From: an uncultured virus (IMG/VR IMGVR_UViG_3300035214_000047)
Taxonomy: Duplodnaviria > Heunggongvirae > Uroviricota > Caudoviricetes
Virus record (IMG/VR): IMGVR_UViG_3300035214_000047
Length of the DNA: 64,000 nucleotides
Strand: one strand, 5' to 3'
In this document: positions 1-64,000 of the stretch, piece by piece
Layout of the letters: every line of letters starts with the position of its first letter
Position numbering within the stretch: position 1 is the first letter of the stretch
The notes under the pieces: generated by a model
Seen by the model: the letters and a program-made list of their open reading frames with translations, nothing else
Told to the model about the DNA's origin: nothing
Databases searched by the model: none
Made by a program: the position numbers and the translations under genes

Positions 1-71
1 GGATAGCCTGGAGATAACTTCTTTATCGTTCCACCTCTTGCTAAAAATTCTTCTACGGTTTCTTTTTTCAT
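1..71 (-). CDS. Small hypothetical protein, 5' part only (runs off the window)
   Basis: ATG at 71-69 overlaps the TGA of the upstream ORF (ATGA coupling); reads MKKETVEEFLARGGTIKEVISRL with no stop before the window edge. Confidence 0.55.
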   Translation of the reverse strand, partial: MKKETVEEFLARGGTIKKLSPGY

Positions 72-244
72 TTTTTCCCTTTAAAATATTTATCTGAATA
101 CCATTTATAAAAAGTCTTATCACTAAAATATTCAACTATCGCAGGAGCAGAAACTTGGTCACTTCTTATACAATCTGCAACATCCTGATAATCTGTTATA
201 TCTACTTTATGTTGTTTCTTACTTTTTAATTTAGCTAGTGCCAT
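68..244 (-). CDS. Small hypothetical phage protein
   Basis: Part of track ORF 68..325; ATG at 244 (MALAKLKSKK) avoids a long overlap with the upstream ORF. Confidence 0.55.
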   Translation of the reverse strand: MALAKLKSKKQHKVDITDYQDVADCIRSDQVSAPAIVEYFSDKTFYKWYSDKYFKGKK

Positions 245-398
245 TAGGTACCTTTGATTTTTTTCTGTCTTTAATGACTCGTCCATAATTTGGCCATCCG
301 AATTTATCAGGACTTTCGTTGACATATCTCCAACGGATTACTCCTGTTGACGGATTCCTTTCATATATTTTTCCTAGTTGTTTTTTTGTTTTCGCCAT
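231..398 (-). CDS. Small basic hypothetical protein
   Basis: Track ORF 231..419; ATG at 398 (MAKTKKQLGKIYERNP) preceded by a purine-rich stretch. Confidence 0.55.
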   Translation of the reverse strand: MAKTKKQLGKIYERNPSTGVIRWRYVNESPDKFGWPNYGRVIKDRKKSKVPNGTS

Positions 399-508
399 TT
401 CCAATATCCTTTTAACCACTCGTTATGTGGAGTGTCTCCTTTATCTCCGTGTAATCTATTTTTTAACTTCGTTAATTTATCTATTAAATAGTTTATTATT
501 TTTATCAT
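374..508 (-). CDS. 44-aa hypothetical protein (not in the ORF track)
   Basis: Hand translation MIKIINYLIDKLTKLKNRLHGDKGDTPHNEWLKGYWKWRKQKNN*; fills the gap between neighbouring minus-strand genes; AGGA upstream. Confidence 0.5.
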   Translation of the reverse strand: MIKIINYLIDKLTKLKNRLHGDKGDTPHNEWLKGYWKWRKQKNN

Positions 509-520
509 ATTATCATCCTA

Positions 521-970
521 TCAGCTTTTCGCAAATTTGTCAAGCAGACGATTCTGTCTATAAAAATATACATCACCAGCTAAAGTTCCCTTGGACCAAA
601 AAACTTCACCTACTACTTTCATACCTACTTTATCATAAAACTTTTTGGCTCTTTTATTATCCCTTCTAACCGTGAGCCATACATCTTCATTTACGAAATC
701 TACAAATCTTGCAAACACATCAACAACACTACCATCCTCACCTTTAACAATTTCTTGGATAACTATATCACCCATTTTTGCTTGAACATTACCAAGTTTT
801 TGCTTTCTCTTGTACTTATTATAAGTGATGACTACTCCTGTATCATACACCACCTTACCTTCTTCAATCTTATTCTTTAAACTATCAAATCTTAAATAAG
901 GAAATACATCCCTATGTTTTTTAAATATATTTTTAATTGTATCAAAATCTTCTAGTGTAGCGTGTTTCAT
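521..970 (-). CDS. GNAT-family acetyltransferase-like protein
   Basis: C-terminal GNAT motif VWLTVRRDNKRAKKFYDKVGM. Confidence 0.7.
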   Translation of the reverse strand: MKHATLEDFDTIKNIFKKHRDVFPYLRFDSLKNKIEEGKVVYDTGVVITYNKYKRKQKLGNVQAKMGDIVIQEIVKGEDGSVVDVFARFVDFVNEDVWLTVRRDNKRAKKFYDKVGMKVVGEVFWSKGTLAGDVYFYRQNRLLDKFAKS

Positions 971-1842
971 ATTTTATTCTTAATCATATAATCAATATCT
1001 TCTGGTCGTGGTCGTTTACCTACTAACCACATCATAGTTTTTTCATTCTTATAATCTATATTCTTTAACAACCAATCATAAGCTTTTGCTTCGTAAATAT
1101 CATCAATATACTCTCCTTCAATTTTAAAATTCATAGCTTTTGAATAAGGAGACTTATGTGCTACCATTTCAAATGGATGATAATTTTTTACATCATCATT
1201 ATAAACATCTTTAAAGTAACCATCAATTTTCTTTTCTCTCGTTGGACCCACACATACACAAACAATACGCTTTACTTTCTTGTTAAATCTTTTAAGTCCA
1301 ATTAAAATTCCTGAAGTTTGTATTGCCACACCTGTAGGAATAATAAGATTATCTAACTCATCTGGAATATTTTTTACTTGTTCTGCTGTTGCCTCAAATA
1401 TTTCTTTTGGATTTGTCTGCATTAACTCACCCATTTCAATAGGAAGATATCCAGTTTCTTTAGCTATATCTCTCATCCTAGCGTGGATAACATTAGTCAT
1501 TCCGTGACCAGCTACAATTCTAATTTCACACCCATAATATCTAGTCAATCTCATTTGAGAAAGTTTATCTAAATTTGCTGGTTTAGTTCCACCCACGGCC
1601 GCAATACACTTTACACCATATTTCTGTGCCACCTTACCTATGTTTGCTGATTGTGGAGAGTGAACCGAGGCAGCAGTTATTACTCCATTGTTATGTTTGT
1701 TTCTTATATCATCTATTTTAGTTTCAAACAACTTCAATGCCTGTCTCACCTTACCACCATTAACATTGTAATCTCCAAATGGTTTATAAAGGTCATCCCT
1801 TTTCCAGTGCATACCTTCTCTAAAATCTACTGGTGTTAACAT
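967..1842 (-). CDS. PLP-dependent fold-type II enzyme (D-cysteine desulfhydrase / ACC deaminase-like)
   Basis: WKRDD..GGKVR (putative PLP lysine), IIPTGVAIQTSGILIG loop, DDIYEAKA motif. Confidence 0.75.
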   Translation of the reverse strand: MLTPVDFREGMHWKRDDLYKPFGDYNVNGGKVRQALKLFETKIDDIRNKHNNGVITAASVHSPQSANIGKVAQKYGVKCIAAVGGTKPANLDKLSQMRLTRYYGCEIRIVAGHGMTNVIHARMRDIAKETGYLPIEMGELMQTNPKEIFEATAEQVKNIPDELDNLIIPTGVAIQTSGILIGLKRFNKKVKRIVCVCVGPTREKKIDGYFKDVYNDDVKNYHPFEMVAHKSPYSKAMNFKIEGEYIDDIYEAKAYDWLLKNIDYKNEKTMMWLVGKRPRPEDIDYMIKNKI

Positions 1843-3014
1843 AGCAAAGCTCTCACTTGTTCGTTAGCAACTACATCTATTACTAAATGAGTTCTCCAAT
1901 CTCTACCACCATTGATTGCTTTATGTGGTTTTCTTATATCCAAATACCAACAATGTCCTTCTTCCATATTAACAATTGTTTTACTTCCTGTTGTACCCCA
2001 GCTTGTAAACTCTACATCTGGATTGGTTACAATAGGAATATGTATTCTCATTAATCTTCCATCTGCTATTCCTAGGTCTGGGTCTACTTGGTCTGTATGT
2101 CTTTCAAGTTCTCCTCCACCAGGTTTTAAATTCATAAATCTAACTCGGTGTATTTCTGTGTCAAAACAATCCAATATCTTTTCAACTAATGGAAACTCTT
2201 TTCTCATTGCTGTATCTTGTAATTTAAATTCTTTATCTTTATTTTCTTCTTTCCACTTCTTATTCATTTCTACTGGTTTGGTAATAAATCTCCAATCATC
2301 TGTATAACCTCTTAATGAAATAGCACTCCAAGCTCTTTCTTTATTATAGTTAGAATAGTGATTGGTAAACTCTAACGCTTTCTCATCTAATTGTTTTTTA
2401 ATCTTTGGTACTAGTTCTGTAAAATCTAATTGTAATGGTTTTAATGTATATCGTTCATACTTTGGAACATTAGTGTGTTGTCTATCTTCTAAAATATGAC
2501 CTGCGTTTCTAAAATAAACACCAACAATATCTGCAACTGAATTATATTTAACACCTACTTTTTTAAATTCTGCTTCATCAGCAATTGCTTTATCTTCATT
2601 ATTCTCTTCATTAATGAATAACCATATGTTTTTATTATTATAATAGTCGTCTTCTGTTAATGCTGTAATAATATTTTTTCTATCATAGTCGTCTGTATAA
2701 CCTAAATGTTTAATGTGTATGTCTCCTACAAGTTTAGTACCTATAAGTACTCCTGGAAACATCCATATATTTACTTTAGATTTTACTTCTTCTAAATGAA
2801 TAAGTCCTTTTCCTAGTAATTGAATATTGTCTTTACTCAATGCTTCAGCAATGTTGTTCTTTTTAAACTTACTTAATTCGTGTTGAGCGTATTTGTTATA
2901 ACTTTCAAATAGACCTTCTAATTTTTTTAGATAGTCTATTTCAAAACCGTGTTGCCAAGGTTTTAGATTTTCATTGGTTTGTTTGCTTGAGTCCGTTTCT
3001 GATACCTTCTCCAC
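1836..3014 (-). CDS. GNAT-like N-terminal domain fused to an Asp/Asn beta-hydroxylase-like Fe(II)/2OG domain
   Basis: C-terminus RVRFMNLKPGG..ERHTD..RIHIPIVTN..H.AIN..RTHLVID; N-terminus resembles 521..970. Confidence 0.7.
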   Translation of the reverse strand: MEKVSETDSSKQTNENLKPWQHGFEIDYLKKLEGLFESYNKYAQHELSKFKKNNIAEALSKDNIQLLGKGLIHLEEVKSKVNIWMFPGVLIGTKLVGDIHIKHLGYTDDYDRKNIITALTEDDYYNNKNIWLFINEENNEDKAIADEAEFKKVGVKYNSVADIVGVYFRNAGHILEDRQHTNVPKYERYTLKPLQLDFTELVPKIKKQLDEKALEFTNHYSNYNKERAWSAISLRGYTDDWRFITKPVEMNKKWKEENKDKEFKLQDTAMRKEFPLVEKILDCFDTEIHRVRFMNLKPGGGELERHTDQVDPDLGIADGRLMRIHIPIVTNPDVEFTSWGTTGSKTIVNMEEGHCWYLDIRKPHKAINGGRDWRTHLVIDVVANEQVRALLC

Positions 3015-3751
3015 TTTTTCATCTCCTTTTCAGCTTTTTTATATGCCATATCTAATTTCATTTTACTAACTTTCATTGGCATTAGAATACCTGCTTGATG
3101 GTCATATTCGTGTTGGCATACTCTACTCATCATACCATCTAATTGTGCTTCTTTTAAATCGCCATTTTCATCTTCATATTTCATAACACATTTTCTTGGT
3201 CTTTCAATGTTTATAAACAAGAAAGGAAAAGTCAGGCAACCTTCCTTCATCATAACTTTGTCTTCACTAGTAGATAATATTACAGGATTAAACATTGAAA
3301 GTTTCATTCCATTTTCAATAGTTTGGTGGTCACCTGCAACAAACATATTAAATGGTAGTCCTATTTGTATTGCACTTAAACCTATACCGCCATATTTGTG
3401 CATAAGTTCAAACATACTATCTGCTAATTCTTTTCTATCTTTAAGACCAAACTCTTTAAGTAATTCATCTTTGTAAGGTAGCACAGGTTGTCGTAATCTA
3501 TAATCTCCTGGTGGTAATAATTCTTTCTTAAAAGTTTTAGGATTAACTCCTTCTCTAATTTCATATGGAGCTTCATCTGCTTGTTTCTTTAATTTTTCTT
3601 TAACAATAGCTGGAGATGTATCTACCCACTCACCTTCTGTTCCATCAGGAGTACCTTCTTTCAATTGTTTTTTTGCTTGTGCCATCATATCATCTTTAAA
3701 TTTTTCTTCTTCATCTACCGTCATTGGTCTTCTTATTTCTTTTTTAGACAT
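2963..3751 (-). CDS. def: Peptide deformylase with an N-terminal extension
   Basis: Signature motifs GIGLSAIQ, EGCLT and QHEYDH. Confidence 0.93.
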   Translation of the reverse strand: MSKKEIRRPMTVDEEEKFKDDMMAQAKKQLKEGTPDGTEGEWVDTSPAIVKEKLKKQADEAPYEIREGVNPKTFKKELLPPGDYRLRQPVLPYKDELLKEFGLKDRKELADSMFELMHKYGGIGLSAIQIGLPFNMFVAGDHQTIENGMKLSMFNPVILSTSEDKVMMKEGCLTFPFLFINIERPRKCVMKYEDENGDLKEAQLDGMMSRVCQHEYDHQAGILMPMKVSKMKLDMAYKKAEKEMKKWRRYQKRTQANKPMKI

Positions 3752-5459
3752 TTGCTAACCTCGTAAAATTCTGTACCTTCTCAAATTTAATTATATTGGT
3801 AAACTTATCAAACATTATATCTCCTTTATGTGATATTATAAAGATGTTTTCTTTTGTTAGTGTTTTAATAATTTTAAAAAAATCATCTGTTCCTTGTCCA
3901 TCTAAACTACTATCAAATATTTCATCTAATATTAGTAAGTTTGTATTAACACTATTCTTCATCTTTGCAATACTTCTCCAAGTAAATAACAATGCAAGGT
4001 CTATTCTCATCTTTTCACCTTCACTAAAGTTATTATAATTAAAGGAATCCATATGACGACTCTTTACCGTCTCTTTAAATTCTTCATCTAAATGAAACGA
4101 TACAAAGAAGTCCATAGCTTGTAGATAGTTATTAATTAAAGTATTCATAACAGGTAAATATTTTTTAATAATTTGTGCTCTTGCTCCAGTATCATCTACT
4201 ATCTGTCTTAATACATCAATATATTTTTTCTCTTCAATAATATTATCTCGTTGTATCTTTACTTCAACTAGTTCTTGTTTTAGTTTAACAATCTCTTCTT
4301 TTACATTGAAACCACCAGCATCCTCTACTGATAATCTATCAATCTCATCTTGTATTCTATCTGTATGTCTTTTAATCTCATCAACAGAAGTAGTTAATTT
4401 TGCAATATTAGTTTCAATAGTTCTAATTTTCTTTGAAACAGATTCTAATCCTAATACTTTTTCTTCTTGTTTGGTTATTTCTGATAATAGTTTTTTATAA
4501 CCATCTTGTAATTTAAATACAGCATCCTTCTCATCATTAATTTTATGTTGTCTAAAATCAGTTTCAATTTCCTGTGTACAAGTAGGACAATTAGTATTAT
4601 CTTCAAAGAATTTTAATGCCTTCTTATGTGTTTTTAAGTTCTGGTCTATCTTTGCTTCTAGTTTATGTAATTGAGTAAACTTATCTTTAGTCTTTGTCTT
4701 AACTAATAGTTTGGTTTCATTTTCTGCTAATTCTTTATTAAGACTTTCTATTCTAAACATATAATCTCTTTTATGACTATGTGCTTTTTCTATACTTTCT
4801 TTCTTAATTTCAATAGCACCTTTATCTCTACCTTGTAAATCATTATAATGTTGTTCTTGTAAGTTAACTTTGTTTTCAACCAAGTCTACTTGGTGTCTTA
4901 ATGTGGTAATATCTTTTGTTAAATCATTTTGTTTACTTTTTAACAAGTAATTCATATTTTGAAATACTTTAATGTCTAATATTTCTTCAATTACTTCCCT
5001 ACGATTCCTTGACCTCATCTTCATAAATGGTTCATAAAGAGAAGAACCTAAAATAACAACTTGACAAAATGACCTATAATTCAGTTTCATCATATTTTGT
5101 TCTAATTGTTTTTGATAGTCAATAGTACTTGCGTCTTGGTTAATTAAAATGCCGTCTTGGTATATTTCAAATATATTAGGTTTAATTCCTCTTCGTATTT
5201 TATATTTTTTAGGACCAACACTAAAATTTACTTCTACCATACAATCAGCATTATTAATAGTATTAACCATTTGTTCTTTCTTAATAATTCTAAATGGTTT
5301 ATTAAACAAAGCAAAACATATTGCGTCTAACAATGTTGATTTACCTGACCCATTGATTCCAATAATTAATGTTGATGGTTTTTCTGCTAGGTTTATGCTT
5401 ATAGGAGTATTGCCTGTTGATAAAAAATTCTTCCAAGTTATATTATGAAATACTATCAT
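3744..5459 (-). CDS. gp46: T4 gp46-like recombination endonuclease subunit (Rad50/SbcC ATPase)
   Basis: Walker A GINGSGKST, zinc hook CPTC, signature FSEGE, Walker B LILDE, H-loop IISH. Confidence 0.96.
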   Translation of the reverse strand: MIVFHNITWKNFLSTGNTPISINLAEKPSTLIIGINGSGKSTLLDAICFALFNKPFRIIKKEQMVNTINNADCMVEVNFSVGPKKYKIRRGIKPNIFEIYQDGILINQDASTIDYQKQLEQNMMKLNYRSFCQVVILGSSLYEPFMKMRSRNRREVIEEILDIKVFQNMNYLLKSKQNDLTKDITTLRHQVDLVENKVNLQEQHYNDLQGRDKGAIEIKKESIEKAHSHKRDYMFRIESLNKELAENETKLLVKTKTKDKFTQLHKLEAKIDQNLKTHKKALKFFEDNTNCPTCTQEIETDFRQHKINDEKDAVFKLQDGYKKLLSEITKQEEKVLGLESVSKKIRTIETNIAKLTTSVDEIKRHTDRIQDEIDRLSVEDAGGFNVKEEIVKLKQELVEVKIQRDNIIEEKKYIDVLRQIVDDTGARAQIIKKYLPVMNTLINNYLQAMDFFVSFHLDEEFKETVKSRHMDSFNYNNFSEGEKMRIDLALLFTWRSIAKMKNSVNTNLLILDEIFDSSLDGQGTDDFFKIIKTLTKENIFIISHKGDIMFDKFTNIIKFEKVQNFTRLANV

Positions 5460-5704
5460 TTTTTCATTTCTTTATATGTTGTTTTATTATGAATAACAAC
5501 CTCGGAATTAGTTTCAATCCATAATCTCGCACCACACTTTCTTGGTTTATCTGGACTATAAATCATTTCACTAGGACCAAGCATATCAACTTTACTACCA
5601 TACCAAATCTTTCCATTTAACTCAACTCTACAAACTGGTAGTTTTGTTCCTCTTTTATTATTTTGTTGTATAATATTTTTGTTAATATGAATAATTGTTT
5701 TCAC
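5456..5704 (-). CDS. Small hypothetical protein between gp47 and gp46
   Basis: 82-aa ORF that overlaps both neighbours by 1-4 nt. Confidence 0.75.
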   Translation of the reverse strand: MKTIIHINKNIIQQNNKRGTKLPVCRVELNGKIWYGSKVDMLGPSEMIYSPDKPRKCGARLWIETNSEVVIHNKTTYKEMKK

Positions 5705-6765
5705 TACTTATCTTGTACCTCTTGGTAAAATTCTTTCATTATTGAGTTCATCCTCGCCTTATCTAATTCAGTATCTAAACTATTAATATAATTTTGTAAG
5801 AAGGTTAAAGTATCTTCTCCTTGGTCTACTATATTAATATCTGCTGTTGCATTAATATTATAACTATCTTCAATTATATTTACTTCATATGTGTTTATCT
5901 CATTATGTAATCTATCAATAAATTCACCAAATTGAATAGGGTCTGTTTTTTCTTCTACAATAACTTTAATATTACAATCGTTATATTTTGATATGTCTTT
6001 ATTTGTATAACTTTCTTTTTTATCATTATACACTATCTTTCTAAACATACGAATAGGATTTGATATTCTAGTTAACTCTCTAGTATCTGTATCAAAAATA
6101 TGAAAACCTTTAGGACATTTATAATCTGACCAAGTTATTTCATATGGAGTTCCTAAATAATATATTGTTCCATTGTCAGATTTTTTATGATAGTGTCCAG
6201 ACATTACTTTGTCAAATCTTTTAAATTGGTCCATTTCTAAACCCCAATCATTATAATGTCCTTTGTGCATTTCAAAACCTTTAACTTCTAAATGACCTAT
6301 ACAAATTTGTGCTTGTGAATTATCAATTTCATATAAACTATCTTCTTCTGTTTCAGGACTTATCCAAGGTAAGAATAATATATCTAAACCATCAAAATTA
6401 ACCGTAGTAGGTTTATCATATATAAATGGTTCGTTTTCACCATCAAAGGTCGTAATCAATTGTTGCATAGCATTAATTGTATTTGTATTCTTATAATATG
6501 TGTCGTGGTTACCTAGTAAGATATGAGTATCTATTTTCATATCCCATAGTCTTTTCCAGAATTTATTTTGAAAATTATGTGCTGTATTATAATTAATAAA
6601 CTTCCGTCTATCAACTACATCACCTAAATGGATTAATGTTTTAATATTATGCTCTTGTAAATACGGAAAAAAGATTTCATCAAAAAATCTATTAAAGTAT
6701 TTTACAAATGCTGGACTATCATTCCTCGCACCAAAATGTGTATCATTTACTAAAGCTATCTTCAT
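5704..6765 (-). CDS. gp47: T4 gp47-like recombination nuclease subunit (Mre11/SbcD)
   Basis: Metallophosphoesterase motifs DTHFG, GDVVD, GNHD, GHYH; next to gp46. Confidence 0.96.
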   Translation of the reverse strand: MKIALVNDTHFGARNDSPAFVKYFNRFFDEIFFPYLQEHNIKTLIHLGDVVDRRKFINYNTAHNFQNKFWKRLWDMKIDTHILLGNHDTYYKNTNTINAMQQLITTFDGENEPFIYDKPTTVNFDGLDILFLPWISPETEEDSLYEIDNSQAQICIGHLEVKGFEMHKGHYNDWGLEMDQFKRFDKVMSGHYHKKSDNGTIYYLGTPYEITWSDYKCPKGFHIFDTDTRELTRISNPIRMFRKIVYNDKKESYTNKDISKYNDCNIKVIVEEKTDPIQFGEFIDRLHNEINTYEVNIIEDSYNINATADINIVDQGEDTLTFLQNYINSLDTELDKARMNSIMKEFYQEVQDK

Positions 6766-6769
6766 TATG

Positions 6770-7405
6770 TTATATTATAAAGTCTTCCAAATTTGCTTTT
6801 GCTTTTCGCACTCGTTTTTTAGTTGCTTTCGCTGTCTTTTTAGCTGTCTTCTTAACTATTTTATTATATGTTTCTTCTGTTGGTATATTCTTCTGTAAAA
6901 ATTCTGTAAATTGATTTTTAAAAACTCTATCCTCTCCTGGTTGCAATGTCATATCATCATAATTAGCATCCATTATAATCTTCTGTTTAATGATTGTTTG
7001 TTTCTTTTCTTTTTGAATTCGTCTCACAAAGGCATAATATATAATTTGTGTAAAGTAAGCAAATGGATTGTTTGACTTTTTTGGATTAAAGTTTCGTAAA
7101 TATTGTAAACAATTCTCAATACCATCACTTATCATATCGTCTCTAAATGTATAATTAATAAAATTAGGTCTATATGATAAATGGTTTGCAATCTTTAAAA
7201 AACACTCGCCTAAATAATTGGTAACAGGAAGTGGTTTGCGTCCTCTCTTCTTCAACTTATCACACTTATCCAAGTACTCAATCATCCCTTGAAGGAACTC
7301 TTTGTTATTTACATAGTGTTCTTTCTTCGCTGGTGTTCTAATTCTTTTAGGCTTAATTGTTTCGGGTTCTTTTTTTTCTAAAGCTTTTTTAGATTGTTTT
7401 TTCAT
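6770..7405 (-). CDS. gp55: T4 gp55-like late sigma factor
   Basis: HYVNNKEF, RPNFINYTFRDDMISDGIENC, NPFAYFTQIIYYAFVRRIQKEK; conserved synteny. Confidence 0.95.
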   Translation of the reverse strand: MKKQSKKALEKKEPETIKPKRIRTPAKKEHYVNNKEFLQGMIEYLDKCDKLKKRGRKPLPVTNYLGECFLKIANHLSYRPNFINYTFRDDMISDGIENCLQYLRNFNPKKSNNPFAYFTQIIYYAFVRRIQKEKKQTIIKQKIIMDANYDDMTLQPGEDRVFKNQFTEFLQKNIPTEETYNKIVKKTAKKTAKATKKRVRKAKANLEDFII

Positions 7406-7414
7406 TATGTTCTC

Positions 7415-7443
7415 ACTATACTATACTTTGTTGTTGTAGTCAA
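7415..7443 (-). promoter_or_regulatory. Sigma70-type promoter for gp55-47-46
   Basis: TTGACT-N17-TATAGT just upstream of the gp55 ATG. Confidence 0.7.
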
Positions 7444-7480
7444 TGACCTGTCTATTTTTTTCGGTCCCATACACAGGCTA

Positions 7481-7509
7481 TTGACATAATTAAATTTCTG
7501 TGTTATTAT
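7481..7509 (+). promoter_or_regulatory. Sigma70-type promoter on the plus strand (antisense/divergent)
   Basis: TTGACA-N17-TATTAT with an extended -10 TG at 7501-7502. Confidence 0.55.
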
Positions 7510-7553
7510 CAGCGTGTAGTCGCTGAGAGATAGAGTCTATAGAGCAGCATATA

Positions 7554-8036
7554 TTAATGTATGGTTCTCTTTTTAATTCTATCGTCAGCAATGTCTGGGA
7601 ATTCATCTAACATATCATTAAATTCTTCTTGTTCAATTCTGGACATTATCTCTCGGTCCATTAGGCGTCTAGTTCTAGGACTATCTTCTCGTATTGCCAT
7701 TTTATCAATAGCATTATATTCTTTAACAATACCTCTATATTGTTTAATCATATCATCTGTAGCATTAGTTATTGTTAATATCTTATCTTTTGGTATAGTA
7801 ACCAATTGGTCATTAGTGTAACCTGCCCATTTCACTAAAGCAATATAATCTTTGATACCCAAATTAGTTATTTGAGGTACATACTTTATTTGTAAGGGTT
7901 TCTCTAATTGTAGTAACGGCGAATTTGGAGTTTCTTTATCTGTAGGTATAACACACACAACATCTGTACCGTTAATAATCTTAACGACTTTAACCGTTGT
8001 TGTTCCGTCTGGATTCATTTCGTTTGCTTTAACCAT
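7554..8036 (-). CDS. Conserved T4-like hypothetical protein (possibly Sm-like fold)
   Basis: VVKIINGTDVVC..LEKPLQI..LVKW pattern; position between uvsW and gp55. Confidence 0.7.
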   Translation of the reverse strand: MVKANEMNPDGTTTVKVVKIINGTDVVCVIPTDKETPNSPLLQLEKPLQIKYVPQITNLGIKDYIALVKWAGYTNDQLVTIPKDKILTITNATDDMIKQYRGIVKEYNAIDKMAIREDSPRTRRLMDREIMSRIEQEEFNDMLDEFPDIADDRIKKRTIH

Positions 8037-8039
8037 TGA

Positions 8040-9521
8040 TTACTCCTTTAACTCTATATTGTGTATTTCATAATCAAAACCTTCTTCGTTGTATATATTT
8101 ATTCTTTCTCTAAAATGCTGTAGGGTATAATTTTCTTTTTCTCCATAAGATACATCATCCGATATATCATATAAAGTTGCACTTGTCTTGTTGTCTCCTA
8201 ATCGGAGACCACGACCAATAGATTGTAGATTTCTTATACGAGATTTACTAGGGCTACTAAAAACAATATTGTGTAAGTTACGGATATTAATACCAGTACT
8301 AAATGTTCCGTAACTGGCGACAATAATCGCATTATCAGATTTTTCTGTGATGGCTCTAATTTCTTCTCTTTCGTCTGCACTAACTCCTCCATAAACGAAA
8401 AAAACTTTCCTTTCTTTATCCTTATTTTCTATTAATTCTTTTAATATTCTTCCGTGTTTATCTACATACTGAAATAGGCAAAGTGTATTACCAGATAAAC
8501 CACAACATAAATTTCGTATGTATTTATTTCTTGCCTTACTTGAACACAAAAAGTCCATTTCTTCCTGATAGGTTTTGTCTTTTAAGAAGTCTCTACTATT
8601 CTTACCGTGTGATAGTATTAAACAATTAATTTTAAACTTCGCTAGTTGCTTCTTCTCAATTAAATCTGTAGTTTGAGCTACTCTATTTACAGCACCAAAC
8701 AAACCTTCTAACACAAGTTTGTGTGTTTTAGAACCATCTAAAGTACCTGTCATACCTATTCTATATTTACAATTAGTCAGTTTAGTCATTATGCTTGTTA
8801 GGGACTGGGATTTAAAAAAATGTGCTTCGTCTCCAATAACACAACCAAAATCAGCAAACCATTTTTTAGGTAGTTTATATACTGATTGCCAAGTAGTTAT
8901 AACCACTTTCTTTGTAGTATCTTTGTCGTGTCCTTGATATATTCTATGAATATGTTTTATGTTATATCCATAGTCTCCAAAATCTTTGTACAATTGTTCT
9001 ACTAAATTTGTTGTAGGTACAATAATCAATACTCTACCTGCTTTCTTTTCTCTTAATCTTAATAGTTGGAACCTTAATATTAAGTATGCTATAAGGGATT
9101 TACCAGACGCTGTAGGTGATAGTAACAAACATCTATCTTCTTGTATAGCGTGATAGAAAGCGTTAAACTGATAGTCTCTAATAGTCAAATCAGGTATCTT
9201 TAATGCTTTACAAAATTTAGCACACTCTAACTTATCTAATGGTTTTTTATCTTCTTTTAATTTAGATACAATTGTTATATTTTTGTTCTTACAAAATTCT
9301 CTTATATATGGTAACAGACCATAGTATATTTCACCACTAGCATATTTAAACAAACGAATTTTGCCATCCCAATACCTGCTTCTATATTGTGGCATAAACT
9401 TATAACCAGGTACCTCAAAGGTAAAATGGTCACCAAGTTCTCTACGGATATCACTTTCCGCTTCTATGGAAAGATAGACTTCGTTTTTCTTTTCTAGGAT
9501 TAAATACCGATTTTCAACCAT
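8040..9521 (-). CDS. uvsW: UvsW superfamily 2 helicase
   Basis: SPTASGKS, DEAH, GMTGT, STGINI, QSIGRGLR. Confidence 0.96.
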   Translation of the reverse strand: MVENRYLILEKKNEVYLSIEAESDIRRELGDHFTFEVPGYKFMPQYRSRYWDGKIRLFKYASGEIYYGLLPYIREFCKNKNITIVSKLKEDKKPLDKLECAKFCKALKIPDLTIRDYQFNAFYHAIQEDRCLLLSPTASGKSLIAYLILRFQLLRLREKKAGRVLIIVPTTNLVEQLYKDFGDYGYNIKHIHRIYQGHDKDTTKKVVITTWQSVYKLPKKWFADFGCVIGDEAHFFKSQSLTSIMTKLTNCKYRIGMTGTLDGSKTHKLVLEGLFGAVNRVAQTTDLIEKKQLAKFKINCLILSHGKNSRDFLKDKTYQEEMDFLCSSKARNKYIRNLCCGLSGNTLCLFQYVDKHGRILKELIENKDKERKVFFVYGGVSADEREEIRAITEKSDNAIIVASYGTFSTGINIRNLHNIVFSSPSKSRIRNLQSIGRGLRLGDNKTSATLYDISDDVSYGEKENYTLQHFRERINIYNEEGFDYEIHNIELKE

Positions 9522-9524
9522 TAA

Positions 9525-9953
9525 TTAAATAGCGCCAGATGTAAACTTTCGCCACTCAATTGCGTCTTTAATTAAAAATCCTCTATTAGATATTTGTTTG
9601 ATTGTCTTGTCTAGGAAATCACATATAGTTTTTAAATAATCTACTTTTTGTTTTAACTTTATGTAATCTTCGTCTGCTTCAATATACTTATCAACATCAT
9701 ATTTTAGAATTTTTAAATTGAATGGTTTAGTTTGATATACAGCTGGGTCTGCTTTTCCTGTGTAATATTCCCACTTATGTAGTTTTATGATTGCTAAATC
9801 ACTTTCAGTTTTAGAAAGCAATAGTTTAAACTTATTGTAGTGTTTTAAAAATTCATTGTGTAGTTGAGGTGTTTTTAGAGCTTCTAAATCAAGCTCCGTA
9901 TCATTAATCTTTACTTTTGTTTCTACGAGTTCCTGTAATTCTTCAAGTGTCAT
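9525..9953 (-). CDS. uvsY: UvsY recombination mediator
   Basis: KWEYYTGKADP..YIEADED..IKDAIEWRKF; synteny. Confidence 0.92.
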   Translation of the reverse strand: MTLEELQELVETKVKINDTELDLEALKTPQLHNEFLKHYNKFKLLLSKTESDLAIIKLHKWEYYTGKADPAVYQTKPFNLKILKYDVDKYIEADEDYIKLKQKVDYLKTICDFLDKTIKQISNRGFLIKDAIEWRKFTSGAI

Positions 9954-9992
9954 AATAAATCCAATGTTATTTTATATTGTAATTAATATTAT

Positions 9993-10021
9993 ATATTACA
10001 CTATATCTAGTGTTTTGTCAA
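9993..10021 (-). promoter_or_regulatory. Sigma70-type promoter for uvsY-uvsW
   Basis: TTGACA-N17-TAATAT upstream of uvsY. Confidence 0.65.
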
Positions 10022-10025
10022 TAAC

Positions 10026-10625
10026 CTATGATGTTTTAAACTCAGCTTTTTTGCCAGGATCAGCAAATTCATAGTACGCATATTTAAAAGTAACCGTTGA
10101 GCTTACATAGGTTATATCACTTGCTTGTTGTGAGAAACCTACACCAGTTATTGCTGTAGGAAATATGTCTGTAAATCTAACTTCTTTAATTACATTATTT
10201 TTTGCTGATAAAATTGATAGTGTAGCGTCTGATAGTGTACCTCCAGCAGGAGTAGCTGCTGTTGCACCTTCTTTTCCTTGAACAGGAAATCTATCTTTTC
10301 CTGCACCTAATAAAGCAGCGTAATCTTTATGGTCAATTGGATTTCCTAGTCCTCTTATCCAACTATATATTTCTTCATAATTTTCAAACTTTTCATCTAC
10401 CATAAATGTAACTTGTAAGTCTCCAAAATCAAGCTTATTGCCAGGCAAAGGTATATCTCTTAATTGAGTTACCTGTGTGGCATTGTCTGCTTGTAGACTT
10501 GGTATATTAACCTCAGTACAAAAGTATTCTACTTTAGGAAGTTTTGTAATTTTAAACTTAAACTGCGCTGGACTAGCGTAATCTAGTTGTGTAGGTTGTC
10601 GTGTGATTGAATCTGTTGTTGTCAT
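10026..10625 (-). CDS. gp3: gp3-like tail completion / tube terminator protein
   Basis: FKFKITKLPKVEYFC..FMVDEKFENYEEIYSW..SDATLSIL..FTDIFP; follows gp23. Confidence 0.85.
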   Translation of the reverse strand: MTTTDSITRQPTQLDYASPAQFKFKITKLPKVEYFCTEVNIPSLQADNATQVTQLRDIPLPGNKLDFGDLQVTFMVDEKFENYEEIYSWIRGLGNPIDHKDYAALLGAGKDRFPVQGKEGATAATPAGGTLSDATLSILSAKNNVIKEVRFTDIFPTAITGVGFSQQASDITYVSSTVTFKYAYYEFADPGKKAEFKTS

Positions 10626-10630
10626 ACTAC

Positions 10631-10638
10631 TATTTATA
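10631..10638 (-). promoter_or_regulatory. T4-type late promoter
   Basis: TATAAATA on the minus strand, 5 nt upstream of the gp3 start. Confidence 0.75.
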
Positions 10639-10652
10639 TGAGTTTTTAGACC

Positions 10653-10688
10653 AAAAAAAAGGCGAGATTTTTTAGGTCTCGCCTTTTT
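10653..10688 (-). terminator. Rho-independent terminator after the major capsid gene
   Basis: Stem GGCGAGA/TCTCGCC followed by T8 on the minus strand; also has a T-tract on the plus strand. Confidence 0.85.
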
Positions 10689-10705
10689 CTATATCAGTTT
10701 ACAGA

Positions 10706-12046
10706 TTATGCAAGATTTGTAACTTGTACTCTTCTGTAATATCTATTTTTGTTAGCAGCACCTGAACCGTCAATAACAGCGTCATCACCAGAACCAGATT
10801 CAGCAAAAGGATTTGCTTGAAGTCCGTATCTTGTTTTGAAACCAATTTTCGGTTGGAAAGTGTCCTGACCAACAGCTCTAACCATTTGTAAAGGTACATA
10901 TGGGCAATAGAACATACCAGCGTCATAAGGGCTTGAGCCTTTATAACCAACTACATAAAATTGTTTAGCAGCTGTGTTTGCAGAATATGGGTCTATATAC
11001 ACTTTAAATCTACCGTTAAGAACACCAGCAAAAGTATTGCCTGTGTCATCAACATTTAGATTGTTATTAAGTGCAGGAGCATAGTCTAGGATGCCAGCCA
11101 TTTGTAATGCAGAAGCAACATCAGAAGAACATACGATTATGTTCCCTTTTCCTCTTCTGGTTCTTACAGCGATAGCGTTAGCGTCTCTTTCTAGTTGGAA
11201 CATAAGTCCTTTAAATCTTTCAACAGACCATCTTCCGTTTGAGTCTGTATCTAAATCAAAGATTCCAGCAGTTGTAGTATCTACAGCAGCGCCTTTTTCA
11301 GCGTTAATGTAAATTGTTCTAACTACTTCTCTATTAATTTCTGCTAAAATTTCAGCAGATAAGATATTAGCAAGTTCAGTTTCAGCGTCTAAGCCATGAA
11401 TTGCTTTAAGGTCTTGTGCTAATTCCATTGTGTACTCAGCTTTAAGTGCTCTACTTTTAGCAGTTACCGTTGACTTCTCAATTGAGAATGCCATTTCAGC
11501 AAATGCGTTTCCAGCAGCGTCACCTAATGCTTCAGCCGTAGCTGTAGCCATTCCGTCAGCAGCAGTATAAGTGCCTGGCGAACCGTCATTAAGTACAGAT
11601 GGATTTGTTTGTGGTGATGATGTATGTGAAGATGTACCACTATCTCCAGGAATATCTGCGTTAGCAGCGTTTCCAGAAAATGCAGATTCAGCTTCGTCAA
11701 ATAATGCTTCAGTTCCCGCTTGTGTTTTATATCTACTTCTCATAGCAAATATAAGACCTGTTGGGCCTGACATAGGTTGTACGCCTGCAATATCATAAGC
11801 GATAAGGTTAGGCATAGCTCTACGAACTAGTGAAATCAAAATTGGATCCCAGTTAGCTACAGAAGCACCTGTTTGGTTGGCAGGAGCAGCTTCAGTCATA
11901 AATTGAGCGTCTTCGTTAAGAGCTCTTTCTTGGTTTTCCAAGATAACTGAGGTTACAGCTCGTTTATAACTATCCGTAATTTTTGGTAAATCAGGATGGT
12001 CTAATACTGGCTGCCATTTCTTTTGGTAGTTTTCAGATAAATACAT
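10706..12046 (-). CDS. gp23: Major capsid protein gp23
   Basis: LVRRAMPNLIAYDIAGVQPMSGPTGLIFAMR, KSRALKAEYTMELAQDLKAIHGLDAE, FQPKIGFKTRYG. Confidence 0.99.
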   Translation of the reverse strand: MYLSENYQKKWQPVLDHPDLPKITDSYKRAVTSVILENQERALNEDAQFMTEAAPANQTGASVANWDPILISLVRRAMPNLIAYDIAGVQPMSGPTGLIFAMRSRYKTQAGTEALFDEAESAFSGNAANADIPGDSGTSSHTSSPQTNPSVLNDGSPGTYTAADGMATATAEALGDAAGNAFAEMAFSIEKSTVTAKSRALKAEYTMELAQDLKAIHGLDAETELANILSAEILAEINREVVRTIYINAEKGAAVDTTTAGIFDLDTDSNGRWSVERFKGLMFQLERDANAIAVRTRRGKGNIIVCSSDVASALQMAGILDYAPALNNNLNVDDTGNTFAGVLNGRFKVYIDPYSANTAAKQFYVVGYKGSSPYDAGMFYCPYVPLQMVRAVGQDTFQPKIGFKTRYGLQANPFAESGSGDDAVIDGSGAANKNRYYRRVQVTNLA

Positions 12047-12067
12047 ATCTTTTTCCTCTCTCTATTA

Positions 12068-13204
12068 TTATTTTACAGACAACTTAATGTCTTTTGTTTT
12101 ACTAATAGCGGTAGTATAAGCAGCCATTGCGTTAGATACTTCTGCTGTTTTGTCTACACCATTTGTATCGGCCACCGCATTATCTACTTCGCTGTCAGAA
12201 TTTGCTTCCTTTTTATTACCAAAGTAAGATTCTTTAATAGTTTCTACTTTAGTTCTAAAAGATTCAGCGTCAGAATATTCAACTTCGTTAGTGAGTTTAG
12301 CAAACTTCTCTTTAGAAGTATCTGTTAAATCATTAGCGACATCAGCTAAAATATCAGTTCGTTCAAACACATTCTTTTGTTTATTCAAATCAACATTTTT
12401 TCCGATTTCTTCATTAAGTTTTTTCTCTAACTCTTCAATCTTTGAAGCTTGGTCTTCTAACACATCATATTTTTCATCAGGTACATCAATATAGTGGTCT
12501 TCAAAAAGTTTTTTCAGACCGTTAATAAAGTCCTCAGCAATTTCTCCCTTGATACCTCTTTCAATAGCAAGTTCGTTTTCTTTCATCCATTCGTTAACAA
12601 CATAGTTCAAATAATTGTCTACCTTCTCAACTAGTGATTTTTTTGCTTTCGTACTTTCAGTTTCAAATTTCTTATTGTAGTCCGCTTCTAGTGATTCTGT
12701 GATTTCTTTTACTTTAGATTTAATCGCAGCTTCAAAAATAGTAGCAGCCTTGGCTTTAAATTCTTCCGACAAGTCTTTTTCCCCAGAGGTTAAAGCGTCA
12801 ATGTGTTCTTTTACATCAACTTCTTTTACTTTCAGGTCATCTTCCTTAACATCTTTAGAAGTTTCGTCTTTAGAATCTTCTTTTTTGTCTTTTTTGTCTA
12901 GGAATTTTTTAAGACCGGAAGGTAATTCTCCTTCGGAAATCTTCTCGCCATCAGAATCAGTTTCTTTATTTTCACCTTTAAGAGTAGGCATAGCGTCAGC
13001 TTTACCTTGATTCTTTTGGGGTGCTTGTCCAGAAACTTCTTTAGTACTTTTGTTAGCTTTAGGGTTTTCGTCTGTAGGTTTAACTACAGCTTTACCTAAA
13101 TCCTCAGCGTCATTTTTCAAAGGCGTTGGCTCACTAGCAACAGCGTTCTTTTTAGGAGCGTCTGCTACCGTGTTTTCGCTAACTACTTTTTCTGTTTCGG
13201 CCAT
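12068..13204 (-). CDS. gp22: Prohead core scaffolding protein gp22
   Basis: LSEEFKAKAATIFEAA, VDNYLNYVVNEWMKENELAIERG; synteny. Confidence 0.95.
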   Translation of the reverse strand: MAETEKVVSENTVADAPKKNAVASEPTPLKNDAEDLGKAVVKPTDENPKANKSTKEVSGQAPQKNQGKADAMPTLKGENKETDSDGEKISEGELPSGLKKFLDKKDKKEDSKDETSKDVKEDDLKVKEVDVKEHIDALTSGEKDLSEEFKAKAATIFEAAIKSKVKEITESLEADYNKKFETESTKAKKSLVEKVDNYLNYVVNEWMKENELAIERGIKGEIAEDFINGLKKLFEDHYIDVPDEKYDVLEDQASKIEELEKKLNEEIGKNVDLNKQKNVFERTDILADVANDLTDTSKEKFAKLTNEVEYSDAESFRTKVETIKESYFGNKKEANSDSEVDNAVADTNGVDKTAEVSNAMAAYTTAISKTKDIKLSVK

Positions 13205-13255
13205 ATGAAGTTCTCCTTAATTTAAAAAAATAATTATTTTTTTGTTACTGCTAGA

Positions 13256-13263
13256 TATTTATA
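13256..13263 (-). promoter_or_regulatory. T4-type late promoter
   Basis: TATAAATA upstream of gp22. Confidence 0.75.
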
Positions 13264-13266
13264 ATA

Positions 13267-13917
13267 TTATAATCTTTTAAGGAACGATTCAAACACTTTA
13301 GCCTTAGCTTCTGCAATTTTCAATCGTTTTGCCTCTTGGATATATTGTTTATATTCTTCTAGCTCTTTTTGTTTAATTACACCGTTTTCCCAAACCCACT
13401 CTTTACCTTCCATAATTCCTTCTACGAAAGCGTCTGGAGCGCTTGGATCTGCAACAATGTCAGCAGCAGTAGCAAGATAAAAGTCTCTTCCGACTTGTGC
13501 CTCACCATTTCTTCCTCTTTGTAATGAACCCATACCACGAGAAGAAACGCCTAATTTAGCGCCCTCATCTATAAGATTTTTTACTATCTTACCGTACGGA
13601 GTATCCATTATTTTTGCTTCACCGATAAAGTTGTTACCATCTGGAAAAAGTTTAGTAATCATATGACTAACTCTTTCTAGGTTAACCGTTGGTCCATCAG
13701 GATGTCCTAATTCACCAAACGCTCTTTTCTGTTCCACAAATTCTCTATTATATCTAGTTACTTCTTTAGTAAGTGTTTCTTTAGGATAGACTCGTCCATT
13801 ACGATTCTTAACTTCTGATTGTAAGAACACGCCTCTTATCTTATAATTCTTTTTACCGTTCTTTAATTCTTCAGTAAAATATTCAACATTTTCTATATGT
13901 TCTGTTATAAGTTTCAT
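13267..13917 (-). CDS. gp21: Prohead protease gp21
   Basis: NRNGRVYP, GELGHP, GVSSRGMGS, DIVADPSAPDAFV. Confidence 0.97.
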   Translation of the reverse strand: MKLITEHIENVEYFTEELKNGKKNYKIRGVFLQSEVKNRNGRVYPKETLTKEVTRYNREFVEQKRAFGELGHPDGPTVNLERVSHMITKLFPDGNNFIGEAKIMDTPYGKIVKNLIDEGAKLGVSSRGMGSLQRGRNGEAQVGRDFYLATAADIVADPSAPDAFVEGIMEGKEWVWENGVIKQKELEEYKQYIQEAKRLKIAEAKAKVFESFLKRL

Positions 13918-13943
13918 AATAGTTTATCTCTCTCTTTCCTTAA

Positions 13944-13951
13944 TATTTATA
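13944..13951 (-). promoter_or_regulatory. T4-type late promoter
   Basis: TATAAATA upstream of gp21. Confidence 0.75.
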
Positions 13952-13958
13952 CAATTCC

Positions 13959-14354
13959 CTATCTAAATTCAACAACCAATGTATAATTGTCGTGTAAAGC
14001 AAAGTTTTTTGTTGACAAATATACATATCCTGTAGCACCTGTAGCATTGTTAGCTATGTCGTTTCCAGCAGTTCTAAAATCAAAAAAACCATTTCCTGAT
14101 AATGTTAATGCTGTTGTATTAGCAGAAGCTCCTCCCCAGGATATCTCTACTGCTGATTTTGAATTAGCAGTATTAATAGAACACCATACTTTGCTCACGC
14201 TTTTTGTTGCGTCAGCAGTCATAAAATTTGAAGTAGTAGGGTCAACTAATACACTATCAGTTTCTCCAGTACCATCACTTATGTTTGTTCTCTTAACAAC
14301 ATACTTAACTCCAGCTGTATCAGCTATTACTTGCGTTGTTATTGCGTCTGCCAT
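13959..14354 (-). CDS. Hypothetical beta-rich virion protein
   Basis: 131-aa ORF in the head module; GGAG RBS. Confidence 0.7.
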   Translation of the reverse strand: MADAITTQVIADTAGVKYVVKRTNISDGTGETDSVLVDPTTSNFMTADATKSVSKVWCSINTANSKSAVEISWGGASANTTALTLSGNGFFDFRTAGNDIANNATGATGYVYLSTKNFALHDNYTLVVEFR

Positions 14355-14363
14355 TTAACACTC

Positions 14364-14720
14364 CTATGCCGAACTTGCCGGCCCTAATTCTGTTTCTTTT
14401 TGTACTTCTACTGCCAAGTTAAATTTACTAACTTCAGCGTCAACAGAAACTTCCAAAGTTGTAGCCGTATCTAATTTTTGGTCTATAACTTTTCTAGCTT
14501 CTCCTTCTTTCAAACCCCAATTACCAAACCCAGTTAAACTTAAAGTTTGGTCTCCGAGAGTTAGAGTCGCTGTACCAGTTCCTCTTATCTCATAATAAAC
14601 ATTAGCCAATGATATACTCTTGTCGGACTCAAATAAAGTTCCTCCATCTCCGCTTACACCACTAGCAGTTATAATTGCTTTTGTAGTGTCATCAACTTTT
14701 GTTGCGACAGCTAAAGTCAT
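14364..14720 (-). CDS. Hypothetical beta-rich virion protein, possible paralog of 13959..14354
   Basis: 118-aa ORF; LSLTGFGNW resembles LTLSGNGFF in the neighbour. Confidence 0.65.
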   Translation of the reverse strand: MTLAVATKVDDTTKAIITASGVSGDGGTLFESDKSISLANVYYEIRGTGTATLTLGDQTLSLTGFGNWGLKEGEARKVIDQKLDTATTLEVSVDAEVSKFNLAVEVQKETELGPASSA

Positions 14721-14722
14721 TA

Positions 14723-14959
14723 CTATGCCTCAAAATATGTAGTAAGGTCAGCTTCGGCAACTCCAGTTGCAACTGATACTTCAGCAACTTTAGTTTCAAT
14801 TATGTTTACTAAATCTTGTGGTGATGACCAGTCTACTCCATCCAAACCTTCAACCAATGTCTTAACTGCTTCTTTAGCAGTTGGTGAAAGAGCATTGTAT
14901 TTGTCGCTTTGAATAAAACCTGATACATTACCAACAATACTTGATACCGTTAATGCCAT
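14723..14959 (-). CDS. Small hypothetical protein in the head module
   Basis: 78-aa ORF tightly packed between its neighbours. Confidence 0.65.
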   Translation of the reverse strand: MALTVSSIVGNVSGFIQSDKYNALSPTAKEAVKTLVEGLDGVDWSSPQDLVNIIETKVAEVSVATGVAEADLTTYFEA

Positions 14960-14961
14960 TA

Positions 14962-15405
14962 TTATTCTCCCGTTTTTATTTCACCAGAATCAGCAGGTGC
15001 TGTTTCAGCAGGTGCCGTTTCGGCAGGTGCAGTAACAGGTTCCGCTTCTGGTGTCATTGCGTTTTGAACATCAGCTTGTGTAGCATTTTGACCTAATGGA
15101 GCCGCAATATTTGGTTTTGGATCCGAATGAGGTTCTGCAACATCAGCGCCTTGTCCTGGTGTTATTGTTTTCGTCATAACATCTTTAGCCGCATTAAATA
15201 AACCAGAGGCATACTGCTTTCTACTTGCGTCTAAAGCGTCTCCTACTTTATTTCTTAATGCGTCTTTAAAATCTTCACCTGCACCCTTATTATCTCCACT
15301 AGCAAGTTTATCAACAAAACTTGTAGTAGCAGTTTTATGTGATTGGTCAAAAAAACCTTTAGGTGACATAGTTGCACCAGTTGTTTTTGTTTCATTATCA
15401 GCCAT
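14962..15405 (-). CDS. Putative prohead core protein (gp67 position)
   Basis: Directly downstream of the portal gene; helical core FKDALRNKVGDALD; low-complexity tail. Confidence 0.6.
   Translation of the reverse strand: MADNETKTTGATMSPKGFFDQSHKTATTSFVDKLASGDNKGAGEDFKDALRNKVGDALDASRKQYASGLFNAAKDVMTKTITPGQGADVAEPHSDPKPNIAAPLGQNATQADVQNAMTPEAEPVTAPAETAPAETAPADSGEIKTGE
14991..15033. repeat. About 3 copies of a 15-nt in-frame repeat encoding TAPAE
   Basis: cagcaggtgctgttt / cagcaggtgccgttt / cggcaggtgcagt. Confidence 0.8.
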
Positions 15406-15418
15406 TATTTTTCTCCTT

Positions 15419-16945
15419 TTATATTATTTCGTCAGGATCATTGCCTAGTACACTTACTTGTGGACTTGCAATAATACCATCATCAATTTCTTTTTTAATT
15501 TGTTTATCTATTTGTGAAATTTCTCTTTCAGATTGTTTAAGTATATTTTGTCTAACAAATTTAACTGAAAAATATTTTCCCACATAATCTCTAACATCAT
15601 TAGCTAAACCTATTCTTTCTCTTAATAGTTCAGCATTTTTTAGTTCAGAAAAGTGGCCGTCAGCAAGAAAGTCATATTTGATTTTCTCTTTAACAGCAAC
15701 CCAATCGTCTTCATTTATGATTGCTTTTAAAACTAGCTGTGTTCTAATTAAATCATTAAATAAATCTGTAAATTTCTTTCTTAATCTTTGTACAAATTTT
15801 GTAAATTTAAGTTCGTCTCTAGTAATTTCAGTTGTTCTTCCTAAATTAAAACCTTGACTTGCTTCTAATCTACTAATTGGTACATTTAGAGAACGGTAAA
15901 GTTTTCTTTGGAAATATTCTATATCAGCTATTTCACCTAGATTTTGACCACCTGGTAAAGTTTCAATACTTGTTCCTCTACCACCTTCTCTACTTGGTAA
16001 CCAAAAATCTTCAAGCATAGACATATAGTTTCTATCGTCTCTAATTTCTCCTGTACTTGCGTCATAAACAAGTTTGTTTCTATATCTTGCCATCACATCA
16101 CGGAGATATTGTTCTGCTTTTGCTTTTGGTAAATTACCAACATCAATTTTAAAAATTCTTCTTTCAGGTGCTCTTGCTATTCTGTATATAACAACAGCGT
16201 CTTCTATCATACGCAATTGATTTACTGGTTTAATTGCCTTGTGTAAATAAGACATAACCATATTTTTATTTAAATCAACTAATCCCGAAGGACAAAAAGT
16301 TATAGCGTCTGGCGAAATTTTTATTCCACCACCTGCCATTCCTGGACCGGCAACACCCTTTTCATTATATAAAAAGTATTCGTTATAATCGTGTATAACC
16401 TGAATATTTGCTATTGGTACAGGTCTTCCTTTTTTAATTTCTCTAATCTTTTTAATTTTTCTTGGATCAATATATCTTAATTCTGTAATACCTCTAATAG
16501 GAGATTCTCTATCAATTATTTTATGATAGTAAATTCTTCCATCAACATACCATCTACGAAATATATCGTGTCCCTTTGTAGAAAAATTAAGTAGTCTTAA
16601 AACTTCTTTAAATTCATCTTCTATTTTTCTTTTAATCTGGTCTGAAAATTCTGTATCAGACAAGTCCAATCTTACTGGATCCTTTTCAATCTCATTAGCC
16701 ACAATTGCTTCATTGACAATATCCTCAACTGCCATATCGCATTCTGGATGAATTGAAATCTCTCTATACCTACGAATTAAGTCTTGCTCAGTTTTGGCAG
16801 TACCTTCCATATCCAGGTACTGACCAAAATAACCTCCAGCGGCAACGGTTTGTGTACCGTCATCCGCTTTAGGTTGAGTAAAACTTTGTTTCGGGTCTGG
16901 AGTTTCTTTAACTCTAGTAATTTGGAAACCGAAAAGTTCTGCCAT
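15419..16945 (-). CDS. gp20: Portal vertex protein gp20
   Basis: FRRWYVDGRIYYH, YLHKAIKPVNQLRMIEDAVVIYRIARAPERRIF, EDFWLPSREGGRGT. Confidence 0.98.
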   Translation of the reverse strand: MAELFGFQITRVKETPDPKQSFTQPKADDGTQTVAAGGYFGQYLDMEGTAKTEQDLIRRYREISIHPECDMAVEDIVNEAIVANEIEKDPVRLDLSDTEFSDQIKRKIEDEFKEVLRLLNFSTKGHDIFRRWYVDGRIYYHKIIDRESPIRGITELRYIDPRKIKKIREIKKGRPVPIANIQVIHDYNEYFLYNEKGVAGPGMAGGGIKISPDAITFCPSGLVDLNKNMVMSYLHKAIKPVNQLRMIEDAVVIYRIARAPERRIFKIDVGNLPKAKAEQYLRDVMARYRNKLVYDASTGEIRDDRNYMSMLEDFWLPSREGGRGTSIETLPGGQNLGEIADIEYFQRKLYRSLNVPISRLEASQGFNLGRTTEITRDELKFTKFVQRLRKKFTDLFNDLIRTQLVLKAIINEDDWVAVKEKIKYDFLADGHFSELKNAELLRERIGLANDVRDYVGKYFSVKFVRQNILKQSEREISQIDKQIKKEIDDGIIASPQVSVLGNDPDEII

Positions 16946-16989
16946 TATGTTTTCCTCACTTTAATTTTATTCAATTATTTATTCAACTA

Positions 16990-17517
16990 TTAAGTAGTCG
17001 TTCTTGCTTCAAAAAATAAGTATCTAAATGTTACATCAAAAGTTTCAACATCATTTGAAGGAGCCATATCTAAACCAATTTCACCTATTTCGGTTGGAAA
17101 ACAACCTCGTAAAGTATATGATTTAATAGTAGATCCATTTCTGTCTAAATGGTCAATAAAAGCGTCAACTTGATAGTCTACAGGATTAATTAATCCTTCG
17201 TTATCAGACATATTGTTGATACCATTTTGCCATCTTTCAAATCCGTCTCTTAATCTAAAGTTTGTATCATTTAAGACCGTTATTGTCCAAGCTGCAAATT
17301 CTCTATCACCAGCTAAGTAAATTGGTCTACCACGGAAATTAACCGTAGTTGTTCCAATCGTCATTGCTGGAATAGTTGTAACTTGACATAAGAACGCCAG
17401 TTCTTCTGTTTCTCCACCAACACTTGCAAAACCAGGGAAAGGCATTGTTACCTTAAACTGATTCTTTCTAGCACCACCGCCAGCAAGTTTGGTTTTGAAG
17501 TCATTTATATTAGCCAT
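16990..17517 (-). CDS. gp19: Tail tube protein gp19
   Basis: GGGARKNQF, FRGRPIYLAGDREF, WTITVLND. Confidence 0.95.
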   Translation of the reverse strand: MANINDFKTKLAGGGARKNQFKVTMPFPGFASVGGETEELAFLCQVTTIPAMTIGTTTVNFRGRPIYLAGDREFAAWTITVLNDTNFRLRDGFERWQNGINNMSDNEGLINPVDYQVDAFIDHLDRNGSTIKSYTLRGCFPTEIGEIGLDMAPSNDVETFDVTFRYLFFEARTTT

Positions 17518-17539
17518 TGTATTTTTCTCCTTCTATTCC

Positions 17540-19480
17540 TTAACCTGCGACTTCTTCAAAAGCCACGCCAGTTCTAGTTGCGATAAAGCTTAATGTGATA
17601 AAGTTGATACTTCTTGCTGGTTTAATGTAAATCTCAGCAATAAATTCATTTCTATCAATTACTTCACCTGTGTTATTTGAATCATCACACACTACTAAAA
17701 AGTCTGTGATACCTCTACGACCTTGTACTTCTCTTAAAAATGGTTCTACCATATTTCTAAATCCAGCTCTAGTGAATTCATCATTGAATTCAAATAATTG
17801 GAATTTAGAAGCTGTTGATATTGCCTTTTCTAAAACAATAAACAATTTTCTTACATTTATTCTGTCAAATGCTGAAGGTGTAGTTAGTCCAGTTTTATCA
17901 CCAAACAAAATGATTCCTTGTCCAGGGAAAGAAACAACTGGGTTGATTCTCGCTCTATAAAGTTCGTCTCTTTGTGTGTGATTTGGACTATACGCCAACT
18001 TAACAGCGCCTCTAATTATACCTCTATTTAATCCAGCAGGACTAAACCAAGGGTCATTAGTTAGGTCTGTTCTTGCACATAAGCCAGCCAGGTCTCCGTT
18101 TAGTGGAACATATCTATAGACATCATTATATCTATCGTATGTATATTTGTAACCACTATCAAAGACAACATAAGAAGATGACCGAATTGTATTAAAAAAT
18201 CCGAGCACATTGTTTGTTTGTACTATAGCAGAAGTTATATTAACCACATCACTTCTTTGTGGACTTGCGAACACTACACAATCTTTTCTTGTCTCAGCGA
18301 TTGTTATTAAATCTCCGAGTAAAGCTGCGGAAGCGTTACCAGCCAAAATTAATCCAACATCAACGGTTTCACTATCTTTAAATAGTTCAAATGCGCTTAA
18401 TCTAGCACCGTCAGAAGCAGTTCCATCTACACCACCTGTAAAGGTATGTGCTAAAGGAGCAGTTACATCCGTAAATGCACTTGCATTAGCTGTTTTGCTT
18501 TGTCCCCAATTTGTTCCATTTGAGTTGTGGCTACCCCAATAGATGAAAGATGATTTTTTAAAAATAACTTCAGCGTAGAAATTATTTGAACCACCTGCGT
18601 CTTTGGCGTCTTTTGCTTTTGATACTTTTTCATATATTTCTAATACTTCATTTTTCGTTCCACTTACTGAACCGTCAGCATCCACAACAACGATATGTAG
18701 TTCGTCATTAGTTCTTCCAGCAGATAAAACATCAGGAGATGTTCCAGGTGCACCACTTACTTGGTCATAGTATTGCCATCTTCGTCTTATATTAGAACCG
18801 TTAAGTACAGCTCTTGCTAAGCCGCCAGTACCAACTTTTCTTTTAAATGTAATGTCGTTAGATGAAACTACCGTAACTTCGTATTCTGCACCATCATCAT
18901 AGTCGTCTGTTGCAGCCGTAGTTGAAAAAGCTAAAATGTCACCAACACCTATGTTAGTTCCACTTGCTACCGTTATTTGTGTGTCGCCTACTGCTATAGC
19001 AGCGTCGGATACCGTAGTAACCGCCGCAGATTCATAAGCAGAAGTTGAAGGACAAACAGATACTTTTAATCCATTTCCCCAAGCTCCTGCGTATCTAGCA
19101 GCAAACTCAATGCTGGAGATTCCTGGATATAAGCCTTCGTTTAAGTATGTAGAATTGTATTCATTAGTATGTCTAATCAATACTGCTGTTCCCGAGTTGG
19201 TTACAGCGTTTACCATGTTTAGGTTCTCAGTTCGTACAACTTTCAAAGAATTGGAATACTGAAGGAAAGATGAAGCAGTAAAATACTCTTCAAAATTCGT
19301 TTGAGTCGGTTTTCCAAAAACACTAACAAATTCTTGCTCAGAAGATATTAAAGTAACTTCTGAAACTGGACCTCTAGGTGCATTAAAAGCATATGCTCCA
19401 ATACTTGTAGAGACAGCTGGGATTATGTTAGTTAAATCCTTTTCCTGTACGAGAACTCCTGGTGATACTTGAAATGCCAT
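17540..19480 (-). CDS. gp18: Tail sheath protein gp18
   Basis: SPGVLVQEKD, PWFSPAG, FDRINVRKLF, FEFNDEFTR, IKPARSINFI. Confidence 0.98.
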   Translation of the reverse strand: MAFQVSPGVLVQEKDLTNIIPAVSTSIGAYAFNAPRGPVSEVTLISSEQEFVSVFGKPTQTNFEEYFTASSFLQYSNSLKVVRTENLNMVNAVTNSGTAVLIRHTNEYNSTYLNEGLYPGISSIEFAARYAGAWGNGLKVSVCPSTSAYESAAVTTVSDAAIAVGDTQITVASGTNIGVGDILAFSTTAATDDYDDGAEYEVTVVSSNDITFKRKVGTGGLARAVLNGSNIRRRWQYYDQVSGAPGTSPDVLSAGRTNDELHIVVVDADGSVSGTKNEVLEIYEKVSKAKDAKDAGGSNNFYAEVIFKKSSFIYWGSHNSNGTNWGQSKTANASAFTDVTAPLAHTFTGGVDGTASDGARLSAFELFKDSETVDVGLILAGNASAALLGDLITIAETRKDCVVFASPQRSDVVNITSAIVQTNNVLGFFNTIRSSSYVVFDSGYKYTYDRYNDVYRYVPLNGDLAGLCARTDLTNDPWFSPAGLNRGIIRGAVKLAYSPNHTQRDELYRARINPVVSFPGQGIILFGDKTGLTTPSAFDRINVRKLFIVLEKAISTASKFQLFEFNDEFTRAGFRNMVEPFLREVQGRRGITDFLVVCDDSNNTGEVIDRNEFIAEIYIKPARSINFITLSFIATRTGVAFEEVAG

Positions 19481-19619
19481 TAGGTTTTCTCCTCTTTATT
19501 ATATTTTTTATTGTATTTAATTAAATACATTATATTACCTTTGTGTCAAAATTCGTATTATTCATACGCCCATATTCAAATTTCTCAATTACTTATATTT
19601 ATCAATACCTAATCCTAGA

Positions 19620-21251
19620 CTATTGACCTTTACGAACAACAGGATGCCATACGGTTCCATATTCATCAACGGTTGGCTCATCTTCTTCCTTTGTTACACC
19701 ATCATCTACAAAACCAAATGGTGCCATATCTTGTTCTATTAGCTTTTCTTGCTCTTTATACATTTCTGCTCGTATGTTTCTATCTGTTAATTCTTTAAAA
19801 TACTTCTGATTAGCAACCCAACCAAGTATAAGCAAACAAGTCATATAATCGTCATTACAACCTTCTTCTGCCTGCCAAGATTGATTTTTTTGTATATAAG
19901 TAGACATTTCTTCAATAATATTAAAGTCATTTATAACTAACTTGTCTCCTTCAATGATTGACTTAATATTAGAAGTACCTATTTTCTTAACCTGTTTAGT
20001 TGTACGAATACCTAATTGTGAACCTCTAGCACTAAACATAGCACCAAGTATTTGTCCTGCTCTTCCTTTTTGTGTAGTCATTAATATATTTGGATATTCA
20101 ATCTCAAAATGTAAACCATCTGAAATTTGAGCACCTATATCATTTACTTCAACAAGTATATGTGCCTCATTATATTGTTTACATACTTTAGCAATTGTTT
20201 CTGGAAATAATATTGGTTTAATTTCATTATCTCTAAATGTAGCAACTACTCTATAAGGTAAATTGGTTACATCAAAAATAATAAATGCTGAATAATCTTT
20301 TAAAGTACCTCTAGCAACATCAACCGTAGACAAGTATGTGTTTCCCTTAACTGGTTTCTCAAAAATACTTAACCTGCCGTTTGTATGTATAGGTGTAATA
20401 TAAGGTGTCGCTTTTATTTTAGCAGGTGAAATTAATGTATTAACAGAACCTAAAAATTCACACTCAAATTCTGAACTGAATTGAGCTTCCGAGGTATTTC
20501 TAATCGTCTCCTCTTTCCATTTGGCGTCTCGGCCTGGTACTTCTGACCAATGTACTTCAACAGGTACATAATCATTTTGTCCATTTTCAGCGTCTATCCA
20601 TAATTTATAAAATTGATTCATACCGTGAGGTGTTGAAACTATAATTACTTTAGTTGTCTTACCAGAAGTAATAGTAGGATAAACAGAACTAAAAAATTGT
20701 TCGGCAATAGTAGTAGGTACGAAAGCAAACTCATCAAGGAAGATTATATTATAAGAACCTCCCCTTACTGCTGATGATGAAGTAGCAGCCGCTACTATTT
20801 TACTTCCATTTTCTAATTCAATATTACCTTTATTCCAATTCAATACACCTTGTTGTAACCAACTAGGTAAGTTCTCATAAGCAAGTTGTAGTCTTCCTAA
20901 TATATCTCTAGCAGTTGAAGATTTATTAGCAAGAATTGCAATATTAGAATTTGGATTAAACATTGCATAATGTAAAAGATAAGAAATAATAGTTGTAGAT
21001 TTTCCACTTTGTCTAGGCAACTTATAAATTGAAAACCTATTATTGTGCATAGTATTAAGCATTTTATCTTGGAACTTATAAGTGTTAAAAGGTATTAAAC
21101 CTTCATCAAGGGATACAATCTTTACATAATTTTTAATAAAATATGTTGGACTTGCAGAACACTTTTTAAATTCTAAAACCTGTTCTTCTGTAAACTCAAC
21201 AGCTGTACCTACTTTTTTTAAATTCGGGTTTCCAAGATAAGTATTATCCAT
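19620..21251 (-). CDS. gp17: Terminase large subunit gp17
   Basis: YLGNPNLK, PRQSGKST, IFLDEFAF, STPHGMNQFY, nuclease acidic residues (DVARG, NDD). Confidence 0.98.
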   Translation of the reverse strand: MDNTYLGNPNLKKVGTAVEFTEEQVLEFKKCSASPTYFIKNYVKIVSLDEGLIPFNTYKFQDKMLNTMHNNRFSIYKLPRQSGKSTTIISYLLHYAMFNPNSNIAILANKSSTARDILGRLQLAYENLPSWLQQGVLNWNKGNIELENGSKIVAAATSSSAVRGGSYNIIFLDEFAFVPTTIAEQFFSSVYPTITSGKTTKVIIVSTPHGMNQFYKLWIDAENGQNDYVPVEVHWSEVPGRDAKWKEETIRNTSEAQFSSEFECEFLGSVNTLISPAKIKATPYITPIHTNGRLSIFEKPVKGNTYLSTVDVARGTLKDYSAFIIFDVTNLPYRVVATFRDNEIKPILFPETIAKVCKQYNEAHILVEVNDIGAQISDGLHFEIEYPNILMTTQKGRAGQILGAMFSARGSQLGIRTTKQVKKIGTSNIKSIIEGDKLVINDFNIIEEMSTYIQKNQSWQAEEGCNDDYMTCLLILGWVANQKYFKELTDRNIRAEMYKEQEKLIEQDMAPFGFVDDGVTKEEDEPTVDEYGTVWHPVVRKGQ

Positions 21252-21714
21252 CTTTTTTCTCTTTGTCGTCTTCTACTATCGTAGCGTTTTTAATTTTATC
21301 TTTATTTAACATCTTTTGCAACTCGGTAGTACTCCCAACAAATAAAGCATTTTTAATATTAGCAGTAGTCTTATTAGGCAACTCTTTTAGTCTTGCTAAT
21401 TTTGCTTGTAAGTCGTGTAATTTATCAACGGTATCTGCTACATTTTTAATTAATGCACCTGCAACTTCATATGCTCTAGGATGTTGTCCTTCTTTTGCAA
21501 CATCTAATATACCTTGAATAGCGTCTTGTCCTCTTTCAATTAAACTATAATAGTTCTCTCTACTATATTTGTAATCATTTTCTACATCATCTTTCTTTGG
21601 ATCCTCTACTCTAGGTACAGGAACCTTTTTCTCTTGTACCATTAATTCAGCAACAGGAGTACTTTCTTCTTTGATACCTAAAATATCATTTACTTTATCT
21701 TCTAATCTTCCCAT
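21244..21714 (-). CDS. gp16: Terminase small subunit gp16
   Basis: DYKYSRENYY, HPRAYEVAG, NALFVGSTTELQKML. Confidence 0.93.
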   Translation of the reverse strand: MGRLEDKVNDILGIKEESTPVAELMVQEKKVPVPRVEDPKKDDVENDYKYSRENYYSLIERGQDAIQGILDVAKEGQHPRAYEVAGALIKNVADTVDKLHDLQAKLARLKELPNKTTANIKNALFVGSTTELQKMLNKDKIKNATIVEDDKEKKDG

Positions 21715-22394
21715 TAGTCTTTACCTTCTATACTAGTTCCTTTAAAAGGATCCTTTCTTGTATCTCTATTATCTTCACTATAATTTTCCAATAAAGAAAA
21801 ATTACAATTTAAAACAACTCTCATATCATTTTTTATTGGATTACTACTTGCGTGAAATCTATTTCCTTTAAACATAACGCACCTATTTTGTTTTGGTTCT
21901 ATTCGTTTATGTATAGTTAGTTTTTCTGGTTTCTCTAGTTTATCAGGATCAAAAGATTCATTAAACAATACGGTGTCGCCATCACTATTCATTGGATAAT
22001 AAAGTAAAACAAAATGTCGTGCCATTTCTTCATCATCAATGTGTGGTGTATTATAGTTACCTTCTTTAAATCTTGGATGTGGTTGTATCATATTAAATTT
22101 TAATCTTAATATCTTATCTACCTTATAACCAAAACCTTCAACCATCATATTCAAAGCATATTTAATTGGTTCGTATCCTGGATTAACAACTGCTCTTTGG
22201 TCGGCGTGATTAAAGACTCGGTGCACCATTTGAATAGTATTAAATGTATTATCATCTTTGACAATACTTGGTTTATCCATTTGTGTTGGTAATATATCTT
22301 GTGCTATTATATATCCAAGTCTGTGTATATTTTGATAAAAACTATTGGCTAGTTGTTCTGGTAAAGCATTGTCTTTGACTAATACATTGTTCAT
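21714..22394 (-). CDS. 2OG-Fe(II) oxygenase
   Basis: PHID..LYY..SDGDT..FHASS.P...R.VLN (HxD...H...R). Confidence 0.85.
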   Translation of the reverse strand: MNNVLVKDNALPEQLANSFYQNIHRLGYIIAQDILPTQMDKPSIVKDDNTFNTIQMVHRVFNHADQRAVVNPGYEPIKYALNMMVEGFGYKVDKILRLKFNMIQPHPRFKEGNYNTPHIDDEEMARHFVLLYYPMNSDGDTVLFNESFDPDKLEKPEKLTIHKRIEPKQNRCVMFKGNRFHASSNPIKNDMRVVLNCNFSLLENYSEDNRDTRKDPFKGTSIEGKD

Positions 22395-22408
22395 TATGTC
22401 CTCTCATA

Positions 22409-23221
22409 TTATGAATCACTTCCTGTCGTAGGATTAAATTTCTTACCATCTTCAAAAAATGATATAGTTGTTGTAAACCCAAAGTCGTCTCCTGAATTTG
22501 CTGTAGATGGATTTGGTGTAATTACTATTCTTTCTTCTCTTGCTTTAGTGTCAAAATTTGTTCCTAAATCTGATTGTACTTTTCTAACAATACCAGCAGT
22601 TGTTGCAGGTCCGTATAGATAAGTTTTAGCAGTAAAACTAATTGTATAAATTACTGCTCTTCTAGTTTCAAAGTTTCCATCATAACTATCTTCATAATCT
22701 ACATTTCCAATTATGATTGGAACATCACGCTTAATACCCATACTAGGTACCATATTAATTGTAACCGTATAATCTGGTTGAAAGTATGGTACTATTTGTT
22801 CAACTATCTGTAATCCATTTTCAGCAGTTGCTGTAAATATAAACAATTTATAATCTATATCATATGGAACTGGAGTATAATTAAAAACCATTTTGTTTTT
22901 TTGGTCATCAGCAGTACCATCTGTTTTTGGCATCCTAGTTTTTTGTAATTTATTTAATTTTCTACTAGGGTCATATTTTATACCAGATATTTCAAACCCC
23001 ATACGAGGTAGTACCGTTGCGAATTGTTTATCAGTTAAATCACCTTGTTGAGTTAATCTAACTAAAAACTTTTCTTTTGGTGCATATGCTAATGGCACCG
23101 TAAATCTTTTAACAACTGAATTATTTGCGTCTTTAGTTTGTACTACAATATTATTAAAAATTTGACCAAACGCAATAGTCAATCTTCTCATACCTTCGTT
23201 ATAAAAATGTGTACCGAACAT
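22409..23221 (-). CDS. gp15: Tail sheath stabilizer / completion protein gp15
   Basis: FGQIFNNI, VPLAYAPKEKF, LPRMGFE, QIVEQIVPYFQP. Confidence 0.95.
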   Translation of the reverse strand: MFGTHFYNEGMRRLTIAFGQIFNNIVVQTKDANNSVVKRFTVPLAYAPKEKFLVRLTQQGDLTDKQFATVLPRMGFEISGIKYDPSRKLNKLQKTRMPKTDGTADDQKNKMVFNYTPVPYDIDYKLFIFTATAENGLQIVEQIVPYFQPDYTVTINMVPSMGIKRDVPIIIGNVDYEDSYDGNFETRRAVIYTISFTAKTYLYGPATTAGIVRKVQSDLGTNFDTKAREERIVITPNPSTANSGDDFGFTTTISFFEDGKKFNPTTGSDS

Positions 23222-24060
23222 TATCTAACCTCTCCAAATGGATTTGTTTCTGTAAAGTCTAATATATCATCAGCAACCGTAGCAGTATCAAACCCAGCAG
23301 CTGTATCTAAATCTAAATTATCAGCGTAAGCAGATTTTGTTTGTATATCTGTAGCGGCGTCTCCATCAGTTGTAGTATCATCATATTCTTCTTGTATTAT
23401 ATATTGTGGATTACCATATGCGTCTCCTGTTTCTAATTGTAACATACCAGTATAAGAAGTTTCGTTTAGTGTACCATCTTCAAGTCTAAACTGATATTGT
23501 AAACTTGTATCAAGCGATTTTCTATCATCTGCTTGGTCAATATCAGGATGTCCAGTATTAAATTCTTCTGAGCTGTATTCAAAAGTTTTACATCTTAATT
23601 TGTATACAGGTAAACTTCCTAATTGAAAGAAAGGTTCCTGGTCTTCAACGAAAGCAATTTCAAAAAACTTGTTCATTAAAGGATAGTAAATTATATCACC
23701 TTCATTAGGTCTACCATCTACTACTAAATTTGCTGAGTCGTCAACTTGTTCTTGGTATCTTCTTTTTGCAACAACAAAAGTTGTATCGTCTCTAATTTCC
23801 ATTCCAAATTTAGAAATAATCTCTTGTTCTCCAGCAAAACCTTCAACCGTTTCAAAATACATTTCAACCAAATAACTTTCATCAAACCTAGACGCAGAAT
23901 CTTCACCAAGAATTAAATCTCTATTAACTAGAGTTCTCGGTAAATAATAAACAGCGTGTCCATAGATTTTTAAATTTTCTACGATTAAATCTTCTATTAA
24001 TCTTTTCTCACTTTGACTACCTATGCCATCGCCGCCTTGAAAATAATGATTAACGGCCAT
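23221..24060 (-). CDS. gp14: Neck protein gp14
   Basis: YYLPR, SKFGMEIRD, RPNEGDIIY, PFFQLG. Confidence 0.95.
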   Translation of the reverse strand: MAVNHYFQGGDGIGSQSEKRLIEDLIVENLKIYGHAVYYLPRTLVNRDLILGEDSASRFDESYLVEMYFETVEGFAGEQEIISKFGMEIRDDTTFVVAKRRYQEQVDDSANLVVDGRPNEGDIIYYPLMNKFFEIAFVEDQEPFFQLGSLPVYKLRCKTFEYSSEEFNTGHPDIDQADDRKSLDTSLQYQFRLEDGTLNETSYTGMLQLETGDAYGNPQYIIQEEYDDTTTDGDAATDIQTKSAYADNLDLDTAAGFDTATVADDILDFTETNPFGEVR

Positions 24061-24067
24061 TTGATTT

Positions 24068-24871
24068 TTATCCTATCATTAATGCTGGGTGTTCTTGTAA
24101 ACTCTTCATTTCTTCCTCTAACTTTTCTATATCGGATAATGCTTGAGTGTAAATTTCTTCACCCTTTAAAGTTACTCCACCTATCATTGCTACCCCAGCG
24201 AATTTAGATAAGTTAGAACCCCATTGTTTTTTAAATAAAGCAGTTACATATCGTTTTAACCAAATATCATTATAGACATCTGTATATGTGTCTGGATCTA
24301 ATTTACGCCAACAATCTATAACTAGATATTCACCAACTTGTAAATCGTTTTTCCAATCCATATCAATGTATAATCTATTGTCGTGTTGATTAAATCTTAA
24401 TGGTTTTTCACCAACCAATATATGGTCTAGGAAATCTAGTTGTCTCATTACTATGTCATAGTTAACAACAGAAGTTGATGAGAAATCATATAGGTCATTT
24501 AATCTTAATTGGTATCTAACATCAAATAGATTTAAATTACCTTTGTTTGAGAAAGGAAATATATTTGTAACCGCAAATACGGTTTCAGGTACTATAATAT
24601 AATTATTACCTTCTTTCCAGGTACTAGTTACAGAATTTTTTGTTGCGCCTTCGGTACCATCTGCTAAAATTCTATTTTGGTCTGCTTGAGTATACTGATA
24701 TTTTAAATATGTTCTTCTGATTCCATCATAGTGATATTGTGAATAGTATTGTACTGCTTCATCTACTCTATCATCTAGTTGGTCATCATCTACATTTATC
24801 TCTATAACAGGATGTCCTAATGCTCTTTTAGCATAAGATATTAATGTTTGTCTCGTATTTGGAGTTGCCAT
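24068..24871 (-). CDS. gp13: Neck protein gp13
   Basis: RALGHPVIEINVDDDQ, WLKRYVTALFKKQWGSNLSKF. Confidence 0.95.
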   Translation of the reverse strand: MATPNTRQTLISYAKRALGHPVIEINVDDDQLDDRVDEAVQYYSQYHYDGIRRTYLKYQYTQADQNRILADGTEGATKNSVTSTWKEGNNYIIVPETVFAVTNIFPFSNKGNLNLFDVRYQLRLNDLYDFSSTSVVNYDIVMRQLDFLDHILVGEKPLRFNQHDNRLYIDMDWKNDLQVGEYLVIDCWRKLDPDTYTDVYNDIWLKRYVTALFKKQWGSNLSKFAGVAMIGGVTLKGEEIYTQALSDIEKLEEEMKSLQEHPALMIG

Positions 24872-24896
24872 AGTTATTTCCTTTTATCTTCTGCTA

Positions 24897-24904
24897 TATT
24901 TATA
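24897..24904 (-). promoter_or_regulatory. T4-type late promoter
   Basis: TATAAATA upstream of gp13. Confidence 0.75.
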
Positions 24905-24906
24905 AT

Positions 24907-25515
24907 TTATTGGTAGTCATTTGTTATCCATTTGACATTATCTTCAATCGTTGCTTTATATCTATTTTGAGTGTCTTCTATTTCCTGTGTATTTTGTACT
25001 TCTTTATCATATCTTCTTAATAGTGTAAAGTAAACACCTAGATTGCATTCTACTAAACTCAAAGCATTCATAAGTTCGCTTTCTTTTGTTATATTAGTAG
25101 CAGCTATTACATTAGGACTATAAATTTTAGTTGCCCAATCAGGTAACTCTCTTACTTTAGATGGTGTATATCCCTTTACTTCTTTAGCAAACCAAGGAAC
25201 CATAGAGTGGTCTTTCTGTACTGGAGTAAAATCGTGGAAGACATCAACTCTTTTTGTAGTCGCACATATACTTAATCCGTAAATAGGACTATTATATTTT
25301 GGAAATACACAACAATGAAGCATATAGAATCCTTTTGTTTCTTTTTCGTCAACAACCTTTAATTGACATCTTCTTGCTTCTGGTGTTTTCCATACTCCTT
25401 TACCAATCCATTTACCTTCTCTTTTAAAAATTGCTTGAATATGTGTAGTTACACCTTCTACCATTTCCCATATTCTATTTCGCTGATAGTAAGCCATCGC
25501 CAAACCTCTTTTCAT
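24907..25515 (-). CDS. Ferredoxin-dependent bilin reductase-like protein (PcyX/PcyA family), divergent
   Basis: MLHCCVFP..PIYG, FHDFTP, RELPDWA.IYS; next to a heme oxygenase; the start may be the ATG at 25497. Confidence 0.8.
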   Translation of the reverse strand: MKRGLAMAYYQRNRIWEMVEGVTTHIQAIFKREGKWIGKGVWKTPEARRCQLKVVDEKETKGFYMLHCCVFPKYNSPIYGLSICATTKRVDVFHDFTPVQKDHSMVPWFAKEVKGYTPSKVRELPDWATKIYSPNVIAATNITKESELMNALSLVECNLGVYFTLLRRYDKEVQNTQEIEDTQNRYKATIEDNVKWITNDYQ

Positions 25516-26140
25516 TATCTTTTATAAATTTTTGCATATCCTTAAATAGTTCTGTTGCAAATCCAAAACACATTCTTGCTTCATAAACAACACTATTAAT
25601 ATTTTCAGTTAAAGTACTTTGGTCTGAATATTTTTGATAACTATTTACTTTTACTTTTAATGCTTCTTCTAATTCTTTAATATTTTTATACAATTGTCTT
25701 CTTCCTTCAACATATCTAATATTAAAATTATAATATGTTCCTTGACCTGGTACTTTTGATTTTATCATTTGACCACCAGATAAATCTCCCATATGTCTTA
25801 CATAAATGTGAGCAGCTATCTTATCAGGATTATCCATTAAATTTTCATTACAATGGTCCAAATATTTCTTTGTAGAAGTCATCATTGCAGGTTGCCATTT
25901 ATATGTCCACAATTCATCAAAGTCTGCTTTAATAAATTTTGCTCTTCGCAATTCAGGCATATCATCAAGGATACCTTCTGACATTGCTAATGATTCTACT
26001 ATATTATAACATTGATGTTGATTGAAAAGATAGACAGCATAAATCTCTGGATTTATTTTACCTGACATAAGAGTTTTTACAAAATGTTGTCTTTCAGCTT
26101 CTTTATGATGTTCCCAAGTAAGTTCCTTTAATGTTTTCAT
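25475..26140 (-). CDS. Heme oxygenase
   Basis: Proximal His helix LKELTWEHHKEAE and distal AHIYVRHMGDLSGGQ motif. Confidence 0.92.
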   Translation of the reverse strand: MKTLKELTWEHHKEAERQHFVKTLMSGKINPEIYAVYLFNQHQCYNIVESLAMSEGILDDMPELRRAKFIKADFDELWTYKWQPAMMTSTKKYLDHCNENLMDNPDKIAAHIYVRHMGDLSGGQMIKSKVPGQGTYYNFNIRYVEGRRQLYKNIKELEEALKVKVNSYQKYSDQSTLTENINSVVYEARMCFGFATELFKDMQKFIKDNEKRFGDGLLSAK

Positions 26141-26943
26141 CTTTTAGGAGCGTCTTCAAATTTCTTATCTGTTTCTTTTTTCTTTAGTTCTTCTTGTTTT
26201 AAATCTTCTTCAACATACTCTTTATATTCTTCTGGTAAATCATCAATATTCATTTCTTTCATAGTAACCGCATTTTTCATTAATTCTGCTCTTACTTTCA
26301 TATCTTCTGTTTCGTCTCTATTACCAGCAGACATATCATTTTTACCAGACTTATCTTCCATTATTTCTTTTGCACCAACTTTAAATAGATTAATTCTAGG
26401 TAACACTTCATCCATATATTCTTTATGTGCTTCTAAATCCCATACTAAACTTTGTTTAAAATCCCAAGATGTTTTAATCTCAGCTAACATTTCATCTTTA
26501 TGGTCTTTGTAATATTCGTTAAATTTTGTTTCTAACTTTTCATATAATACAGAAGATTTTTGATGTTTATGTATCTCGCTATGAGTAGCGTATAGGTGAG
26601 AAATTATTTTGTGTGGTATGTCTTTAATAGAATTTATATGTTCAACCCAATTTTGAGTTGCATACATCATTGATGGTTGTACCCAAGGCTTACTAACATC
26701 ATCAGCCTCATAAGGCCATTCTTGTTTCCAAGCTTCGTTTAATTTGTTTTGTATTAGTACTTCGGGAGAGTCTTTAGTATATTCACTACAAAGATTTTCT
26801 ATTGATGATATAATCAACGATTGATTATAGAGAAAAGTTGCCTTTACCTCTCTAATTAATTTGTTGTTTATATATTCTTCTATGAATGGTAAGGCGTCAT
26901 ATACTTTACGAGCCTTGTCTATAAAGGTTTCTAGGTCTTTCAT
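26137..26943 (-). CDS. Degenerate heme oxygenase-like protein
   Basis: Aligns by eye with the neighbour (ATQNWVEHI..PHKIISHLYATH versus STKKYLDHC..PDKIAAHIYVRH) but lacks the catalytic motifs. Confidence 0.55.
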   Translation of the reverse strand: MKDLETFIDKARKVYDALPFIEEYINNKLIREVKATFLYNQSLIISSIENLCSEYTKDSPEVLIQNKLNEAWKQEWPYEADDVSKPWVQPSMMYATQNWVEHINSIKDIPHKIISHLYATHSEIHKHQKSSVLYEKLETKFNEYYKDHKDEMLAEIKTSWDFKQSLVWDLEAHKEYMDEVLPRINLFKVGAKEIMEDKSGKNDMSAGNRDETEDMKVRAELMKNAVTMKEMNIDDLPEEYKEYVEEDLKQEELKKKETDKKFEDAPKR

Positions 26944-26969
26944 TTTTCACTCCAAGTTTTTTATATAGT

Positions 26970-26985
26970 GACCTGTTAACAGGTC
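26970..26985. promoter_or_regulatory. Perfect 16-bp palindrome GACCTGTTAACAGGTC in the operon leader
   Basis: Self-complementary; lies between the late promoter and the start codon at 26943. Confidence 0.6.
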
Positions 26986-26996
26986 TATAATATAGT

Positions 26997-27004
26997 TATT
27001 TATA
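26997..27004 (-). promoter_or_regulatory. T4-type late promoter
   Basis: TATAAATA upstream of the heme oxygenase operon. Confidence 0.7.
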
Positions 27005-27014
27005 TTGTTGTTTA

Positions 27015-29213
27015 TTAGTCTCTAGGACCCAAGTGGAAGAAGTATTGTGTTTGGTTACTAGCAGCACCTTCACTATAATAATCATAGTGTTGAGTTACTG
27101 AAGTACTTCCATCATAACCAGTCCAGTATACTTGACCTCTTTGGTTAATAGCTCTTGGTATATTTGAAGAACTAGTTCCTGAATAGAATAAATCTGTCCA
27201 TCTATGACCACCTGAAGGTTGGAATACAATTCTTTTTCTTGTTCTAAACATTTCATTGTCTTCCATAGCACCTTGCGTGTCATTACGACCACCATTATTC
27301 CAATGTTCTTCATTTGAAGACGGACCACCAAGTCCTTGTTCTTCATTACTATATGGAGAACCACCCCATATTAATCCTTCGTCATCAAGTATCATTGGGA
27401 AAGAGTAAGTATAAGTTCCATCACCTCTATTTTGTCCAACATCACATACATTGACAGCCCATTTAGGACCTTTTTGATGTATAAAGCTTCCTGGATGTCC
27501 ACCAGAAAAATAAGTGTATGCGTTGTTTTCTACTGATTGTCCACGACCACCATAAGTTCCATAGTTTCCATCGTGTACCCATAACATACCTGTTGATTTT
27601 TGTCTTATATACAACCATTTTTCTTCATCGCCACCGCACCAGAAGAAATCTATATCACCGTTTATAAAGTGACCTTCTCTTCTAAATGAACCAATGTGAT
27701 GAGTTGTTGTTAATCCTGGAGAACCAATTGGCCAGTTACCAGAAGTCGTATAACCTGTGAACCACATATATCCTTCACCATCTAAAATGTGTGTAGAGTG
27801 TTGGTCACCGTTAGAGTGAGTAGTTCTATATAATTTAATTCCACCGTATCTATTCCAGTTAATTCCAACTCTATAAGGTACCGTATAGTAATGAGATCCA
27901 ACTCTATTACCTAATCCTAATTCACCGTAAATATTGTGACCCCAAGCCCATAATTGTCCTGTGTCATCTAAAGCGTGCCAATAAGCATTCTGTGAACCAG
28001 AAGCCCACATATCTACAATTCTTCGTCCATCAAAATATGATTGTGGTAATCTTACTGGTCTTGGTATGTTTACAGAATAGAAAGCAGTTGAAGTTGGTCC
28101 GCCAACAGCGTCAGCAAGAGCATTAATTCCTGGATTACCTAGTCCAAGTTGACCTTCATTATTGTATCCCCATACCCATACTGAACCATCGGAACCGAGT
28201 GCGTATTGTGAACAAGTTGTTCCTTGGTCTTTTGCTTCGTCTGAAAATCCAACTTTAACCATTCTAGTTTGATTGAAAGTTTTTCCAATTGTATTTCCTT
28301 GCCAGTCTTGTGTATCTGTTGCAGTACATCTTACAGCATAAGGTCTATCTGTAGTTTCAGAATTTCCTAAATTGTAATTTCCATTATTACCAGCAGCATA
28401 TACTTCACCATTATTCATTAACCACATTGTTCTTTGATAATTATGTGCTATTTGTATTACTCTTGGTGCTTTACCGTCAGGAGTTGTCATCCTTCCAGTC
28501 GCATTAATATTCCAATTTTGATTATCTGTAGAAGCCATCCAATCTGTAAATGTGAAACCTGTTGACATATGTTTTGCAGGTTCGTCATTTCCAGCAGTAC
28601 CTTCTCCTAATCCAGAACATTGGGATGAGTCAGAAGAACCAACCCACATATCAGAACCATCTGAGCATATTGTAGCAGTTCTATATGATTGGTCAGCACA
28701 ACCAGTGTGTGAAACTCCCATATTGTATCTCCAACCTAACGGAGCACGGTTGTTAAATGATACAACTTCGTTTCTAGTACACCACTTGTTTTCATTAACA
28801 TATATTAATGTCCAATATTTTGATGGTCTTCCATCGTGTTCTTCTACCCAAGTATTACAATATCTTGTTCTTTGTAAACATAGATAAATTTTGTCAGCAA
28901 CTTTAACCATTTCGCCTCTTTCATATTGTCTCCAATATTGCCAAGTTTCAATGTTATCGTTACCTGCTAATAGTAATGTCCAATATCTTCTATTATCTGG
29001 TCTGTAACTTCTTTTGACTAGCGTTGGTTGATAATTACCATACGAATTAGTATTTTGTGGAGCTTCAGAAGAAATTGTATAGTGAGTAGGTGTATCTTCT
29101 ATACATCTATAACTTTTACCTCTCCAATAAACCACATCATTTTTATCGTAAGATTCTTTATCTTTCCAAGAGCCTTTCCAGGTTACTTTAAAATTTTTAA
29201 TATCTAATGCCAT
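27015..29213 (-). CDS. RCC1/BLIP-II-repeat beta-propeller virion protein
   Basis: Repeats GEVYAAGNNGNYNLG, GSVWVWGYNNEGQLG, GQLWAWGHNIYGELG; N-terminal WKGSW..Y.KNDVV module. Confidence 0.8.
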   Translation of the reverse strand: MALDIKNFKVTWKGSWKDKESYDKNDVVYWRGKSYRCIEDTPTHYTISSEAPQNTNSYGNYQPTLVKRSYRPDNRRYWTLLLAGNDNIETWQYWRQYERGEMVKVADKIYLCLQRTRYCNTWVEEHDGRPSKYWTLIYVNENKWCTRNEVVSFNNRAPLGWRYNMGVSHTGCADQSYRTATICSDGSDMWVGSSDSSQCSGLGEGTAGNDEPAKHMSTGFTFTDWMASTDNQNWNINATGRMTTPDGKAPRVIQIAHNYQRTMWLMNNGEVYAAGNNGNYNLGNSETTDRPYAVRCTATDTQDWQGNTIGKTFNQTRMVKVGFSDEAKDQGTTCSQYALGSDGSVWVWGYNNEGQLGLGNPGINALADAVGGPTSTAFYSVNIPRPVRLPQSYFDGRRIVDMWASGSQNAYWHALDDTGQLWAWGHNIYGELGLGNRVGSHYYTVPYRVGINWNRYGGIKLYRTTHSNGDQHSTHILDGEGYMWFTGYTTSGNWPIGSPGLTTTHHIGSFRREGHFINGDIDFFWCGGDEEKWLYIRQKSTGMLWVHDGNYGTYGGRGQSVENNAYTYFSGGHPGSFIHQKGPKWAVNVCDVGQNRGDGTYTYSFPMILDDEGLIWGGSPYSNEEQGLGGPSSNEEHWNNGGRNDTQGAMEDNEMFRTRKRIVFQPSGGHRWTDLFYSGTSSSNIPRAINQRGQVYWTGYDGSTSVTQHYDYYSEGAASNQTQYFFHLGPRD

Positions 29214-29243
29214 TTACTATTACCTATTTTCTAAATTTATTAA

Positions 29244-29633
29244 TTAAAATCCTAAATCTGTTAAAAATGTAGCTTTTGCTGTTTTATGATTTGCTATTGC
29301 AGTTGTTGTTGCTCCTGTTGAGTCAGCGACATCTGCTAAAAGGTCTATCATACTTTTTCCTGTAAGGAACTCATTATCTAAAGTGCTTAGTCCTTGTGTT
29401 ACATGAGAACTTGCATTTTTGACTTTTACTTTTTCATCAGCGTCTGATACTACAGCCACACCATATTTTGAAGCGTTTGTGCCATCAGTTGTGATAGTAG
29501 TATTACCATCATCTATAGAAAAATAAGTTTTACCTTCTACTTCTCCTAAACTAATTGGCGTATCACCTACAGGTGCAGTATAATCAGCATCCTGCGCTAT
29601 TCCAGCAGTCATTGAATATATTACTTTTGCCAT
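29244..29633 (-). CDS. Hypothetical protein in the fibre block
   Basis: 129-aa ORF with a GGAG RBS and its own late promoter. Confidence 0.7.
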   Translation of the reverse strand: MAKVIYSMTAGIAQDADYTAPVGDTPISLGEVEGKTYFSIDDGNTTITTDGTNASKYGVAVVSDADEKVKVKNASSHVTQGLSTLDNEFLTGKSMIDLLADVADSTGATTTAIANHKTAKATFLTDLGF

Positions 29634-29666
29634 TTTATTTTCTCCGTTATTGTTTGTTAATACTTC

Positions 29667-29674
29667 TATTTATA
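29667..29674 (-). promoter_or_regulatory. T4-type late promoter
   Basis: TATAAATA upstream of 29633. Confidence 0.7.
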
Positions 29675-29683
29675 CTATTAATG

Positions 29684-32600
29684 TTATCTTCCATTACAAG
29701 CACCCCACATCAAAGGTCTTCCTGTATTTGAATAAGTAGCAGGTCCATGATGTCCCAAGTTATTAGCATTGGAAAATCCCCAAAGTAAACATTGTCCGTC
29801 TTCGGTTCCTACCCAAGGTTGTAATCCATAATAGGAAGTACCTTGGTCAATACCTTGAATACACATTGTTCTTATTCTAGTTCCTGCAGGTACATAAGCG
29901 TGGTATGGTTTGTATGTTCCATCTTCACCATTCCAACTATCTCCAGCAAGAGGATTAGGCATAGATTCGTAAACATCCCTACCTTGACAAAAGAATTCAC
30001 CGTTATCTGTTAACCAATAACTTCTACATTGGTCAGAATAAGTATTGCAAAGTGCAACTTCTTTCAAGTTATTAATTTTATCTACTTGAACTGGAGCTGT
30101 GTTTGTTCCTTGTCCACCATCACCTGAATTGTAATAAGTTCCAGAGAATCCAGCAGTCCAAGTTTCTCCATTTTTCAATCTAACAAAAGATGTATGATAA
30201 CCATTGTATCTCATTGTCCAAAAGTCAACTATATCTCCACCAGGAGCAATATCTGCTTTTGTCATAGTATTTCTATCAGTTGTTGTATTATCAAAGAAAT
30301 GACTATAGTTGTTATAACCTGTACTCCAAATGTATCCATCTCCATCTAATATATGGAAAGAGGAGTGTGATGTTCCTGAATTAGCTTGCCATACAGCGAT
30401 ACCGCCGTTATCTGAAGCGTTAAATCCTGTCTGTAATATTGGTCTATATTTGTTAACGGTTGTTGTATCTCCTAATTGACCAATGTTATTATATCCCCAA
30501 GCATAAATGTTGTCTTGTGAAGTTCTAGCATAAAAACTAGTACCATCTGTTCCTTGACAAGTAATGTCTATAATTTTTTCGTCATTAAACCATTCTCTTG
30601 GAATTCTTTTAGGTCCATAAGTATGCGTAGCTCTACCATCACCAACTTCACCATAACTATTGAATCCCCAAGTGTATACATCACCTTCATCTGTTAAACA
30701 GCATATCGTATGAGTACTATCTTCATTTTGAATATTATGAGTGATTTTAATAAAGTGTACATTTTCAACACCATCAGGTGATACAGGAACATTAGGATTA
30801 CCATCAAAACCAGTACCTTGTTGACCGTGACCACCATAACCACCGTGGAATAATTCACCATTATCAAATAGAACGGTTGTATAATCGTATCCTTGTTCAA
30901 TCTGTATACAGCGAGGTGTTCTCATTCTGTCATAACGAGACCATTTAGGTCCTCGTCTATTATTATAACCACCTTCGTTTCTGCTTTCAGAATTGTAAAA
31001 ATCTCTCCATCTAAAACATACTTCTCTAAAGTATGAAGACGACCTAGCGTGGTGCATATCGCTGCTTGAACTACCTTCCCCAATTGTCCATAATGCACCA
31101 TTTTTATCTATGTACATATGGTTTCTGTAAGTATTGGCAGATTCAGACCGACCATGTTTAAACGGCCATCCGATTGGACCCCTATTCGGGAACCAAACTC
31201 CAGCACATTGTTCTTGTGCATTCATACCTGCAAAGGATTCCCAAGCATTATGATATGATTGAATATGTGGAGGATAATTTTTTCCTGTTGTATTATTATT
31301 TTCGTGTTCACCGTATCCAGTTAATTTTCCAGCAGTAACAGAAGATTTTGTCATTAAAGGAGACCTTGTTGGTTCTTGGTGACCGTGTTGAGGTGGTCTA
31401 CCTTTACTATCTCTTATTGCTTTGTATAATCCAGTACCTTGTGTATACCATTTTTCATTTGTTAATTTTTTGAAAGGTTTGTAAGACACAACATCATTGT
31501 AATTGTATTGTGTGTTAGTAGAATATTCACCTCTAAATCTTAAAGATGATTGTATTTTGTCCCAATGTTTGAAACCTCTCCAAGATTTCTCAATTGAGAA
31601 ACCAGAACTATTGTACATACCAGTAGTTGCTCTAGTAGCAGTAGTTGGTTCTAAACAGAATGGATAGATAACCGTTTTTTCAGCTTCAGATTGAGTTGTT
31701 TGATAAGGAACCGTTAATTCAACCGTTCTCTCACCTTTGTTTAAGAAATTGTATTGATTTCCACCTTTCCATCTTCCATTATCCATTTCTTGTGGGTATT
31801 GATAATCGTAATCTGCTTGATCCGATTTAAAGAAACATTCAATGTAAGTATTTTCATCTACTTGATATCCGTCTAGGTAATATTTAACCCATCCGTTTTT
31901 ACCATATCCTCTCCATTTTGGTAGATTACCAGGAGCATATGATTTACCAAGATTTGCAGACATATCATAAGTTTCTGTTGCGAATCCATAGGAAGCTGTT
32001 TCAGCTGAGTAAGTATAAAGTTTAGCTACACCAGCTTGTAATTTAATTATTGTATGAGCACCAGCACTTCCAGGAGTACCATAATGGGTTACTCCAGTTG
32101 TGTATGCAGAACCACTAGCGTGTGTTCCATCACTAGTTGTTGAGAAAGTTAATGTTTGTCCTGCGTTAGTTGAATCAGATTGGTCAAACTTATAAGTTTT
32201 TCCTTCTTCTAATTTAACCGTTTCAGCAGTTGCCAATGAACCATCTATATGAAATTTACTTCCTGATACAGAAACTTCAAAAGTTCTTTCAGTATTTTCT
32301 GTTGAATCCGTAAGTTTCGGCATATAAAGTTCAATCTTATCTTCGTTAGAAGTTGGAGTTGAACCCAATGCAGTAGTTGTTCCAGTTCCAGTCTTATCTA
32401 TTCCTTGATAATCACCAGATATACCACCAACAACAACGGTAGAAGCTTCAGCAACTAATTGATAAACTGGTTTTCCATTAATTAATAATCTTTGTCTTCC
32501 AGCACCAGCATTTAAAGTTGTTGTATCGTCTCTACTTTGTGTTACTACAGCTGTTATATTAGAATTAACTTGTAATGCACCGTCAACATAAACATAAGAA

Positions 32601-33769
32601 TATGTTGTTCCTGTTTGTGCGTGATGTTCTGTAGTATCGCCAGTATGTAAATAAATCGTTTTTCTTTCAGAAGAAGCAACTCCACCAGTAGTTGTTCCTT
32701 TCCAAGAATTTGAAACTTGTAAATAAGTGTTATTACTTGCGTCTGTTAATACTGAAACTTGCGTATCTTTTCTTTGTGTGCCATCAGCGTGTTTATGACC
32801 TTGTAAAGCAACTGATTGAGTTTCCCAACCAGGTACATCACCTTGGTCAAAAGTTAATTTGTGAGCAGCACCACCACCACCTCGTCTTGTATCTTCAGCG
32901 ATAGCAGAAGCTTCTGTTTTATACATTGGTGAAAAGAAACCACTATCACCAGTTGAAGTTGTTCCTTTTACATAATAAGGTCCATCAGGATCCTGTCCTA
33001 ATGACTTACCTAAATTATTTGCATTATGAATACCATCAGCAGTATAAGAAAATCCTATTGGATAGTATTTGTTTGAATTTTTTTGTTGAATAAAATTGTA
33101 TCTATGACCTTCTCTAACAAACTCAAAGTTTCTATATCCAGCGAATTGTCTACCTTTAGTATCAGAACCTAGTCTGTTATCAATTTTAAAATCTGCTACA
33201 CCACCTGAAATAGAAACCTGTACTTCAAAAGAATTATCTATTGGTCTGTAGTGGTATCTAAAATAAGTTTGTTCATAACCATTGTAAGTATCCATTTCTG
33301 AATAATCATCTTCTGTTTCTCTAAACATAGAATCATATTCATCCATTAAGTGAGTTTGATGGCGAACAACCGTTCCCAATGCTGTATCTATTTGATTCCA
33401 AGATTGTTCATTTGCGCCTTCTTCGTTAGAACCGTAAGTAGAATTATATTTGATAGGGTTTCCATCTTGGTCGGTTCTTTGTCTTTCGCCTTTTCTTTCG
33501 TTTTCTGTCCAATATTGTGTATAGTTAAATGCGTCAGCACCGTTGTAATCTGGATCTTGCGACCAGTTACCACCAGTTCTTTCTTTTACATTATATCCAA
33601 CTACTTTACTTCCAGGAGCATATGCGCTTGAACCATCAGCAAGATATTCATTTGTTAGTATCCACATTGCGTTAGAATGGTATACTATATCGTCTCTTCT
33701 GTATAGTTGTTCTCTATCGTATTCCCCTTGGAATTGTAATTTAATTCTTCCGAGATTTATTTTTGCCAT
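29684..33769 (-). CDS. Large RCC1-repeat virion/adhesin protein
   Basis: GDVYTWGFNSYGEVG and NIYAWGYNNIGQLG repeats; cyanophage-type fibre module EGKTYKFDQSDSTN..FSTTSDGTH. Confidence 0.8.
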   Translation of the reverse strand: MAKINLGRIKLQFQGEYDREQLYRRDDIVYHSNAMWILTNEYLADGSSAYAPGSKVVGYNVKERTGGNWSQDPDYNGADAFNYTQYWTENERKGERQRTDQDGNPIKYNSTYGSNEEGANEQSWNQIDTALGTVVRHQTHLMDEYDSMFRETEDDYSEMDTYNGYEQTYFRYHYRPIDNSFEVQVSISGGVADFKIDNRLGSDTKGRQFAGYRNFEFVREGHRYNFIQQKNSNKYYPIGFSYTADGIHNANNLGKSLGQDPDGPYYVKGTTSTGDSGFFSPMYKTEASAIAEDTRRGGGGAAHKLTFDQGDVPGWETQSVALQGHKHADGTQRKDTQVSVLTDASNNTYLQVSNSWKGTTTGGVASSERKTIYLHTGDTTEHHAQTGTTYSYVYVDGALQVNSNITAVVTQSRDDTTTLNAGAGRQRLLINGKPVYQLVAEASTVVVGGISGDYQGIDKTGTGTTTALGSTPTSNEDKIELYMPKLTDSTENTERTFEVSVSGSKFHIDGSLATAETVKLEEGKTYKFDQSDSTNAGQTLTFSTTSDGTHASGSAYTTGVTHYGTPGSAGAHTIIKLQAGVAKLYTYSAETASYGFATETYDMSANLGKSYAPGNLPKWRGYGKNGWVKYYLDGYQVDENTYIECFFKSDQADYDYQYPQEMDNGRWKGGNQYNFLNKGERTVELTVPYQTTQSEAEKTVIYPFCLEPTTATRATTGMYNSSGFSIEKSWRGFKHWDKIQSSLRFRGEYSTNTQYNYNDVVSYKPFKKLTNEKWYTQGTGLYKAIRDSKGRPPQHGHQEPTRSPLMTKSSVTAGKLTGYGEHENNNTTGKNYPPHIQSYHNAWESFAGMNAQEQCAGVWFPNRGPIGWPFKHGRSESANTYRNHMYIDKNGALWTIGEGSSSSDMHHARSSSYFREVCFRWRDFYNSESRNEGGYNNRRGPKWSRYDRMRTPRCIQIEQGYDYTTVLFDNGELFHGGYGGHGQQGTGFDGNPNVPVSPDGVENVHFIKITHNIQNEDSTHTICCLTDEGDVYTWGFNSYGEVGDGRATHTYGPKRIPREWFNDEKIIDITCQGTDGTSFYARTSQDNIYAWGYNNIGQLGDTTTVNKYRPILQTGFNASDNGGIAVWQANSGTSHSSFHILDGDGYIWSTGYNNYSHFFDNTTTDRNTMTKADIAPGGDIVDFWTMRYNGYHTSFVRLKNGETWTAGFSGTYYNSGDGGQGTNTAPVQVDKINNLKEVALCNTYSDQCRSYWLTDNGEFFCQGRDVYESMPNPLAGDSWNGEDGTYKPYHAYVPAGTRIRTMCIQGIDQGTSYYGLQPWVGTEDGQCLLWGFSNANNLGHHGPATYSNTGRPLMWGACNGR

Positions 33770-33799
33770 TTTAATTTTTCCCTATCTTAATTATATTTA

Positions 33800-36700
33800 T
33801 TAACATAACACAGGTGGTTGTGCCATTGAGTGGTAATCACCATCATTTTGTCCCATAATATAAGATCCACCATAACCCCACAATAAGTACCTGTTATCAA
33901 AAGTTCTAACTTCTCTAAAGTGGTATCTATTACCATCACTAGAGTAATATCCTCTTCCTCTTACATCTTCAATTCTGCCATGTGCGAAATTAGGCATTCT
34001 TTGCATTTGGAAATAATAATCATCTGTTTCTTCTATTCCATTTGTAGATTGTCTGTCGTTATAACTAGAAGACCAACCTTGACATCCTAATCCATAGTTG
34101 TTTCTTCCAACATTAAACATAAATCCGTCATAAGTTAATACCCAAACATTACACATCCATTCGTTACCATATTCACTATTGCAACCAATGTCTTTAATGT
34201 TTTCTAAATCAGTTGCTGTTGTTCCATTAATCTGCCATTTAGGTGTTACTGGCGAAGTTTGGTTAGTTGAATTTCCTATACCAAGTTCATAGTTAGCATT
34301 GTATCCACAACACTTAATATTACCAACTTGGTCTTTTGTATAGAAAGAAGCATATCTTCCATTTCCAGTAAACCACATATTAGAACAAGTTCCATAACTT
34401 CCGGATCCAGGTCCACTAGACATTTTTGTAAATGTACTAACATCTGTAGTATTTCCCATCATCGCCCATCCAAATTCGTTTCTTCCTGTCCAAAATATTT
34501 GGCCTTTGTCAGTAAGAATAGCAACTCTTCCATATGAAGCTTCAGAATCTATTAATAATTTTTTAATACCACCTATACTTGACGCTCCAACATTATCAAA
34601 AACAGGACTTGTTATTTCAGTTGGTACATGGAGATTAGTTGTGTTACCGTTTGCAAGTTGTCCATATCCATTGTATCCCCAACTATATAATTTTCCTTCG
34701 TCATCAAGCGCATAACAGAAAGCGTGTTGAGCACCAGCAGTCCAGAAAGCAAGAATTTTATTATTATTAAAATAAGTACTTTTTGAAATTTTTTGTGGTC
34801 TAGTTTTATCAGTTGTTGTATTATCTCCTAATTGACCATAGTTGTTATAACCCCAAGCCCACATTTCGCCATCCGAATCTAACGCATAGCAACTATGAGA
34901 GTTAACATTATTGTTTCCACCCCAATTAGACATCCAAATTCTATTTATTCTAGTTTCCATTAATGTATGTGTTGAAGTATTAGCAGCAGCATAAACTTCT
35001 TGGTATGTTCCACCAGGTCTAACTGGAAAATTTCTGCTTGTAGTAGAAGCGTCACCACTTTGTCCTTGACCTCCGTAACCCCAATGGTATATTTCGCCAT
35101 TATTAAATAATGCCATACCACACTCATATCCAGATATTAATTGAATTGCTTTTGGCGTTTCTTTATCTGGAGTTGTATGAATACCAGAACCTCCATTATC
35201 AGAACTTCTATACCAATCTAGGAATGGGAATGTCATTCCAACTCCTGATAGTACACCATCTATATAAAGTCCAGCTTGTCCAGTTGAGTTTGAACCCCAA
35301 CTTGTAATTCCACCACGACCATTTATGAAACAAGGCCAGTTAACACAATTCGCTTGTTGGAATTGTCCTGGCAATCTGTAATATTTGTTATCGTCTCCAA
35401 GTGGACCACTTGTATTACATAAACTCATACACTCTAATCTATTACCTGAATATCTATGTTGATATCCTCTAGCTTTTTTCTGTGTACTTGCAACATCAAA
35501 GGTTGGAGATGAAGAAGCATAAAATATATATCCATCAAATTTTAGTTGGTCAGAAACAGCGTTATTTTCACCGCCCATTAAAGGAGTGTCATTGTCGTTG
35601 TCCCACTTACTTCTTTGTCTTCCGTGTCTTTGGTCTGGAGATACTTTAATAAGTAAAGCACCCCAAGTTCCTATTGCAGATATTTTTAATACAACATCTG
35701 GAGCACCACCGCCACCAAAACCTGCGTCAGCGAAAGTTAATTCTTCGTCTATAGCGTATCCAAGTCCACCCATTTGACCATTAAGAAGTTTTTTAGTAAG
35801 TGTTGAAACAATAACTTCACCGTCTTGGTCTACTTCAAAATCCCAATAGCAGTTTCCACCACCACCAGTTGAAGAAGTGTGAGTTAAATTTTTATAAATT
35901 CCTTTTTTTCTTTTGTAATGAGCACCACTTTCAACCGTCCAAGTTTTTGCAGATTGATATCCTTCTATTTCAACATCAAACATTGGTGTATTATATCCAC
36001 CAGTTCTTCCTGCACCTGAATTTTCAGCAGCAGCAGTTACATTAATACAATTAACACTTTCATAATATCCTGGTTGTCTACTTGGAGAACCAGCTGATAC
36101 ATTAGTAATTGTTGCAACAGCACCACTATCGGTAATAACCTCATCATCAAATTGCATTTCTTCTGAAACTCTTTCCCAATATTTCCAATCGTCTGTATCT
36201 TTTTCTTGGTCCCAAGGTAAAAATTTGTTAGTACCATCACAAGTATGTTCTCTTATACAAATATAAGTAGCTCTTACTCTTTGAATATGCTCTTGGTTCA
36301 TTGTAGAATGAAGATAATCATTATCTACATCTACAAATACTTTAACTATATCATTTGTGTAGTAAGTTAAATATGAACCAGTATCGTTAGTGTTATCGTG
36401 TTCGCCTCTCCAATTAAATGATTGTCTAATTGGTTTCCAAATTGCATGGTCAGCAACAACTATTTTAGGACCCCAAAAAGCAGAAGCGTTTTGAAAATTA
36501 AACACATAAATTTCTTTAGGTGTTTCTTTTGTAAAATCTATTCTTATTTCTCTAGTAGCAGCATTGTTGAAAGTAGTGTCGTTAAAATAATCTCCAACAG
36601 CAGTTCCAGCACCTACAGCTTTTCCATCTAGTAAATAAGTTACATCTGTATGCCAAAGATTTGTAGCTTTATTTGAAGAAGAGTTAGAAAATGCTACTCG

Positions 36701-37021
36701 GTTATCATCAAAGTCGGCACCATCTTGGTATAAAACCAATGTATCGCCAACTTTATATTGTACTTCTTCTTGCGGCCAAGTTGCTTCACCATCCCATTTA
36801 TATGCGTTTGCACCTGTTCCAGCAGAAACAGCTTTAGTCAATCTAACATATCTTCGTTGATTATCTACTGGTGCAGTTCCAGTTGTTGATGAATTTTTAG
36901 TACAAATCCAATCTGTGTTGTTGTATATAACAACATCATCTTTATGATAGGTCTTTGTACTTGAATATTCACCTTGATAATTGAAAAACAAGTTACCGAT
37001 TCTAGTTTTTGTTGTTGCCAT
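33800..37021 (-). CDS. Large RCC1-repeat virion/adhesin protein
   Basis: GEMWAWGYNNYGQLG and GKLYSWGYNGYGQL repeats; N-terminus shared with its paralogs. Confidence 0.8.
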   Translation of the reverse strand: MATTKTRIGNLFFNYQGEYSSTKTYHKDDVVIYNNTDWICTKNSSTTGTAPVDNQRRYVRLTKAVSAGTGANAYKWDGEATWPQEEVQYKVGDTLVLYQDGADFDDNRVAFSNSSSNKATNLWHTDVTYLLDGKAVGAGTAVGDYFNDTTFNNAATREIRIDFTKETPKEIYVFNFQNASAFWGPKIVVADHAIWKPIRQSFNWRGEHDNTNDTGSYLTYYTNDIVKVFVDVDNDYLHSTMNQEHIQRVRATYICIREHTCDGTNKFLPWDQEKDTDDWKYWERVSEEMQFDDEVITDSGAVATITNVSAGSPSRQPGYYESVNCINVTAAAENSGAGRTGGYNTPMFDVEIEGYQSAKTWTVESGAHYKRKKGIYKNLTHTSSTGGGGNCYWDFEVDQDGEVIVSTLTKKLLNGQMGGLGYAIDEELTFADAGFGGGGAPDVVLKISAIGTWGALLIKVSPDQRHGRQRSKWDNDNDTPLMGGENNAVSDQLKFDGYIFYASSSPTFDVASTQKKARGYQHRYSGNRLECMSLCNTSGPLGDDNKYYRLPGQFQQANCVNWPCFINGRGGITSWGSNSTGQAGLYIDGVLSGVGMTFPFLDWYRSSDNGGSGIHTTPDKETPKAIQLISGYECGMALFNNGEIYHWGYGGQGQSGDASTTSRNFPVRPGGTYQEVYAAANTSTHTLMETRINRIWMSNWGGNNNVNSHSCYALDSDGEMWAWGYNNYGQLGDNTTTDKTRPQKISKSTYFNNNKILAFWTAGAQHAFCYALDDEGKLYSWGYNGYGQLANGNTTNLHVPTEITSPVFDNVGASSIGGIKKLLIDSEASYGRVAILTDKGQIFWTGRNEFGWAMMGNTTDVSTFTKMSSGPGSGSYGTCSNMWFTGNGRYASFYTKDQVGNIKCCGYNANYELGIGNSTNQTSPVTPKWQINGTTATDLENIKDIGCNSEYGNEWMCNVWVLTYDGFMFNVGRNNYGLGCQGWSSSYNDRQSTNGIEETDDYYFQMQRMPNFAHGRIEDVRGRGYYSSDGNRYHFREVRTFDNRYLLWGYGGSYIMGQNDGDYHSMAQPPVLC

Positions 37022-37044
37022 TGTTTATTTCCTATTTCTAATAT

Positions 37045-37052
37045 TATTTATA
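37045..37052 (-). promoter_or_regulatory. T4-type late promoter
   Basis: TATAAATA upstream of 37021. Confidence 0.7.
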
Positions 37053-40000
37053 TTGTTTCTATTACCAAATCCCCAGCATTATCTATGTTTATGTGCATAG
37101 TGCCGTTAATAAATTCAAACCCTTCAGTCGCATCCGTTCCATCAAAAAACACACTTTCTTTCTGTACAAGTTCATTAGCATTAGTAATAACTCTTCTTTT
37201 TAATGCTAAATCCATATCATCAATTGAAAGTGTTTGTAATGTTGGTGTTCCTTGTGCGTCAACATATGACTTATTAACTAGGTCGTTTGCAGTTGTTGGT
37301 GTAATACTTGTTTGTGATTGAGCAGCAAGAGTAATTATACCAGAGTTTTGTGTTCCGATAGTTAAGTTTACATCTGTTCCACTTAATCCTGTTGTTGTTA
37401 TTGTTCCACCTGAAGTATAAACACTACCAGCTGTTATTGAATTAACAGATAAATCGTTTTGTCCTCCTCCAAGTCGTTCAGCTACATAAGTTTTAATACC
37501 TTTTTCAGTTACAAGAGCAGTATCAGAATTACCTGATAGTGTTCCGTCAGTACTAAATTCGTTAATTGTAGCGCCAAAATTTCCTTGAGCAGTTGAACCC
37601 AAACTTAATGTTTGTAATCCAGAAAGTGCAAGGTCTTCAGCAGTTAATGTTGCTTTACCAGTTGATTGGTCAACATTTAATAAGTTACTTACTTTATAGT
37701 TACCAGTTTGGTCAGTTGCAGAATAGAATACTCTTCCTCTATCTACTTCAATTATTTCATCATTTGAATCCGCAGATTGACTTGGTGTACCTGGATAATT
37801 AGTTGTTGTACTATCTCCAGTACCAACATCTTGGAAGTCGTGTCCAGTTAATCTGATATTTGAGTAATTACTTCTTAAAGTTGCTGTTTCATTATTAGTT
37901 GGTTTATTAGAAGTTGTAAATTTAGGACTAACTCTAACCGTTCCAGCACCAGCAGAATATCCTGTAACTCCAACAACATAATAAGCTTGTCCAGATATTC
38001 CAGCAAACTCTATTACATCTCCACCTGCAGGTTCTTTAGATAATCCATCTACTCTAACAAAGGCAGTTCCTTCACTTGATATTTCAGCATAACCATCTCC
38101 AGCAACCGTAGCAGTTGTGTCTTCTTGTTTGTATCCTGTACCAGCAGTACCAACCGTTGTACGAGATATAACTCCATCTCCGATTGTTGCTGTTGCAGTA
38201 CCAAGCGTTCCAGCACTAGGGTCTGTTAATGTAACCGTAGGTGCAGAAGAATATCCAGCACCACCATCTAAAATTAAAACTTTTGAAAGTAATCCATCTA
38301 CTATAACTGCTCTAACTAGAGCTTCTCTACTTGGAGAACCTCCACCAGAGATAGCAACTTTTGGTTCTATTTCATATCCAGTACTTGAATCAAAAGTAGT
38401 AGCAGCTGATAATCCAGAATTTACCCAGACATCAAATCCTGCACTACTATTATTTTTTTGTACCGTAGCAGTTTTTGTAGAAGAAACATAATCACTTATC
38501 GTTCCAGTACTACCATAACCAGTACCTTGATAAATGTTAATTCTCATTCCATTATAAAAGTCATCTGCTTGTGTATCACTAGCATTAAGGATAATTGTAC
38601 TTGTAGTTCCTCCTTGTGCATATCTAAAATCTAAAGCAGAAGAAGATGAGAATTGTGTTGCGCCAGTAGTATTTACCGTAATATGTTCTATAGCACCATC
38701 ACTTAAATCTCCAGTAACAGCAGCAGAAGTTCCACTTCCACCAATAGTTATTGTTGAAGAAGAATAACCTTCCCCAGCATATTCCATTTCTAATCTTCCA
38801 ATTTTACCATCAGCAATTAATGTTCTTCCAACTATTGCCTCGTTGTTTTGTAAATCTACAGCACCAGTATAAGCTGTTTCAGCAGCGTCAATACCAGCAG
38901 CTGTTGAACCATATTCTCCATAAGAGTTGTTTGAGTTCAAACCTCTAATTAAAGAACCACTATCAGCAAGATAGCCGTGGTGGCAGTAATAAGTGAATAC
39001 TGAATCTAATTCAGCTACAGCGTTTGATAAAGTCCATACTCCAACACCGTCAGAACTAACTTGTGTAAAATCATTTGCAAAAATTGATATGAATCCAGCG
39101 TTGTGTAATGAACCATCAACTTTAATTCCAACAGAACCAGTACCAATGTGTGTACAATTTTCTATAGAAGGTTCTTTATCTGTAATGTGAACGGAAGTAT
39201 CTGATACTCCAGAACCTGGATCTAAAGCAATACATACTCCTGAACGACTTGCACCGTCAGCAGTATTTGGTCGTGCTACTCCAAAAGAGTCATCACTTCC
39301 ATTTGTTCCAAGCATTCCTGAAAATGTAAAGTTTCTAACCGTAGTTCCATTTCTAACTCTAAGCATATCTGCTCTTGCGTTAGGTGTACTTGTTAATCCT
39401 GAAGCAGTTGAATTTCCTGAAGCAGGAGCAATTTTTGTACTTCTTAATGCGTCACCAATTAAAGCTGTATTAGCAGGAACTATAAGTGGCAATGCCTCCT
39501 CATATTCTCCTGTTTTAACATAAAGTATTTTGTTTGTAGCAGCAGCAATATTACCTGTTACTGCCATCCAAGTTAATGCGTATTGAATTGTTAACCAAGG
39601 TTTTTCTAAAGATGTTCCTCTTCCTGAATCAGAAGCAGGATCGTTATCAGCACCGTGTTTGCCAACAAAATAAACAGCTGTTGTAACTCCAGGTACTGCC
39701 CAAGCGACATCTGTACCATCTGATTTTAATAATGAACCAGTAGTACCAACAGCTAATCTAGCTCGTTGAGTTGCGTCTCTTGTTAAAATATCACCTCTTG
39801 TAGTTAGAGTTGCGTTTGTATCACCTTCAGCAAGTAAATCCCAATAAACTCCACCACTATCGTAATCTGGTCGTTTAGCGTCTCCTGCAACAGCAGAAGA
39901 AGTGTGAGCTAATTTACATCTATAAGATGATGAACCATAGTTAACACCATCTCCTGGAGCATAATCAGTTGCGTCTGTCCAATCATCCCTCCAATTAAAT

Positions 40001-40785
40001 CCTTCATTTAATAAATCCCAATTTGCAGTTGTTGTTGGAACTATTCCTTGTGCGTCTGTTGTTGCAACATATGTATGACCACCGTATCTAACAACATCAC
40101 CAGTTTTATATGCAGTTGCACCAGCGTATGTGCCTTGCATTTTCCAACCAGTAGTTAATACTACCCAATTGGAAGCGTTGTTGTATGGTATTTCATTTGA
40201 ATTTTGTTGTTCAGCAACATAATTATAACCACCGTAAGTTACAATGTCACCAGCTTGATAAGCTGTTCCTGAATTCCAAGAATCTTCAAATTCTAATCCA
40301 GAAACGAATACGGCGAATTTTGCTGTATCTATTGTAGAAGCGGCAGTATGTTCTACGGTACAGATATAAACATTAGCACCATATTTTGCTAAATCATTAA
40401 CTTTGTAAGCAGTACCATTTGTGTAGGTACCTTTCCACGCAAACCCTGGAACAAAAGATGTCCATTTTGCTGTGTCGTCATATAAATCTGCTTGTGAAGT
40501 GTGAGCAGTATTGCAGGCGAAGGTAGAACCTCCCCATTGTACTACATCATCTACTTTATAGAAAGTAGTAGCTGTCCAAACACCTTTCCATTCAGTACCA
40601 GCTGCGAATTTTTTCCATTTTGTTGCTACAAGTTCTGTTTCAAAAAGTGCAGAAGAAGTATGGTTTACTATTGCGACAAAAGTATTACCACCATATCTAA
40701 CTACATCATCTTTAATATAAGCTGTTGCGGTAACCCAATCACCTTTAAAGTGAAATTTAAGTCTACCTAAAATAAAATCTGCCAT
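37048..40785 (-). CDS. Tail fibre/spike protein with N-terminal Trp/Tyr repeats and a probable beta-helix
   Basis: About 6 repeats W.G.W...T.Y..DDVV.YGG..Y; YFVGKHGAD..PWLTIQYA..KTGEYEE beta-helix start; G.GY repeats. Confidence 0.75.
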   Translation of the reverse strand: MADFILGRLKFHFKGDWVTATAYIKDDVVRYGGNTFVAIVNHTSSALFETELVATKWKKFAAGTEWKGVWTATTFYKVDDVVQWGGSTFACNTAHTSQADLYDDTAKWTSFVPGFAWKGTYTNGTAYKVNDLAKYGANVYICTVEHTAASTIDTAKFAVFVSGLEFEDSWNSGTAYQAGDIVTYGGYNYVAEQQNSNEIPYNNASNWVVLTTGWKMQGTYAGATAYKTGDVVRYGGHTYVATTDAQGIVPTTTANWDLLNEGFNWRDDWTDATDYAPGDGVNYGSSSYRCKLAHTSSAVAGDAKRPDYDSGGVYWDLLAEGDTNATLTTRGDILTRDATQRARLAVGTTGSLLKSDGTDVAWAVPGVTTAVYFVGKHGADNDPASDSGRGTSLEKPWLTIQYALTWMAVTGNIAAATNKILYVKTGEYEEALPLIVPANTALIGDALRSTKIAPASGNSTASGLTSTPNARADMLRVRNGTTVRNFTFSGMLGTNGSDDSFGVARPNTADGASRSGVCIALDPGSGVSDTSVHITDKEPSIENCTHIGTGSVGIKVDGSLHNAGFISIFANDFTQVSSDGVGVWTLSNAVAELDSVFTYYCHHGYLADSGSLIRGLNSNNSYGEYGSTAAGIDAAETAYTGAVDLQNNEAIVGRTLIADGKIGRLEMEYAGEGYSSSTITIGGSGTSAAVTGDLSDGAIEHITVNTTGATQFSSSSALDFRYAQGGTTSTIILNASDTQADDFYNGMRINIYQGTGYGSTGTISDYVSSTKTATVQKNNSSAGFDVWVNSGLSAATTFDSSTGYEIEPKVAISGGGSPSREALVRAVIVDGLLSKVLILDGGAGYSSAPTVTLTDPSAGTLGTATATIGDGVISRTTVGTAGTGYKQEDTTATVAGDGYAEISSEGTAFVRVDGLSKEPAGGDVIEFAGISGQAYYVVGVTGYSAGAGTVRVSPKFTTSNKPTNNETATLRSNYSNIRLTGHDFQDVGTGDSTTTNYPGTPSQSADSNDEIIEVDRGRVFYSATDQTGNYKVSNLLNVDQSTGKATLTAEDLALSGLQTLSLGSTAQGNFGATINEFSTDGTLSGNSDTALVTEKGIKTYVAERLGGGQNDLSVNSITAGSVYTSGGTITTTGLSGTDVNLTIGTQNSGIITLAAQSQTSITPTTANDLVNKSYVDAQGTPTLQTLSIDDMDLALKRRVITNANELVQKESVFFDGTDATEGFEFINGTMHINIDNAGDLVIETI

Positions 40786-40809
40786 TTTTAAATCTCTCTA
40801 ATTTTTGTT

Positions 40810-41304
40810 TTAGAAATACCTTTCCTGATTTGCTTGTGTGTAATAATTTCCACCAGGTGGTATCCAATTACTATTTGTTGTTGCACTTTCTTGGTCACCA
40901 GTTGCATATAAAAAATCGTGTTGGTATCTAGCAACTAACATACCATCATCATTAAGAAAATAAAAAAGTTTCAATCCGTCAAATCTAACTTGTTGATACT
41001 TTCTATATTTAGCATTCGTTTCAAAATGGTCATCCGAACCTTCATCATAAGTATTCTGTAAAGTATTCTGAACAACTCCTGCACTCGTTTTCCCAATTGC
41101 AAGACCTTCAAAACCATTATAACCAAATCCTTGTCCGTCATTAACTTCAATCAAATCTGTACTATCTAATTTTGTCAAAGAGTAAATTAATAGTCCATTC
41201 TCATCACGGTTCATGGCGTGCATGGCATACTCATTAGAAATCTGAAATCCAGCAGCGTCTGTTGCAACTGCCTGACTTGCTCCTGTTGGTAATGCTAATC
41301 CCAT
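40810..41304 (-). CDS. Hypothetical protein, likely virion-associated
   Basis: 164-aa ORF with a GAGG RBS and late promoters. Confidence 0.7.
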   Translation of the reverse strand: MGLALPTGASQAVATDAAGFQISNEYAMHAMNRDENGLLIYSLTKLDSTDLIEVNDGQGFGYNGFEGLAIGKTSAGVVQNTLQNTYDEGSDDHFETNAKYRKYQQVRFDGLKLFYFLNDDGMLVARYQHDFLYATGDQESATTNSNWIPPGGNYYTQANQERYF

Positions 41305-41325
41305 AAATTTAATTCCTCTTCCTTA

Positions 41326-41342
41326 TATTTATACTATTTATA
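41326..41342 (-). promoter_or_regulatory. Two tandem T4-type late promoters
   Basis: TATAAATA at 41335-41342 and 41326-41333. Confidence 0.7.
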
Positions 41343-41356
41343 ATCTATCTTATGAC

Positions 41357-41686
41357 CTATGTGTTCTCTAATATGGATAAAAATGTATCCGTGAGAGTTA
41401 CATTACTCACTACTCTTAACTTATCACTTGCCTCTAAATTTATTGGTTTATCCAATATAAATGTGTTATTTTGTGGAATAACGCATCCTTTTATTATACT
41501 CCTAAAAGTTGTTCCACCATCAATCGTTGCTGAAACATCTACTACTGCTTGAGTAGCAGGATTTGTATTAGAAATATAAACAGCGTGTAATACAGCAGTC
41601 GCATTAGCAGGACAAGTGTATACATCTGCTGTAGCGTCATTAACTATCACATTTTCCTGTCCAGTATTTTTAAAAGCACTAGCCAT
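41357..41686 (-). CDS. Small beta-sandwich virion protein
   Basis: VYTCPA..AVL..YISN..KPINLEASDKLRV pattern typical of marine phage tail-associated proteins. Confidence 0.7.
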   Translation of the reverse strand: MASAFKNTGQENVIVNDATADVYTCPANATAVLHAVYISNTNPATQAVVDVSATIDGGTTFRSIIKGCVIPQNNTFILDKPINLEASDKLRVVSNVTLTDTFLSILENT

Positions 41687-41692
41687 ATCTTA

Positions 41693-42076
41693 TTATCCTC
41701 CAAATACAACAGCAAAAGCAAGAATATCTCCTGCTAAAGCTAATGTTCCACTTGAATCTGGTAACTTAACGGTTCTATCTCCTGTTGGATCCTCAACCGA
41801 TAAAGTTGTTTCATACGAATCAGCTGTAGCACCTTCAAATACTATATTTGCATTATTAAAAACTAAATCATTTGTTGAAATAGCTCCTGCACTTAATACG
41901 GTGTCTATATCAATTGCTGTAGCACCACCCATTTCTTTAACGGTACTTGAATTGAGTTTAGAATAAAACTTACCATCAGTAAGATTCATTGCTAATTCAC
42001 CAATTTCTAAATCACCTGTCCCAGGAATAGATGAAGCGGTAAAACTTCGTTTTGGTTTTATTACTTGATAAGCCAT
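41693..42076 (-). CDS. Short fibre-associated protein
   Basis: N-terminal fibre motif IKPKRS...P...LEIGELAMN..DGKFY; FEGATADSYETTL repeat. Confidence 0.7.
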   Translation of the reverse strand: MAYQVIKPKRSFTASSIPGTGDLEIGELAMNLTDGKFYSKLNSSTVKEMGGATAIDIDTVLSAGAISTNDLVFNNANIVFEGATADSYETTLSVEDPTGDRTVKLPDSSGTLALAGDILAFAVVFGG

Positions 42077-43818
42077 TAGTATGGTCCACCATCAATTGTA
42101 TGTGCCGCAACAGCACCACTTGTTACCGTGAAAGTGTCAGTATCAAAAGAAGCGATTCCTTTATTTGTTATCGTAGCGTCTTCTCCAGTAATTGTTATTG
42201 TTGAACCAGAAGCAGAAGTATCAATTCCTTCTCCACCAGTTAATGTTAAAGTTCCTTCTATAGCTGTACTAGGACTACCTGTATCACTATCACTTGCTAA
42301 TGTAATGTTAGGATTATCAAGTTTAGCAGCAGTAATACTTCCTGCTAACATAGCGTTTGTAATTCCTAAAGCTTTAATTTGTATTTTGTCTGATATAACT
42401 TGAATTGAAGAATCATCTACATTTACATCTAAAGTATTTCCTGCTTTTACAAGAGCTAAACCAGCAACTATTTGTCCAGCACCAGAAAATTGAGATACTC
42501 CTAATTCTGTATTGTTTGATAAAGTACCATCAGACATTGTAGGTGAACCAGAGTGAGTAAATGTATAACCATTATCACTATTAACCGTTCCTTCTTCAAC
42601 AAAAGTAAATGAACCACCTGTTAATTTAGCTCCACTATTTGCGTCTGTAGCTCTTACCAATCTCCAGTTAGTAGAACCATCACCTATGATTGATACATAA
42701 TAAATTCCATTTTGTCTTTTTTCTGTTTGGTCTTTAACTAAAACTCTATCGTTTAATGCTAATGCAACACCATCCAATGTTATAGCCGCTTGAGTATCAG
42801 CATTATCTAATCTAGCATTTATTTGGTCATAAGTAACCGTTAAATTAGCTGTTGTAGTAATTCTACAACTTTCTTTAACATCTAATCCTGAAGTAAATCC
42901 ATCAACATACTCTTTAGTTGCTAATGCGTCAGAACCAAAACCTGCTCTATCTTTATATCCACTAGGTACGGTAACAACACCAGTTCCGTGTGGAGTTAAA
43001 GTAATGTCTTTATTACCAGCAGTTGTTGAAATATCAACTCCATTTAAAGTCAAGTCATCAACAACAGCACTTGTTAATCCTGCAATATCAGTAACCGTTT
43101 GACCAAGAGTTAAAGCAGTAGAACCTAATGTTGTGTCAGTATTTGCTAATTTAACATTAGTTACACCACCGTCTGTAAGTTGAGTTGTTCCAATTGAAGC
43201 GTCTTGTACTTTTATTGTAACCGTGTTTGCAGTAACCGCTGTATCAATTGTTCCATCACCAGTTAATAATAAAGTAGCATTTGTTTGATAGTTAATTGTA
43301 GCAGCAGCACTATCTTGGATAGTTAATGTAGTATCTACATCATCAAATCCTAATTGAGCTTCTGAACCACTTGCTGTGGTTACTTTTAAAAATTGTCCAG
43401 CACTTCCAGCACCATCAGGTAATAAAAGTGTAGATGAATTTGTTAATGATAACGGAGCTTTTAAAACAACATTATTTGAACCGTTGTTTAATGCTTCGTT
43501 AAATGTCAATTGACCTGAATCGGCAAGTGCGTTACCAACTACCAATTGGTCAATTCTATTGTTTGAATCTGTTGTTATTAATTTTTCAGCAGTAACGGTA
43601 CCGTTTGTAGTTGGAAATAAAGTTGTAAAATACTTACCACCAATTACATCAATATCATTTGCGTTACCACTTCCGTCAACCCCACCTGTACCAGCAAATA
43701 ATCTATCTCCATGATTTCCTGCAGTTCCTGTTCCATATGATAAAGCTAATTCTCCAAGTTTTAATATACTAGGTTTGTCTGTTGTTGAACTTCTTTTTAT
43801 CTTTATTATTGTTGACAT
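42076..43818 (-). CDS. Tail fibre protein
   Basis: N-terminal IKIKRSS..P..LKLGELA; ATKEYVD..GLDVKES..RVLVKDQT..NGIY module. Confidence 0.8.
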   Translation of the reverse strand: MSTIIKIKRSSTTDKPSILKLGELALSYGTGTAGNHGDRLFAGTGGVDGSGNANDIDVIGGKYFTTLFPTTNGTVTAEKLITTDSNNRIDQLVVGNALADSGQLTFNEALNNGSNNVVLKAPLSLTNSSTLLLPDGAGSAGQFLKVTTASGSEAQLGFDDVDTTLTIQDSAAATINYQTNATLLLTGDGTIDTAVTANTVTIKVQDASIGTTQLTDGGVTNVKLANTDTTLGSTALTLGQTVTDIAGLTSAVVDDLTLNGVDISTTAGNKDITLTPHGTGVVTVPSGYKDRAGFGSDALATKEYVDGFTSGLDVKESCRITTTANLTVTYDQINARLDNADTQAAITLDGVALALNDRVLVKDQTEKRQNGIYYVSIIGDGSTNWRLVRATDANSGAKLTGGSFTFVEEGTVNSDNGYTFTHSGSPTMSDGTLSNNTELGVSQFSGAGQIVAGLALVKAGNTLDVNVDDSSIQVISDKIQIKALGITNAMLAGSITAAKLDNPNITLASDSDTGSPSTAIEGTLTLTGGEGIDTSASGSTITITGEDATITNKGIASFDTDTFTVTSGAVAAHTIDGGPY

Positions 43819-43834
43819 AGATTATTCTCTCTCT

Positions 43835-44092
43835 TTAATATGAACCACCGTTTAGTGTTATTGAACCTGTTGTAGTTGTGATTTCGTCTCTTACAACAAA
43901 TTTATCACTTGTTGAAGAATATTGAATCATTGAACCATCTAATAAAGAAGTTGAGTCAACATCTGCTAAAAGTCTTAGCTTCAAAGTTGAATTAGTAACA
44001 GCAGTTTGAGCAGCTGCTCCTGCAGGCATAGTAACTGATACTTGCTGAGGTCTACTAATCGTTGAGTCTATTCTAGCTTTTATTTGAGACAC
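43835..44092 (-). CDS. Small fibre-associated protein
   Basis: LADVD..DGSMIQY..KF motif; ends LNGGSY, similar to IDGGPY of the neighbour. Confidence 0.65.
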   Translation of the reverse strand: MSQIKARIDSTISRPQQVSVTMPAGAAAQTAVTNSTLKLRLLADVDSTSLLDGSMIQYSSTSDKFVVRDEITTTTGSITLNGGSY

Positions 44093-44114
44093 TTGTTTTC
44101 TCCCTTATTGTTAA

Positions 44115-44122
44115 TATTTATA
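44115..44122 (-). promoter_or_regulatory. T4-type late promoter
   Basis: TATAAATA upstream of 44092. Confidence 0.7.
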
Positions 44123-44159
44123 CCAATTAGGAACTGAAAACTAATTACTATTAAAGAAT

Positions 44160-44501
44160 TTAAACGGTAACATTAGGGCGAACGGTTATAATCCCTTCTA
44201 TAACCCTGGTAACTACGCTATCTGCTGTCCTAGTAACTTCTACATCATAGACATATCTAGTTGGTGCGTCTAAAGCCGCTGTCTGTGCTGAAGTTAATGA
44301 TAATGTGATAATTCCTGTTAGTGGATTCGCTACAGCAGTCGTCATAGCAATTCTTGTTTTTGTACTTTCATACCCTTTAGCACATTTAGCTTCTATGGTA
44401 TATCCAGTCAAATCCCAAGCCTTTCCATCATCTCCTGCTAAACTAATATTGCTTGAAAATGTAGTGCCTTGGTCTATTCGTAAGTTAGCAATCGCCGCCA
44501 T
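44160..44501 (-). CDS. Conserved phage virion adaptor-like protein
   Basis: NLRIDQGTTF..DLTGY..LSLTSAQT..RYVYDVE..RVIEG pattern. Confidence 0.75.
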   Translation of the reverse strand: MAAIANLRIDQGTTFSSNISLAGDDGKAWDLTGYTIEAKCAKGYESTKTRIAMTTAVANPLTGIITLSLTSAQTAALDAPTRYVYDVEVTRTADSVVTRVIEGIITVRPNVTV

Positions 44502-44510
44502 TTAATATCT

Positions 44511-44771
44511 CTACTTTACTTTATTTTCTGTTTTTGGTTCTAATATTGGTGTTTTTGTTTCTACGGTATTATCTTTAGGAGCATTGGGGTCAATTCCTAA
44601 GAATTCACAAATTTTAGTATTATAAAATCTTATCAATACCTCAATTTTTTCCGCTTCAATCTCCAACCTAGCACGATTTTGAACAAGTTCCTGACGAGCA
44701 ATGACATAATTTTTAGTCTTGTCGTCAAACTTCGTTTCATCATAGTCTTTTCCATTAATCTTAATAGCCAT
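44511..44771 (-). CDS. Small coiled-coil hypothetical protein
   Basis: 86 aa; IKINGKDY followed by a heptad helix; GGAG RBS; TATAAATA at 44794-44801. Confidence 0.7.
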   Translation of the reverse strand: MAIKINGKDYDETKFDDKTKNYVIARQELVQNRARLEIEAEKIEVLIRFYNTKICEFLGIDPNAPKDNTVETKTPILEPKTENKVK

Positions 44772-44773
44772 AA

Positions 44774-45211
44774 TTATTTCTCCTTATATTTACTATTTAT
44801 ACTAATTCCAGTATCGTATCTTATTTCTTTTTCATACCAATCCCTAATATCAGGTATCATTCCTAAAGTTTCATCCTCTGGGAAAGCAGATATTATTGGA
44901 TTGTAAATATGTTTCTTGTCTTTATATATTTCAAAGTATGGGTCATTACTATACAATAACGCTTGGTCATTTAATAAGTCCCAAAAGTTATCTCCATAAT
45001 CTCTCTCTATCCACTTCGCATAACATATCGCTACACAATAACTCTTTGCAGGATATATAAACTTATCTACTCTTTCGTTCCAATGTTTAATAGCGTAATC
45101 TATTATATCTTGGTCACCCCATATTAAGGATATCTCTTTATCCATTAACATATCCGAGTGAGTAGGATTTAGTCTATGGTAAATTTCTTGTTTGAGCTTC
45201 CATTCTTTCAT
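44774..45211 (-). CDS. Hypothetical protein, last gene of the radical SAM cluster
   Basis: 145-aa aromatic-rich ORF overlapping the upstream gene. Confidence 0.7.
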   Translation of the reverse strand: MKEWKLKQEIYHRLNPTHSDMLMDKEISLIWGDQDIIDYAIKHWNERVDKFIYPAKSYCVAICYAKWIERDYGDNFWDLLNDQALLYSNDPYFEIYKDKKHIYNPIISAFPEDETLGMIPDIRDWYEKEIRYDTGISINSKYKEK

Positions 45212-45968
45212 AACTTATATACTCCAAATTTTTACAATCGCTCCATTCAGGAATGTTTATATTTAAATAACTTTTTTTGTTAACTTTATAAAATTTAATC
45301 CAATGATACCACTTAAACAATTGTTTCCATTCTAGTATCCAACCTTGTACATAATAATTACTAGGGTGCGTATCTTTTTTATAAAATTTCTGTCCTGCAT
45401 ATATATTATTAAATCCTTTACCCACACTATATAAATCGTGTCCAACTAGATAGACTTCTTTTAATTCTCTAATATCTTTACAAGCAATATAACCACTTAA
45501 AGGACCTGATGACCAATCCATTTGTTCGGCGTCTCTTACTATGTCTGCTATATTAATAACATAATCTTTTGTAGACCAACTTACACATACCATATTCTTT
45601 TTAGTTTCTTCATCATTATATCCGTGTAATACAAACTCACTTGAACCTGCTCTACCATTTTCTATTAACTGACCTGATTTTCTTATTGCTCTTAAATGTC
45701 TATACCCAGGAAATAACTTGTGTAGTGTAGTTTCAAATTTAGCTTCAGGTATCGTTATCCAATTTTTAAAAAAACATTTAGCTGTATAACAATATCCAGA
45801 ATTATAAATGTGGTGCATAATTGGAGCGTCTTTTGCAACCAATATATCTGGTACAAAATCTTTATAAAGATTATTACAACCTAATATTACACCACGAGGT
45901 TTTAAAGTTTTTAAATCAAAACCTTTTCTACTTCTTCCATTACCAATACAAAATGCTCTATTTGCCAT
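45174..45968 (-). CDS. Maf/DUF115 or sialyltransferase-like protein (putative glycosyltransferase)
   Basis: AFCIGNGRS..GCNNLY..PDILVAKD and VYLVGHD motifs; start reassigned to the ATG at 45968. Confidence 0.55.
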   Translation of the reverse strand: MANRAFCIGNGRSRKGFDLKTLKPRGVILGCNNLYKDFVPDILVAKDAPIMHHIYNSGYCYTAKCFFKNWITIPEAKFETTLHKLFPGYRHLRAIRKSGQLIENGRAGSSEFVLHGYNDEETKKNMVCVSWSTKDYVINIADIVRDAEQMDWSSGPLSGYIACKDIRELKEVYLVGHDLYSVGKGFNNIYAGQKFYKKDTHPSNYYVQGWILEWKQLFKWYHWIKFYKVNKKSYLNINIPEWSDCKNLEYISYERMEAQTRNLP

Positions 45969-46929
45969 ATTTAAACTGATAAGTATCCAAAACATACTTG
46001 TATCCATTACAACCATCTTTTAAATTATCAACATACTTGTAATGTTCAGTTAAACAACCGCCTAGGTATTCACATTTTTTACAAATATCTGATATGGTCT
46101 TTTCTTTTTCTTTTATACACCAATCTTCGTATTCTTTAAAACTATTTAATTCTAAAAAGTATTCTCTATCGTCTTTATCAAATTCCAATACAGCGAATTT
46201 ACCATTTGGTGTAATATATAAGTGGTCATCACTATAAGCGTTATATTTTCCACTTAACGAGTCTATTATTTTATCTCTATTTACAAAATTATAATCACCA
46301 TCTTTTGATCCCTTTTCCAGCATTAATAAATCTAAAACTTTGTTTTCAAATTCTGTATGTGTTATCTTTTGGTCATTTGCTTGATTAGAACTATAAGGTT
46401 TTAATTCTACACTTTTAAGATGAGATTCTTTATGTTGGTCTATACTCAACTTGTTAATATTATTAAATGTTTGCCACCAATGTTCGCTAGAGCGGCTCAA
46501 CACTTCTCTTGTTGCTAAGCATAATATAGAAAAATCAACTGGAAGTTTCGCCATATTATCTTTAACTTTTTCATAGTCTTGTCTAGTCTCTAAATCATAA
46601 CTAACACTTAAATAATAATCGGGATTAAAAAATTCTTCTCTTAATACAGATAAATTTGTATTGATATTAATTCTATCTTTATAATAAAGTCTAATAACTT
46701 CTGTGATGTTCTTTAATTGTTCTTTCTTTAATATACCAATCTCACCACCATATAAATCAATATGATTAATTTCTCTATGAGCAGAAACTTCTGCTAGTAA
46801 TTCATTTAATCTTTCATCACTTATAGTTTTAGTATCGCCTAATTGTTCAGGTGTAAGATAACACCAAGAACATCTAAAATTACAATGATAAGATGGATTA
46901 ACTGATAAATTAATTTTCTGCTTCGTCAT
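45958..46929 (-). CDS. Radical SAM enzyme 4 with a Cys-rich C-terminus
   Basis: CNFRCSWC, YGGE, C-terminal CKKCEYLGGC..C. Confidence 0.9.
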   Translation of the reverse strand: MTKQKINLSVNPSYHCNFRCSWCYLTPEQLGDTKTISDERLNELLAEVSAHREINHIDLYGGEIGILKKEQLKNITEVIRLYYKDRININTNLSVLREEFFNPDYYLSVSYDLETRQDYEKVKDNMAKLPVDFSILCLATREVLSRSSEHWWQTFNNINKLSIDQHKESHLKSVELKPYSSNQANDQKITHTEFENKVLDLLMLEKGSKDGDYNFVNRDKIIDSLSGKYNAYSDDHLYITPNGKFAVLEFDKDDREYFLELNSFKEYEDWCIKEKEKTISDICKKCEYLGGCLTEHYKYVDNLKDGCNGYKYVLDTYQFKYGK

Positions 46930-47014
46930 AATCTAATTCCTCAAAGAATGGTATAATATCGTATACTTCTTTTTCCATTTGTTGTATAAATTTAAAAAAC
47001 TCTAATTCGCTCAT
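46910..47014 (-). CDS. 34-aa acidic peptide (not in the ORF track)
   Basis: MSELEFFKFIQQMEKEVYDIIPFFEELDYDEAEN*; ATGA overlap with the upstream stop; ends inside the next gene. Confidence 0.6.
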   Translation of the reverse strand: MSELEFFKFIQQMEKEVYDIIPFFEELDYDEAEN

Positions 47015-47532
47015 ATGTTATAATCAAAATAACCAGTAAGTCTTTCAACCCCAGCTTCTTTAAACTCTCCAATTTTATGTTCCCAAGTACTTTTGTGATT
47101 TAATAATATAACATCACACTTACCAGGATATAAAAAAGCAGATAATTGTTTTGTCTCAGCAGTTCTTACTTCTAAATGTCCTCCAGTATCAGGATTACTA
47201 GCTCCAGTAAAATACATAAGAGCTGCTACATTTGCTCCTTCTTTCAAATCATTATGCCAATTTAACGAACCTTTGTCTACTCCATTAATAATTTCTGGTT
47301 GTCCATATAAGTTAAACTTACCAGACAATTGACTAATATATTTATCACCTAAATAAGTATGGCACATTTTGAGAGCTTTCTCAACATCTGGTGTATGTAC
47401 TGCCACTTTATATCCATCTTGTGCTTTAAATGGTATTTCAATACCATCAAAAAATCTAAATGGTACTGGATCCAAAGTAGGCCAAACTCCATTAATTAAA
47501 ACATTTTCTATATTGGAATGACTTCTTCTCAT
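47011..47532 (-). CDS. 2OG-Fe(II) oxygenase
   Basis: WHND..LMYF..GGHLEV..WEHK..ER (HxD...H...R). Confidence 0.8.
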   Translation of the reverse strand: MRRSHSNIENVLINGVWPTLDPVPFRFFDGIEIPFKAQDGYKVAVHTPDVEKALKMCHTYLGDKYISQLSGKFNLYGQPEIINGVDKGSLNWHNDLKEGANVAALMYFTGASNPDTGGHLEVRTAETKQLSAFLYPGKCDVILLNHKSTWEHKIGEFKEAGVERLTGYFDYNI

Positions 47533-48618
47533 TTATGCTTCACTTATATATGGTGTCATTTGTAAATTACTTCCATTTGCTTTTAATATTGCAGGTCCTA
47601 ATCTTTTCATTTTCTCACAATGTTTCTCTATTACTCCTGCTCGTTGATAATCTTTTATTGTCTTTCTACAACCATTACATATATTAAACATTGGACAACT
47701 AAAACAAGATTTTTTCATACTTATTAATGAAACATCATCTTGTAATGGTGTAAAAAACTCACCTTTCATTTCTTTTTTAAAATCTATCTCTTTATCTTTA
47801 TCATCACCGAAAGCACCACAACTATAATAATCTCCATCTGGTTGTAAACATCTTATACCTTCATCACACTTTCTACTTAAAGGACAAGTAGTAGAACAAT
47901 CTTTAATACTCAACATCATTTGTTTTGTATTAAACTCCCAAGGTGCTAAACCTTCTAAATAAATTTTAGTGTATATATTATATATATCTGATAATAAAAA
48001 TGGTTCTTTTTGTTCACCACTCATCATTGCATAATTTAACTTACACTCAACACCTGTCTTCTCTTCTCTCCAAAAAGTATGTAAAGTTCCTTCAGGTTTT
48101 TTATCTTCTGACATATACTTTGCAAGTTTAACATTTTTAATTGCGTTGTGTTCGTTCTCTTTAGTAATAACTGAAATAAAATCTGGTCTATAACCAACAT
48201 ACTTTTTCATTGCGTCTGAACATAACCAAAAGTCTTCTTCTGTAAATTCAGAATAATCACCTTTTAATCTTCCCCCACCATATTGAAAAGAAGTAGTTAC
48301 TCCTATTCTATCGTTATTAAATAAGTCAACCCATAAACTAGGTTTCTTATAAAACGGCCATAAGTTTGTTGTTAGTGCAAGTGAAGTAGTATATTCTCTT
48401 TCATCTAACCATCTAATAATCTTCCAATAGTATTCAGGTTCCATCATCAAAGGATCCCCACCATTTACTATGATAGTTTTAGTTTGTGGAAATCTTGTTA
48501 GAAATTCAAATATTTGTTCGTGTTTTAACCAATTCTTTTTCTCATTAGTCAATTGTGTACTTGAGCAAAAAGTACATTTGAAATTACACAATTCAGTTGG
48601 TTTAATTATTAAGTCCAT
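47533..48618 (-). CDS. Radical SAM/SPASM enzyme 3
   Basis: CNFKCTFC, NGGDP, SPASM-like C..DGDYYSC..CFSCPMFNICNGC. Confidence 0.92.
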   Translation of the reverse strand: MDLIIKPTELCNFKCTFCSSTQLTNEKKNWLKHEQIFEFLTRFPQTKTIIVNGGDPLMMEPEYYWKIIRWLDEREYTTSLALTTNLWPFYKKPSLWVDLFNNDRIGVTTSFQYGGGRLKGDYSEFTEEDFWLCSDAMKKYVGYRPDFISVITKENEHNAIKNVKLAKYMSEDKKPEGTLHTFWREEKTGVECKLNYAMMSGEQKEPFLLSDIYNIYTKIYLEGLAPWEFNTKQMMLSIKDCSTTCPLSRKCDEGIRCLQPDGDYYSCGAFGDDKDKEIDFKKEMKGEFFTPLQDDVSLISMKKSCFSCPMFNICNGCRKTIKDYQRAGVIEKHCEKMKRLGPAILKANGSNLQMTPYISEA

Positions 48619-49196
48619 TACACTATTATTGGTTCAGTCTTTGGTTGGTCTTTTACTTCCCATCCTAATACTAAAGATGTTCTCGGATTTATTCCAAAGT
48701 ATGGTTTAACTCTATGTACTAGAAACCCAGGAAATATTATCAGTCTATTAGCTACAGGTTCTATGTTTACGGTATTATAAGGGTATTCAGCAAAAGTTAA
48801 ATTTTTGTATATACTTAATTCACCACCTACCCATTTTTCAGGTGTATAATCACTTTCTATATAATAGATTGCAGAAATTAAAGCACCTTCAACCTTATCG
48901 TGGTGTGGTTCATATAGATGATTGGTCACACTAGATTGGTCGTACTTCTTTAATCTACCTTTTTGAAAATTAGATAACTCTATATTATTATAGTCTATAT
49001 TGTTTGAAAGACAATAATTTACTATAGTTACATTTGCAATTTCCCAAAACTTCTTTTGACAAGGTGTAAAATTAAATGTATCTTGTCCTTTAATTGTAGT
49101 ATTAATTTTACTTTCTTCTTTTAACTGATTTATTAACTCTTTATCAGTTAAGAAATTATCTAATACATCTATTGTATCTGTAAACCTAATTTGCAT
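48618..49196 (-). CDS. 2OG-Fe(II) oxygenase (prolyl-hydroxylase-like)
   Basis: PHHD..AIYY..GGEL..NRLIIFPGFLVHRV..R. Confidence 0.88.
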   Translation of the reverse strand: MQIRFTDTIDVLDNFLTDKELINQLKEESKINTTIKGQDTFNFTPCQKKFWEIANVTIVNYCLSNNIDYNNIELSNFQKGRLKKYDQSSVTNHLYEPHHDKVEGALISAIYYIESDYTPEKWVGGELSIYKNLTFAEYPYNTVNIEPVANRLIIFPGFLVHRVKPYFGINPRTSLVLGWEVKDQPKTEPIIV

Positions 49197-49818
49197 AATT
49201 TATCCAATTCAAACCAGTTGTTGTTTCTTTATCTCTAATCCAAAAGTGGTCATATACTACATCTTTTTCAAAACCAAATTGTTGCATTATCTCTCTATGG
49301 TAAGGTTCTTTTTGTGCTTTCATTTGGTTCATAGATAAGTGTAAGTAATCAAAATAAGAACCAGAAGGACATAATATCTTTCTATCTTTAAATATATTAA
49401 TTGTTTCACACCACATTGTTCTTATCAATCGTCTTCTTTCTATTGCGCTTTTACTTCTCATATAACCAGGGTACTTTAAAGAGCCTACTATAACATAATC
49501 ATCATAGATATGAAACATACCTACACCTTTTATAAAAGTATTAGGTGTTTTATTATGTACCCACATCTTTTCACCAATATTCTTTTGTGCAAGGTTATAT
49601 GTTTCAATGTCTTCTTCTTTCTTACCTAACCATAAAAATAAATGTGCTTGTCTACTATCTATTCTAGGTATAAACGGAGTTTGTATAGGAAACTTATCTA
49701 ACTGAATTTCAATATCTGTATTATTAATTTTTAGTTTTGAAATATCAGGTTGCGATAAAGTTTCTTTGTACTCGTACATTTTCAATATATCTGTGCGTAA
49801 GTTTGTAAACACACTCAT
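49186..49818 (-). CDS. Hypothetical protein in the radical SAM cluster
   Basis: ORF overlapping both neighbours; the start may be the ATG at 49779. Confidence 0.7.
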   Translation of the reverse strand: MSVFTNLRTDILKMYEYKETLSQPDISKLKINNTDIEIQLDKFPIQTPFIPRIDSRQAHLFLWLGKKEEDIETYNLAQKNIGEKMWVHNKTPNTFIKGVGMFHIYDDYVIVGSLKYPGYMRSKSAIERRRLIRTMWCETINIFKDRKILCPSGSYFDYLHLSMNQMKAQKEPYHREIMQQFGFEKDVVYDHFWIRDKETTTGLNWINYAN

Positions 49819-50797
49819 CCAATTCTTCCCTCCATTTATAATCGTGGTTCATAAAGCATCCTAAAGTACATCTATCCAAAAATTCACAACTAGCACAATT
49901 ATATTTTTCTAAAAATTTATTTTCAATAATTGAATTGTCTCTTTTCTTTATAGGCGAAGCATATGCTACTATATCTTTTGGGTCCTGTACAAGATTACCA
50001 CATTGACATAATGTATTGTCTTGTAATATTAATTTACTTGTTCTACAACTAGCGTAATTTCTTTTCTTAAATATCCATTCTCTTACAGGCGAACATTGTG
50101 GATAGTTATCTATTATATACTTAAAGAACTTTAATAACTCCGTATCGCTAGGCATAAAGACTTTAGCGTGTTGGTCTGGTGTATAATAATCAAAATAAAT
50201 CTCATAACCTTCATCATATAAATGTTTGAAGTATGGATCGCCTTTTTCCAAATGAAACTTTATCATTGGTTTAGTTATTAACATTGAAAAAGATTTTATT
50301 TCTTTTCCCCAATAGATTACTTGTTGTTTAAATCGTTCTAAATCTTTTTCGTTAAATCTTCCTCTCGGGTCATAACTAGTAGTCATTGTTGCTTCAATAC
50401 CTTCCTGTTCAGACCAACTTAATAAATCTCTTAATAACTCATTACCTTCATCACTCATAACCAAATTACTAACCCAATTAATTTTTAATTTTTTATCATA
50501 GCGTTTGCATATCATTTGTATGCCTTTTGATAAAGTTTTATATGCGTGATTTAATTCTGTATTATAGATTGCAGGAGCAAAGACTTCGCCACCCATAATA
50601 TTAAATACAACACTCATCATTAATTCACTTCTGATAAATTTTTCTACAGGAATTACTTTATTGATTACGGTATCTATTCCAACCGTGTCGTTGTGATTTT
50701 GCCAACAGAACCCACACCTTAAATTACAGAATTCAAATAAATGAATTGTGTACTCTTGCTCTGGATCTCTTTTGGGGTCTATTAAAAATTCTCGCAT
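49745..50797 (-). CDS. Radical SAM enzyme 2 with a SPASM-like C-terminus
   Basis: CNLRCGFC, MGGE, C..CQC..CASCEFLDRCTLGC..C. Confidence 0.9.
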   Translation of the reverse strand: MREFLIDPKRDPEQEYTIHLFEFCNLRCGFCWQNHNDTVGIDTVINKVIPVEKFIRSELMMSVVFNIMGGEVFAPAIYNTELNHAYKTLSKGIQMICKRYDKKLKINWVSNLVMSDEGNELLRDLLSWSEQEGIEATMTTSYDPRGRFNEKDLERFKQQVIYWGKEIKSFSMLITKPMIKFHLEKGDPYFKHLYDEGYEIYFDYYTPDQHAKVFMPSDTELLKFFKYIIDNYPQCSPVREWIFKKRNYASCRTSKLILQDNTLCQCGNLVQDPKDIVAYASPIKKRDNSIIENKFLEKYNCASCEFLDRCTLGCFMNHDYKWREELDECVYKLTHRYIENVRVQRNFIAT

Positions 50798-50805
50798 TTA
50801 AACTC

Positions 50806-51921
50806 CTACGAGTTTGCGAATAGTCTGAATTTTCCTAGCGTATTTGAATCGTTATCTTTCTTTAAAGAAAAAAGATATTGTAAAAATGAGTAGTTAACAT
50901 TACTAACATCAAATCTTGGGATATACGCCAAAGACGGACTATTCGTCACCGTTTCATTAATTATTGTATCAAAGTCGCTTGATGATAAAGAATTACCACA
51001 AGCTTTATCAAATTGACTCATTGAGTAATCTGGATTTGGAATATTTTGAAAAGTTTGTAATGTACTAATTAAAGTTTTTAATGCAGTTTGTTTTTCACTT
51101 GTCAAATTATCAATTGTTATTGTATTCACATATCCAGCATTTGCAACAGGTTTAGCAGTAAAAACATCTGTATCAGCAAAGGCAGCCAATTCTGTAATTC
51201 CTTCAAAAGGGTTATCAGCATTTATAACAACATCATTTGCTGAATAACCTAATGCAGTTTGTTGAGATTTATTTAAAAGATTTAGAGCCGCATCCTCTCT
51301 AACATCTGTTAATATTTCTTTATAAAATCTTTGTAAAAACATATGGTAAGTAGTAAGTAAATTAGCTTCGTGTGAATTAGCGCCAGCAAAGTACTCTCCA
51401 AGCAATAATTCAATTGAGAAATCTAAATTAAGCGCTTTAACTCTATCTAAATCTAAAGTAGGTAGAACATTAACATATCCTAGAACATCTCCTAAACCTG
51501 TATTCAATTTAGTTAAATCTAAAGTATGTGTAGGTTGTAGTTGAGTATTTGCTGTGATTCTTTCGTTATGTAGATATAGGTCTAAGTATTTTACAATATT
51601 ATCACTATCAGCAAAAGGTAAGATAGTTTTTAACCATATAATAGAGTATTCTAAAAATGCTTGTGTATCGCAATATATAATAACTTTACTATTTAATGAT
51701 TTTTGTTTAGTACATACATCTTCAAAGAAACCAGTTAAGTCAGAATACTTACCTGACATTTCATTTCTATTCGTTGCATAGTTAATTAGTGTACCACTAT
51801 AAGCAGTCCCTAATTGTTCGTGCATTGCATTTCCTTTATCTTCGGAAATAACATATCTATTTGTATGACAATCTATTGAGTCATCAAAATTTAAATAAAC
51901 TTTATTAAACAGGTGTAGCAT
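50806..51921 (-). CDS. Hypothetical protein in the radical SAM cluster
   Basis: 371-aa ORF overlapping the upstream gene; no family recognised. Confidence 0.75.
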   Translation of the reverse strand: MLHLFNKVYLNFDDSIDCHTNRYVISEDKGNAMHEQLGTAYSGTLINYATNRNEMSGKYSDLTGFFEDVCTKQKSLNSKVIIYCDTQAFLEYSIIWLKTILPFADSDNIVKYLDLYLHNERITANTQLQPTHTLDLTKLNTGLGDVLGYVNVLPTLDLDRVKALNLDFSIELLLGEYFAGANSHEANLLTTYHMFLQRFYKEILTDVREDAALNLLNKSQQTALGYSANDVVINADNPFEGITELAAFADTDVFTAKPVANAGYVNTITIDNLTSEKQTALKTLISTLQTFQNIPNPDYSMSQFDKACGNSLSSSDFDTIINETVTNSPSLAYIPRFDVSNVNYSFLQYLFSLKKDNDSNTLGKFRLFANS

Positions 51922-52597
51922 TTAATTTTCCTATATCGGCTGTTTTAGCTTCGTTGTATTTTTTAGTATCAAATTTTCCTTCAGCAACTGCCCAAGTTAA
52001 TAAGAACAATGGGTTTTCTTTAACTCCCCAAAAATTAAATAGACTTTTACCTTTGAACATATATTCTGTGAAGTATTTAGTATAGTATTTAACATTTTTT
52101 TCATTAGTTTTGTTATAGTAAAAGTAAAAATCTTTATGTTTTAATAAACTAACAAAATTAATACCTTTTACATCATTACTATCGTCTTTAGGATAACTCT
52201 CAACAAACTCTTTAAAAGCACCTTCTCCAATAATAGACATATTATATAAAGGAAGACTTTCTAATTTATTTGCCCATAGTTCAATTATTTCTAAATTTTG
52301 AGAAATAAAAGCACCGTGAACAACATTTTTCATTAAACCTTTATGTTCAAAGAGAACTTGTATAGCAACTCTTTCTAACATAGGTACTTTGACTAACATT
52401 TGTGTTTCAAAATATGCTAATAATAATTCATCATCATAGTTTGACACATCACAAGGGATATCTAAATTACTTAAATAAGTTAAAAATTGTTGTCCTTGTA
52501 ACTCACTCTTTTGATAGTCTATAATATAACTTTGTGTTTTATCTTCAAAGTATTTTTTTAAATTCTTTAATTCAATTGGTACTATAGTTTCAATCAT
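51905..52597 (-). CDS. Hypothetical protein in the radical SAM cluster
   Basis: 230-aa ORF; TAATG coupling to the putative precursor gene. Confidence 0.75.
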   Translation of the reverse strand: MIETIVPIELKNLKKYFEDKTQSYIIDYQKSELQGQQFLTYLSNLDIPCDVSNYDDELLLAYFETQMLVKVPMLERVAIQVLFEHKGLMKNVVHGAFISQNLEIIELWANKLESLPLYNMSIIGEGAFKEFVESYPKDDSNDVKGINFVSLLKHKDFYFYYNKTNEKNVKYYTKYFTEYMFKGKSLFNFWGVKENPLFLLTWAVAEGKFDTKKYNEAKTADIGKLNATPV

Positions 52598-53370
52598 TAT
52601 CTTCTACTCCTACTGCCGTGGCAACTAGAGTGGCAACTTGAATGGCAAATCGTTTTAGTCATTGTATATGTGTTAGCTCTTTCACTGGTATAACTACTTG
52701 CTAATGTAGATAGATAATTTTCTACACTTGTTGAAGTAGCAAGTGCTCCTGTTGATAATGCACCTGGTTGACTAGGCGTCAAGGTGACTCTTTGTGCTGT
52801 TGTTAAATGTGCAATTTCTGTTTGATTATATTGTTGAGCACCACCTGTTAAATTTACTACAGCATTGCAATTTTTAATATTAGTGTAATTATTCATTTCA
52901 TTTTTTAAAGTAGAGTAAATATCATAAGCGTCAATAAGACTTCCTGTATTACCAATATTACCACCAGTTACTCCAACGCTAACTGCTGAAACTTCTGTCA
53001 ATGTTGAAATCGTTCCAATCGCTCCAGAAGAAGCACCAGTTAAAATATCATTTTGTAAAAAATTCGTTTGTCCAGAACCTGGAACTATGTTTCTAACTTT
53101 CAATGTATTACTAGAATAAGATACAACAACTCCTGTTGTAGCTGATATGCTTCCAGTAACCGTTTCGTTAACCGTAAATGTTCCTGTGGTATTAATAAGG
53201 ACTAAAGACATACCATCAACTACTCCACCAAAATCAGCGGTGGTAAACGCTGAGTGTCCTGGTAAGTTATCTGTACCCCATACTATACTAGTATCTGCTA
53301 CATCTGTTACCAATTCTTTAAATCTATCTACTATGTTCTGTGCCGTTATCGGACTTGTTAATGTTACCAT
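52597..53370 (-). CDS. Virion-like protein with C-terminal (CHxS)3-RSRR; putative radical SAM substrate
   Basis: Thr/Ser/Gly-rich body with baseplate-type F..NETVTG..S repeats; ends TICHSSCHSSCHGSRSRR. Confidence 0.75.
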   Translation of the reverse strand: MVTLTSPITAQNIVDRFKELVTDVADTSIVWGTDNLPGHSAFTTADFGGVVDGMSLVLINTTGTFTVNETVTGSISATTGVVVSYSSNTLKVRNIVPGSGQTNFLQNDILTGASSGAIGTISTLTEVSAVSVGVTGGNIGNTGSLIDAYDIYSTLKNEMNNYTNIKNCNAVVNLTGGAQQYNQTEIAHLTTAQRVTLTPSQPGALSTGALATSTSVENYLSTLASSYTSERANTYTMTKTICHSSCHSSCHGSRSRR

Positions 53371-54398
53371 ATCGCCTCACTTTTATTTTGCGCCAAATGT
53401 TTCATAAGAGATTTAGGAGCACCACATATGTCTCCTTGCCATCCTAATTGGTGACAATCGCCACCACAATACTTGAAAACAGGACATTCCCAACAAATTG
53501 GGTTTCTTGCCACTTCACAAGCAATGACTTCTAATCTCTTTGGATTATTTATAAGACCAACTAAAGGGTCATCCAAAGTACCAAAGTTGAATTCAGGAGC
53601 AGCATTCGGACAACCACCTATTGTGCCAGTTGCGTTAAGTGTAAAGAGCTTTTGTTCACAATTTCTACAAAAAGTTCCTTGCTCCGTATCACCAGAAGTA
53701 AACTTTGAGTAAATAGTTTCTAAAAATTCATTATCAAACCACTTTCTTGCCTTATATTGTATCATTTGTTCGTGCATTTTTAGAAACCACTTGTCTTGTT
53801 CTATATTTGAAGGGAATATTTCAGGATGTAAGTTAGCGTTACCATTACCAGTCAATCGTTCAAGTGCCATTTCTTTAACACCCAAATCTTGCACCCATTT
53901 TAATAATTCAATTGGCTCAATTGCTATCGTATCTTTGGTTACTGATATAAAGAGTTTAATGTCTACACCTTCATCAATTAAAGTAGCAACATTTCGTTTC
54001 CATAAGTTTAATTGTTTCTCATTTTCAAAACGAATATCAGGATCCCAACTAGTTCCACATCTATTCCCTAATGGTCCCTTTATAAAATCTATATGTTCTT
54101 GTTTTAGTTTGAAAACCAAGTTAGTGGTTACACCATAAGATTGATTGCCCCACAAATCTTTAGTTGCGTCATACACATATTGCATTTCAGATACAGGAAC
54201 TAAAAATGGTTCCCCACCGTGAAACTCTAAATGAGCGCTATCGTTTTTTTGTGAATTGTATTTACGGAAATCGTTTAACCATTTAATAACCTTTGTAGTA
54301 TCCCAATATACTTTAGGTCCATTAATGCCAGAAGTGAAACAATGTTTACAATTTAAATTACAAGTTTCGGTTGTTTTTAAATAAAACATCCAATTCAT
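53364..54398 (-). CDS. Radical SAM/SPASM enzyme 1
   Basis: CNLNCKHC, FHGGEP, SPASM-like CRNC..GTIGGCPN..CWECPVFKYCGGDC..C. Confidence 0.93.
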   Translation of the reverse strand: MNWMFYLKTTETCNLNCKHCFTSGINGPKVYWDTTKVIKWLNDFRKYNSQKNDSAHLEFHGGEPFLVPVSEMQYVYDATKDLWGNQSYGVTTNLVFKLKQEHIDFIKGPLGNRCGTSWDPDIRFENEKQLNLWKRNVATLIDEGVDIKLFISVTKDTIAIEPIELLKWVQDLGVKEMALERLTGNGNANLHPEIFPSNIEQDKWFLKMHEQMIQYKARKWFDNEFLETIYSKFTSGDTEQGTFCRNCEQKLFTLNATGTIGGCPNAAPEFNFGTLDDPLVGLINNPKRLEVIACEVARNPICWECPVFKYCGGDCHQLGWQGDICGAPKSLMKHLAQNKSEAIW

Positions 54399-54886
54399 TA
54401 TATAACTCCAATACTTAACCCCCAGGTATCAGCTTCACTTTCAACAAAGTGTTCAACACCTTGTTCAATGATAATTCCTTCATCATCATATAAAGGTTTA
54501 ACCTCATTATTAATATTTACTTTCTTTTTTCCTTTTACAACATATAAGTAAACATCTTTATCATCTTTATGAGGTTTGAAACTAATGCCAGCAGTTTGAT
54601 TAACAAATAAATGAATATCTTGTCTTGTCTTACCTGTGATATTCTTTACTACTTCATCTAATACTTCTTTTAACCAAACAACATCTTCTAAACCTTCCAC
54701 CTTAACAATTTTAAACCTGTTATACTCTCTCAACCATTCACCATAACTCATATGTTCTTTAGCCTCACGGTCAAGTCCATTCTCGTCTATGTAAAATAGT
54801 TGTCTTGCTTCGTATCTAGTGTGTGATTGGATTTCTTCTCTTAATCTCTTAATCCATAATAGAGTTTGTTCGTCTTTACTACTCAT
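54398..54886 (-). CDS. Cupin / JmjC-like protein
   Basis: SFKPHKDDKDVYLYVVKGKK..IEQGVEH (HxD...H). Confidence 0.75.
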   Translation of the reverse strand: MSSKDEQTLLWIKRLREEIQSHTRYEARQLFYIDENGLDREAKEHMSYGEWLREYNRFKIVKVEGLEDVVWLKEVLDEVVKNITGKTRQDIHLFVNQTAGISFKPHKDDKDVYLYVVKGKKKVNINNEVKPLYDDEGIIIEQGVEHFVESEADTWGLSIGVI

Positions 54887-54895
54887 AATCTACTC

Positions 54896-56194
54896 CTACT
54901 TACCAACAACTATTTCAACTAATCTTTCTCCTGTTGAATCGTCATTGACTAAAGATTTACCAATTAATGTTCCTGGTCTTGGTTCTGCTTCTGCTCTACC
55001 ACAACCTGCTTGTTCACAACTTACTATCATATCACCTTTTTTAACTGGTCCACATACTTTACAAGAAACTCTTCCTGTTAATGCAACAGCAACTGACATT
55101 CCTTCTAAACTTCCGTTCATTATAAACGCTGGTTTTTCTGATACAACACCAACAACTTTTGAACAATGATTATCTTTACATTGAGTTACCTCGGCAGTTC
55201 CACCTATACATAATACCGTTCCTACTTCGTATTCTTTATCAACAAGATATTTTTCTGCCAAGTCAGCATAATTTGCTTGTGTAGAAGTTGTAGTTAATGT
55301 ATTAGTAGAAGGATTGTAATAAAAATCTGTATCTGTTTTTAATCCATTGTTACCTGTAGCATTATCACTAAAGGTAATAAATCTTGTTGCGTTAGTACTA
55401 TTATCAGCAGTTAAAGCAACTTGACTTGCAGTAGCAGCAAGACCTGTAATATTATTTGCAATTAAAGTGTCTACGGTTAATGTTGAAGTTGGAAAATCTT
55501 TTAATTTAGCAATCGTTATTGAAGCGTCAGCTATTTGGTCTGTACTTACAGCAGAATTTGCTAACATAGTTTGAGTAACCGTACCTGTATCAGCAGTAGT
55601 AATTACGGTTCCTGATATATCTGGTATAGTAATTGTATTAGCAGCAGTTGGGTCAGTAACCCTTATCGTTGTTGCAAAAGCATCCGAAGTAGCGCCTTCC
55701 ATTAAAAATTCAGCACCATTGATTGTTAATCCTGTACCAACTATTGCTCCACCAGTAATTCCACCAGTAGTAGTTAGGTTTTCGTTACCGAAACTTATAG
55801 CACCACCTGTTGCAATTATTGAACCACTTGAAAGGGTTAAATCTCCTATCTCAACAGAAGTTGCAACATCTATAGTATTAATACCTGTTAAATCTGTGTT
55901 TATACCAAGTGTTAATGTATCTGGTGCTGAAACTAACGCAGTTATTCCTGTTGTTGTACTTACGGTTAATGTATTACCAGAAGCAACCGCTTGTGAGTTT
56001 TGGCCATCTGTTAATGTGAAACCAGCAGCGGCAATTGCAATTCCATTAATTTCGTTAACAGCACCTATAACCGTAGTTGCTGATAATGAAGCGTCCAATG
56101 TTGCAATATCACCAAAGTCAGATAAAGCTAGAGCATTAAACTCTATCCTTAACTTGTCTAAACTATCTGTCGTTGCTACTTGTCTAACTGCCAT
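54896..56194 (-). CDS. Tail fibre protein with a C-terminal chaperone-like domain
   Basis: T/G/A-rich shaft; C-terminal YADLAEKY..GVVSEKPA..VALTGRV..KGD..IGKSL. Confidence 0.8.
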   Translation of the reverse strand: MAVRQVATTDSLDKLRIEFNALALSDFGDIATLDASLSATTVIGAVNEINGIAIAAAGFTLTDGQNSQAVASGNTLTVSTTTGITALVSAPDTLTLGINTDLTGINTIDVATSVEIGDLTLSSGSIIATGGAISFGNENLTTTGGITGGAIVGTGLTINGAEFLMEGATSDAFATTIRVTDPTAANTITIPDISGTVITTADTGTVTQTMLANSAVSTDQIADASITIAKLKDFPTSTLTVDTLIANNITGLAATASQVALTADNSTNATRFITFSDNATGNNGLKTDTDFYYNPSTNTLTTTSTQANYADLAEKYLVDKEYEVGTVLCIGGTAEVTQCKDNHCSKVVGVVSEKPAFIMNGSLEGMSVAVALTGRVSCKVCGPVKKGDMIVSCEQAGCGRAEAEPRPGTLIGKSLVNDDSTGERLVEIVVGK

Positions 56195-56417
56195 TTCCGT
56201 TACCGTTCTTTATTATATTTTTAATTTCTATTAATTCTGCTTTCAAAGTATTTATTTCTCTACATATATCTTGCATTTTATTTTTATCTACTTCTCGTTG
56301 TTGTTTTCTAGCTATATAAATTTCATAATCACTAGAACTTGTATTTACAATAGCATTTGAACTTATATCTCTTTGTAAACTTTCAAACTTCAATACTTTA
56401 ACCAAATTGTTTATCAT
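56184..56417 (-). CDS. Small conserved hypothetical protein
   Basis: LQRDISSNAIVNT..Y..Y..coiled coil; follows the VrlC-like gene. Confidence 0.75.
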   Translation of the reverse strand: MINNLVKVLKFESLQRDISSNAIVNTSSSDYEIYIARKQQREVDKNKMQDICREINTLKAELIEIKNIIKNGNGNGS

Positions 56418-56421
56418 TTAA

Positions 56422-59400
56422 TTATATCGCAAGCGCAATTCCTCTCATATCTCGTACTATTGGTGGATAAGAACTATTGTTTCCTTTTAATACTATTTTA
56501 GTTTGGAATGCTGTAAATGTATTTACATTACTTGCTGAATATTGATATTCTCTAAAGTCATCATCAGCTTCAGAAGCAGTAACCGTTTTGTCTGCTTCAC
56601 CAGCAGTATTAAATGGTGTCCAGTTAATCTCATTTATATTTCTAACTTCATCAGCACTTGTTGTTCTATAATAAACTTCTACTTTAGCACTTGTTCTTAC
56701 TACTTGCGTCAATCTAATATCTAACGCTGTTGAGTTGTTTGTTAACACTACAGGTTTTGTAATATATTTTGAAGCACTTGAAGAACCATTAGCTGCTGTT
56801 TCTGATTGAAACGAAGGTGTATTTCCTGAAGTTGGATTATTTAATCTGTTTGTAATACAAAAAACACTTCTTCTAGCTAAGTCAATAATTGGAGAAATTT
56901 TTGGATTTGTTGTTGACATCTCCATAATAACATAAAAAGATTTTGCACCAGCCATACGAGTAGTTTCATTTGGTGTTGACATAACTGCTTGTGGTTGAGT
57001 AAAGTATATATCATCTGCCAAAGTAACCGATTGTCTATTAGCTTCACTAAGTAAACTATATGGTGTTTGTGTTCCGTGAATTGATTTTGATGTTGTTGTT
57101 CTTACAAATGGAACAATTGAAGTTCCAGGAACTGATAGTGATTGTAGACCACCTAAATTCAATACATCAAATTGTCTATTTTCTGTAGCAGTAACCGCTG
57201 TACCTCCAACATCTCCTGATGAAGTTGCAGTTCCGCTAGTTGTTACATCATAAGTGTCTAAAGTTACATTTGTTATAGCAGTATAATCACCATTAATATC
57301 TGTATGAGCAATACCATTGTGAGTACCATTTGGAACTCCTGCAATAGTAACACACGAATTTGTATCGTGTAAATTATGATTTTTATGATACACTCTAACT
57401 ACACCAGAACTATTTGTTGTTCTAATTGGATTTTGTTTTAATGTTTTAGCACTTAAAGTTTTATTTGATAAGTGAACCGTTCCAGTAACAGCAGAAAACT
57501 CACATCTTTTCATTGTGAATTTAATATCTTCGTTATTCTCAGCAGTCCAAGTTGAACCATTTTGAGATTTAAACATAACACCAGCATATGGTTGTTTTGA
57601 TATTGTTCTACTAGAACCTATATTTGTTTCGCCTAATCTCGCAACATAAGTTTCATAATCATTTGAGTTAGACATAATAACAAAAGAATACTCTACTTGG
57701 TCTTGTATATAAACAGGACTAGGAAAAGTAAATGTTGTTTTTACTGAAGCGTCTGAACTTGTATTAACAGCAGAAGGAATTAAAGTAACTTCTCCAAATG
57801 GAAGTATTTTACTTCCAGGATAACCATTAACCGTATTTCTAATTTGTACGGTTACAGGAATATTTGCGTCTTTAGTAGAGAAATATAAATCTATAGAAGA
57901 TAAACATACTCCACCCTTTTCATCTGTCATAAAAGTTTGTGATAATGGGTCAACCCATCCAACCGTTTGTACTACTTGTCTTGTACTTGTTCTAATAACC
58001 GATTGTTGGTCTGTTACCGTTGTGTTTACACCTCTAAATTCTCTAGTTGAAACAATTGTATCTCTAACCGTATTCAATAGACCTCTAGCAATATATTCAG
58101 CATTAGCAGCTGTAGAAACAGCAGCAGCATCCATAGAGTTAGTACTTGATGAAGTTAATCTAAATGTTCTTTCACCTGTACGCCATCTTGGATTTGTATC
58201 AATTTTTGGATCAGGTATTGAGAAAACACCAGATACAGCACCATTAGCATCCGTAACTAAATTACCTCCAAGTGAACCACTTGTTGGAGTTACATAAGAA
58301 GTTATATCTACATTATCAAAGAAAGGATAAACTCTAGCATTTGGTTTTAATCTCGTTGCAACAAAAGCAACATCCCTGCTTCTAATAAATGGAACAAAAG
58401 CAACATCAATTACTCTATCTCCCATACTTGTTCTAACCGTTTGAGGTACAGCAGTTGTTGTAATTCCTGTTCTACTTTGGTTAACTTGGTTGATAGAAGT
58501 AATGTTAACTCTTTGTCTAACTGCTCTACCGTGTCTCCAAGTACTACCTGTTCTTTGACTACCAATATCCATTATTGGACTTCCAGTCCAATTTGTTTGC
58601 CATTCGTTCCAAACCGTACCAAGTGCTATTTCATTTTGATTAGGAACTCTTCCTTCTCTTAACAATTGGTCCCAAGCACCAGTAGTAGAATTTACTACTA
58701 GTTCAGGTGTTCGTTGTGTTTCTCTCCATTCATCTGAACTTGGAGTTAATTCTATTGTTCCCATCCAACTAAAAATTGCAAATGGATTAACATTAATCGC
58801 TTTAGAAGCGAAAGGTTGATTAATTAAATCTTTTTCTACAAATGGTAATAATAAACAATCACCAATCTTTTGATAGTTAGCAGCCGTTCTATCAGCGTCA
58901 ACTAAAGCTGTTCCGTCTTCATCTACTTCTTCCAACTCAACAGCGTCTTGGTTAAAATGAGGTCTTAATTCTCCTTTTGCATAATCAACTGAACATCTGT
59001 AATCGCTATTTGTAACCTCACCAATACCGTGACCTTTAAAATTATCTACTATAAATCCATTTTTAAATCTATCAAAGCCATCAGCGTCTTGTATTTGTAA
59101 TGATTGAGCAGCAGTTTCTAATAAAGATAATTGAGTATAATATTCAACTCTATCAACTTTCTTTTCAATAGAACCAATATCTCTCATTGTATATCTTCTA
59201 TTATTAATTGTTTCAAAAATTACATCATCCGTTGTTAAGTTATAAGCAGGTAATGAAATTGTGTATAGGTGCATAGCATTATCAATTATATCAGGCGCTT
59301 GTGGTTTAACATCTGGAGCACCAGATAATACTTTAAACTCACCATCTTTTGTTAAGAATAATTTATCTATTCTTCCTTTATAAAATTCGTGGTCTGAATT

Positions 59401-62400
59401 AACAGAAGTTCCAAATTTAACAATATCAATAGTTGAAGCACCTGTACCATCATAACTCCTATTTTGTGTACCAGCATTAATTGTAGTTGCGTCATCTACT
59501 CTAGGTCTGAAATCTAAACAATCTCTTAATCTATAATCGTCACCAGTTGTATCAGAAGTATAAGTTGGAATTAATGTATAATCTATTTGTCCTGAATAAC
59601 TATCTACACTAAAGAAATCTCCATTACCATGTGTAAAATAATTAAATGTAATTAGTAATTGTCCAGTTGGATTTAAACTTCCATCAACTCTTTTTAATCT
59701 TCCAATATCATAGAAGTTATCTCTTTGACCATTGTCTAAAGAAAATCTATCTGTAATGTCTGTATCTCCAGAAACAGGTGTTGTTGAAAAGTCAGCAGCC
59801 ATTTTAACAGAAGCAAGAGAGTAAATATCAGCTTTGCCTAAAGAGATAGTACTTGCTTCACAATCTGCTTGAGTTGTAATAGTTGAAGTCGCATTTGAAG
59901 TTAAAGTTTTTGTTTTTTCGTTTTGTGCTGTTTTACTTAAAGTTCCAATAATTTTTACTTTGTGTCCTTGATGATTAGCACCAAAATCTAAAGTTAAAGT
60001 ACGACCAACAGGTGAACCAGATAACGCAAAACAAGCGTCACCTTCGTGTTGGTTTCCAGTTGTAGATAATTTATCTCCAACAACACCAGCAGAAGAAGAA
60101 CCGCCTTTTGTCATTATGGTTACTGAATAATCTGCTTCTGATTGAGATATAAAAGTCTCTCCAGTATTTGCAGTAATAGTAATATCTCCTGTTGAAGTTA
60201 ATGTTCCAACAAAAGATTTTCTAACCGTAAATGCAGTATCACTTATACCTGAATTTACAATTGTCTTTAATGTTTTAATTGTACTATAAGGTAATTCAAA
60301 GATACCAATATTTTTATCAGCTTCTTGTAATTTTGTTCTTCGTCTAATTACAATTGAACTAGACACAGCAGTTCCACCAATAGCACTTCCTAGTGTTAAT
60401 GCTGAAGAAGATATAATTTCTATAACTTCTCTTGTTGTAATTGTTCCACCTGTATCAGCAAATTGGATTGAATCTCCAACTTTTAATTCTGTATTAAATT
60501 TAGAATTGAAACCTACTACAGATTGTCCACCACCTGATACTGAAATTGTTCCAGATAGTTGTACATTTTCTCCATACGCTGATGATAATTCTGTTTGAGC
60601 AGTATAAGTTGGACTTCCTGCCATTGTAATTTCTTTTACATCACTAGAACCATAACTTGTAAATGCTTTGTTTTCAAATACATCTGTTTTAGTTGTTGCA
60701 GTATTAGAAGAAGTACCACCTGTAACCGTTTCATTAGGTAAAAAATCTCCTTGTACATTTGATACAACTACTTTAGAAGTTGCAATATTTCCACCTGTAC
60801 CTGCGCCTGTGTGACCAGTTCCGTCAACAGCAGTTCCGCTTGAGTCATATAATGCAAATTCTCTTTTAGCAGTACCACCAATTACTTGTTTAACATAATA
60901 AACATTATCATTTAATTCTGTTTGTGTACTAACACTAGTAATTGTTATTGCGTCACCATTTTTAATATCTAAATCAGCAGCCATTGTTATAACAACAGGA
61001 TCAGCAGCTGTAGATGAAGAGATTGTAGAAGTTGTATTTGTAGATACACTTTCAACAACAGCAGTTGCACCAGAAGAAGAACCTGTTAAAGTTTCACCAG
61101 TTGTAAATGCTTGGCTAGTAGTAATACCTATATGACTAAACATTTCTATATCAAATAGATAATGTTTATAAATTTCACTTGTTGATGGACTTATATTTCC
61201 TGAACCTGATATTGCGGCTCCTGTACTTGCGTTATATTCAAAACCTTTAGATTTGGCACGACCAATATCTAATATTAAATTTTCATTATTTGCAGTAATT
61301 GTTCCAGCAGCATAAGTTGGTGAAGAAAGTTTTAATTGTAATGCTTTAAAGGCTTCTGTTTCTCCTGTTATAAAATTTACATCTGGAGAACCATATACAT
61401 TAGATACATTAACATAATTTCCAACATCAAATTTTGTAGGGAAACCACTTTCAGTTCCAAATGTTCTTGCCTTATCTATTGTAACAAATTCGGTTCCTAC
61501 TTTTTCTATTTCGTATCCTTTAACATATGCTTTTCCTGGAGATAATCCTAATGCAAGTTTAGTTTCTAAACCACCATTTCCTGATGTATAAATTCCTCTA
61601 TTATCTCCTGAACTTAAATGTTCTCTAACATCTAAATCAAAAGTTCTTATAGTATAATCTCCACTTTCATCACTTGTTCTACGAGCAAGAGTATCTTCTA
61701 AAATAGCATATTCAGTACTTCTAACTATATTTTGTAAAGCACCACTACTTAATCTTAATAATTCTATAAAGTTTGTATCTGTAATTGCAGTTAAAGCAAG
61801 TTTACTAAGTGTTAATGCAATTTTAAATCTGTGAGCACCTGGAGCATTTACATTTGAAGAACCTTGAGCATTATCTACAAGTGTACTATCGTTGTTAGGT
61901 GTTACAAAACTTTCTGTGATTGTTAAACCAATTCTATATGATGGTTCGTTTGTATATTTGTCTAATACTAAAGTTTGTTTATCAACATTAACAGCATACC
62001 CATTAATGTAATAAGTACCAGCAGCAACTGAAGCAGCTGAACCTGTATATGATTCTGTACATACAGCAGTTAGATTACCTAAACTTGCGTGTACTGCTAC
62101 CATTGATTCACCAGCAACAAAGTCGTTTGTATTATTACCTACACCAGTTTTATTATATTTAACATATAAAGTATTTGGGTCAGTTGAAGTTGCAATATCA
62201 ACAGCAACAATCTTCGCTTCAACAGCAGAAGTTTGTCCTATTAAAGTAAGTCCAACAAAATCTGATAATGTACTTGTACCTGTAAATGAAGTTAACTTAA
62301 CAGAATAGTATTGTAAGTCGTAAGTAATCTCACCAGGTATCATCTGAGCACCACTTTCAAATATGTGGTTACCCATTTTTTCAATCTGATTTTGTAAGAT

Positions 62401-62529
62401 TGTCTGTGATTGTGTTAACTCTCTAGCCTGTACAGCAAAAGCTGGTCTGAATAATATTCTATGGAAGCTTTTACTTTCCGAGAAATCATCATAATAAGGC
62501 GAGAGATTAAAGTCAGTTGGACTTGGCAT
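56422..62529 (-). CDS. Very large baseplate-associated virion protein (VrlC/DUF4815-like)
   Basis: NLSPYYDDF..RILFRP..VQARELTQSQTILQNQIE, APGAHR, GKAYVKGYE, RFKNGFIVDNF, DPLSQTF. Confidence 0.88.
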   Translation of the reverse strand: MPSPTDFNLSPYYDDFSESKSFHRILFRPAFAVQARELTQSQTILQNQIEKMGNHIFESGAQMIPGEITYDLQYYSVKLTSFTGTSTLSDFVGLTLIGQTSAVEAKIVAVDIATSTDPNTLYVKYNKTGVGNNTNDFVAGESMVAVHASLGNLTAVCTESYTGSAASVAAGTYYINGYAVNVDKQTLVLDKYTNEPSYRIGLTITESFVTPNNDSTLVDNAQGSSNVNAPGAHRFKIALTLSKLALTAITDTNFIELLRLSSGALQNIVRSTEYAILEDTLARRTSDESGDYTIRTFDLDVREHLSSGDNRGIYTSGNGGLETKLALGLSPGKAYVKGYEIEKVGTEFVTIDKARTFGTESGFPTKFDVGNYVNVSNVYGSPDVNFITGETEAFKALQLKLSSPTYAAGTITANNENLILDIGRAKSKGFEYNASTGAAISGSGNISPSTSEIYKHYLFDIEMFSHIGITTSQAFTTGETLTGSSSGATAVVESVSTNTTSTISSSTAADPVVITMAADLDIKNGDAITITSVSTQTELNDNVYYVKQVIGGTAKREFALYDSSGTAVDGTGHTGAGTGGNIATSKVVVSNVQGDFLPNETVTGGTSSNTATTKTDVFENKAFTSYGSSDVKEITMAGSPTYTAQTELSSAYGENVQLSGTISVSGGGQSVVGFNSKFNTELKVGDSIQFADTGGTITTREVIEIISSSALTLGSAIGGTAVSSSIVIRRRTKLQEADKNIGIFELPYSTIKTLKTIVNSGISDTAFTVRKSFVGTLTSTGDITITANTGETFISQSEADYSVTIMTKGGSSSAGVVGDKLSTTGNQHEGDACFALSGSPVGRTLTLDFGANHQGHKVKIIGTLSKTAQNEKTKTLTSNATSTITTQADCEASTISLGKADIYSLASVKMAADFSTTPVSGDTDITDRFSLDNGQRDNFYDIGRLKRVDGSLNPTGQLLITFNYFTHGNGDFFSVDSYSGQIDYTLIPTYTSDTTGDDYRLRDCLDFRPRVDDATTINAGTQNRSYDGTGASTIDIVKFGTSVNSDHEFYKGRIDKLFLTKDGEFKVLSGAPDVKPQAPDIIDNAMHLYTISLPAYNLTTDDVIFETINNRRYTMRDIGSIEKKVDRVEYYTQLSLLETAAQSLQIQDADGFDRFKNGFIVDNFKGHGIGEVTNSDYRCSVDYAKGELRPHFNQDAVELEEVDEDGTALVDADRTAANYQKIGDCLLLPFVEKDLINQPFASKAINVNPFAIFSWMGTIELTPSSDEWRETQRTPELVVNSTTGAWDQLLREGRVPNQNEIALGTVWNEWQTNWTGSPIMDIGSQRTGSTWRHGRAVRQRVNITSINQVNQSRTGITTTAVPQTVRTSMGDRVIDVAFVPFIRSRDVAFVATRLKPNARVYPFFDNVDITSYVTPTSGSLGGNLVTDANGAVSGVFSIPDPKIDTNPRWRTGERTFRLTSSSTNSMDAAAVSTAANAEYIARGLLNTVRDTIVSTREFRGVNTTVTDQQSVIRTSTRQVVQTVGWVDPLSQTFMTDEKGGVCLSSIDLYFSTKDANIPVTVQIRNTVNGYPGSKILPFGEVTLIPSAVNTSSDASVKTTFTFPSPVYIQDQVEYSFVIMSNSNDYETYVARLGETNIGSSRTISKQPYAGVMFKSQNGSTWTAENNEDIKFTMKRCEFSAVTGTVHLSNKTLSAKTLKQNPIRTTNSSGVVRVYHKNHNLHDTNSCVTIAGVPNGTHNGIAHTDINGDYTAITNVTLDTYDVTTSGTATSSGDVGGTAVTATENRQFDVLNLGGLQSLSVPGTSIVPFVRTTTSKSIHGTQTPYSLLSEANRQSVTLADDIYFTQPQAVMSTPNETTRMAGAKSFYVIMEMSTTNPKISPIIDLARRSVFCITNRLNNPTSGNTPSFQSETAANGSSSASKYITKPVVLTNNSTALDIRLTQVVRTSAKVEVYYRTTSADEVRNINEINWTPFNTAGEADKTVTASEADDDFREYQYSASNVNTFTAFQTKIVLKGNNSSYPPIVRDMRGIALAI

Positions 62530-62541
62530 TCATTTCCCTCT

Positions 62542-64000
62542 TTAAAATTCTATGATTAACTTAACATTCTCCGTTTGGTCAACACTTCGGGTTACTGGCG
62601 CTCTGTTTTCAATGTACATTACATCGCCAGAGTCAGCGTCTATTTCGGAAGTAGAATAACCTGAAACTAAAGAAACATTGTTAACCGTTTCGGTTGTGCC
62701 TGTTGGTGTGCCTGTTGCAGTTGAAGTGCCTCCTGTTACCACATTGGTACCAGAAAAAGCAGTCATATTTCCATTTGCGTCAACACCTTCATCATCATAT
62801 CTTGTTTGTATATAATATAAAATTAAATTTGCAGTATCCCATTGTACGACTTTACCAACAGCACCTGTATTTGTTTGTGTAATCTTTTCGTCAGCAACAA
62901 AAGTTCCTGCACCTGCGTCAAATCTAATTGCTTTAGTTCCTCTTAATGTTGTTGTACTAGCAGCCGAACCACCAGCTAAAGGGTCTCTAATTAAAGCAAC
63001 TCTTCTAAAATCGTTTTGTGTAGCAAAGTCTCCAGAGTTAGCAGTTTCAGCACCTTCAAAAGAAGTATTAAGTATTATAAAGAAAGCACCTAATTCTTCA
63101 AATGGGTCAAAACCGTGTCCGCCTTTTGGTTCTGTAATTACATCTAACTCAGCACCTATTAAATTTGTACCACCAGCGGCAACAATATCTGCCACTCTAA
63201 CATATCCAAAAGAATAGTTAATTGGTGTTCCTGTAACCACAACCGTAGTAACCGAACCTGAAGCAATAGTTACCGAACAAGTTCCTCCAGAACCATCTCC
63301 TCTAATTGCAATGCCTGTATGTGTTCCATCAGTACCACCTGTACCAGCAGCCTTAATTTTAATAATTGATATGTCGCCATCTACAGCAGCATTTTGTACA
63401 GAAGAGTTTGTAGAAACTCCCATAAAATCTGTTGATAAGAAATTTGCTTGTGAACTTGCAGATAAAGTAAACATATATTTCCATTTATAACTATCTGCTG
63501 TTTCTAATATATTAACACTTTCTCCAGTTGGTTCAACCGTTGACGCTGAGTTGTCATTATTGTCTAAACATTTATAGACTTTAAAATTTGTATTCAATAC
63601 ATAGAAGTTTGCGTCATATAAATTTGTTGCTCCTGAATTTGCAGATTGAGTAGTAGTAGTACCTGTTATTCTATTACCATAATCGTTTCTGTAAATATCA
63701 TAAGTTGTTCCTGTTGCCCAATTTATTCTAGGACAAGCAAAAGCAACATCTGAGCTTGTAATTTTTTTAGCAGCCAGTAAATCATCAAAAGTATCATATT
63801 CATCTTGTACTGAATCTGCTGGTGTTATAGGAGCTGAATCAGTTCCTATGTTATCTGTCCTTCCATCTGCTCTAGTTTTTGTTCCAAACGCAGTTGGTTT
63901 TCCTATTCCTAGGTAATAGACATTTGGAGCTGCCTCACCAAAAGATTCCTCAAATTGTTGAGCATTGTTTCGTCTAAATTTACTTGTTATAATTGCTGGC
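62542..64000 (-). CDS. gp8: Baseplate wedge protein gp8 (start just beyond the window edge)
   Basis: The frame stays open upstream of 63597 to the window end (PAIITSKFRRNNA..PRINW..YDIY..FYVLN..VYKCLDN..YKWKYM); C-terminal YIENRAPVTRSVDQTENVKLIIEF. Confidence 0.9.
   Translation of the reverse strand, partial: PAIITSKFRRNNAQQFEESFGEAAPNVYYLGIGKPTAFGTKTRADGRTDNIGTDSAPITPADSVQDEYDTFDDLLAAKKITSSDVAFACPRINWATGTTYDIYRNDYGNRITGTTTTQSANSGATNLYDANFYVLNTNFKVYKCLDNNDNSASTVEPTGESVNILETADSYKWKYMFTLSASSQANFLSTDFMGVSTNSSVQNAAVDGDISIIKIKAAGTGGTDGTHTGIAIRGDGSGGTCSVTIASGSVTTVVVTGTPINYSFGYVRVADIVAAGGTNLIGAELDVITEPKGGHGFDPFEELGAFFIILNTSFEGAETANSGDFATQNDFRRVALIRDPLAGGSAASTTTLRGTKAIRFDAGAGTFVADEKITQTNTGAVGKVVQWDTANLILYYIQTRYDDEGVDANGNMTAFSGTNVVTGGTSTATGTPTGTTETVNNVSLVSGYSTSEIDADSGDVMYIENRAPVTRSVDQTENVKLIIEF

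Follow-up and report, generated by a model that had tools for sequence, protein, structure and literature searches.

The closest described analogues of the locus reported here are the HXS antiphage system, the triceptide synthases and the archaeal pair CrpC/CrpA, which we summarise from the available portions of the respective papers. In the HXS system, HxsB and HxsC mature the HxS repeats of HxsA, giving +8 Da on the sequence SHRSS, and HxsA, a periplasmic protein, acts at phage DNA entry (Li et al., Nat Commun 2026, PMC13128918). The triceptide synthases HtkB, HaaB and YhhB are SPASM radical SAM enzymes that join the C2 of His to the C-beta of the third residue; their motif is aromatic-x-X3, and their substrates are short leader-core peptides in which repeated motifs are common (Phan and Morinaka 2024, PMC11499958). 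CrpC places thioethers on the 28.8-kDa protein CrpA of Methanococcus voltae, and QhpD/QhpC is named in the same paper as a further case (Dieter et al. 2026, PMC13692751). T4-like marine viral genomes rich in radical SAM genes, up to 12 in one of them, have also been reported (Nishimura et al. 2017, PMC5332604); the available portion of that paper treats these genes as Fe-S-related auxiliary metabolism and mentions neither a tailed protein nor a cassette or a link to the virion.

The DNA analysed here is a stretch of 64,000 nt from an uncultured, marine, T4-like phage (the window). A preliminary description of it, made from the sequence alone, had pointed to about 14 packed minus-strand genes, including four CxxxCxxC radical SAM enzymes with Cys-rich tails, two 2OG-Fe(II) oxygenases, a cupin and a protein with a Cys/His-rich tail (hereafter the tailed protein), close to a gp8 gene, a VrlC-like gene and tail fibre genes, and all of this was borne out. 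The block consists of 14 consecutive ORFs running from position 54886 down to 44774, which overlap by 1-74 nt or are separated by gaps of 0-8 nt (Table 1). It is set among tail-fibre genes, a fibre gene lying 9 nt away on the upstream side and the next gene 2 nt away on the downstream side, and the neighbourhood includes a gp8-type baseplate wedge gene (phrog_438), a gene for a VrlC-like protein of 2035 aa (phrog_358), with fibre genes on either side. The flanking fibre protein has a C-terminal region of the intramolecular-chaperone type, with a weak match to the Peptidase_G2 IMC domain (E 0.004). All 12 matches in the window to TATAAATA, which we take to be the T4-late-type promoter consensus, are on the coding strand, most of them shortly before a structural gene, and they are no more numerous than expected by chance. 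The position of the block among structural genes and the one TATAAATA inside rSAM1 suggest that the cassette may be expressed late.

Table 1. Features of the minus-strand block and its flank in the window
Feature	Positions	Strand	Basis or remark
Flanking fibre protein, 432 aa	54896..56194	-	phrog_19602 tail fibre
Putative cupin/JmjC-like oxygenase, 162 aa, first cassette gene	54398..54886	-	Cupin_2 24.7 bits against 27.2
rSAM1, predicted radical SAM enzyme with full SPASM, without N-terminal RRE extension	53364..54398	-	phrog_1802, E 6.5e-65
TATAAATA, T4 late-promoter-type motif	53546..53553	-	lies within rSAM1, 176 nt before the tailed gene
Tailed protein, 257 aa, proposed substrate and virion protein	52597..53370	-	AF2 model, family conservation, Atu_ph07 homologue
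Tail codons, residues 242-257, (C-H-x-S)x3 and R-x-R-R, then stop	52600..52647	-	codon comparison
phrog_20767 protein, 230 aa, core partner, always after the tailed gene	51905..52597	-	phrog_20767, E 6.3e-58
371-aa protein	50806..51921	-	no family match (Pfam, NCBIfam, PHROGs)
rSAM2, predicted radical SAM enzyme with partial SPASM-type Cys set	49745..50797	-	phrog_1802, E 6.7e-38
210-aa accessory protein	49186..49818	-	no family match
Predicted 2OG-Fe(II) oxygenase, 192 aa, accessory	48618..49196	-	2OG-FeII_Oxy_3 35.4 bits, cut-off 27
rSAM3, predicted radical SAM enzyme with SPASM-like Cys set	47533..48618	-	phrog_1802, E 4.2e-54
Second putative 2OG-Fe(II) oxygenase, 173 aa	47011..47532	-	weak Pfam match, 20.5 bits, below cut-off
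34-aa acidic ORF, outside the conserved set	46910..47014	-	without Cys
rSAM4, predicted radical SAM enzyme, one C-terminal Cys cluster (twitch/partial SPASM type)	45958..46929	-	phrog_1802, E 6.2e-31
phrog_30607 protein, 280 aa, accessory	45174..46016	-	phrog_30607, E 4.7e-40; no Pfam/NCBIfam match
phrog_20737 protein, 145 aa, core, last cassette gene	44774..45211	-	phrog_20737, E 1.3e-37

The four enzymes rSAM1 to rSAM4 are divergent, and their motif, Pfam scores and common match to phrog_1802 assign them to the radical SAM superfamily. The CxxxCxxC near the N-terminus is invariant in all four orthogroups, and the C-terminal Cys clusters are conserved too. The conserved Cys residues are C13, C17 and C20 followed by C244, 247, 263, 302, 305, 311, 315 and 325 in rSAM1; C24, 28 and 31 followed by C251, 301, 304, 310, 314 and 329 in rSAM2; C11, 15 and 18 followed by C192, 245, 251, 267, 305, 308, 314, 317 and 334 in rSAM3, the most conserved of the four; and C16, 20 and 23 followed by C283, 286, 292 and 307 in rSAM4. 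The Cys set of rSAM3 is similar to that of rSAM1, and those of rSAM2 and rSAM4 are partial. With the Pfam model Radical_SAM (PF04055, cut-off 29.5 bits), rSAM4 (30.5) and rSAM3 (30.2) scored above the cut-off and rSAM1 (23.5) and rSAM2 (18.8) below it. With the SPASM model TIGR04085 (cut-off 27), only rSAM1 scored above (29.0; rSAM3, 21.8), and together with its C-terminal seven-/eight-Cys pattern this predicts a SPASM domain in rSAM1. Three further proteins are probable 2OG-Fe(II)/JmjC oxygenases, as judged from the H-x-D/E...H iron triad and the family scores. One of them scored above its Pfam cut-off, and the other two were recognised by conserved residues: the second 2OG-Fe(II) oxygenase keeps H93-x-D95...H152 and R164 in 53 relatives, and the cupin, which has a weak JmjC_2 match and Pfam scores below the cut-offs, keeps H106, D108 and H146 in 45 relatives.

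The best NCBIfam and PDB relatives of rSAM1 are the peptide or protein maturases DynA, PapB, HxsB, anSME, CteB and ChlB. The families nearest to the enzymes act on peptides or proteins rather than on cofactors or nucleotides, in line with the preliminary description. The similarity to characterised maturases is weak throughout (17-41 bits, where the curated cut-offs lie at 268-650), so that their chemistry can not be transferred to the phage enzymes, and none of the closest analogues has its family thresholds reached. In a search with the HXS models TIGR03976-03979, rSAM1 reached 36.1 bits with HxsB (cut-off 370) and rSAM3 31.7 with HxsC (cut-off 267.9), and no match to HxsA (TIGR03979) or HxsD (TIGR03976) was found among 16 scanned proteins at E up to 0.01. 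The triceptide models, with cut-offs of 370-450, gave 31.3 (YhhB), 20.0 (FxsB) and 21.4 (AmcB) for rSAM1 and 17.4 (XyeB) for rSAM3, and the match to ChlB in PDB (E 4.5e-05) covered the N-terminal part only. The CrpC-related model TIGR04463 matched rSAM4 only, with 19.9 bits against 525. The PapB model NF047865 was aligned over its full length (7-317 to 7-318 of 330) with 40.8 bits against at least 340; the SCIFF model TIGR03974 gave 31.4 bits against at least 425, with a match to CteB (5wgg) at E 3e-06; and the anaerobic sulfatase maturase model TIGR03942 gave 34.8 bits against at least 349.45, with a match to PDB 4k37 at E 1.1e-06. The substrate motif of the anaerobic sulfatase maturases is C/S-x-P/A-x-R, and the tail sequence does not contain it.

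To judge from the available text of the papers cited above, the cassette has, like the HXS system, several radical SAM genes beside a full-length protein with tandem His-x-Ser amid basic residues, a small partner protein, and a setting of phage-host contact at the cell envelope. Unlike it, the units are C-H-x-S, three in number and at the extreme C-terminus, four radical SAM enzymes are joined by oxygenases, and the cassette is carried by phages and its tailed protein has a homologue in a virion, whereas the HXS protein is periplasmic. The triceptide synthases share with rSAM1 the SPASM architecture, and the H-x-S/N/A of the tail fits their motif, with the bond at the C-beta of X3; of the best 150 cluster representatives, 139 have three H-x-(S/N/A) units, which is compatible with such a substrate but not specific to it. 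In contrast to the triceptide substrates, the tail belongs to a folded virion-type protein and has a conserved Cys before each His. CrpC resembles the cassette in that a SPASM radical SAM enzyme acts on Cys-containing repeats of a whole protein, the Cys preceding the acceptor residue, but CrpC carries an RRE domain, which the phage enzymes, beginning directly at CxxxCxxC, do not, the substrate motif is a different one and the context is archaeal and non-viral. We found no paper describing this cassette system, and the preliminary description, to whose author no characterised phage system of this kind was known, agrees with this.

Gene presence was counted in 57 viral contigs with enough flank. 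In these loci, rSAM1, the tailed protein, the phrog_20767 protein and rSAM2 are present in all 57, rSAM4 in 56, rSAM3 in 55, the phrog_20737 protein in 54 and the 371-aa protein in 53, followed by the cupin and the second 2OG-Fe(II) oxygenase (43 each), the 210-aa protein (25), the other 2OG-Fe(II) oxygenase (21) and the phrog_30607 protein (13); these loci include many close relatives and are not independent samples. All four radical SAM orthologues occur in the same order in 54/57, and fibre genes lie beside the cassette in 54/57 as well. The preliminary description had proposed to test whether such enzymes co-occur with the tailed gene; the neighbourhood analysis found the two linked in both directions, and the block forms one conserved unit around the tailed protein. 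Upstream of the tailed gene, rSAM1 was found in 73/73 viral loci with room upstream, directly adjacent in 69; in the reverse search, which covered rSAM1 relatives of at least 62% identity, a tail ORF lay downstream in 76 of the best 80 loci, the remaining 4 contigs ending 114-275 nt after rSAM1 (thus 76/76 with room). The phrog_20767 gene adjoins the tailed gene in 77/77 loci. In L035 and L085, for example, the fibre genes have switched side or orientation, and the tailed gene stays with rSAM1. The same kit of genes is present in the unrelated jumbo phages RSL2 of Ralstonia, Phosso of Sinorhizobium and Atu_ph07 of Agrobacterium, and, next to fibre genes, on contigs of Bdellovibrio-type MAGs, in one of which (L086) Peptidase_S74 fibres precede the cassette at the same place as the flanking fibre of the window. 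The RSL2 locus has a dihydrofolate reductase gene within the block.

The AF2 model of the tailed protein (pLDDT 90.2, pTM 0.82) shows a folded body with a small beta-barrel inserted at residues 52-129, and a tail region of low pLDDT (55-67). The inserted barrel recurs in fibre and structural proteins of marine phages, and one member of the family, which comprises 823 clusters at 50% identity, carries a fusion to a phage-type glycine-rich domain. The body diverges to 21-30% identity; among the best 150 cluster representatives, 139 end in the canonical tail. All 59 distinct DNA tails (59/59) encode the Cys, the His and the three Arg without exception, although synonymous changes have occurred, and the first Ser is invariant with codons from both the AGY and the TCN classes, which argues for selection on the tail at the protein level. 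Across the units, variation is lowest at Cys and His, and Ser may be replaced by Asn or Ala. No other cassette protein has a conserved repeat or Cys motif in the orthogroup alignments.

Evidence on the location of the protein comes from the published virion table of Atu_ph07, in which the homologue is gp170. In Supplementary Table S5, gp170 is listed among the virion proteins with 8 peptides and 35% coverage (PMC6102473), and our computed mass of 31.894 kDa agrees with the 31,89 given there. In the available portion of that table, gp165-169, gp171 and gp172 are absent and the cassette enzymes are not listed. The protein was detected in gel bands 1-9 with its peak in band 1, the top band, where the other proteins that peak are of 75-139 kDa except for the small gp321 of 36 kDa, and the loading buffer as described includes no reducing agent (PMC6102473).

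We consider it somewhat probable (about 0.6) that the enzymes act on the tail of a virion protein from the fibre module and modify it, so that the block would be a self-contained maturation cassette. The tail is most likely finished by enzymes, in a manner not yet described for any virus particle. On this reading, the 257-aa protein would be made as a compact body with a flexible C-terminal tail, (Cys-His-x-Ser)x3-Arg-x-Arg-Arg-COOH, and this tail would be what the four radical SAM enzymes work on. With its gene immediately before that of the tailed protein and the stop and start codons overlapping, rSAM1 may be the first to act; hydroxylations would come from the JmjC/cupin and the 2OG oxygenases, and the phrog_20767 and phrog_20737 proteins may be non-catalytic partners or enzymes of another type. 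The likeliest chemistry would be oxidative cross-linking inside each C-H-x-S unit, either as a three-residue cyclophane from His to the Ser C-beta or as a Cys thioether, which would give a rigid tail resistant to proteases and redox changes, perhaps with cross-links between subunits as well. The finished protein would go into the fibre or baseplate part of the particle while the enzymes remain in the cell, and it may have a role in adsorption or entry. The preliminary description had proposed a pathway maturing a virion protein or a peptide released from it; the conserved unit, the maturase-like families and the virion homologue partly support it, and nothing was found in favour of a released peptide.

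Alternatively, the tail may be a plain metal-binding (Zn, Fe or Fe-S) or disulfide motif that stabilises or oligomerises a fibre-module protein, with the enzymes acting elsewhere, for example on neighbouring fibres. Three Cys and three His in i, i+4 spacing could bind a metal, and the tolerance for Asn or Ala in place of Ser, the flanking fibre genes and the S74-type fibres of L086 fit this explanation. The buffer without a listed reductant fits it too, since the top-band position of gp170 could then reflect disulfide bonds formed by the three Cys of the tail, or else an oligomer that withstands SDS, a possible simpler cause of its behaviour in the gel. However, the strict linkage of the tailed gene to rSAM1, kept even where the fibre genes have moved, would be left unexplained, as would the first Ser invariant across codon classes and the fixed R-x-R-R-COOH end, and the cassette offers no other protein with a conserved repeat or Cys motif; we regard this explanation as unlikely.

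Quite unlikely, in our judgement, is a bolder form of the maturation reading, in which (C-H-x-S)3-R-x-R-R would be a "warhead" built by radical SAM enzymes on a fibre-associated particle protein of phages and predatory bacteria that crosses the envelope or guides DNA entry, the HXS defence, which blocks DNA entry, being a defensive counterpart or domesticated relative of the same chemistry. If true, one unusual protein modification would serve both sides of the DNA entry step. We give slightly less credence, and hold it very unlikely, to the idea that the matured tail is an injected or released effector, acting in the periplasm at DNA entry or against an HXS-type host defence, and that the body only carries it. 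The H-x-S units beside basic residues and the several radical SAM enzymes do parallel HxsA as described in the available text (PMC13128918), and the kit occurs beside fibre genes in MAGs of predatory bacteria, but the scores stayed below the thresholds of the HxsA, B, C and D families, no release or cleavage signal was seen, and the body is a conserved folded domain rather than a leader. A role of the cassette in making or altering a small molecule needed late in infection (a cofactor, modified nucleotide or sugar), the tailed protein being a mere neighbour, is highly improbable: the versatility of radical SAM enzymes, the weak matches to MoaA, QueE and viperin models and the RSL2 gene would suit it, but those matches span only the N-terminal cluster-binding part (about 3-120) common to all radical SAM enzymes, the full-length alignments go to SPASM peptide or protein maturases, the conserved core in the 57 loci contains no nucleotide, sugar or cofactor pathway genes by Pfam and NCBIfam, and the tail linkage is strict.

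Returning to the proposed maturation cassette, a few of its genes can be described further. Searches of Pfam, NCBIfam and PHROGs matched no ORF of the block to a glycosyltransferase family, and the "glycosyltransferase-like" ORF of the preliminary description is probably the one for the phrog_30607 protein. The 34-aa peptide that it had listed exists as an ORF; phmmer gave no match in any of the 57 loci, and tblastn detected it in full length only in L003, with 100% identity to that of the window, and in five close loci (85-91%). The AF2 model of the phrog_20767 protein (pLDDT 84.5) gave no fold match, the best Z being 4.2. The phrog_20737 protein has an invariant Y-P-x-K-S-Y motif, and its gene directly follows rSAM4 in 40/61 loci.

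The window has a GC content of about 33% and is a T4-like phage region in which the minus strand holds every gene. It encodes several fibre proteins, a 2035-aa VrlC-like protein, a baseplate wedge of the gp8 type, the sheath, portal, scaffold and major head protein, the large terminase, a helicase of the UvsW type and nuclease subunits of the gp46/gp47 type. The cassette lies between a 432-aa fibre protein and more fibre-module genes, and its ORFs overlap or are separated by gaps of no more than 8 nt. The 14 ORFs found agree with the preliminary description, which had claimed about 14 packed genes including four radical SAM enzymes (here rSAM1 to rSAM4); its glycosyltransferase label was without support in Pfam, NCBIfam or PHROGs searches. 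The 34-aa ORF was rejected as a candidate RiPP precursor, because it contains no Cys and is kept in the closest relatives only.

Features of the window and of related loci. Order is that of transcription within the cassette (54886 to 44774); counts refer to 57 viral loci whose flanks reach at least 2 kb upstream and 9 kb downstream.
Feature	Order	Location	Strand	Loci
Cassette		window 44774-54886	-	
Cupin/JmjC-like	1			43/57
rSAM1	2			57/57
257-aa tailed protein	3	window 52597-53370	-	
phrog_20767	4			57/57
Unknown 371-aa protein	5			53/57
rSAM2	6			57/57
Unknown 210-aa protein	7			25/57
First 2OG oxygenase	8			21/57
rSAM3	9			55/57
Second 2OG oxygenase	10			43/57
34-aa ORF	11			0/57
rSAM4	12			56/57
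phrog_30607	13			13/57
phrog_20737	14			54/57
432-aa fibre				54/57
VrlC-like				46/57
LtfC-like				44/57
TATAAATA matches		window 10631, 13256, 13944, 24897, 26997, 29667, 37045, 41326, 41335, 44115, 44794, 53546	-	
Three RCC1-like ORFs		window 27015-37021	-	
Annotated dihydrofolate reductase, phage RSL2		L002 14042-14578		
Four-unit tailed protein, Bacteriovoracia MAG		L087 156-764		
Tandem tailed genes, Rhodobacteraceae MAG		L090 9195-10030		
Tandem tailed genes, Rhodobacteraceae MAG		L091 6062-6879		

The tailed protein ends in (C-H-x-S)x3-R-x-R-R, directly followed by the stop codon. Its AlphaFold model has a pLDDT of 90.2 and a pTM of 0.82, with the last 16 residues extending from the final strand at low confidence. 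Fold searches with the body gave no match among solved structures, only an inserted small barrel (residues 52-129) matching by itself, with a baseplate chain of Klebsiella phage KP1 as the best hit (Z 7.7). Fibre and structural proteins from T4-like marine phages also contain this barrel; shorter members of the tailed family are without it, and one member carries a fused phage-type glycine-rich domain. In the phage collection, neither megablast nor tblastn gave a match for the tailed protein or a 188-aa relative, which low-complexity filtering or missing near relatives may explain.

The tail ending is shared by 92 of 95 metagenomic relatives, the other three being gene calls that overrun into the next gene. 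With a profile run against 1.84 billion representatives (E <=0.001), the family comprises 823 clusters, and the canonical tail was present in 139 of the best 150 cluster representatives, the remaining 11 being truncated or slightly variant. The system ranges over T4-like phages from marine and fresh waters, jumbo phages that infect plant-associated bacteria, and MAGs of predatory bacteria. Among 59 distinct DNA versions of the tail, the Cys, His and Arg positions are all invariant and the codons variable; the first Ser is likewise invariant, being encoded by AGY (35) or TCN (24), and Asn or Ala is tolerated at the second and third Ser positions. Since the residues are invariant while the codons vary, selection on the tail acts on the peptide and not on the DNA. 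Two proteins, P0145 and P0186, have a variant tail, C-H-S-N-H-x-N-T-C-H-x-S-R/K-x-R-R, whose middle unit lacks the Cys and keeps the His; such natural variants could help in mapping modified residues.

Scanning viral contigs with a pattern yielded 134 tailed-protein relatives. ORFs were called in the 80 best loci and searched with the window's proteins. Four radical SAM genes are present in 54 of the 57 loci counted, and the order of the orthologues is identical throughout. The preliminary description had proposed a gene-neighbourhood check of the enzymes against the CHxS-tailed gene, and the linkage was observed from both sides: all 73 loci with enough upstream sequence have rSAM1 ahead of the tailed gene, and a tail ORF lies downstream of rSAM1 in 76 of the best 80 of 367 rSAM1 relatives (all 80 at least 62% identical), although the loci are interrelated and such counts therefore overstate their independence. 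The four remaining rSAM1 contigs stop 114-275 nt past rSAM1. In every one of 77 loci, the gene after the tailed gene is its partner phrog_20767. In two loci, L035 and L085, the block from the cupin to phrog_20737 runs opposite to the fibre genes, which marks the cassette as a separate module. The entire VrlC-fibre-cassette region is found on L084, a 32.5-kb contig in a marine MAG with the label Rickettsiales bacterium MED606, and the tailed protein there is 70% identical to that of the window; composition-based binning of a phage contig is the probable reason for this placement, which gives only a weak hint as to the host.

Homologues of rSAM1 with 43-53% identity were found in 15 jumbo-phage records (Sinorhizobium, Agrobacterium, Ralstonia, Burkholderia and Pseudomonas). 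In phages RSL2, Phosso and Atu_ph07, the gene after rSAM1 has the same tail despite differing protein bodies, and homologues of the cupin, rSAM1-4 and phrog_20767 are located near virion or baseplate genes. For two Burkholderia jumbo phages, published descriptions name cupin, radical SAM and 2OG proteins merely as accessory genes. The cassette of Ralstonia phage RSL2 holds an annotated dihydrofolate reductase gene between two radical SAM genes. When prokaryotes were scanned at one genome per species, nine cassette loci emerged, all of them in MAGs; several resemble phage contigs, and three carry the label Bdellovibrio, Bdellovibrionaceae or Bacteriovoracia. One Bdellovibrio-type locus has three Peptidase_S74-type fibre genes immediately upstream of the cassette, and FabH and an AMP-binding enzyme are the flanks of one such locus. 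Subject to MAG binning, the cassette is likely to reside in the chromosome in the predatory-bacterium MAGs. The family member on a Bacteriovoracia MAG contig (GC 52%) has four C-H-x-S units instead of three. Two Rhodobacteraceae MAG contigs each carry two tandem small tailed genes (134-140 aa), and on one of them, L091, the radical SAM order differs, being 1, 3, 4, then phrog_20737, then 2.

All four radical SAM enzymes match phrog_1802. Their pairwise identity is only 20-33% over partial stretches (E about 1e-3); they are old paralogues and not recent copies. The CxxxCxxC motif lies within the first 31 residues of each; therefore, none has an N-terminal RRE (peptide-recognition) extension. 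Each keeps a C-terminal Cys set separately: the SPASM pattern is complete in rSAM1 (TIGR04085, 29.0 bits for a cut-off of 27), the rSAM3 set resembles that of rSAM1, that of rSAM2 is partial, and rSAM4 has one cluster-sized set. The best named NCBIfam relatives of rSAM1 are the peptide or protein maturases DynA, PapB, HxsB, CbpB and anSME, with scores against the named maturase families all far under the family cut-offs, and its best solved-structure relatives are anSME, CteB and ChlB. Iron-binding triads are kept in both 2OG oxygenases and in the cupin. For phrog_20767, the confident structure model gave no fold match (best Z 4.2), and there was no usable Atlas match. A rifampin ADP-ribosyltransferase-like identity for phrog_20737 (Atlas rank 28, 110 shared features) was rejected, as none of 42 family members matched that Pfam family at E <=10.

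Our inference is that the cassette enzymes act on the tail, and we put the probability that it is enzymatically modified at about 0.6. rSAM1, coupled translationally to the tailed gene, would act first, rSAM2 to rSAM4 and the oxygenases would perform further modification steps, and the matured protein would then be assembled into the fibre/baseplate region. Modelled as a complex with SAM, three 4Fe-4S clusters and the C-terminal 58 residues of the tailed protein, rSAM1 scored 0.01 against a mark of 0.32, a score that weighs neither for nor against the pairing. According to PMC11499958, triceptide synthases join His C2 to the C-beta of the third residue under an aromatic-x-X3 rule, with which the tail unit H-x-S/N/A is compatible. 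The Cys ahead of each unit suits thioether formation of the kind carried out by CrpC and further SPASM enzymes (PMC13692751). In the HXS system (PMC13128918), several radical SAM enzymes produce a compound +8 Da change on the HxS unit of a full-length protein. No cassette enzyme reached the family thresholds of the HXS, triceptide synthase or CrpC models, HxsB and HxsC being compared through their NCBIfam models; the resemblance is one of mode of action, not of membership.

The tailed homologue of Agrobacterium phage Atu_ph07 is gp170, whose computed mass of 31.894 kDa agrees with its entry in the virion table. In the available part of that study (Attai et al. 2018, PMC6102473), Supplementary Table S5 lists gp170 at 35% coverage from 8 unique peptides, and also the fibre homologue gp176; gp165-169, gp171 and gp172, the homologues of the cassette enzymes and phrog_20767, are absent from the rows examined. 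As far as these rows go, therefore, the particles contain the tailed protein but not the enzymes. The same part of the study reports gp170 in gel bands 1-9, highest in band 1, where the other peaking proteins are of 75-139 kDa save the small gp321 (36 kDa); proteins of about 30 kDa peak mostly in bands 7-8. On these data the gel position of gp170 is far above its own size. The loading buffer as described (PMC6102473) includes no named reductant, so the position could be due to disulfides or an SDS-stable oligomer just as well as to enzyme-made cross-links. We concluded that the cassette is a real, widespread and uncharacterised radical-SAM/oxygenase unit centred on a Cys-His-tailed virion protein of the fibre module.

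The maturation of bacterial virus particles is generally ascribed to folding, proteolysis and a few self-made cross-links. If the enzymes do modify the tail, four radical SAM enzymes and oxygenases dedicated to one particle protein would constitute a new layer of virion maturation, and enzymologists would gain a large, well-defined protein-modifying radical SAM family with an obvious substrate; there might also be a link between phage entry and the recently described HXS defence. In the searched literature, the tail motif is not printed in any paper, and nothing relevant was found on phage radical SAM/SPASM enzymes together with tail, virion or cross-link. Nishimura et al. (2017, PMC5332604) described marine T4-like genomes carrying as many as 12 radical SAM genes and treated these as Fe-S-related metabolism.

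Scans for sigma-70-type promoters and terminators gave sites no more numerous than in shuffled sequence. The motif TATAAATA, which we take to be the T4 late-promoter-type consensus, has 12 matches, a total not above chance; all 12 are on the coding strand, and most lie ahead of a structural gene, within about 60 nt of its start, the pattern expected of T4-type late promoters. Among the tail-fibre genes, three large ORFs (732, 1361 and 1073 aa) match the PHROGs annotation 'regulator of chromosome condensation' (RCC1-like repeats), and they are probably beta-propeller fibre or receptor-binding proteins.

Follow-up and report, generated by a model that had tools for sequence, protein, structure and literature searches.

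Why should a phage protein end in three cysteine–histidine units, and why should its gene begin within the end of a gene for a radical-SAM/SPASM enzyme? Enzymes of this class are known for small modified peptides, and the cases where they act on whole proteins are few (sulfatases, HxsA). The question arises from a stretch of 64,000 nucleotides from an uncultured virus (Caudoviricetes, IMG/VR record IMGVR_UViG_3300035214_000047), here called the window, which encodes a 257-residue protein with such a tail, the CH protein. Does the tail belong to a whole family? Is it tied to the neighbouring enzyme? What kind of protein bears it, and does it stay there? We now consider these points. On balance, and with moderate confidence, we favour the view that the tail serves the adjacent enzyme as a substrate borne on a protein, and that it remains part of a virion protein of the host-recognition module.

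The CH protein gene and its tail

The tail, CHSS-CHSS-CHGS-RSRR, comprises the last 16 residues of the CH protein and is encoded on the minus strand (Table 1). The original prediction, drawn from the sequence of the locus, gave the codons as TGC CAT TCA AGT, TGC CAC TCT AGT, TGC CAC GGC AGT and AGG AGT AGA AGA, and these are found exactly where it placed them, reading from 52647 to 52600, with the stop codon TAA at 52599–52597. It described the tail as unlike a body poor in Cys and rich in Thr and Gly, and indeed outside the tail there is one cysteine (Cys168) and two histidines (His39 and His188), with Thr, Ser and Gly making up 16%, 12% and 9% of the body. The overlap that it reported with the stop of the upstream radical-SAM gene, rSAM1, is 7 nucleotides long, rSAM1 ending within ATGGTAA, and GAGG lies a few bases upstream of the CH gene start. 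At the other end the CH gene and that of a 230-residue protein, p230, share one nucleotide in TAATG, the last A of TAA being the A of ATG. The degenerate DNA pattern (TGYCAY N6)x3 matches once in the 64 kb and not at all in 100 dinucleotide-preserving shuffles, and CH..CH occurs once in the six-frame translation of the window.

Table 1. Features of the CH locus (positions in the window)
Feature	Position	Strand	Remarks
C-terminal tail, residues 242–257	52600..52647	-	proposed modification site
CH protein gene, 257 aa, ATG start	52597..53370	-	from the ORF list; called 'CH protein'
Inserted small beta-barrel domain, residues 52–129	52984..53217	-	only in the ~257-aa subgroup
rSAM1, radical-SAM/SPASM, 344 aa, proposed tail maturase	53364..54398	-	phrog_1802, E 6.5e-65
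Small cupin, 162 aa, next gene upstream of rSAM1	54398..54886	-	Cupin_2 E 2e-5 and JmjC_2 E 0.003, both below cut-offs
p230, 230 aa	51905..52597	-	phrog_20767; start overlaps CH stop; most constant companion gene
fib432, fibre-like, conserved Cys-rich C-terminal domain	54896..56194	-	phrog_19602 'tail fiber protein', E 4.6e-6
p371, rSAM2, p210, 2OG oxygenase, rSAM3, 2OG oxygenase, rSAM4, p280, p145	44774..51921	-	rest of cassette
Baseplate protein, 2035 aa	56422..62529	-	phrog_358; marks start of host-recognition cluster

Conservation of the tail

Homologues share the motif, as had been anticipated. The pattern CH..CH..CH..R.RR closes 110 of 120 listed close homologues; of the other ten, nine are fragmentary or chimeric sequences that lack the C-terminus and one has Asn in place of the first His. 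A further 132 of 144 family representatives end in the same way. Over 71 aligned homologues Cys242, His243, Cys246, His247, Cys250, His251, Arg254, Arg256 and Arg257 are invariant, and the columns of the tail have a mean conservation of 0.91, compared with 0.21–0.71 for those of the body. Among the 132 representatives the second residue after each His is Ser or Asn (131, 127 and 127 cases for the three units), the residue between being free to vary. The number of repeats is 3, 4 or 2+3 in some bacterial loci, in the manner of repeat-type radical-SAM substrates.

The synonymous differences between repeats had been taken as a sign of selection on the protein rather than DNA slippage. The wider comparison agrees, since 26 related loci (24 marine-phage loci, Atu_ph07 and RSL2) carry 18 distinct versions of the tail DNA under a conserved peptide, the changes being TGC/TGT, CAT/CAC and exchanges between AGY and TCN.

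Fold and family of the CH protein

The CH protein falls into no Pfam or NCBIfam family, and its match to phrog_35144 is confined to residues 223–257. No match in the phage collection was obtained by tblastn, using this protein or a 188-residue homologue, or by megablast of positions 45000–56000. Its profile retrieves 701 representative clusters at E ≤ 1e-3, a large and uncharacterised family; a search of the open literature returned no description of the family or of the tail.

An AlphaFold2 model has a confidently folded body (pLDDT 91.1 for the model), and confidence in the tail is low, with pLDDT values of 63 and 53. This difference suggests that the tail is a flexible, exposed extension. 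The body comprises a conserved N-terminal helix, a variable middle part, which here contains the inserted barrel, and a C-terminal helix and strand, from which the tail projects. The inserted domain, with a column occupancy of 0.28 in alignment A1, has matches in BFVD among domains of fibre and structural proteins from cyanophages, and it also matches a baseplate chain of Klebsiella phage KP1 (9f4a_AY, Z 7.8, rmsd 2.1, 69 aligned). A Foldseek search of the PDB with the CH model found nothing at E ≤ 1e-3, and a VIA-wide search matched the insert alone, leaving the core (residues 1–51 and 130–241) unmatched there.

Linkage to radical-SAM genes

The position of rSAM1 directly upstream of the CH gene is kept in all 22 marine-phage loci that extend upstream (two of the 24 start inside the CH gene) and in the four jumbo phages checked. 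The jumbo-phage orthologues were found solely through rSAM1, and their CH bodies have no BLAST match to that of the window. When viral loci are collected by the tail pattern alone, rSAM1 is directly upstream in 60 of 80. The expectation that the tail would keep company with a radical-SAM gene holds within 3 kb for 64 of these 80 loci and not for the other 16, where the CH gene adjoins a fibre gene instead; the five contigs tested from this group all carry an rSAM1 orthologue (E about 1e-138), though 5–12 kb away. In bacterial and archaeal assemblies 37 loci have an ORF that ends in the motif, and at 32 of them radical-SAM homologues lie within 4 kb; 9 of 47 pattern loci were chance DNA matches lacking such an ORF and are left out of the linkage counts. 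The CH gene kit is also present in chromosomes of Bdellovibrionota, which are predatory bacteria. The association with a neighbouring radical-SAM/SPASM gene thus extends to very distant phages and to predatory bacteria, and since the tail is also near-invariant we consider that it is probably finished chemically.

Cys and His in clusters are typical ligands of metals, and phage fibres and spike tips have established metal sites. The main alternative is that the tail is left unmodified and binds Zn, Fe or Cu, perhaps shared by subunits of a fibre or baseplate protein, with the radical-SAM enzymes acting elsewhere; the original prediction had suggested such a site at a putative fibre tip. Three Cys and three His at i/i+4 spacing would suit such a site, as would the fibre/baseplate-type domain in the body, the location of the gene within the host-recognition cluster and the 16 viral loci at which the CH gene sits beside a fibre gene rather than a radical-SAM gene. 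We regard this as unlikely, though to be taken seriously, for it leaves unexplained why rSAM1 keeps its strict place in the gene order, with overlapping start and stop, in phages that are unrelated, why all five of the tested 'distant' contigs carry an rSAM1 orthologue, why Ser/Asn is near-fixed two residues after each His, and why the number of repeats varies.

The radical-SAM/SPASM enzyme

The PHROG family of rSAM1 is annotated 'radical SAM domain-containing protein'. The CxxxCxxC motif (Cys13, Cys17 and Cys20) is invariant in all 24 orthologues and starts at residue 13, which leaves no room for an N-terminal recognition domain. PF04055 aligns with residues 8–93 at 23.5 bits, below its cut-off of 29.5, and the SPASM model TIGR04085 scores 29.0 bits, above its cut-off of 27. 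Seven SPASM cysteines (Cys247, Cys263, Cys302, Cys305, Cys311, Cys315 and Cys325) are likewise invariant in the 24 orthologues and an eighth, Cys244, is present in 20. The eighth might bear on whether a cluster site is open, and an open site would favour thioether chemistry.

By sequence profile the closest relative of known structure is the anaerobic sulfatase-maturating enzyme anSME (PDB code 4k37, E 3.6e-9, residues 12–317 against 12–332). rSAM1 aligns over its full length, albeit weakly, with protein- and peptide-modifying enzymes of NCBIfam, namely DynA (40.7 bits, cut-off 450), PapB (40.8, cut-off 340), HxsB (36.1, cut-off 370) and anSME (TIGR03942, 34.8, cut-off 349). As it reaches no curated family cut-off, the chemistry at the tail is not assignable from the enzyme. 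Co-folding of rSAM1 (alignment A2) with CH residues 205–257 scored 0.02, the mark being 0.32, and gives no answer either way.

Gene neighbourhood

The order cupin, radical-SAM enzyme, CH protein is maintained in Atu_ph07, RSL2, Phosso and pPa_SNUABM_DT01; the cupin itself has no informative solved relative (best E 0.71). p230 accompanies 58 of the 80 viral tail-pattern loci and most of those in Bdellovibrionota. Its AlphaFold2 model (pLDDT 88.3) has no Foldseek match at E ≤ 1e-3; the best VIA match (Z 4.2) covers residues 1–54 alone and the Atlas gave none that was usable. The order of the remaining cassette genes is conserved in related marine-phage loci, and subsets occur beside CH genes in Bdellovibrionota. 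One of the two 2OG oxygenases, of 192 residues, shows a weak resemblance to prolyl 4-hydroxylase (E 8e-4). The window has four radical-SAM genes, and linkage alone does not say which of them acts, if any does. PADLOC returned no defence match for the CH protein, p230, the cupin, p371, p145, p280 or p210, and for the radical-SAM proteins nothing more than a generic N-terminal similarity to viperins.

On the other side lie structural genes. The C-terminal domain of fib432 matches gp176 of Atu_ph07 (45% over 94 residues), which is a virion protein according to Table S5 of PMC6102473. At loci that we term type B, one or two short CH genes come directly after the gene of a fibre with a C-terminal domain of the fib432 type. 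The 2035-residue baseplate protein may be the VrlC of PMC7029224; in the part of that account available, VrlC replaces gp7 and bounds a 'host recognition cluster' that contains radical-SAM cassettes.

An orthologue in virions

The suggestion that the tail is borne by a structural protein gains support from Atu_ph07, although the data concern a distant orthologue, gp170, rather than the protein of the window. The computed mass of gp170 equals the tabulated 31.89 kDa, and according to Table S5 of PMC6102473 it is represented in purified virions by 8 unique peptides, which cover 35% of it. The radical-SAM protein gp171, the cupin gp172 and the p230-like gp169 are not among the virion proteins listed there.

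The original prediction had also called the tail a candidate core peptide, and in the RiPP sense this is not supported. The body is folded, Pfam, PHROG and NCBIfam revealed no protease or exporter family in the cassette, the tail is invariant and the orthologue's body is in the virion, all of which point to a modified protein rather than a released peptide. A true RiPP would use the folded body as a long leader, with the 16-residue tail modified, cut off and released as a bioactive peptide or cofactor. A Cys-rich C-terminal repeat beside SPASM enzymes is in keeping with this, as are several tailoring enzymes within one operon, but we judge it very unlikely: besides the points just made, the confident fold carries a fibre-type insert, and an invariant 'core' behind a variable 'leader' is the reverse of most RiPP families.

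Could the protein instead serve the enzymes? Its cysteines could hold an Fe-S cluster, which the tail would then carry for the phage's four radical-SAM enzymes or donate to them, or it might supply them with electrons, and marine T4-like phages are reported, in the portion of PMC5332604 available, to have Fe-S assembly proteins and many radical-SAM genes. Such a role appears highly improbable given the fibre-type insert and the lack of similarity to any Fe-S scaffold family in Pfam or NCBIfam. It is gp170 and not the enzymes that Table S5 lists in virions, and the type-B CH genes follow fibre genes.

The behaviour of gp170 on the gel raises a further matter. Despite its size it is present in slices 1–9 and most abundant in slice 1, the top (PMC6102473 Table S5). 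By our count that table contains 43 proteins of 25–40 kDa, of which only gp170 (8 peptides), gp321 (2) and gp616 (1) peak in slice 1. The loading buffer, as given in the accessible text of PMC6102473, names no reducing agent, and the signal could therefore reflect disulfides or an SDS-stable oligomer. Disulfides formed after lysis by the tail cysteines, between copies or to other virion proteins, with His, Ser and Arg tuning reactivity, would fit both the peak in the top slice and the buffer. They would explain neither the invariance of His and of R-x-R-R nor the radical-SAM linkage, and we give this explanation very little weight. A different possibility, speculative and rather improbable, is that radical-made cross-links in the tail form a covalent staple fixing the CH protein into the fibre or baseplate, or to its own copies; this would explain why a 31.9-kDa orthologue is found at the top of an SDS gel.

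Proposed mechanism

The reading we prefer, that the tail is a substrate which remains on its protein, can be set out as follows. The CH protein, probably a component of the virion, would be part of the baseplate/fibre 'host recognition' module of a marine myovirus of the T4 type. Its tail, (Cys-His-x-Ser/Asn)x3 followed by Arg-x-Arg-Arg, would serve as substrate for the radical-SAM/SPASM enzyme whose gene lies immediately upstream and which is translated in tandem with the CH protein. This enzyme, rSAM1, may abstract hydrogen atoms from tail residues and so install covalent changes, for which there are three candidates: (a) linkage of His to the β-carbon of the Ser/Asn two residues on; (b) a thioether joining Cys to the third residue after it; or (c) formylglycine formed by oxidation of Cys. 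Help, or further marks, might come from the cupin and p230, and perhaps also from the 2OG oxygenases and the three remaining radical-SAM enzymes. Once finished, the tail would stay in place as a conserved element that anchors, cross-links or binds a ligand; adaptation to the host would fall to the variable middle part.

If this is correct, the chemistry familiar from small peptides also finishes a virion protein of the host-recognition module, and (C-H-x-S/N)n-R-x-R-R is a new radical-SAM substrate motif. The family, with 701 representative clusters, is very large and environmentally abundant; its members come from marine T4-like phages, from jumbo phages that infect plant-associated bacteria and from the chromosomes of Bdellovibrionota. 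'Radical SAM cassettes' have been noted without explanation in jumbo phages (PMC8066314) and, in the part of PMC7029224 available, in the host-recognition clusters of pelagimyophages, and the proposal would give them a function. Should the tail act as a staple, it would be a new enzyme-made virion cross-link, present in marine T4-like and jumbo phages and also in the fibre-bearing apparatus with which Bdellovibrio-like predators attack.

Comparison with known systems

Several systems invite comparison with the CH tail. Fe or Zn is coordinated by His in gp37 and gp12 of phage T4, and Zn is found in PAAR tips. The CH tail resembles these in that its Cys/His cluster, too, belongs to a fibre/baseplate-module protein. 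Those sites, however, are internal to trimeric folds and are not known to be encoded beside radical-SAM genes, whereas the CH motif forms a flexible extension at the C-terminus, genetically linked to a maturase-type enzyme.

The sulfatase motif is C/S-x-P/A-x-R, and anSME, with a size and bare radical-SAM plus SPASM architecture like those of rSAM1, has as its target a Cys in a full-length protein. In the final CH unit, C-H-x-S/N-R, the spacing from Cys to Arg is the same. The +2 position is Gly, Ser or Asn rather than Pro or Ala, however, and Cys takes the place of Arg at the end of two of the three units; rSAM1 falls far below the anSME cut-off, as noted above, and Pfam detects no sulfatase domain in the CH protein.

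Ranthipeptides, sactipeptides and the targets of 'CXXX-repeat' maturases are Cys-rich repeat substrates beside SPASM enzymes, and the CH tail is itself a C-x-x-x repeat. PapB is one of the two best NCBIfam matches of rSAM1, aligned over the full length, but neither it nor the other thioether maturase models reach their cut-offs (SCIFF maturase 31.4 against 425 bits, TIGR04115 21.9 against 350). Nor does rSAM1 have an N-terminal recognition-domain extension, and the candidate substrate is a folded protein of 257 residues instead of a short leader–core precursor.

Triceptide enzymes (HaaB, HtkB and YhhB) join His C2 to the β-carbon two residues on, within HAA, HTK and HNR motifs that are often repeated, according to the available part of PMC11499958. 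The CH tail presents an invariant His, a free middle residue and then Ser/Asn, and so has the aromatic/His-X-X3 form of triceptide precursors. It differs in its carrier, a folded virion-type protein, and in the invariant Cys, which has no triceptide counterpart. Against the NCBIfam cyclophane-synthase models rSAM1 scores 31.3 bits for YhhB (cut-off 445) and 20 for FxsB (cut-off 370, N-terminal part only), and XyeB is absent among the 25 matches listed.

The closest known system is HXS, of which the CH system is nonetheless not a member. In this anti-phage system HxsA is matured by the radical-SAM enzymes HxsB and HxsC with HxsD, and the modification, +8 Da, was mapped to one SHRSS unit (PMC13128918, in the part available). 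NCBIfam models give no HxsA match for the CH protein and no HxsD match at E ≤ 0.01 for p230 or the remaining small proteins; rSAM3 scores 31.7 bits against the HxsC cut-off of 267.9, and rSAM1 falls short of that for HxsB as stated. Pfam finds no peptidoglycan-binding domain in the CH protein, and each CH unit, unlike those of HxsA, starts with an invariant Cys. As far as the available account of HXS goes, the likeness lies in a whole protein with tandem His-x-Ser units, rich in basic residues and encoded beside radical-SAM genes: the repeats of HxsA have their parallel in the three His-x-Ser/Asn units and R-x-R-R of the CH tail. The settings are distinct, HXS being a bacterial periplasmic defence effector and the CH system a phage-encoded structural operon with an orthologue of its product in virions.

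Organization of the CH gene and its cassette

The window derives from the genome of a T4-like myovirus. Its genes encode gp46/47-like nuclease subunits, a helicase, the major head protein, scaffold, protease, portal, sheath, large terminase, neck proteins, baseplate wedge proteins and several giant fibre proteins. The tail codons on which the original prediction was based match exactly the 3′ end of the ORF for the CH protein. The overlapping stops and starts of rSAM1, a radical-SAM/SPASM enzyme, the CH gene and p230 indicate a translationally coupled unit, and GAGG lies just upstream of the CH-gene start. The body of the CH protein is Thr/Ser/Gly-rich, with one Cys and two His outside the tail. 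A DNA pattern of three Cys-His pairs at the tail spacing is found once in the 64 kb and was absent from all 100 shuffled sequences.

Positions of the CH gene and associated features in the window
Feature	Coordinates	Strand	Description
CH protein gene	52597..53370	minus	ATG start, 257 aa, ends ...TKTI-CHSS-CHSS-CHGS-RSRR-stop
rSAM1	53364..54398	minus	preceding ORF; stop inside CH-gene start string ATGGTAA
p230	51905..52597	minus	next ORF, begins in TAATG
Cassette operon	44774-54886	minus	four radical-SAM/SPASM genes, two 2OG-Fe(II) oxygenases, cupin, p371, p210, p280, p145, p230
fib432	54896-56194	minus	fibre-like protein with Cys-rich C-terminal domain
113-aa protein	44160-44501		LtfC-like / L-shaped tail fibre assembly families, phrog_3304, E 2.7e-20
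Three giant proteins (732, 1361, 1073 aa)	27015-37021	minus	RCC1-type repeats, phrog_4219

One of the two oxygenases displays a weak likeness to prolyl 4-hydroxylase. The proteins p371, p210, p280, p145 and p230 are conserved but uncharacterised, and may include substrates of the other radical-SAM enzymes. The LtfC-like protein is encoded by the last gene of the cassette, which it accompanies in related loci. The RCC1-type repeat of the three giant proteins is also present in a 2355-aa Bdellovibrionota protein.

Conservation of the tail

The CH protein has no Pfam or NCBIfam model and in a PHROG search phrog_35144 covers only its last 35 residues. Clustered public proteins searched with the CH protein gave 154 matches. 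Among the 120 listed, 110 carry CH..CH..CH..R.RR at the C-terminus; in one the first His is replaced by Asn, and the remaining nine, fragments or chimeras, lack a true C-terminus. A profile search over 1.84 billion representatives returned 701 clusters at E ≤ 1e-3; the exact tail is present in 132 of 144 newly listed representatives, the other 12 being truncated or slight variants, such as those with a Gly inserted ahead of R-x-R-R or a change in one Cys-His unit. Ser or Asn occurs two residues after each His in 131, 127 and 127 of these 132, the residue between varying widely, and 88 of them have no Cys outside the tail.

The only invariant columns in a 71-sequence alignment are P37, G136, C242, H243, C246, H247, C250, H251, R254, R256 and R257, and mean column conservation is 0.91 in the tail compared to 0.21-0.71 elsewhere in the protein. 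Purifying selection on the tail peptide is indicated by 18 DNA versions, differing in synonymous fashion, over 26 related loci (24 marine-phage loci, Atu_ph07 and RSL2); the variation includes TGC/TGT, CAT/CAC and a two-step AGY/TCN serine switch.

The tail is lost from P0024, P0028 and other database homologues where their ends run into unrelated sequence. Such tail-less homologues are assembly artefacts rather than natural variants, and some of the ends resemble read-through into sequencing-adaptor sequence. In a metagenomic protein of 453 aa (P0151) the glycine-rich domain PF21722 (E 7e-11) precedes a complete CH-type domain with tail, a single case that might be a gene-calling fusion.

Association with rSAM1 in viruses

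Gene order is the same in all 24 IMG/VR CH loci: the 2035-aa baseplate protein, p77, fib432, cupin, rSAM1, CH, p230, p371 and rSAM2 onwards, with rSAM1 directly upstream of the CH gene in 22 of the 22 loci reaching that far. Identity in these loci is 68-89% for rSAM1 whereas it is only 31-76% for the CH protein. A search of phage genomes with rSAM1 identified 15 jumbo-phage records at 43-53% identity. In four of four lineages opened (Atu_ph07, RSL2, Phosso and pPa_SNUABM_DT01) cupin and radical-SAM genes are followed by one for a 178-306-aa protein, with C-terminal ends CHSSCHASCHNSRSRR, CHSSCHTSCHGSRGRR, CHTSCHASCHSSRSRR and CHTSCHTSCHSARGRR, respectively. The bodies of the Atu_ph07 and RSL2 proteins, the two tested, gave no BLAST match to the CH protein of the window.

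A blind scan of viral contigs with the back-translated tail gave at least 123 stretches, from which 80 loci on 77 contigs were examined, some of these contigs being those of the earlier CH loci. A motif-ending ORF is present in all 80. A radical-SAM homologue lies within 3 kb in 64 loci and directly upstream in 60, and p230 is found in 58. The other 16 present a second architecture, in which one or two short CH genes (124-186 aa) directly follow a fibre gene whose product has a C-terminal domain of the fib432 type. In T-even phages this position is occupied by genes for fibre adhesins or chaperones. All five contigs of this kind that were tested carry an rSAM1 orthologue 5-12 kb away (E about 1e-138). 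The original prediction named occurrence of the motif without radical-SAM neighbours as evidence against it; the 64 loci with a nearby homologue, together with the five contigs with a distant one, argue that this is not the case.

The second architecture has one or, usually, two tandem short CH genes of 124-140 aa. It is present in viral loci L084, L109, L117-L119, L122, L127, L138, L143, L147, L150, L152, L158, L161 and L163, and in bacterial-bin loci L044, L054 and L071; in these three bacterial-bin loci the fibre gene encodes about 1,160-1,200 aa.

Bacterial occurrences

A scan for the back-translated tail in prokaryotes, with each species represented by one genome, yielded 47 loci. A motif-ending ORF is present in 37 of these and one more is interrupted by a contig end, whereas the other nine are fortuitous DNA matches in a different frame. 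Most real loci are in Bdellovibrionota assemblies, on contigs up to 2.8 Mb, and some bacterial members carry four, or 2+3, Cys-His units. Radical-SAM homologues lie within 4 kb in 32 of the 37, usually with p230, p371, p145 or cupin homologues. Three of the five exceptions belong to one Rhodobacteraceae bin, in which other contigs carry three rSAM1 orthologues; the fourth has an rSAM1 orthologue about 4.4 kb beyond the CH gene, outside the locus examined, and the fifth sits at a contig end.

In two Bdellovibrionota genomes (L078-L081) the cassettes lie among housekeeping genes of the chromosome (lysyl-tRNA synthetase, signal peptidase II, a branched-chain amino-acid ABC transporter, thiolase, acyl-CoA dehydrogenase and catalase-peroxidase), and no phage head or packaging genes were seen among the ORFs scanned around them. 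Fibre-type proteins are encoded near the Bdellovibrionota cassettes, two of them (345 and 372 aa) with an endosialidase-chaperone domain (Peptidase_S74) and a third being a 2355-aa RCC1/Big_2 protein; a B12-binding radical-SAM gene is also close by. This setting suggests that the cassette is linked to the predators' own fibre-like adhesins.

Predicted structure

The AlphaFold2 model of the CH protein, calculated with the family alignment, is a confident one (mean pLDDT 91.1, pTM 0.84). It comprises an N-terminal helix, a β-barrel insert (52-129), a mixed α/β core and, towards the C-terminus, a long helix and a final strand (234-241). The tail is of low confidence (block means 63 and 53), and so is predicted to be a flexible extension. 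Only about 28% of the sequences aligned carry the insert, which is similar to a small barrel that recurs among fibre and structural proteins of cyanophages (BFVD) and in a baseplate protein of a Klebsiella phage (9f4a_AY, Z 7.8, rmsd 2.1 over 69 residues). Fold searches with the model found no convincing match to the core among solved structures. The best BFVD matches, uncharacterised proteins from phages (178 and 173 aa), span the whole core, and the Atu_ph07 protein is also among the matches.

Virion proteins of Atu_ph07

The CH orthologue is listed in Supplementary Table S5 of PMC6102473 as Gp 170, a hypothetical protein of 31.89 kDa, with 8 unique peptides and 35.16% coverage, in gel bands 1-9 and most abundant in 1. 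Masses computed for annotated gp170, gp176 and gp177 (31.89, 66.07 and 21.66 kDa) match the table and confirm the numbering. Slice 1 is the gel top, since 127-139 kDa proteins in the table peak there, and proteins of about 30 kDa normally peak in slices 7-8. Of the 43 tabulated proteins of 25-40 kDa only gp170 (8 peptides), gp321 (2) and gp616 (1) peak in slice 1. As the loading buffer described in PMC6102473 names no reducing agent, disulfides or an SDS-stable oligomer could explain the high-mass gp170 signal as well as an enzyme-made link.

The fib432-type fibre protein gp176 is also in virions (PMC6102473); the p230-like gp169, radical-SAM gp171 and cupin gp172 are absent from that virion table. 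At its C-terminus fib432 has a Cys-rich domain in common with gp176 (45% identity over 94 aa; window 54896-56194 and locus L025, 1596-3419). This domain has a weak likeness to the Peptidase_G2 autoproteolytic domain (E 0.004).

Proposed role and comparison with known systems

Several observations point to the tail and rSAM1 being an enzyme-substrate pair. The tail is exposed and invariant, its repeat unit has a fixed Cys and His and a fixed Ser/Asn two positions beyond the His, and the CH gene is translationally coupled to a SPASM enzyme. The pairing persists where the body has diverged beyond BLAST detection, and the CH-type protein, not the enzymes, is present in virions. The modified product would then remain on the CH protein.

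The CxxxCxxC motif of rSAM1 occupies residues 13-20, starting too early for an N-terminal recognition domain. The enzyme passes the SPASM domain model (29 vs 27 bits) and its seven SPASM cysteines are invariant in 24 of 24 orthologues. It aligns nearly full length with DynA, PapB, HxsB, CbpB and anSME, the last being the closest solved structure by profile (E 3.6e-9). Since these alignments fall far under family cut-offs, sequence allows rSAM1 to be filed only as a SPASM-type protein- or peptide-modifying radical-SAM enzyme of no described family.

Three chemistries may be considered. The Cys might be converted to formylglycine, as by anSME, and the last unit, C-H-x-S/N-R, has a sulfatase-like Cys-to-Arg spacing. 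Alternatively Cys could form a thioether to the residue three on, or His might be joined to the β-carbon of the Ser/Asn two residues on. The latter link is described for HAA, HTK and HNR motifs of triceptides (PMC11499958), and is likewise suspected in HxsA. All three fit the tail pattern and known SPASM reactions, and none is preferred. The four radical-SAM enzymes, cupin and two 2OG oxygenases may together install several marks. Phages with very different hosts have the same tail but differ in the middle of the protein; we infer from this that the tail serves a conserved partner or ligand, in anchoring, cross-linking or metal/anion binding, rather than host-specific recognition.

The literature searched contained no description of the tail or CH family. 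For jumbo phage FLC6, genes for cupin, Fe-S oxidoreductase, radical-SAM and 2OG proteins in common with RSF1 are noted in an account that gives them no function (PMC8066314), and 12 radical-SAM genes are recorded for a T4-like genome of environmental origin (PMC5332604). Among described systems HXS comes closest: its His-x-Ser-repeat protein is matured by a pair of radical-SAM enzymes together with a small partner (PMC13128918). The biology of the tail pairing here is different. Cassette proteins matched none of the four HXS family models in NCBIfam, nor did the NCBIfam models place them in the triceptide, ranthipeptide or anSME families. The CH/rSAM1 pair probably works like the HXS, triceptide, ranthipeptide and anSME systems while belonging to none of them.
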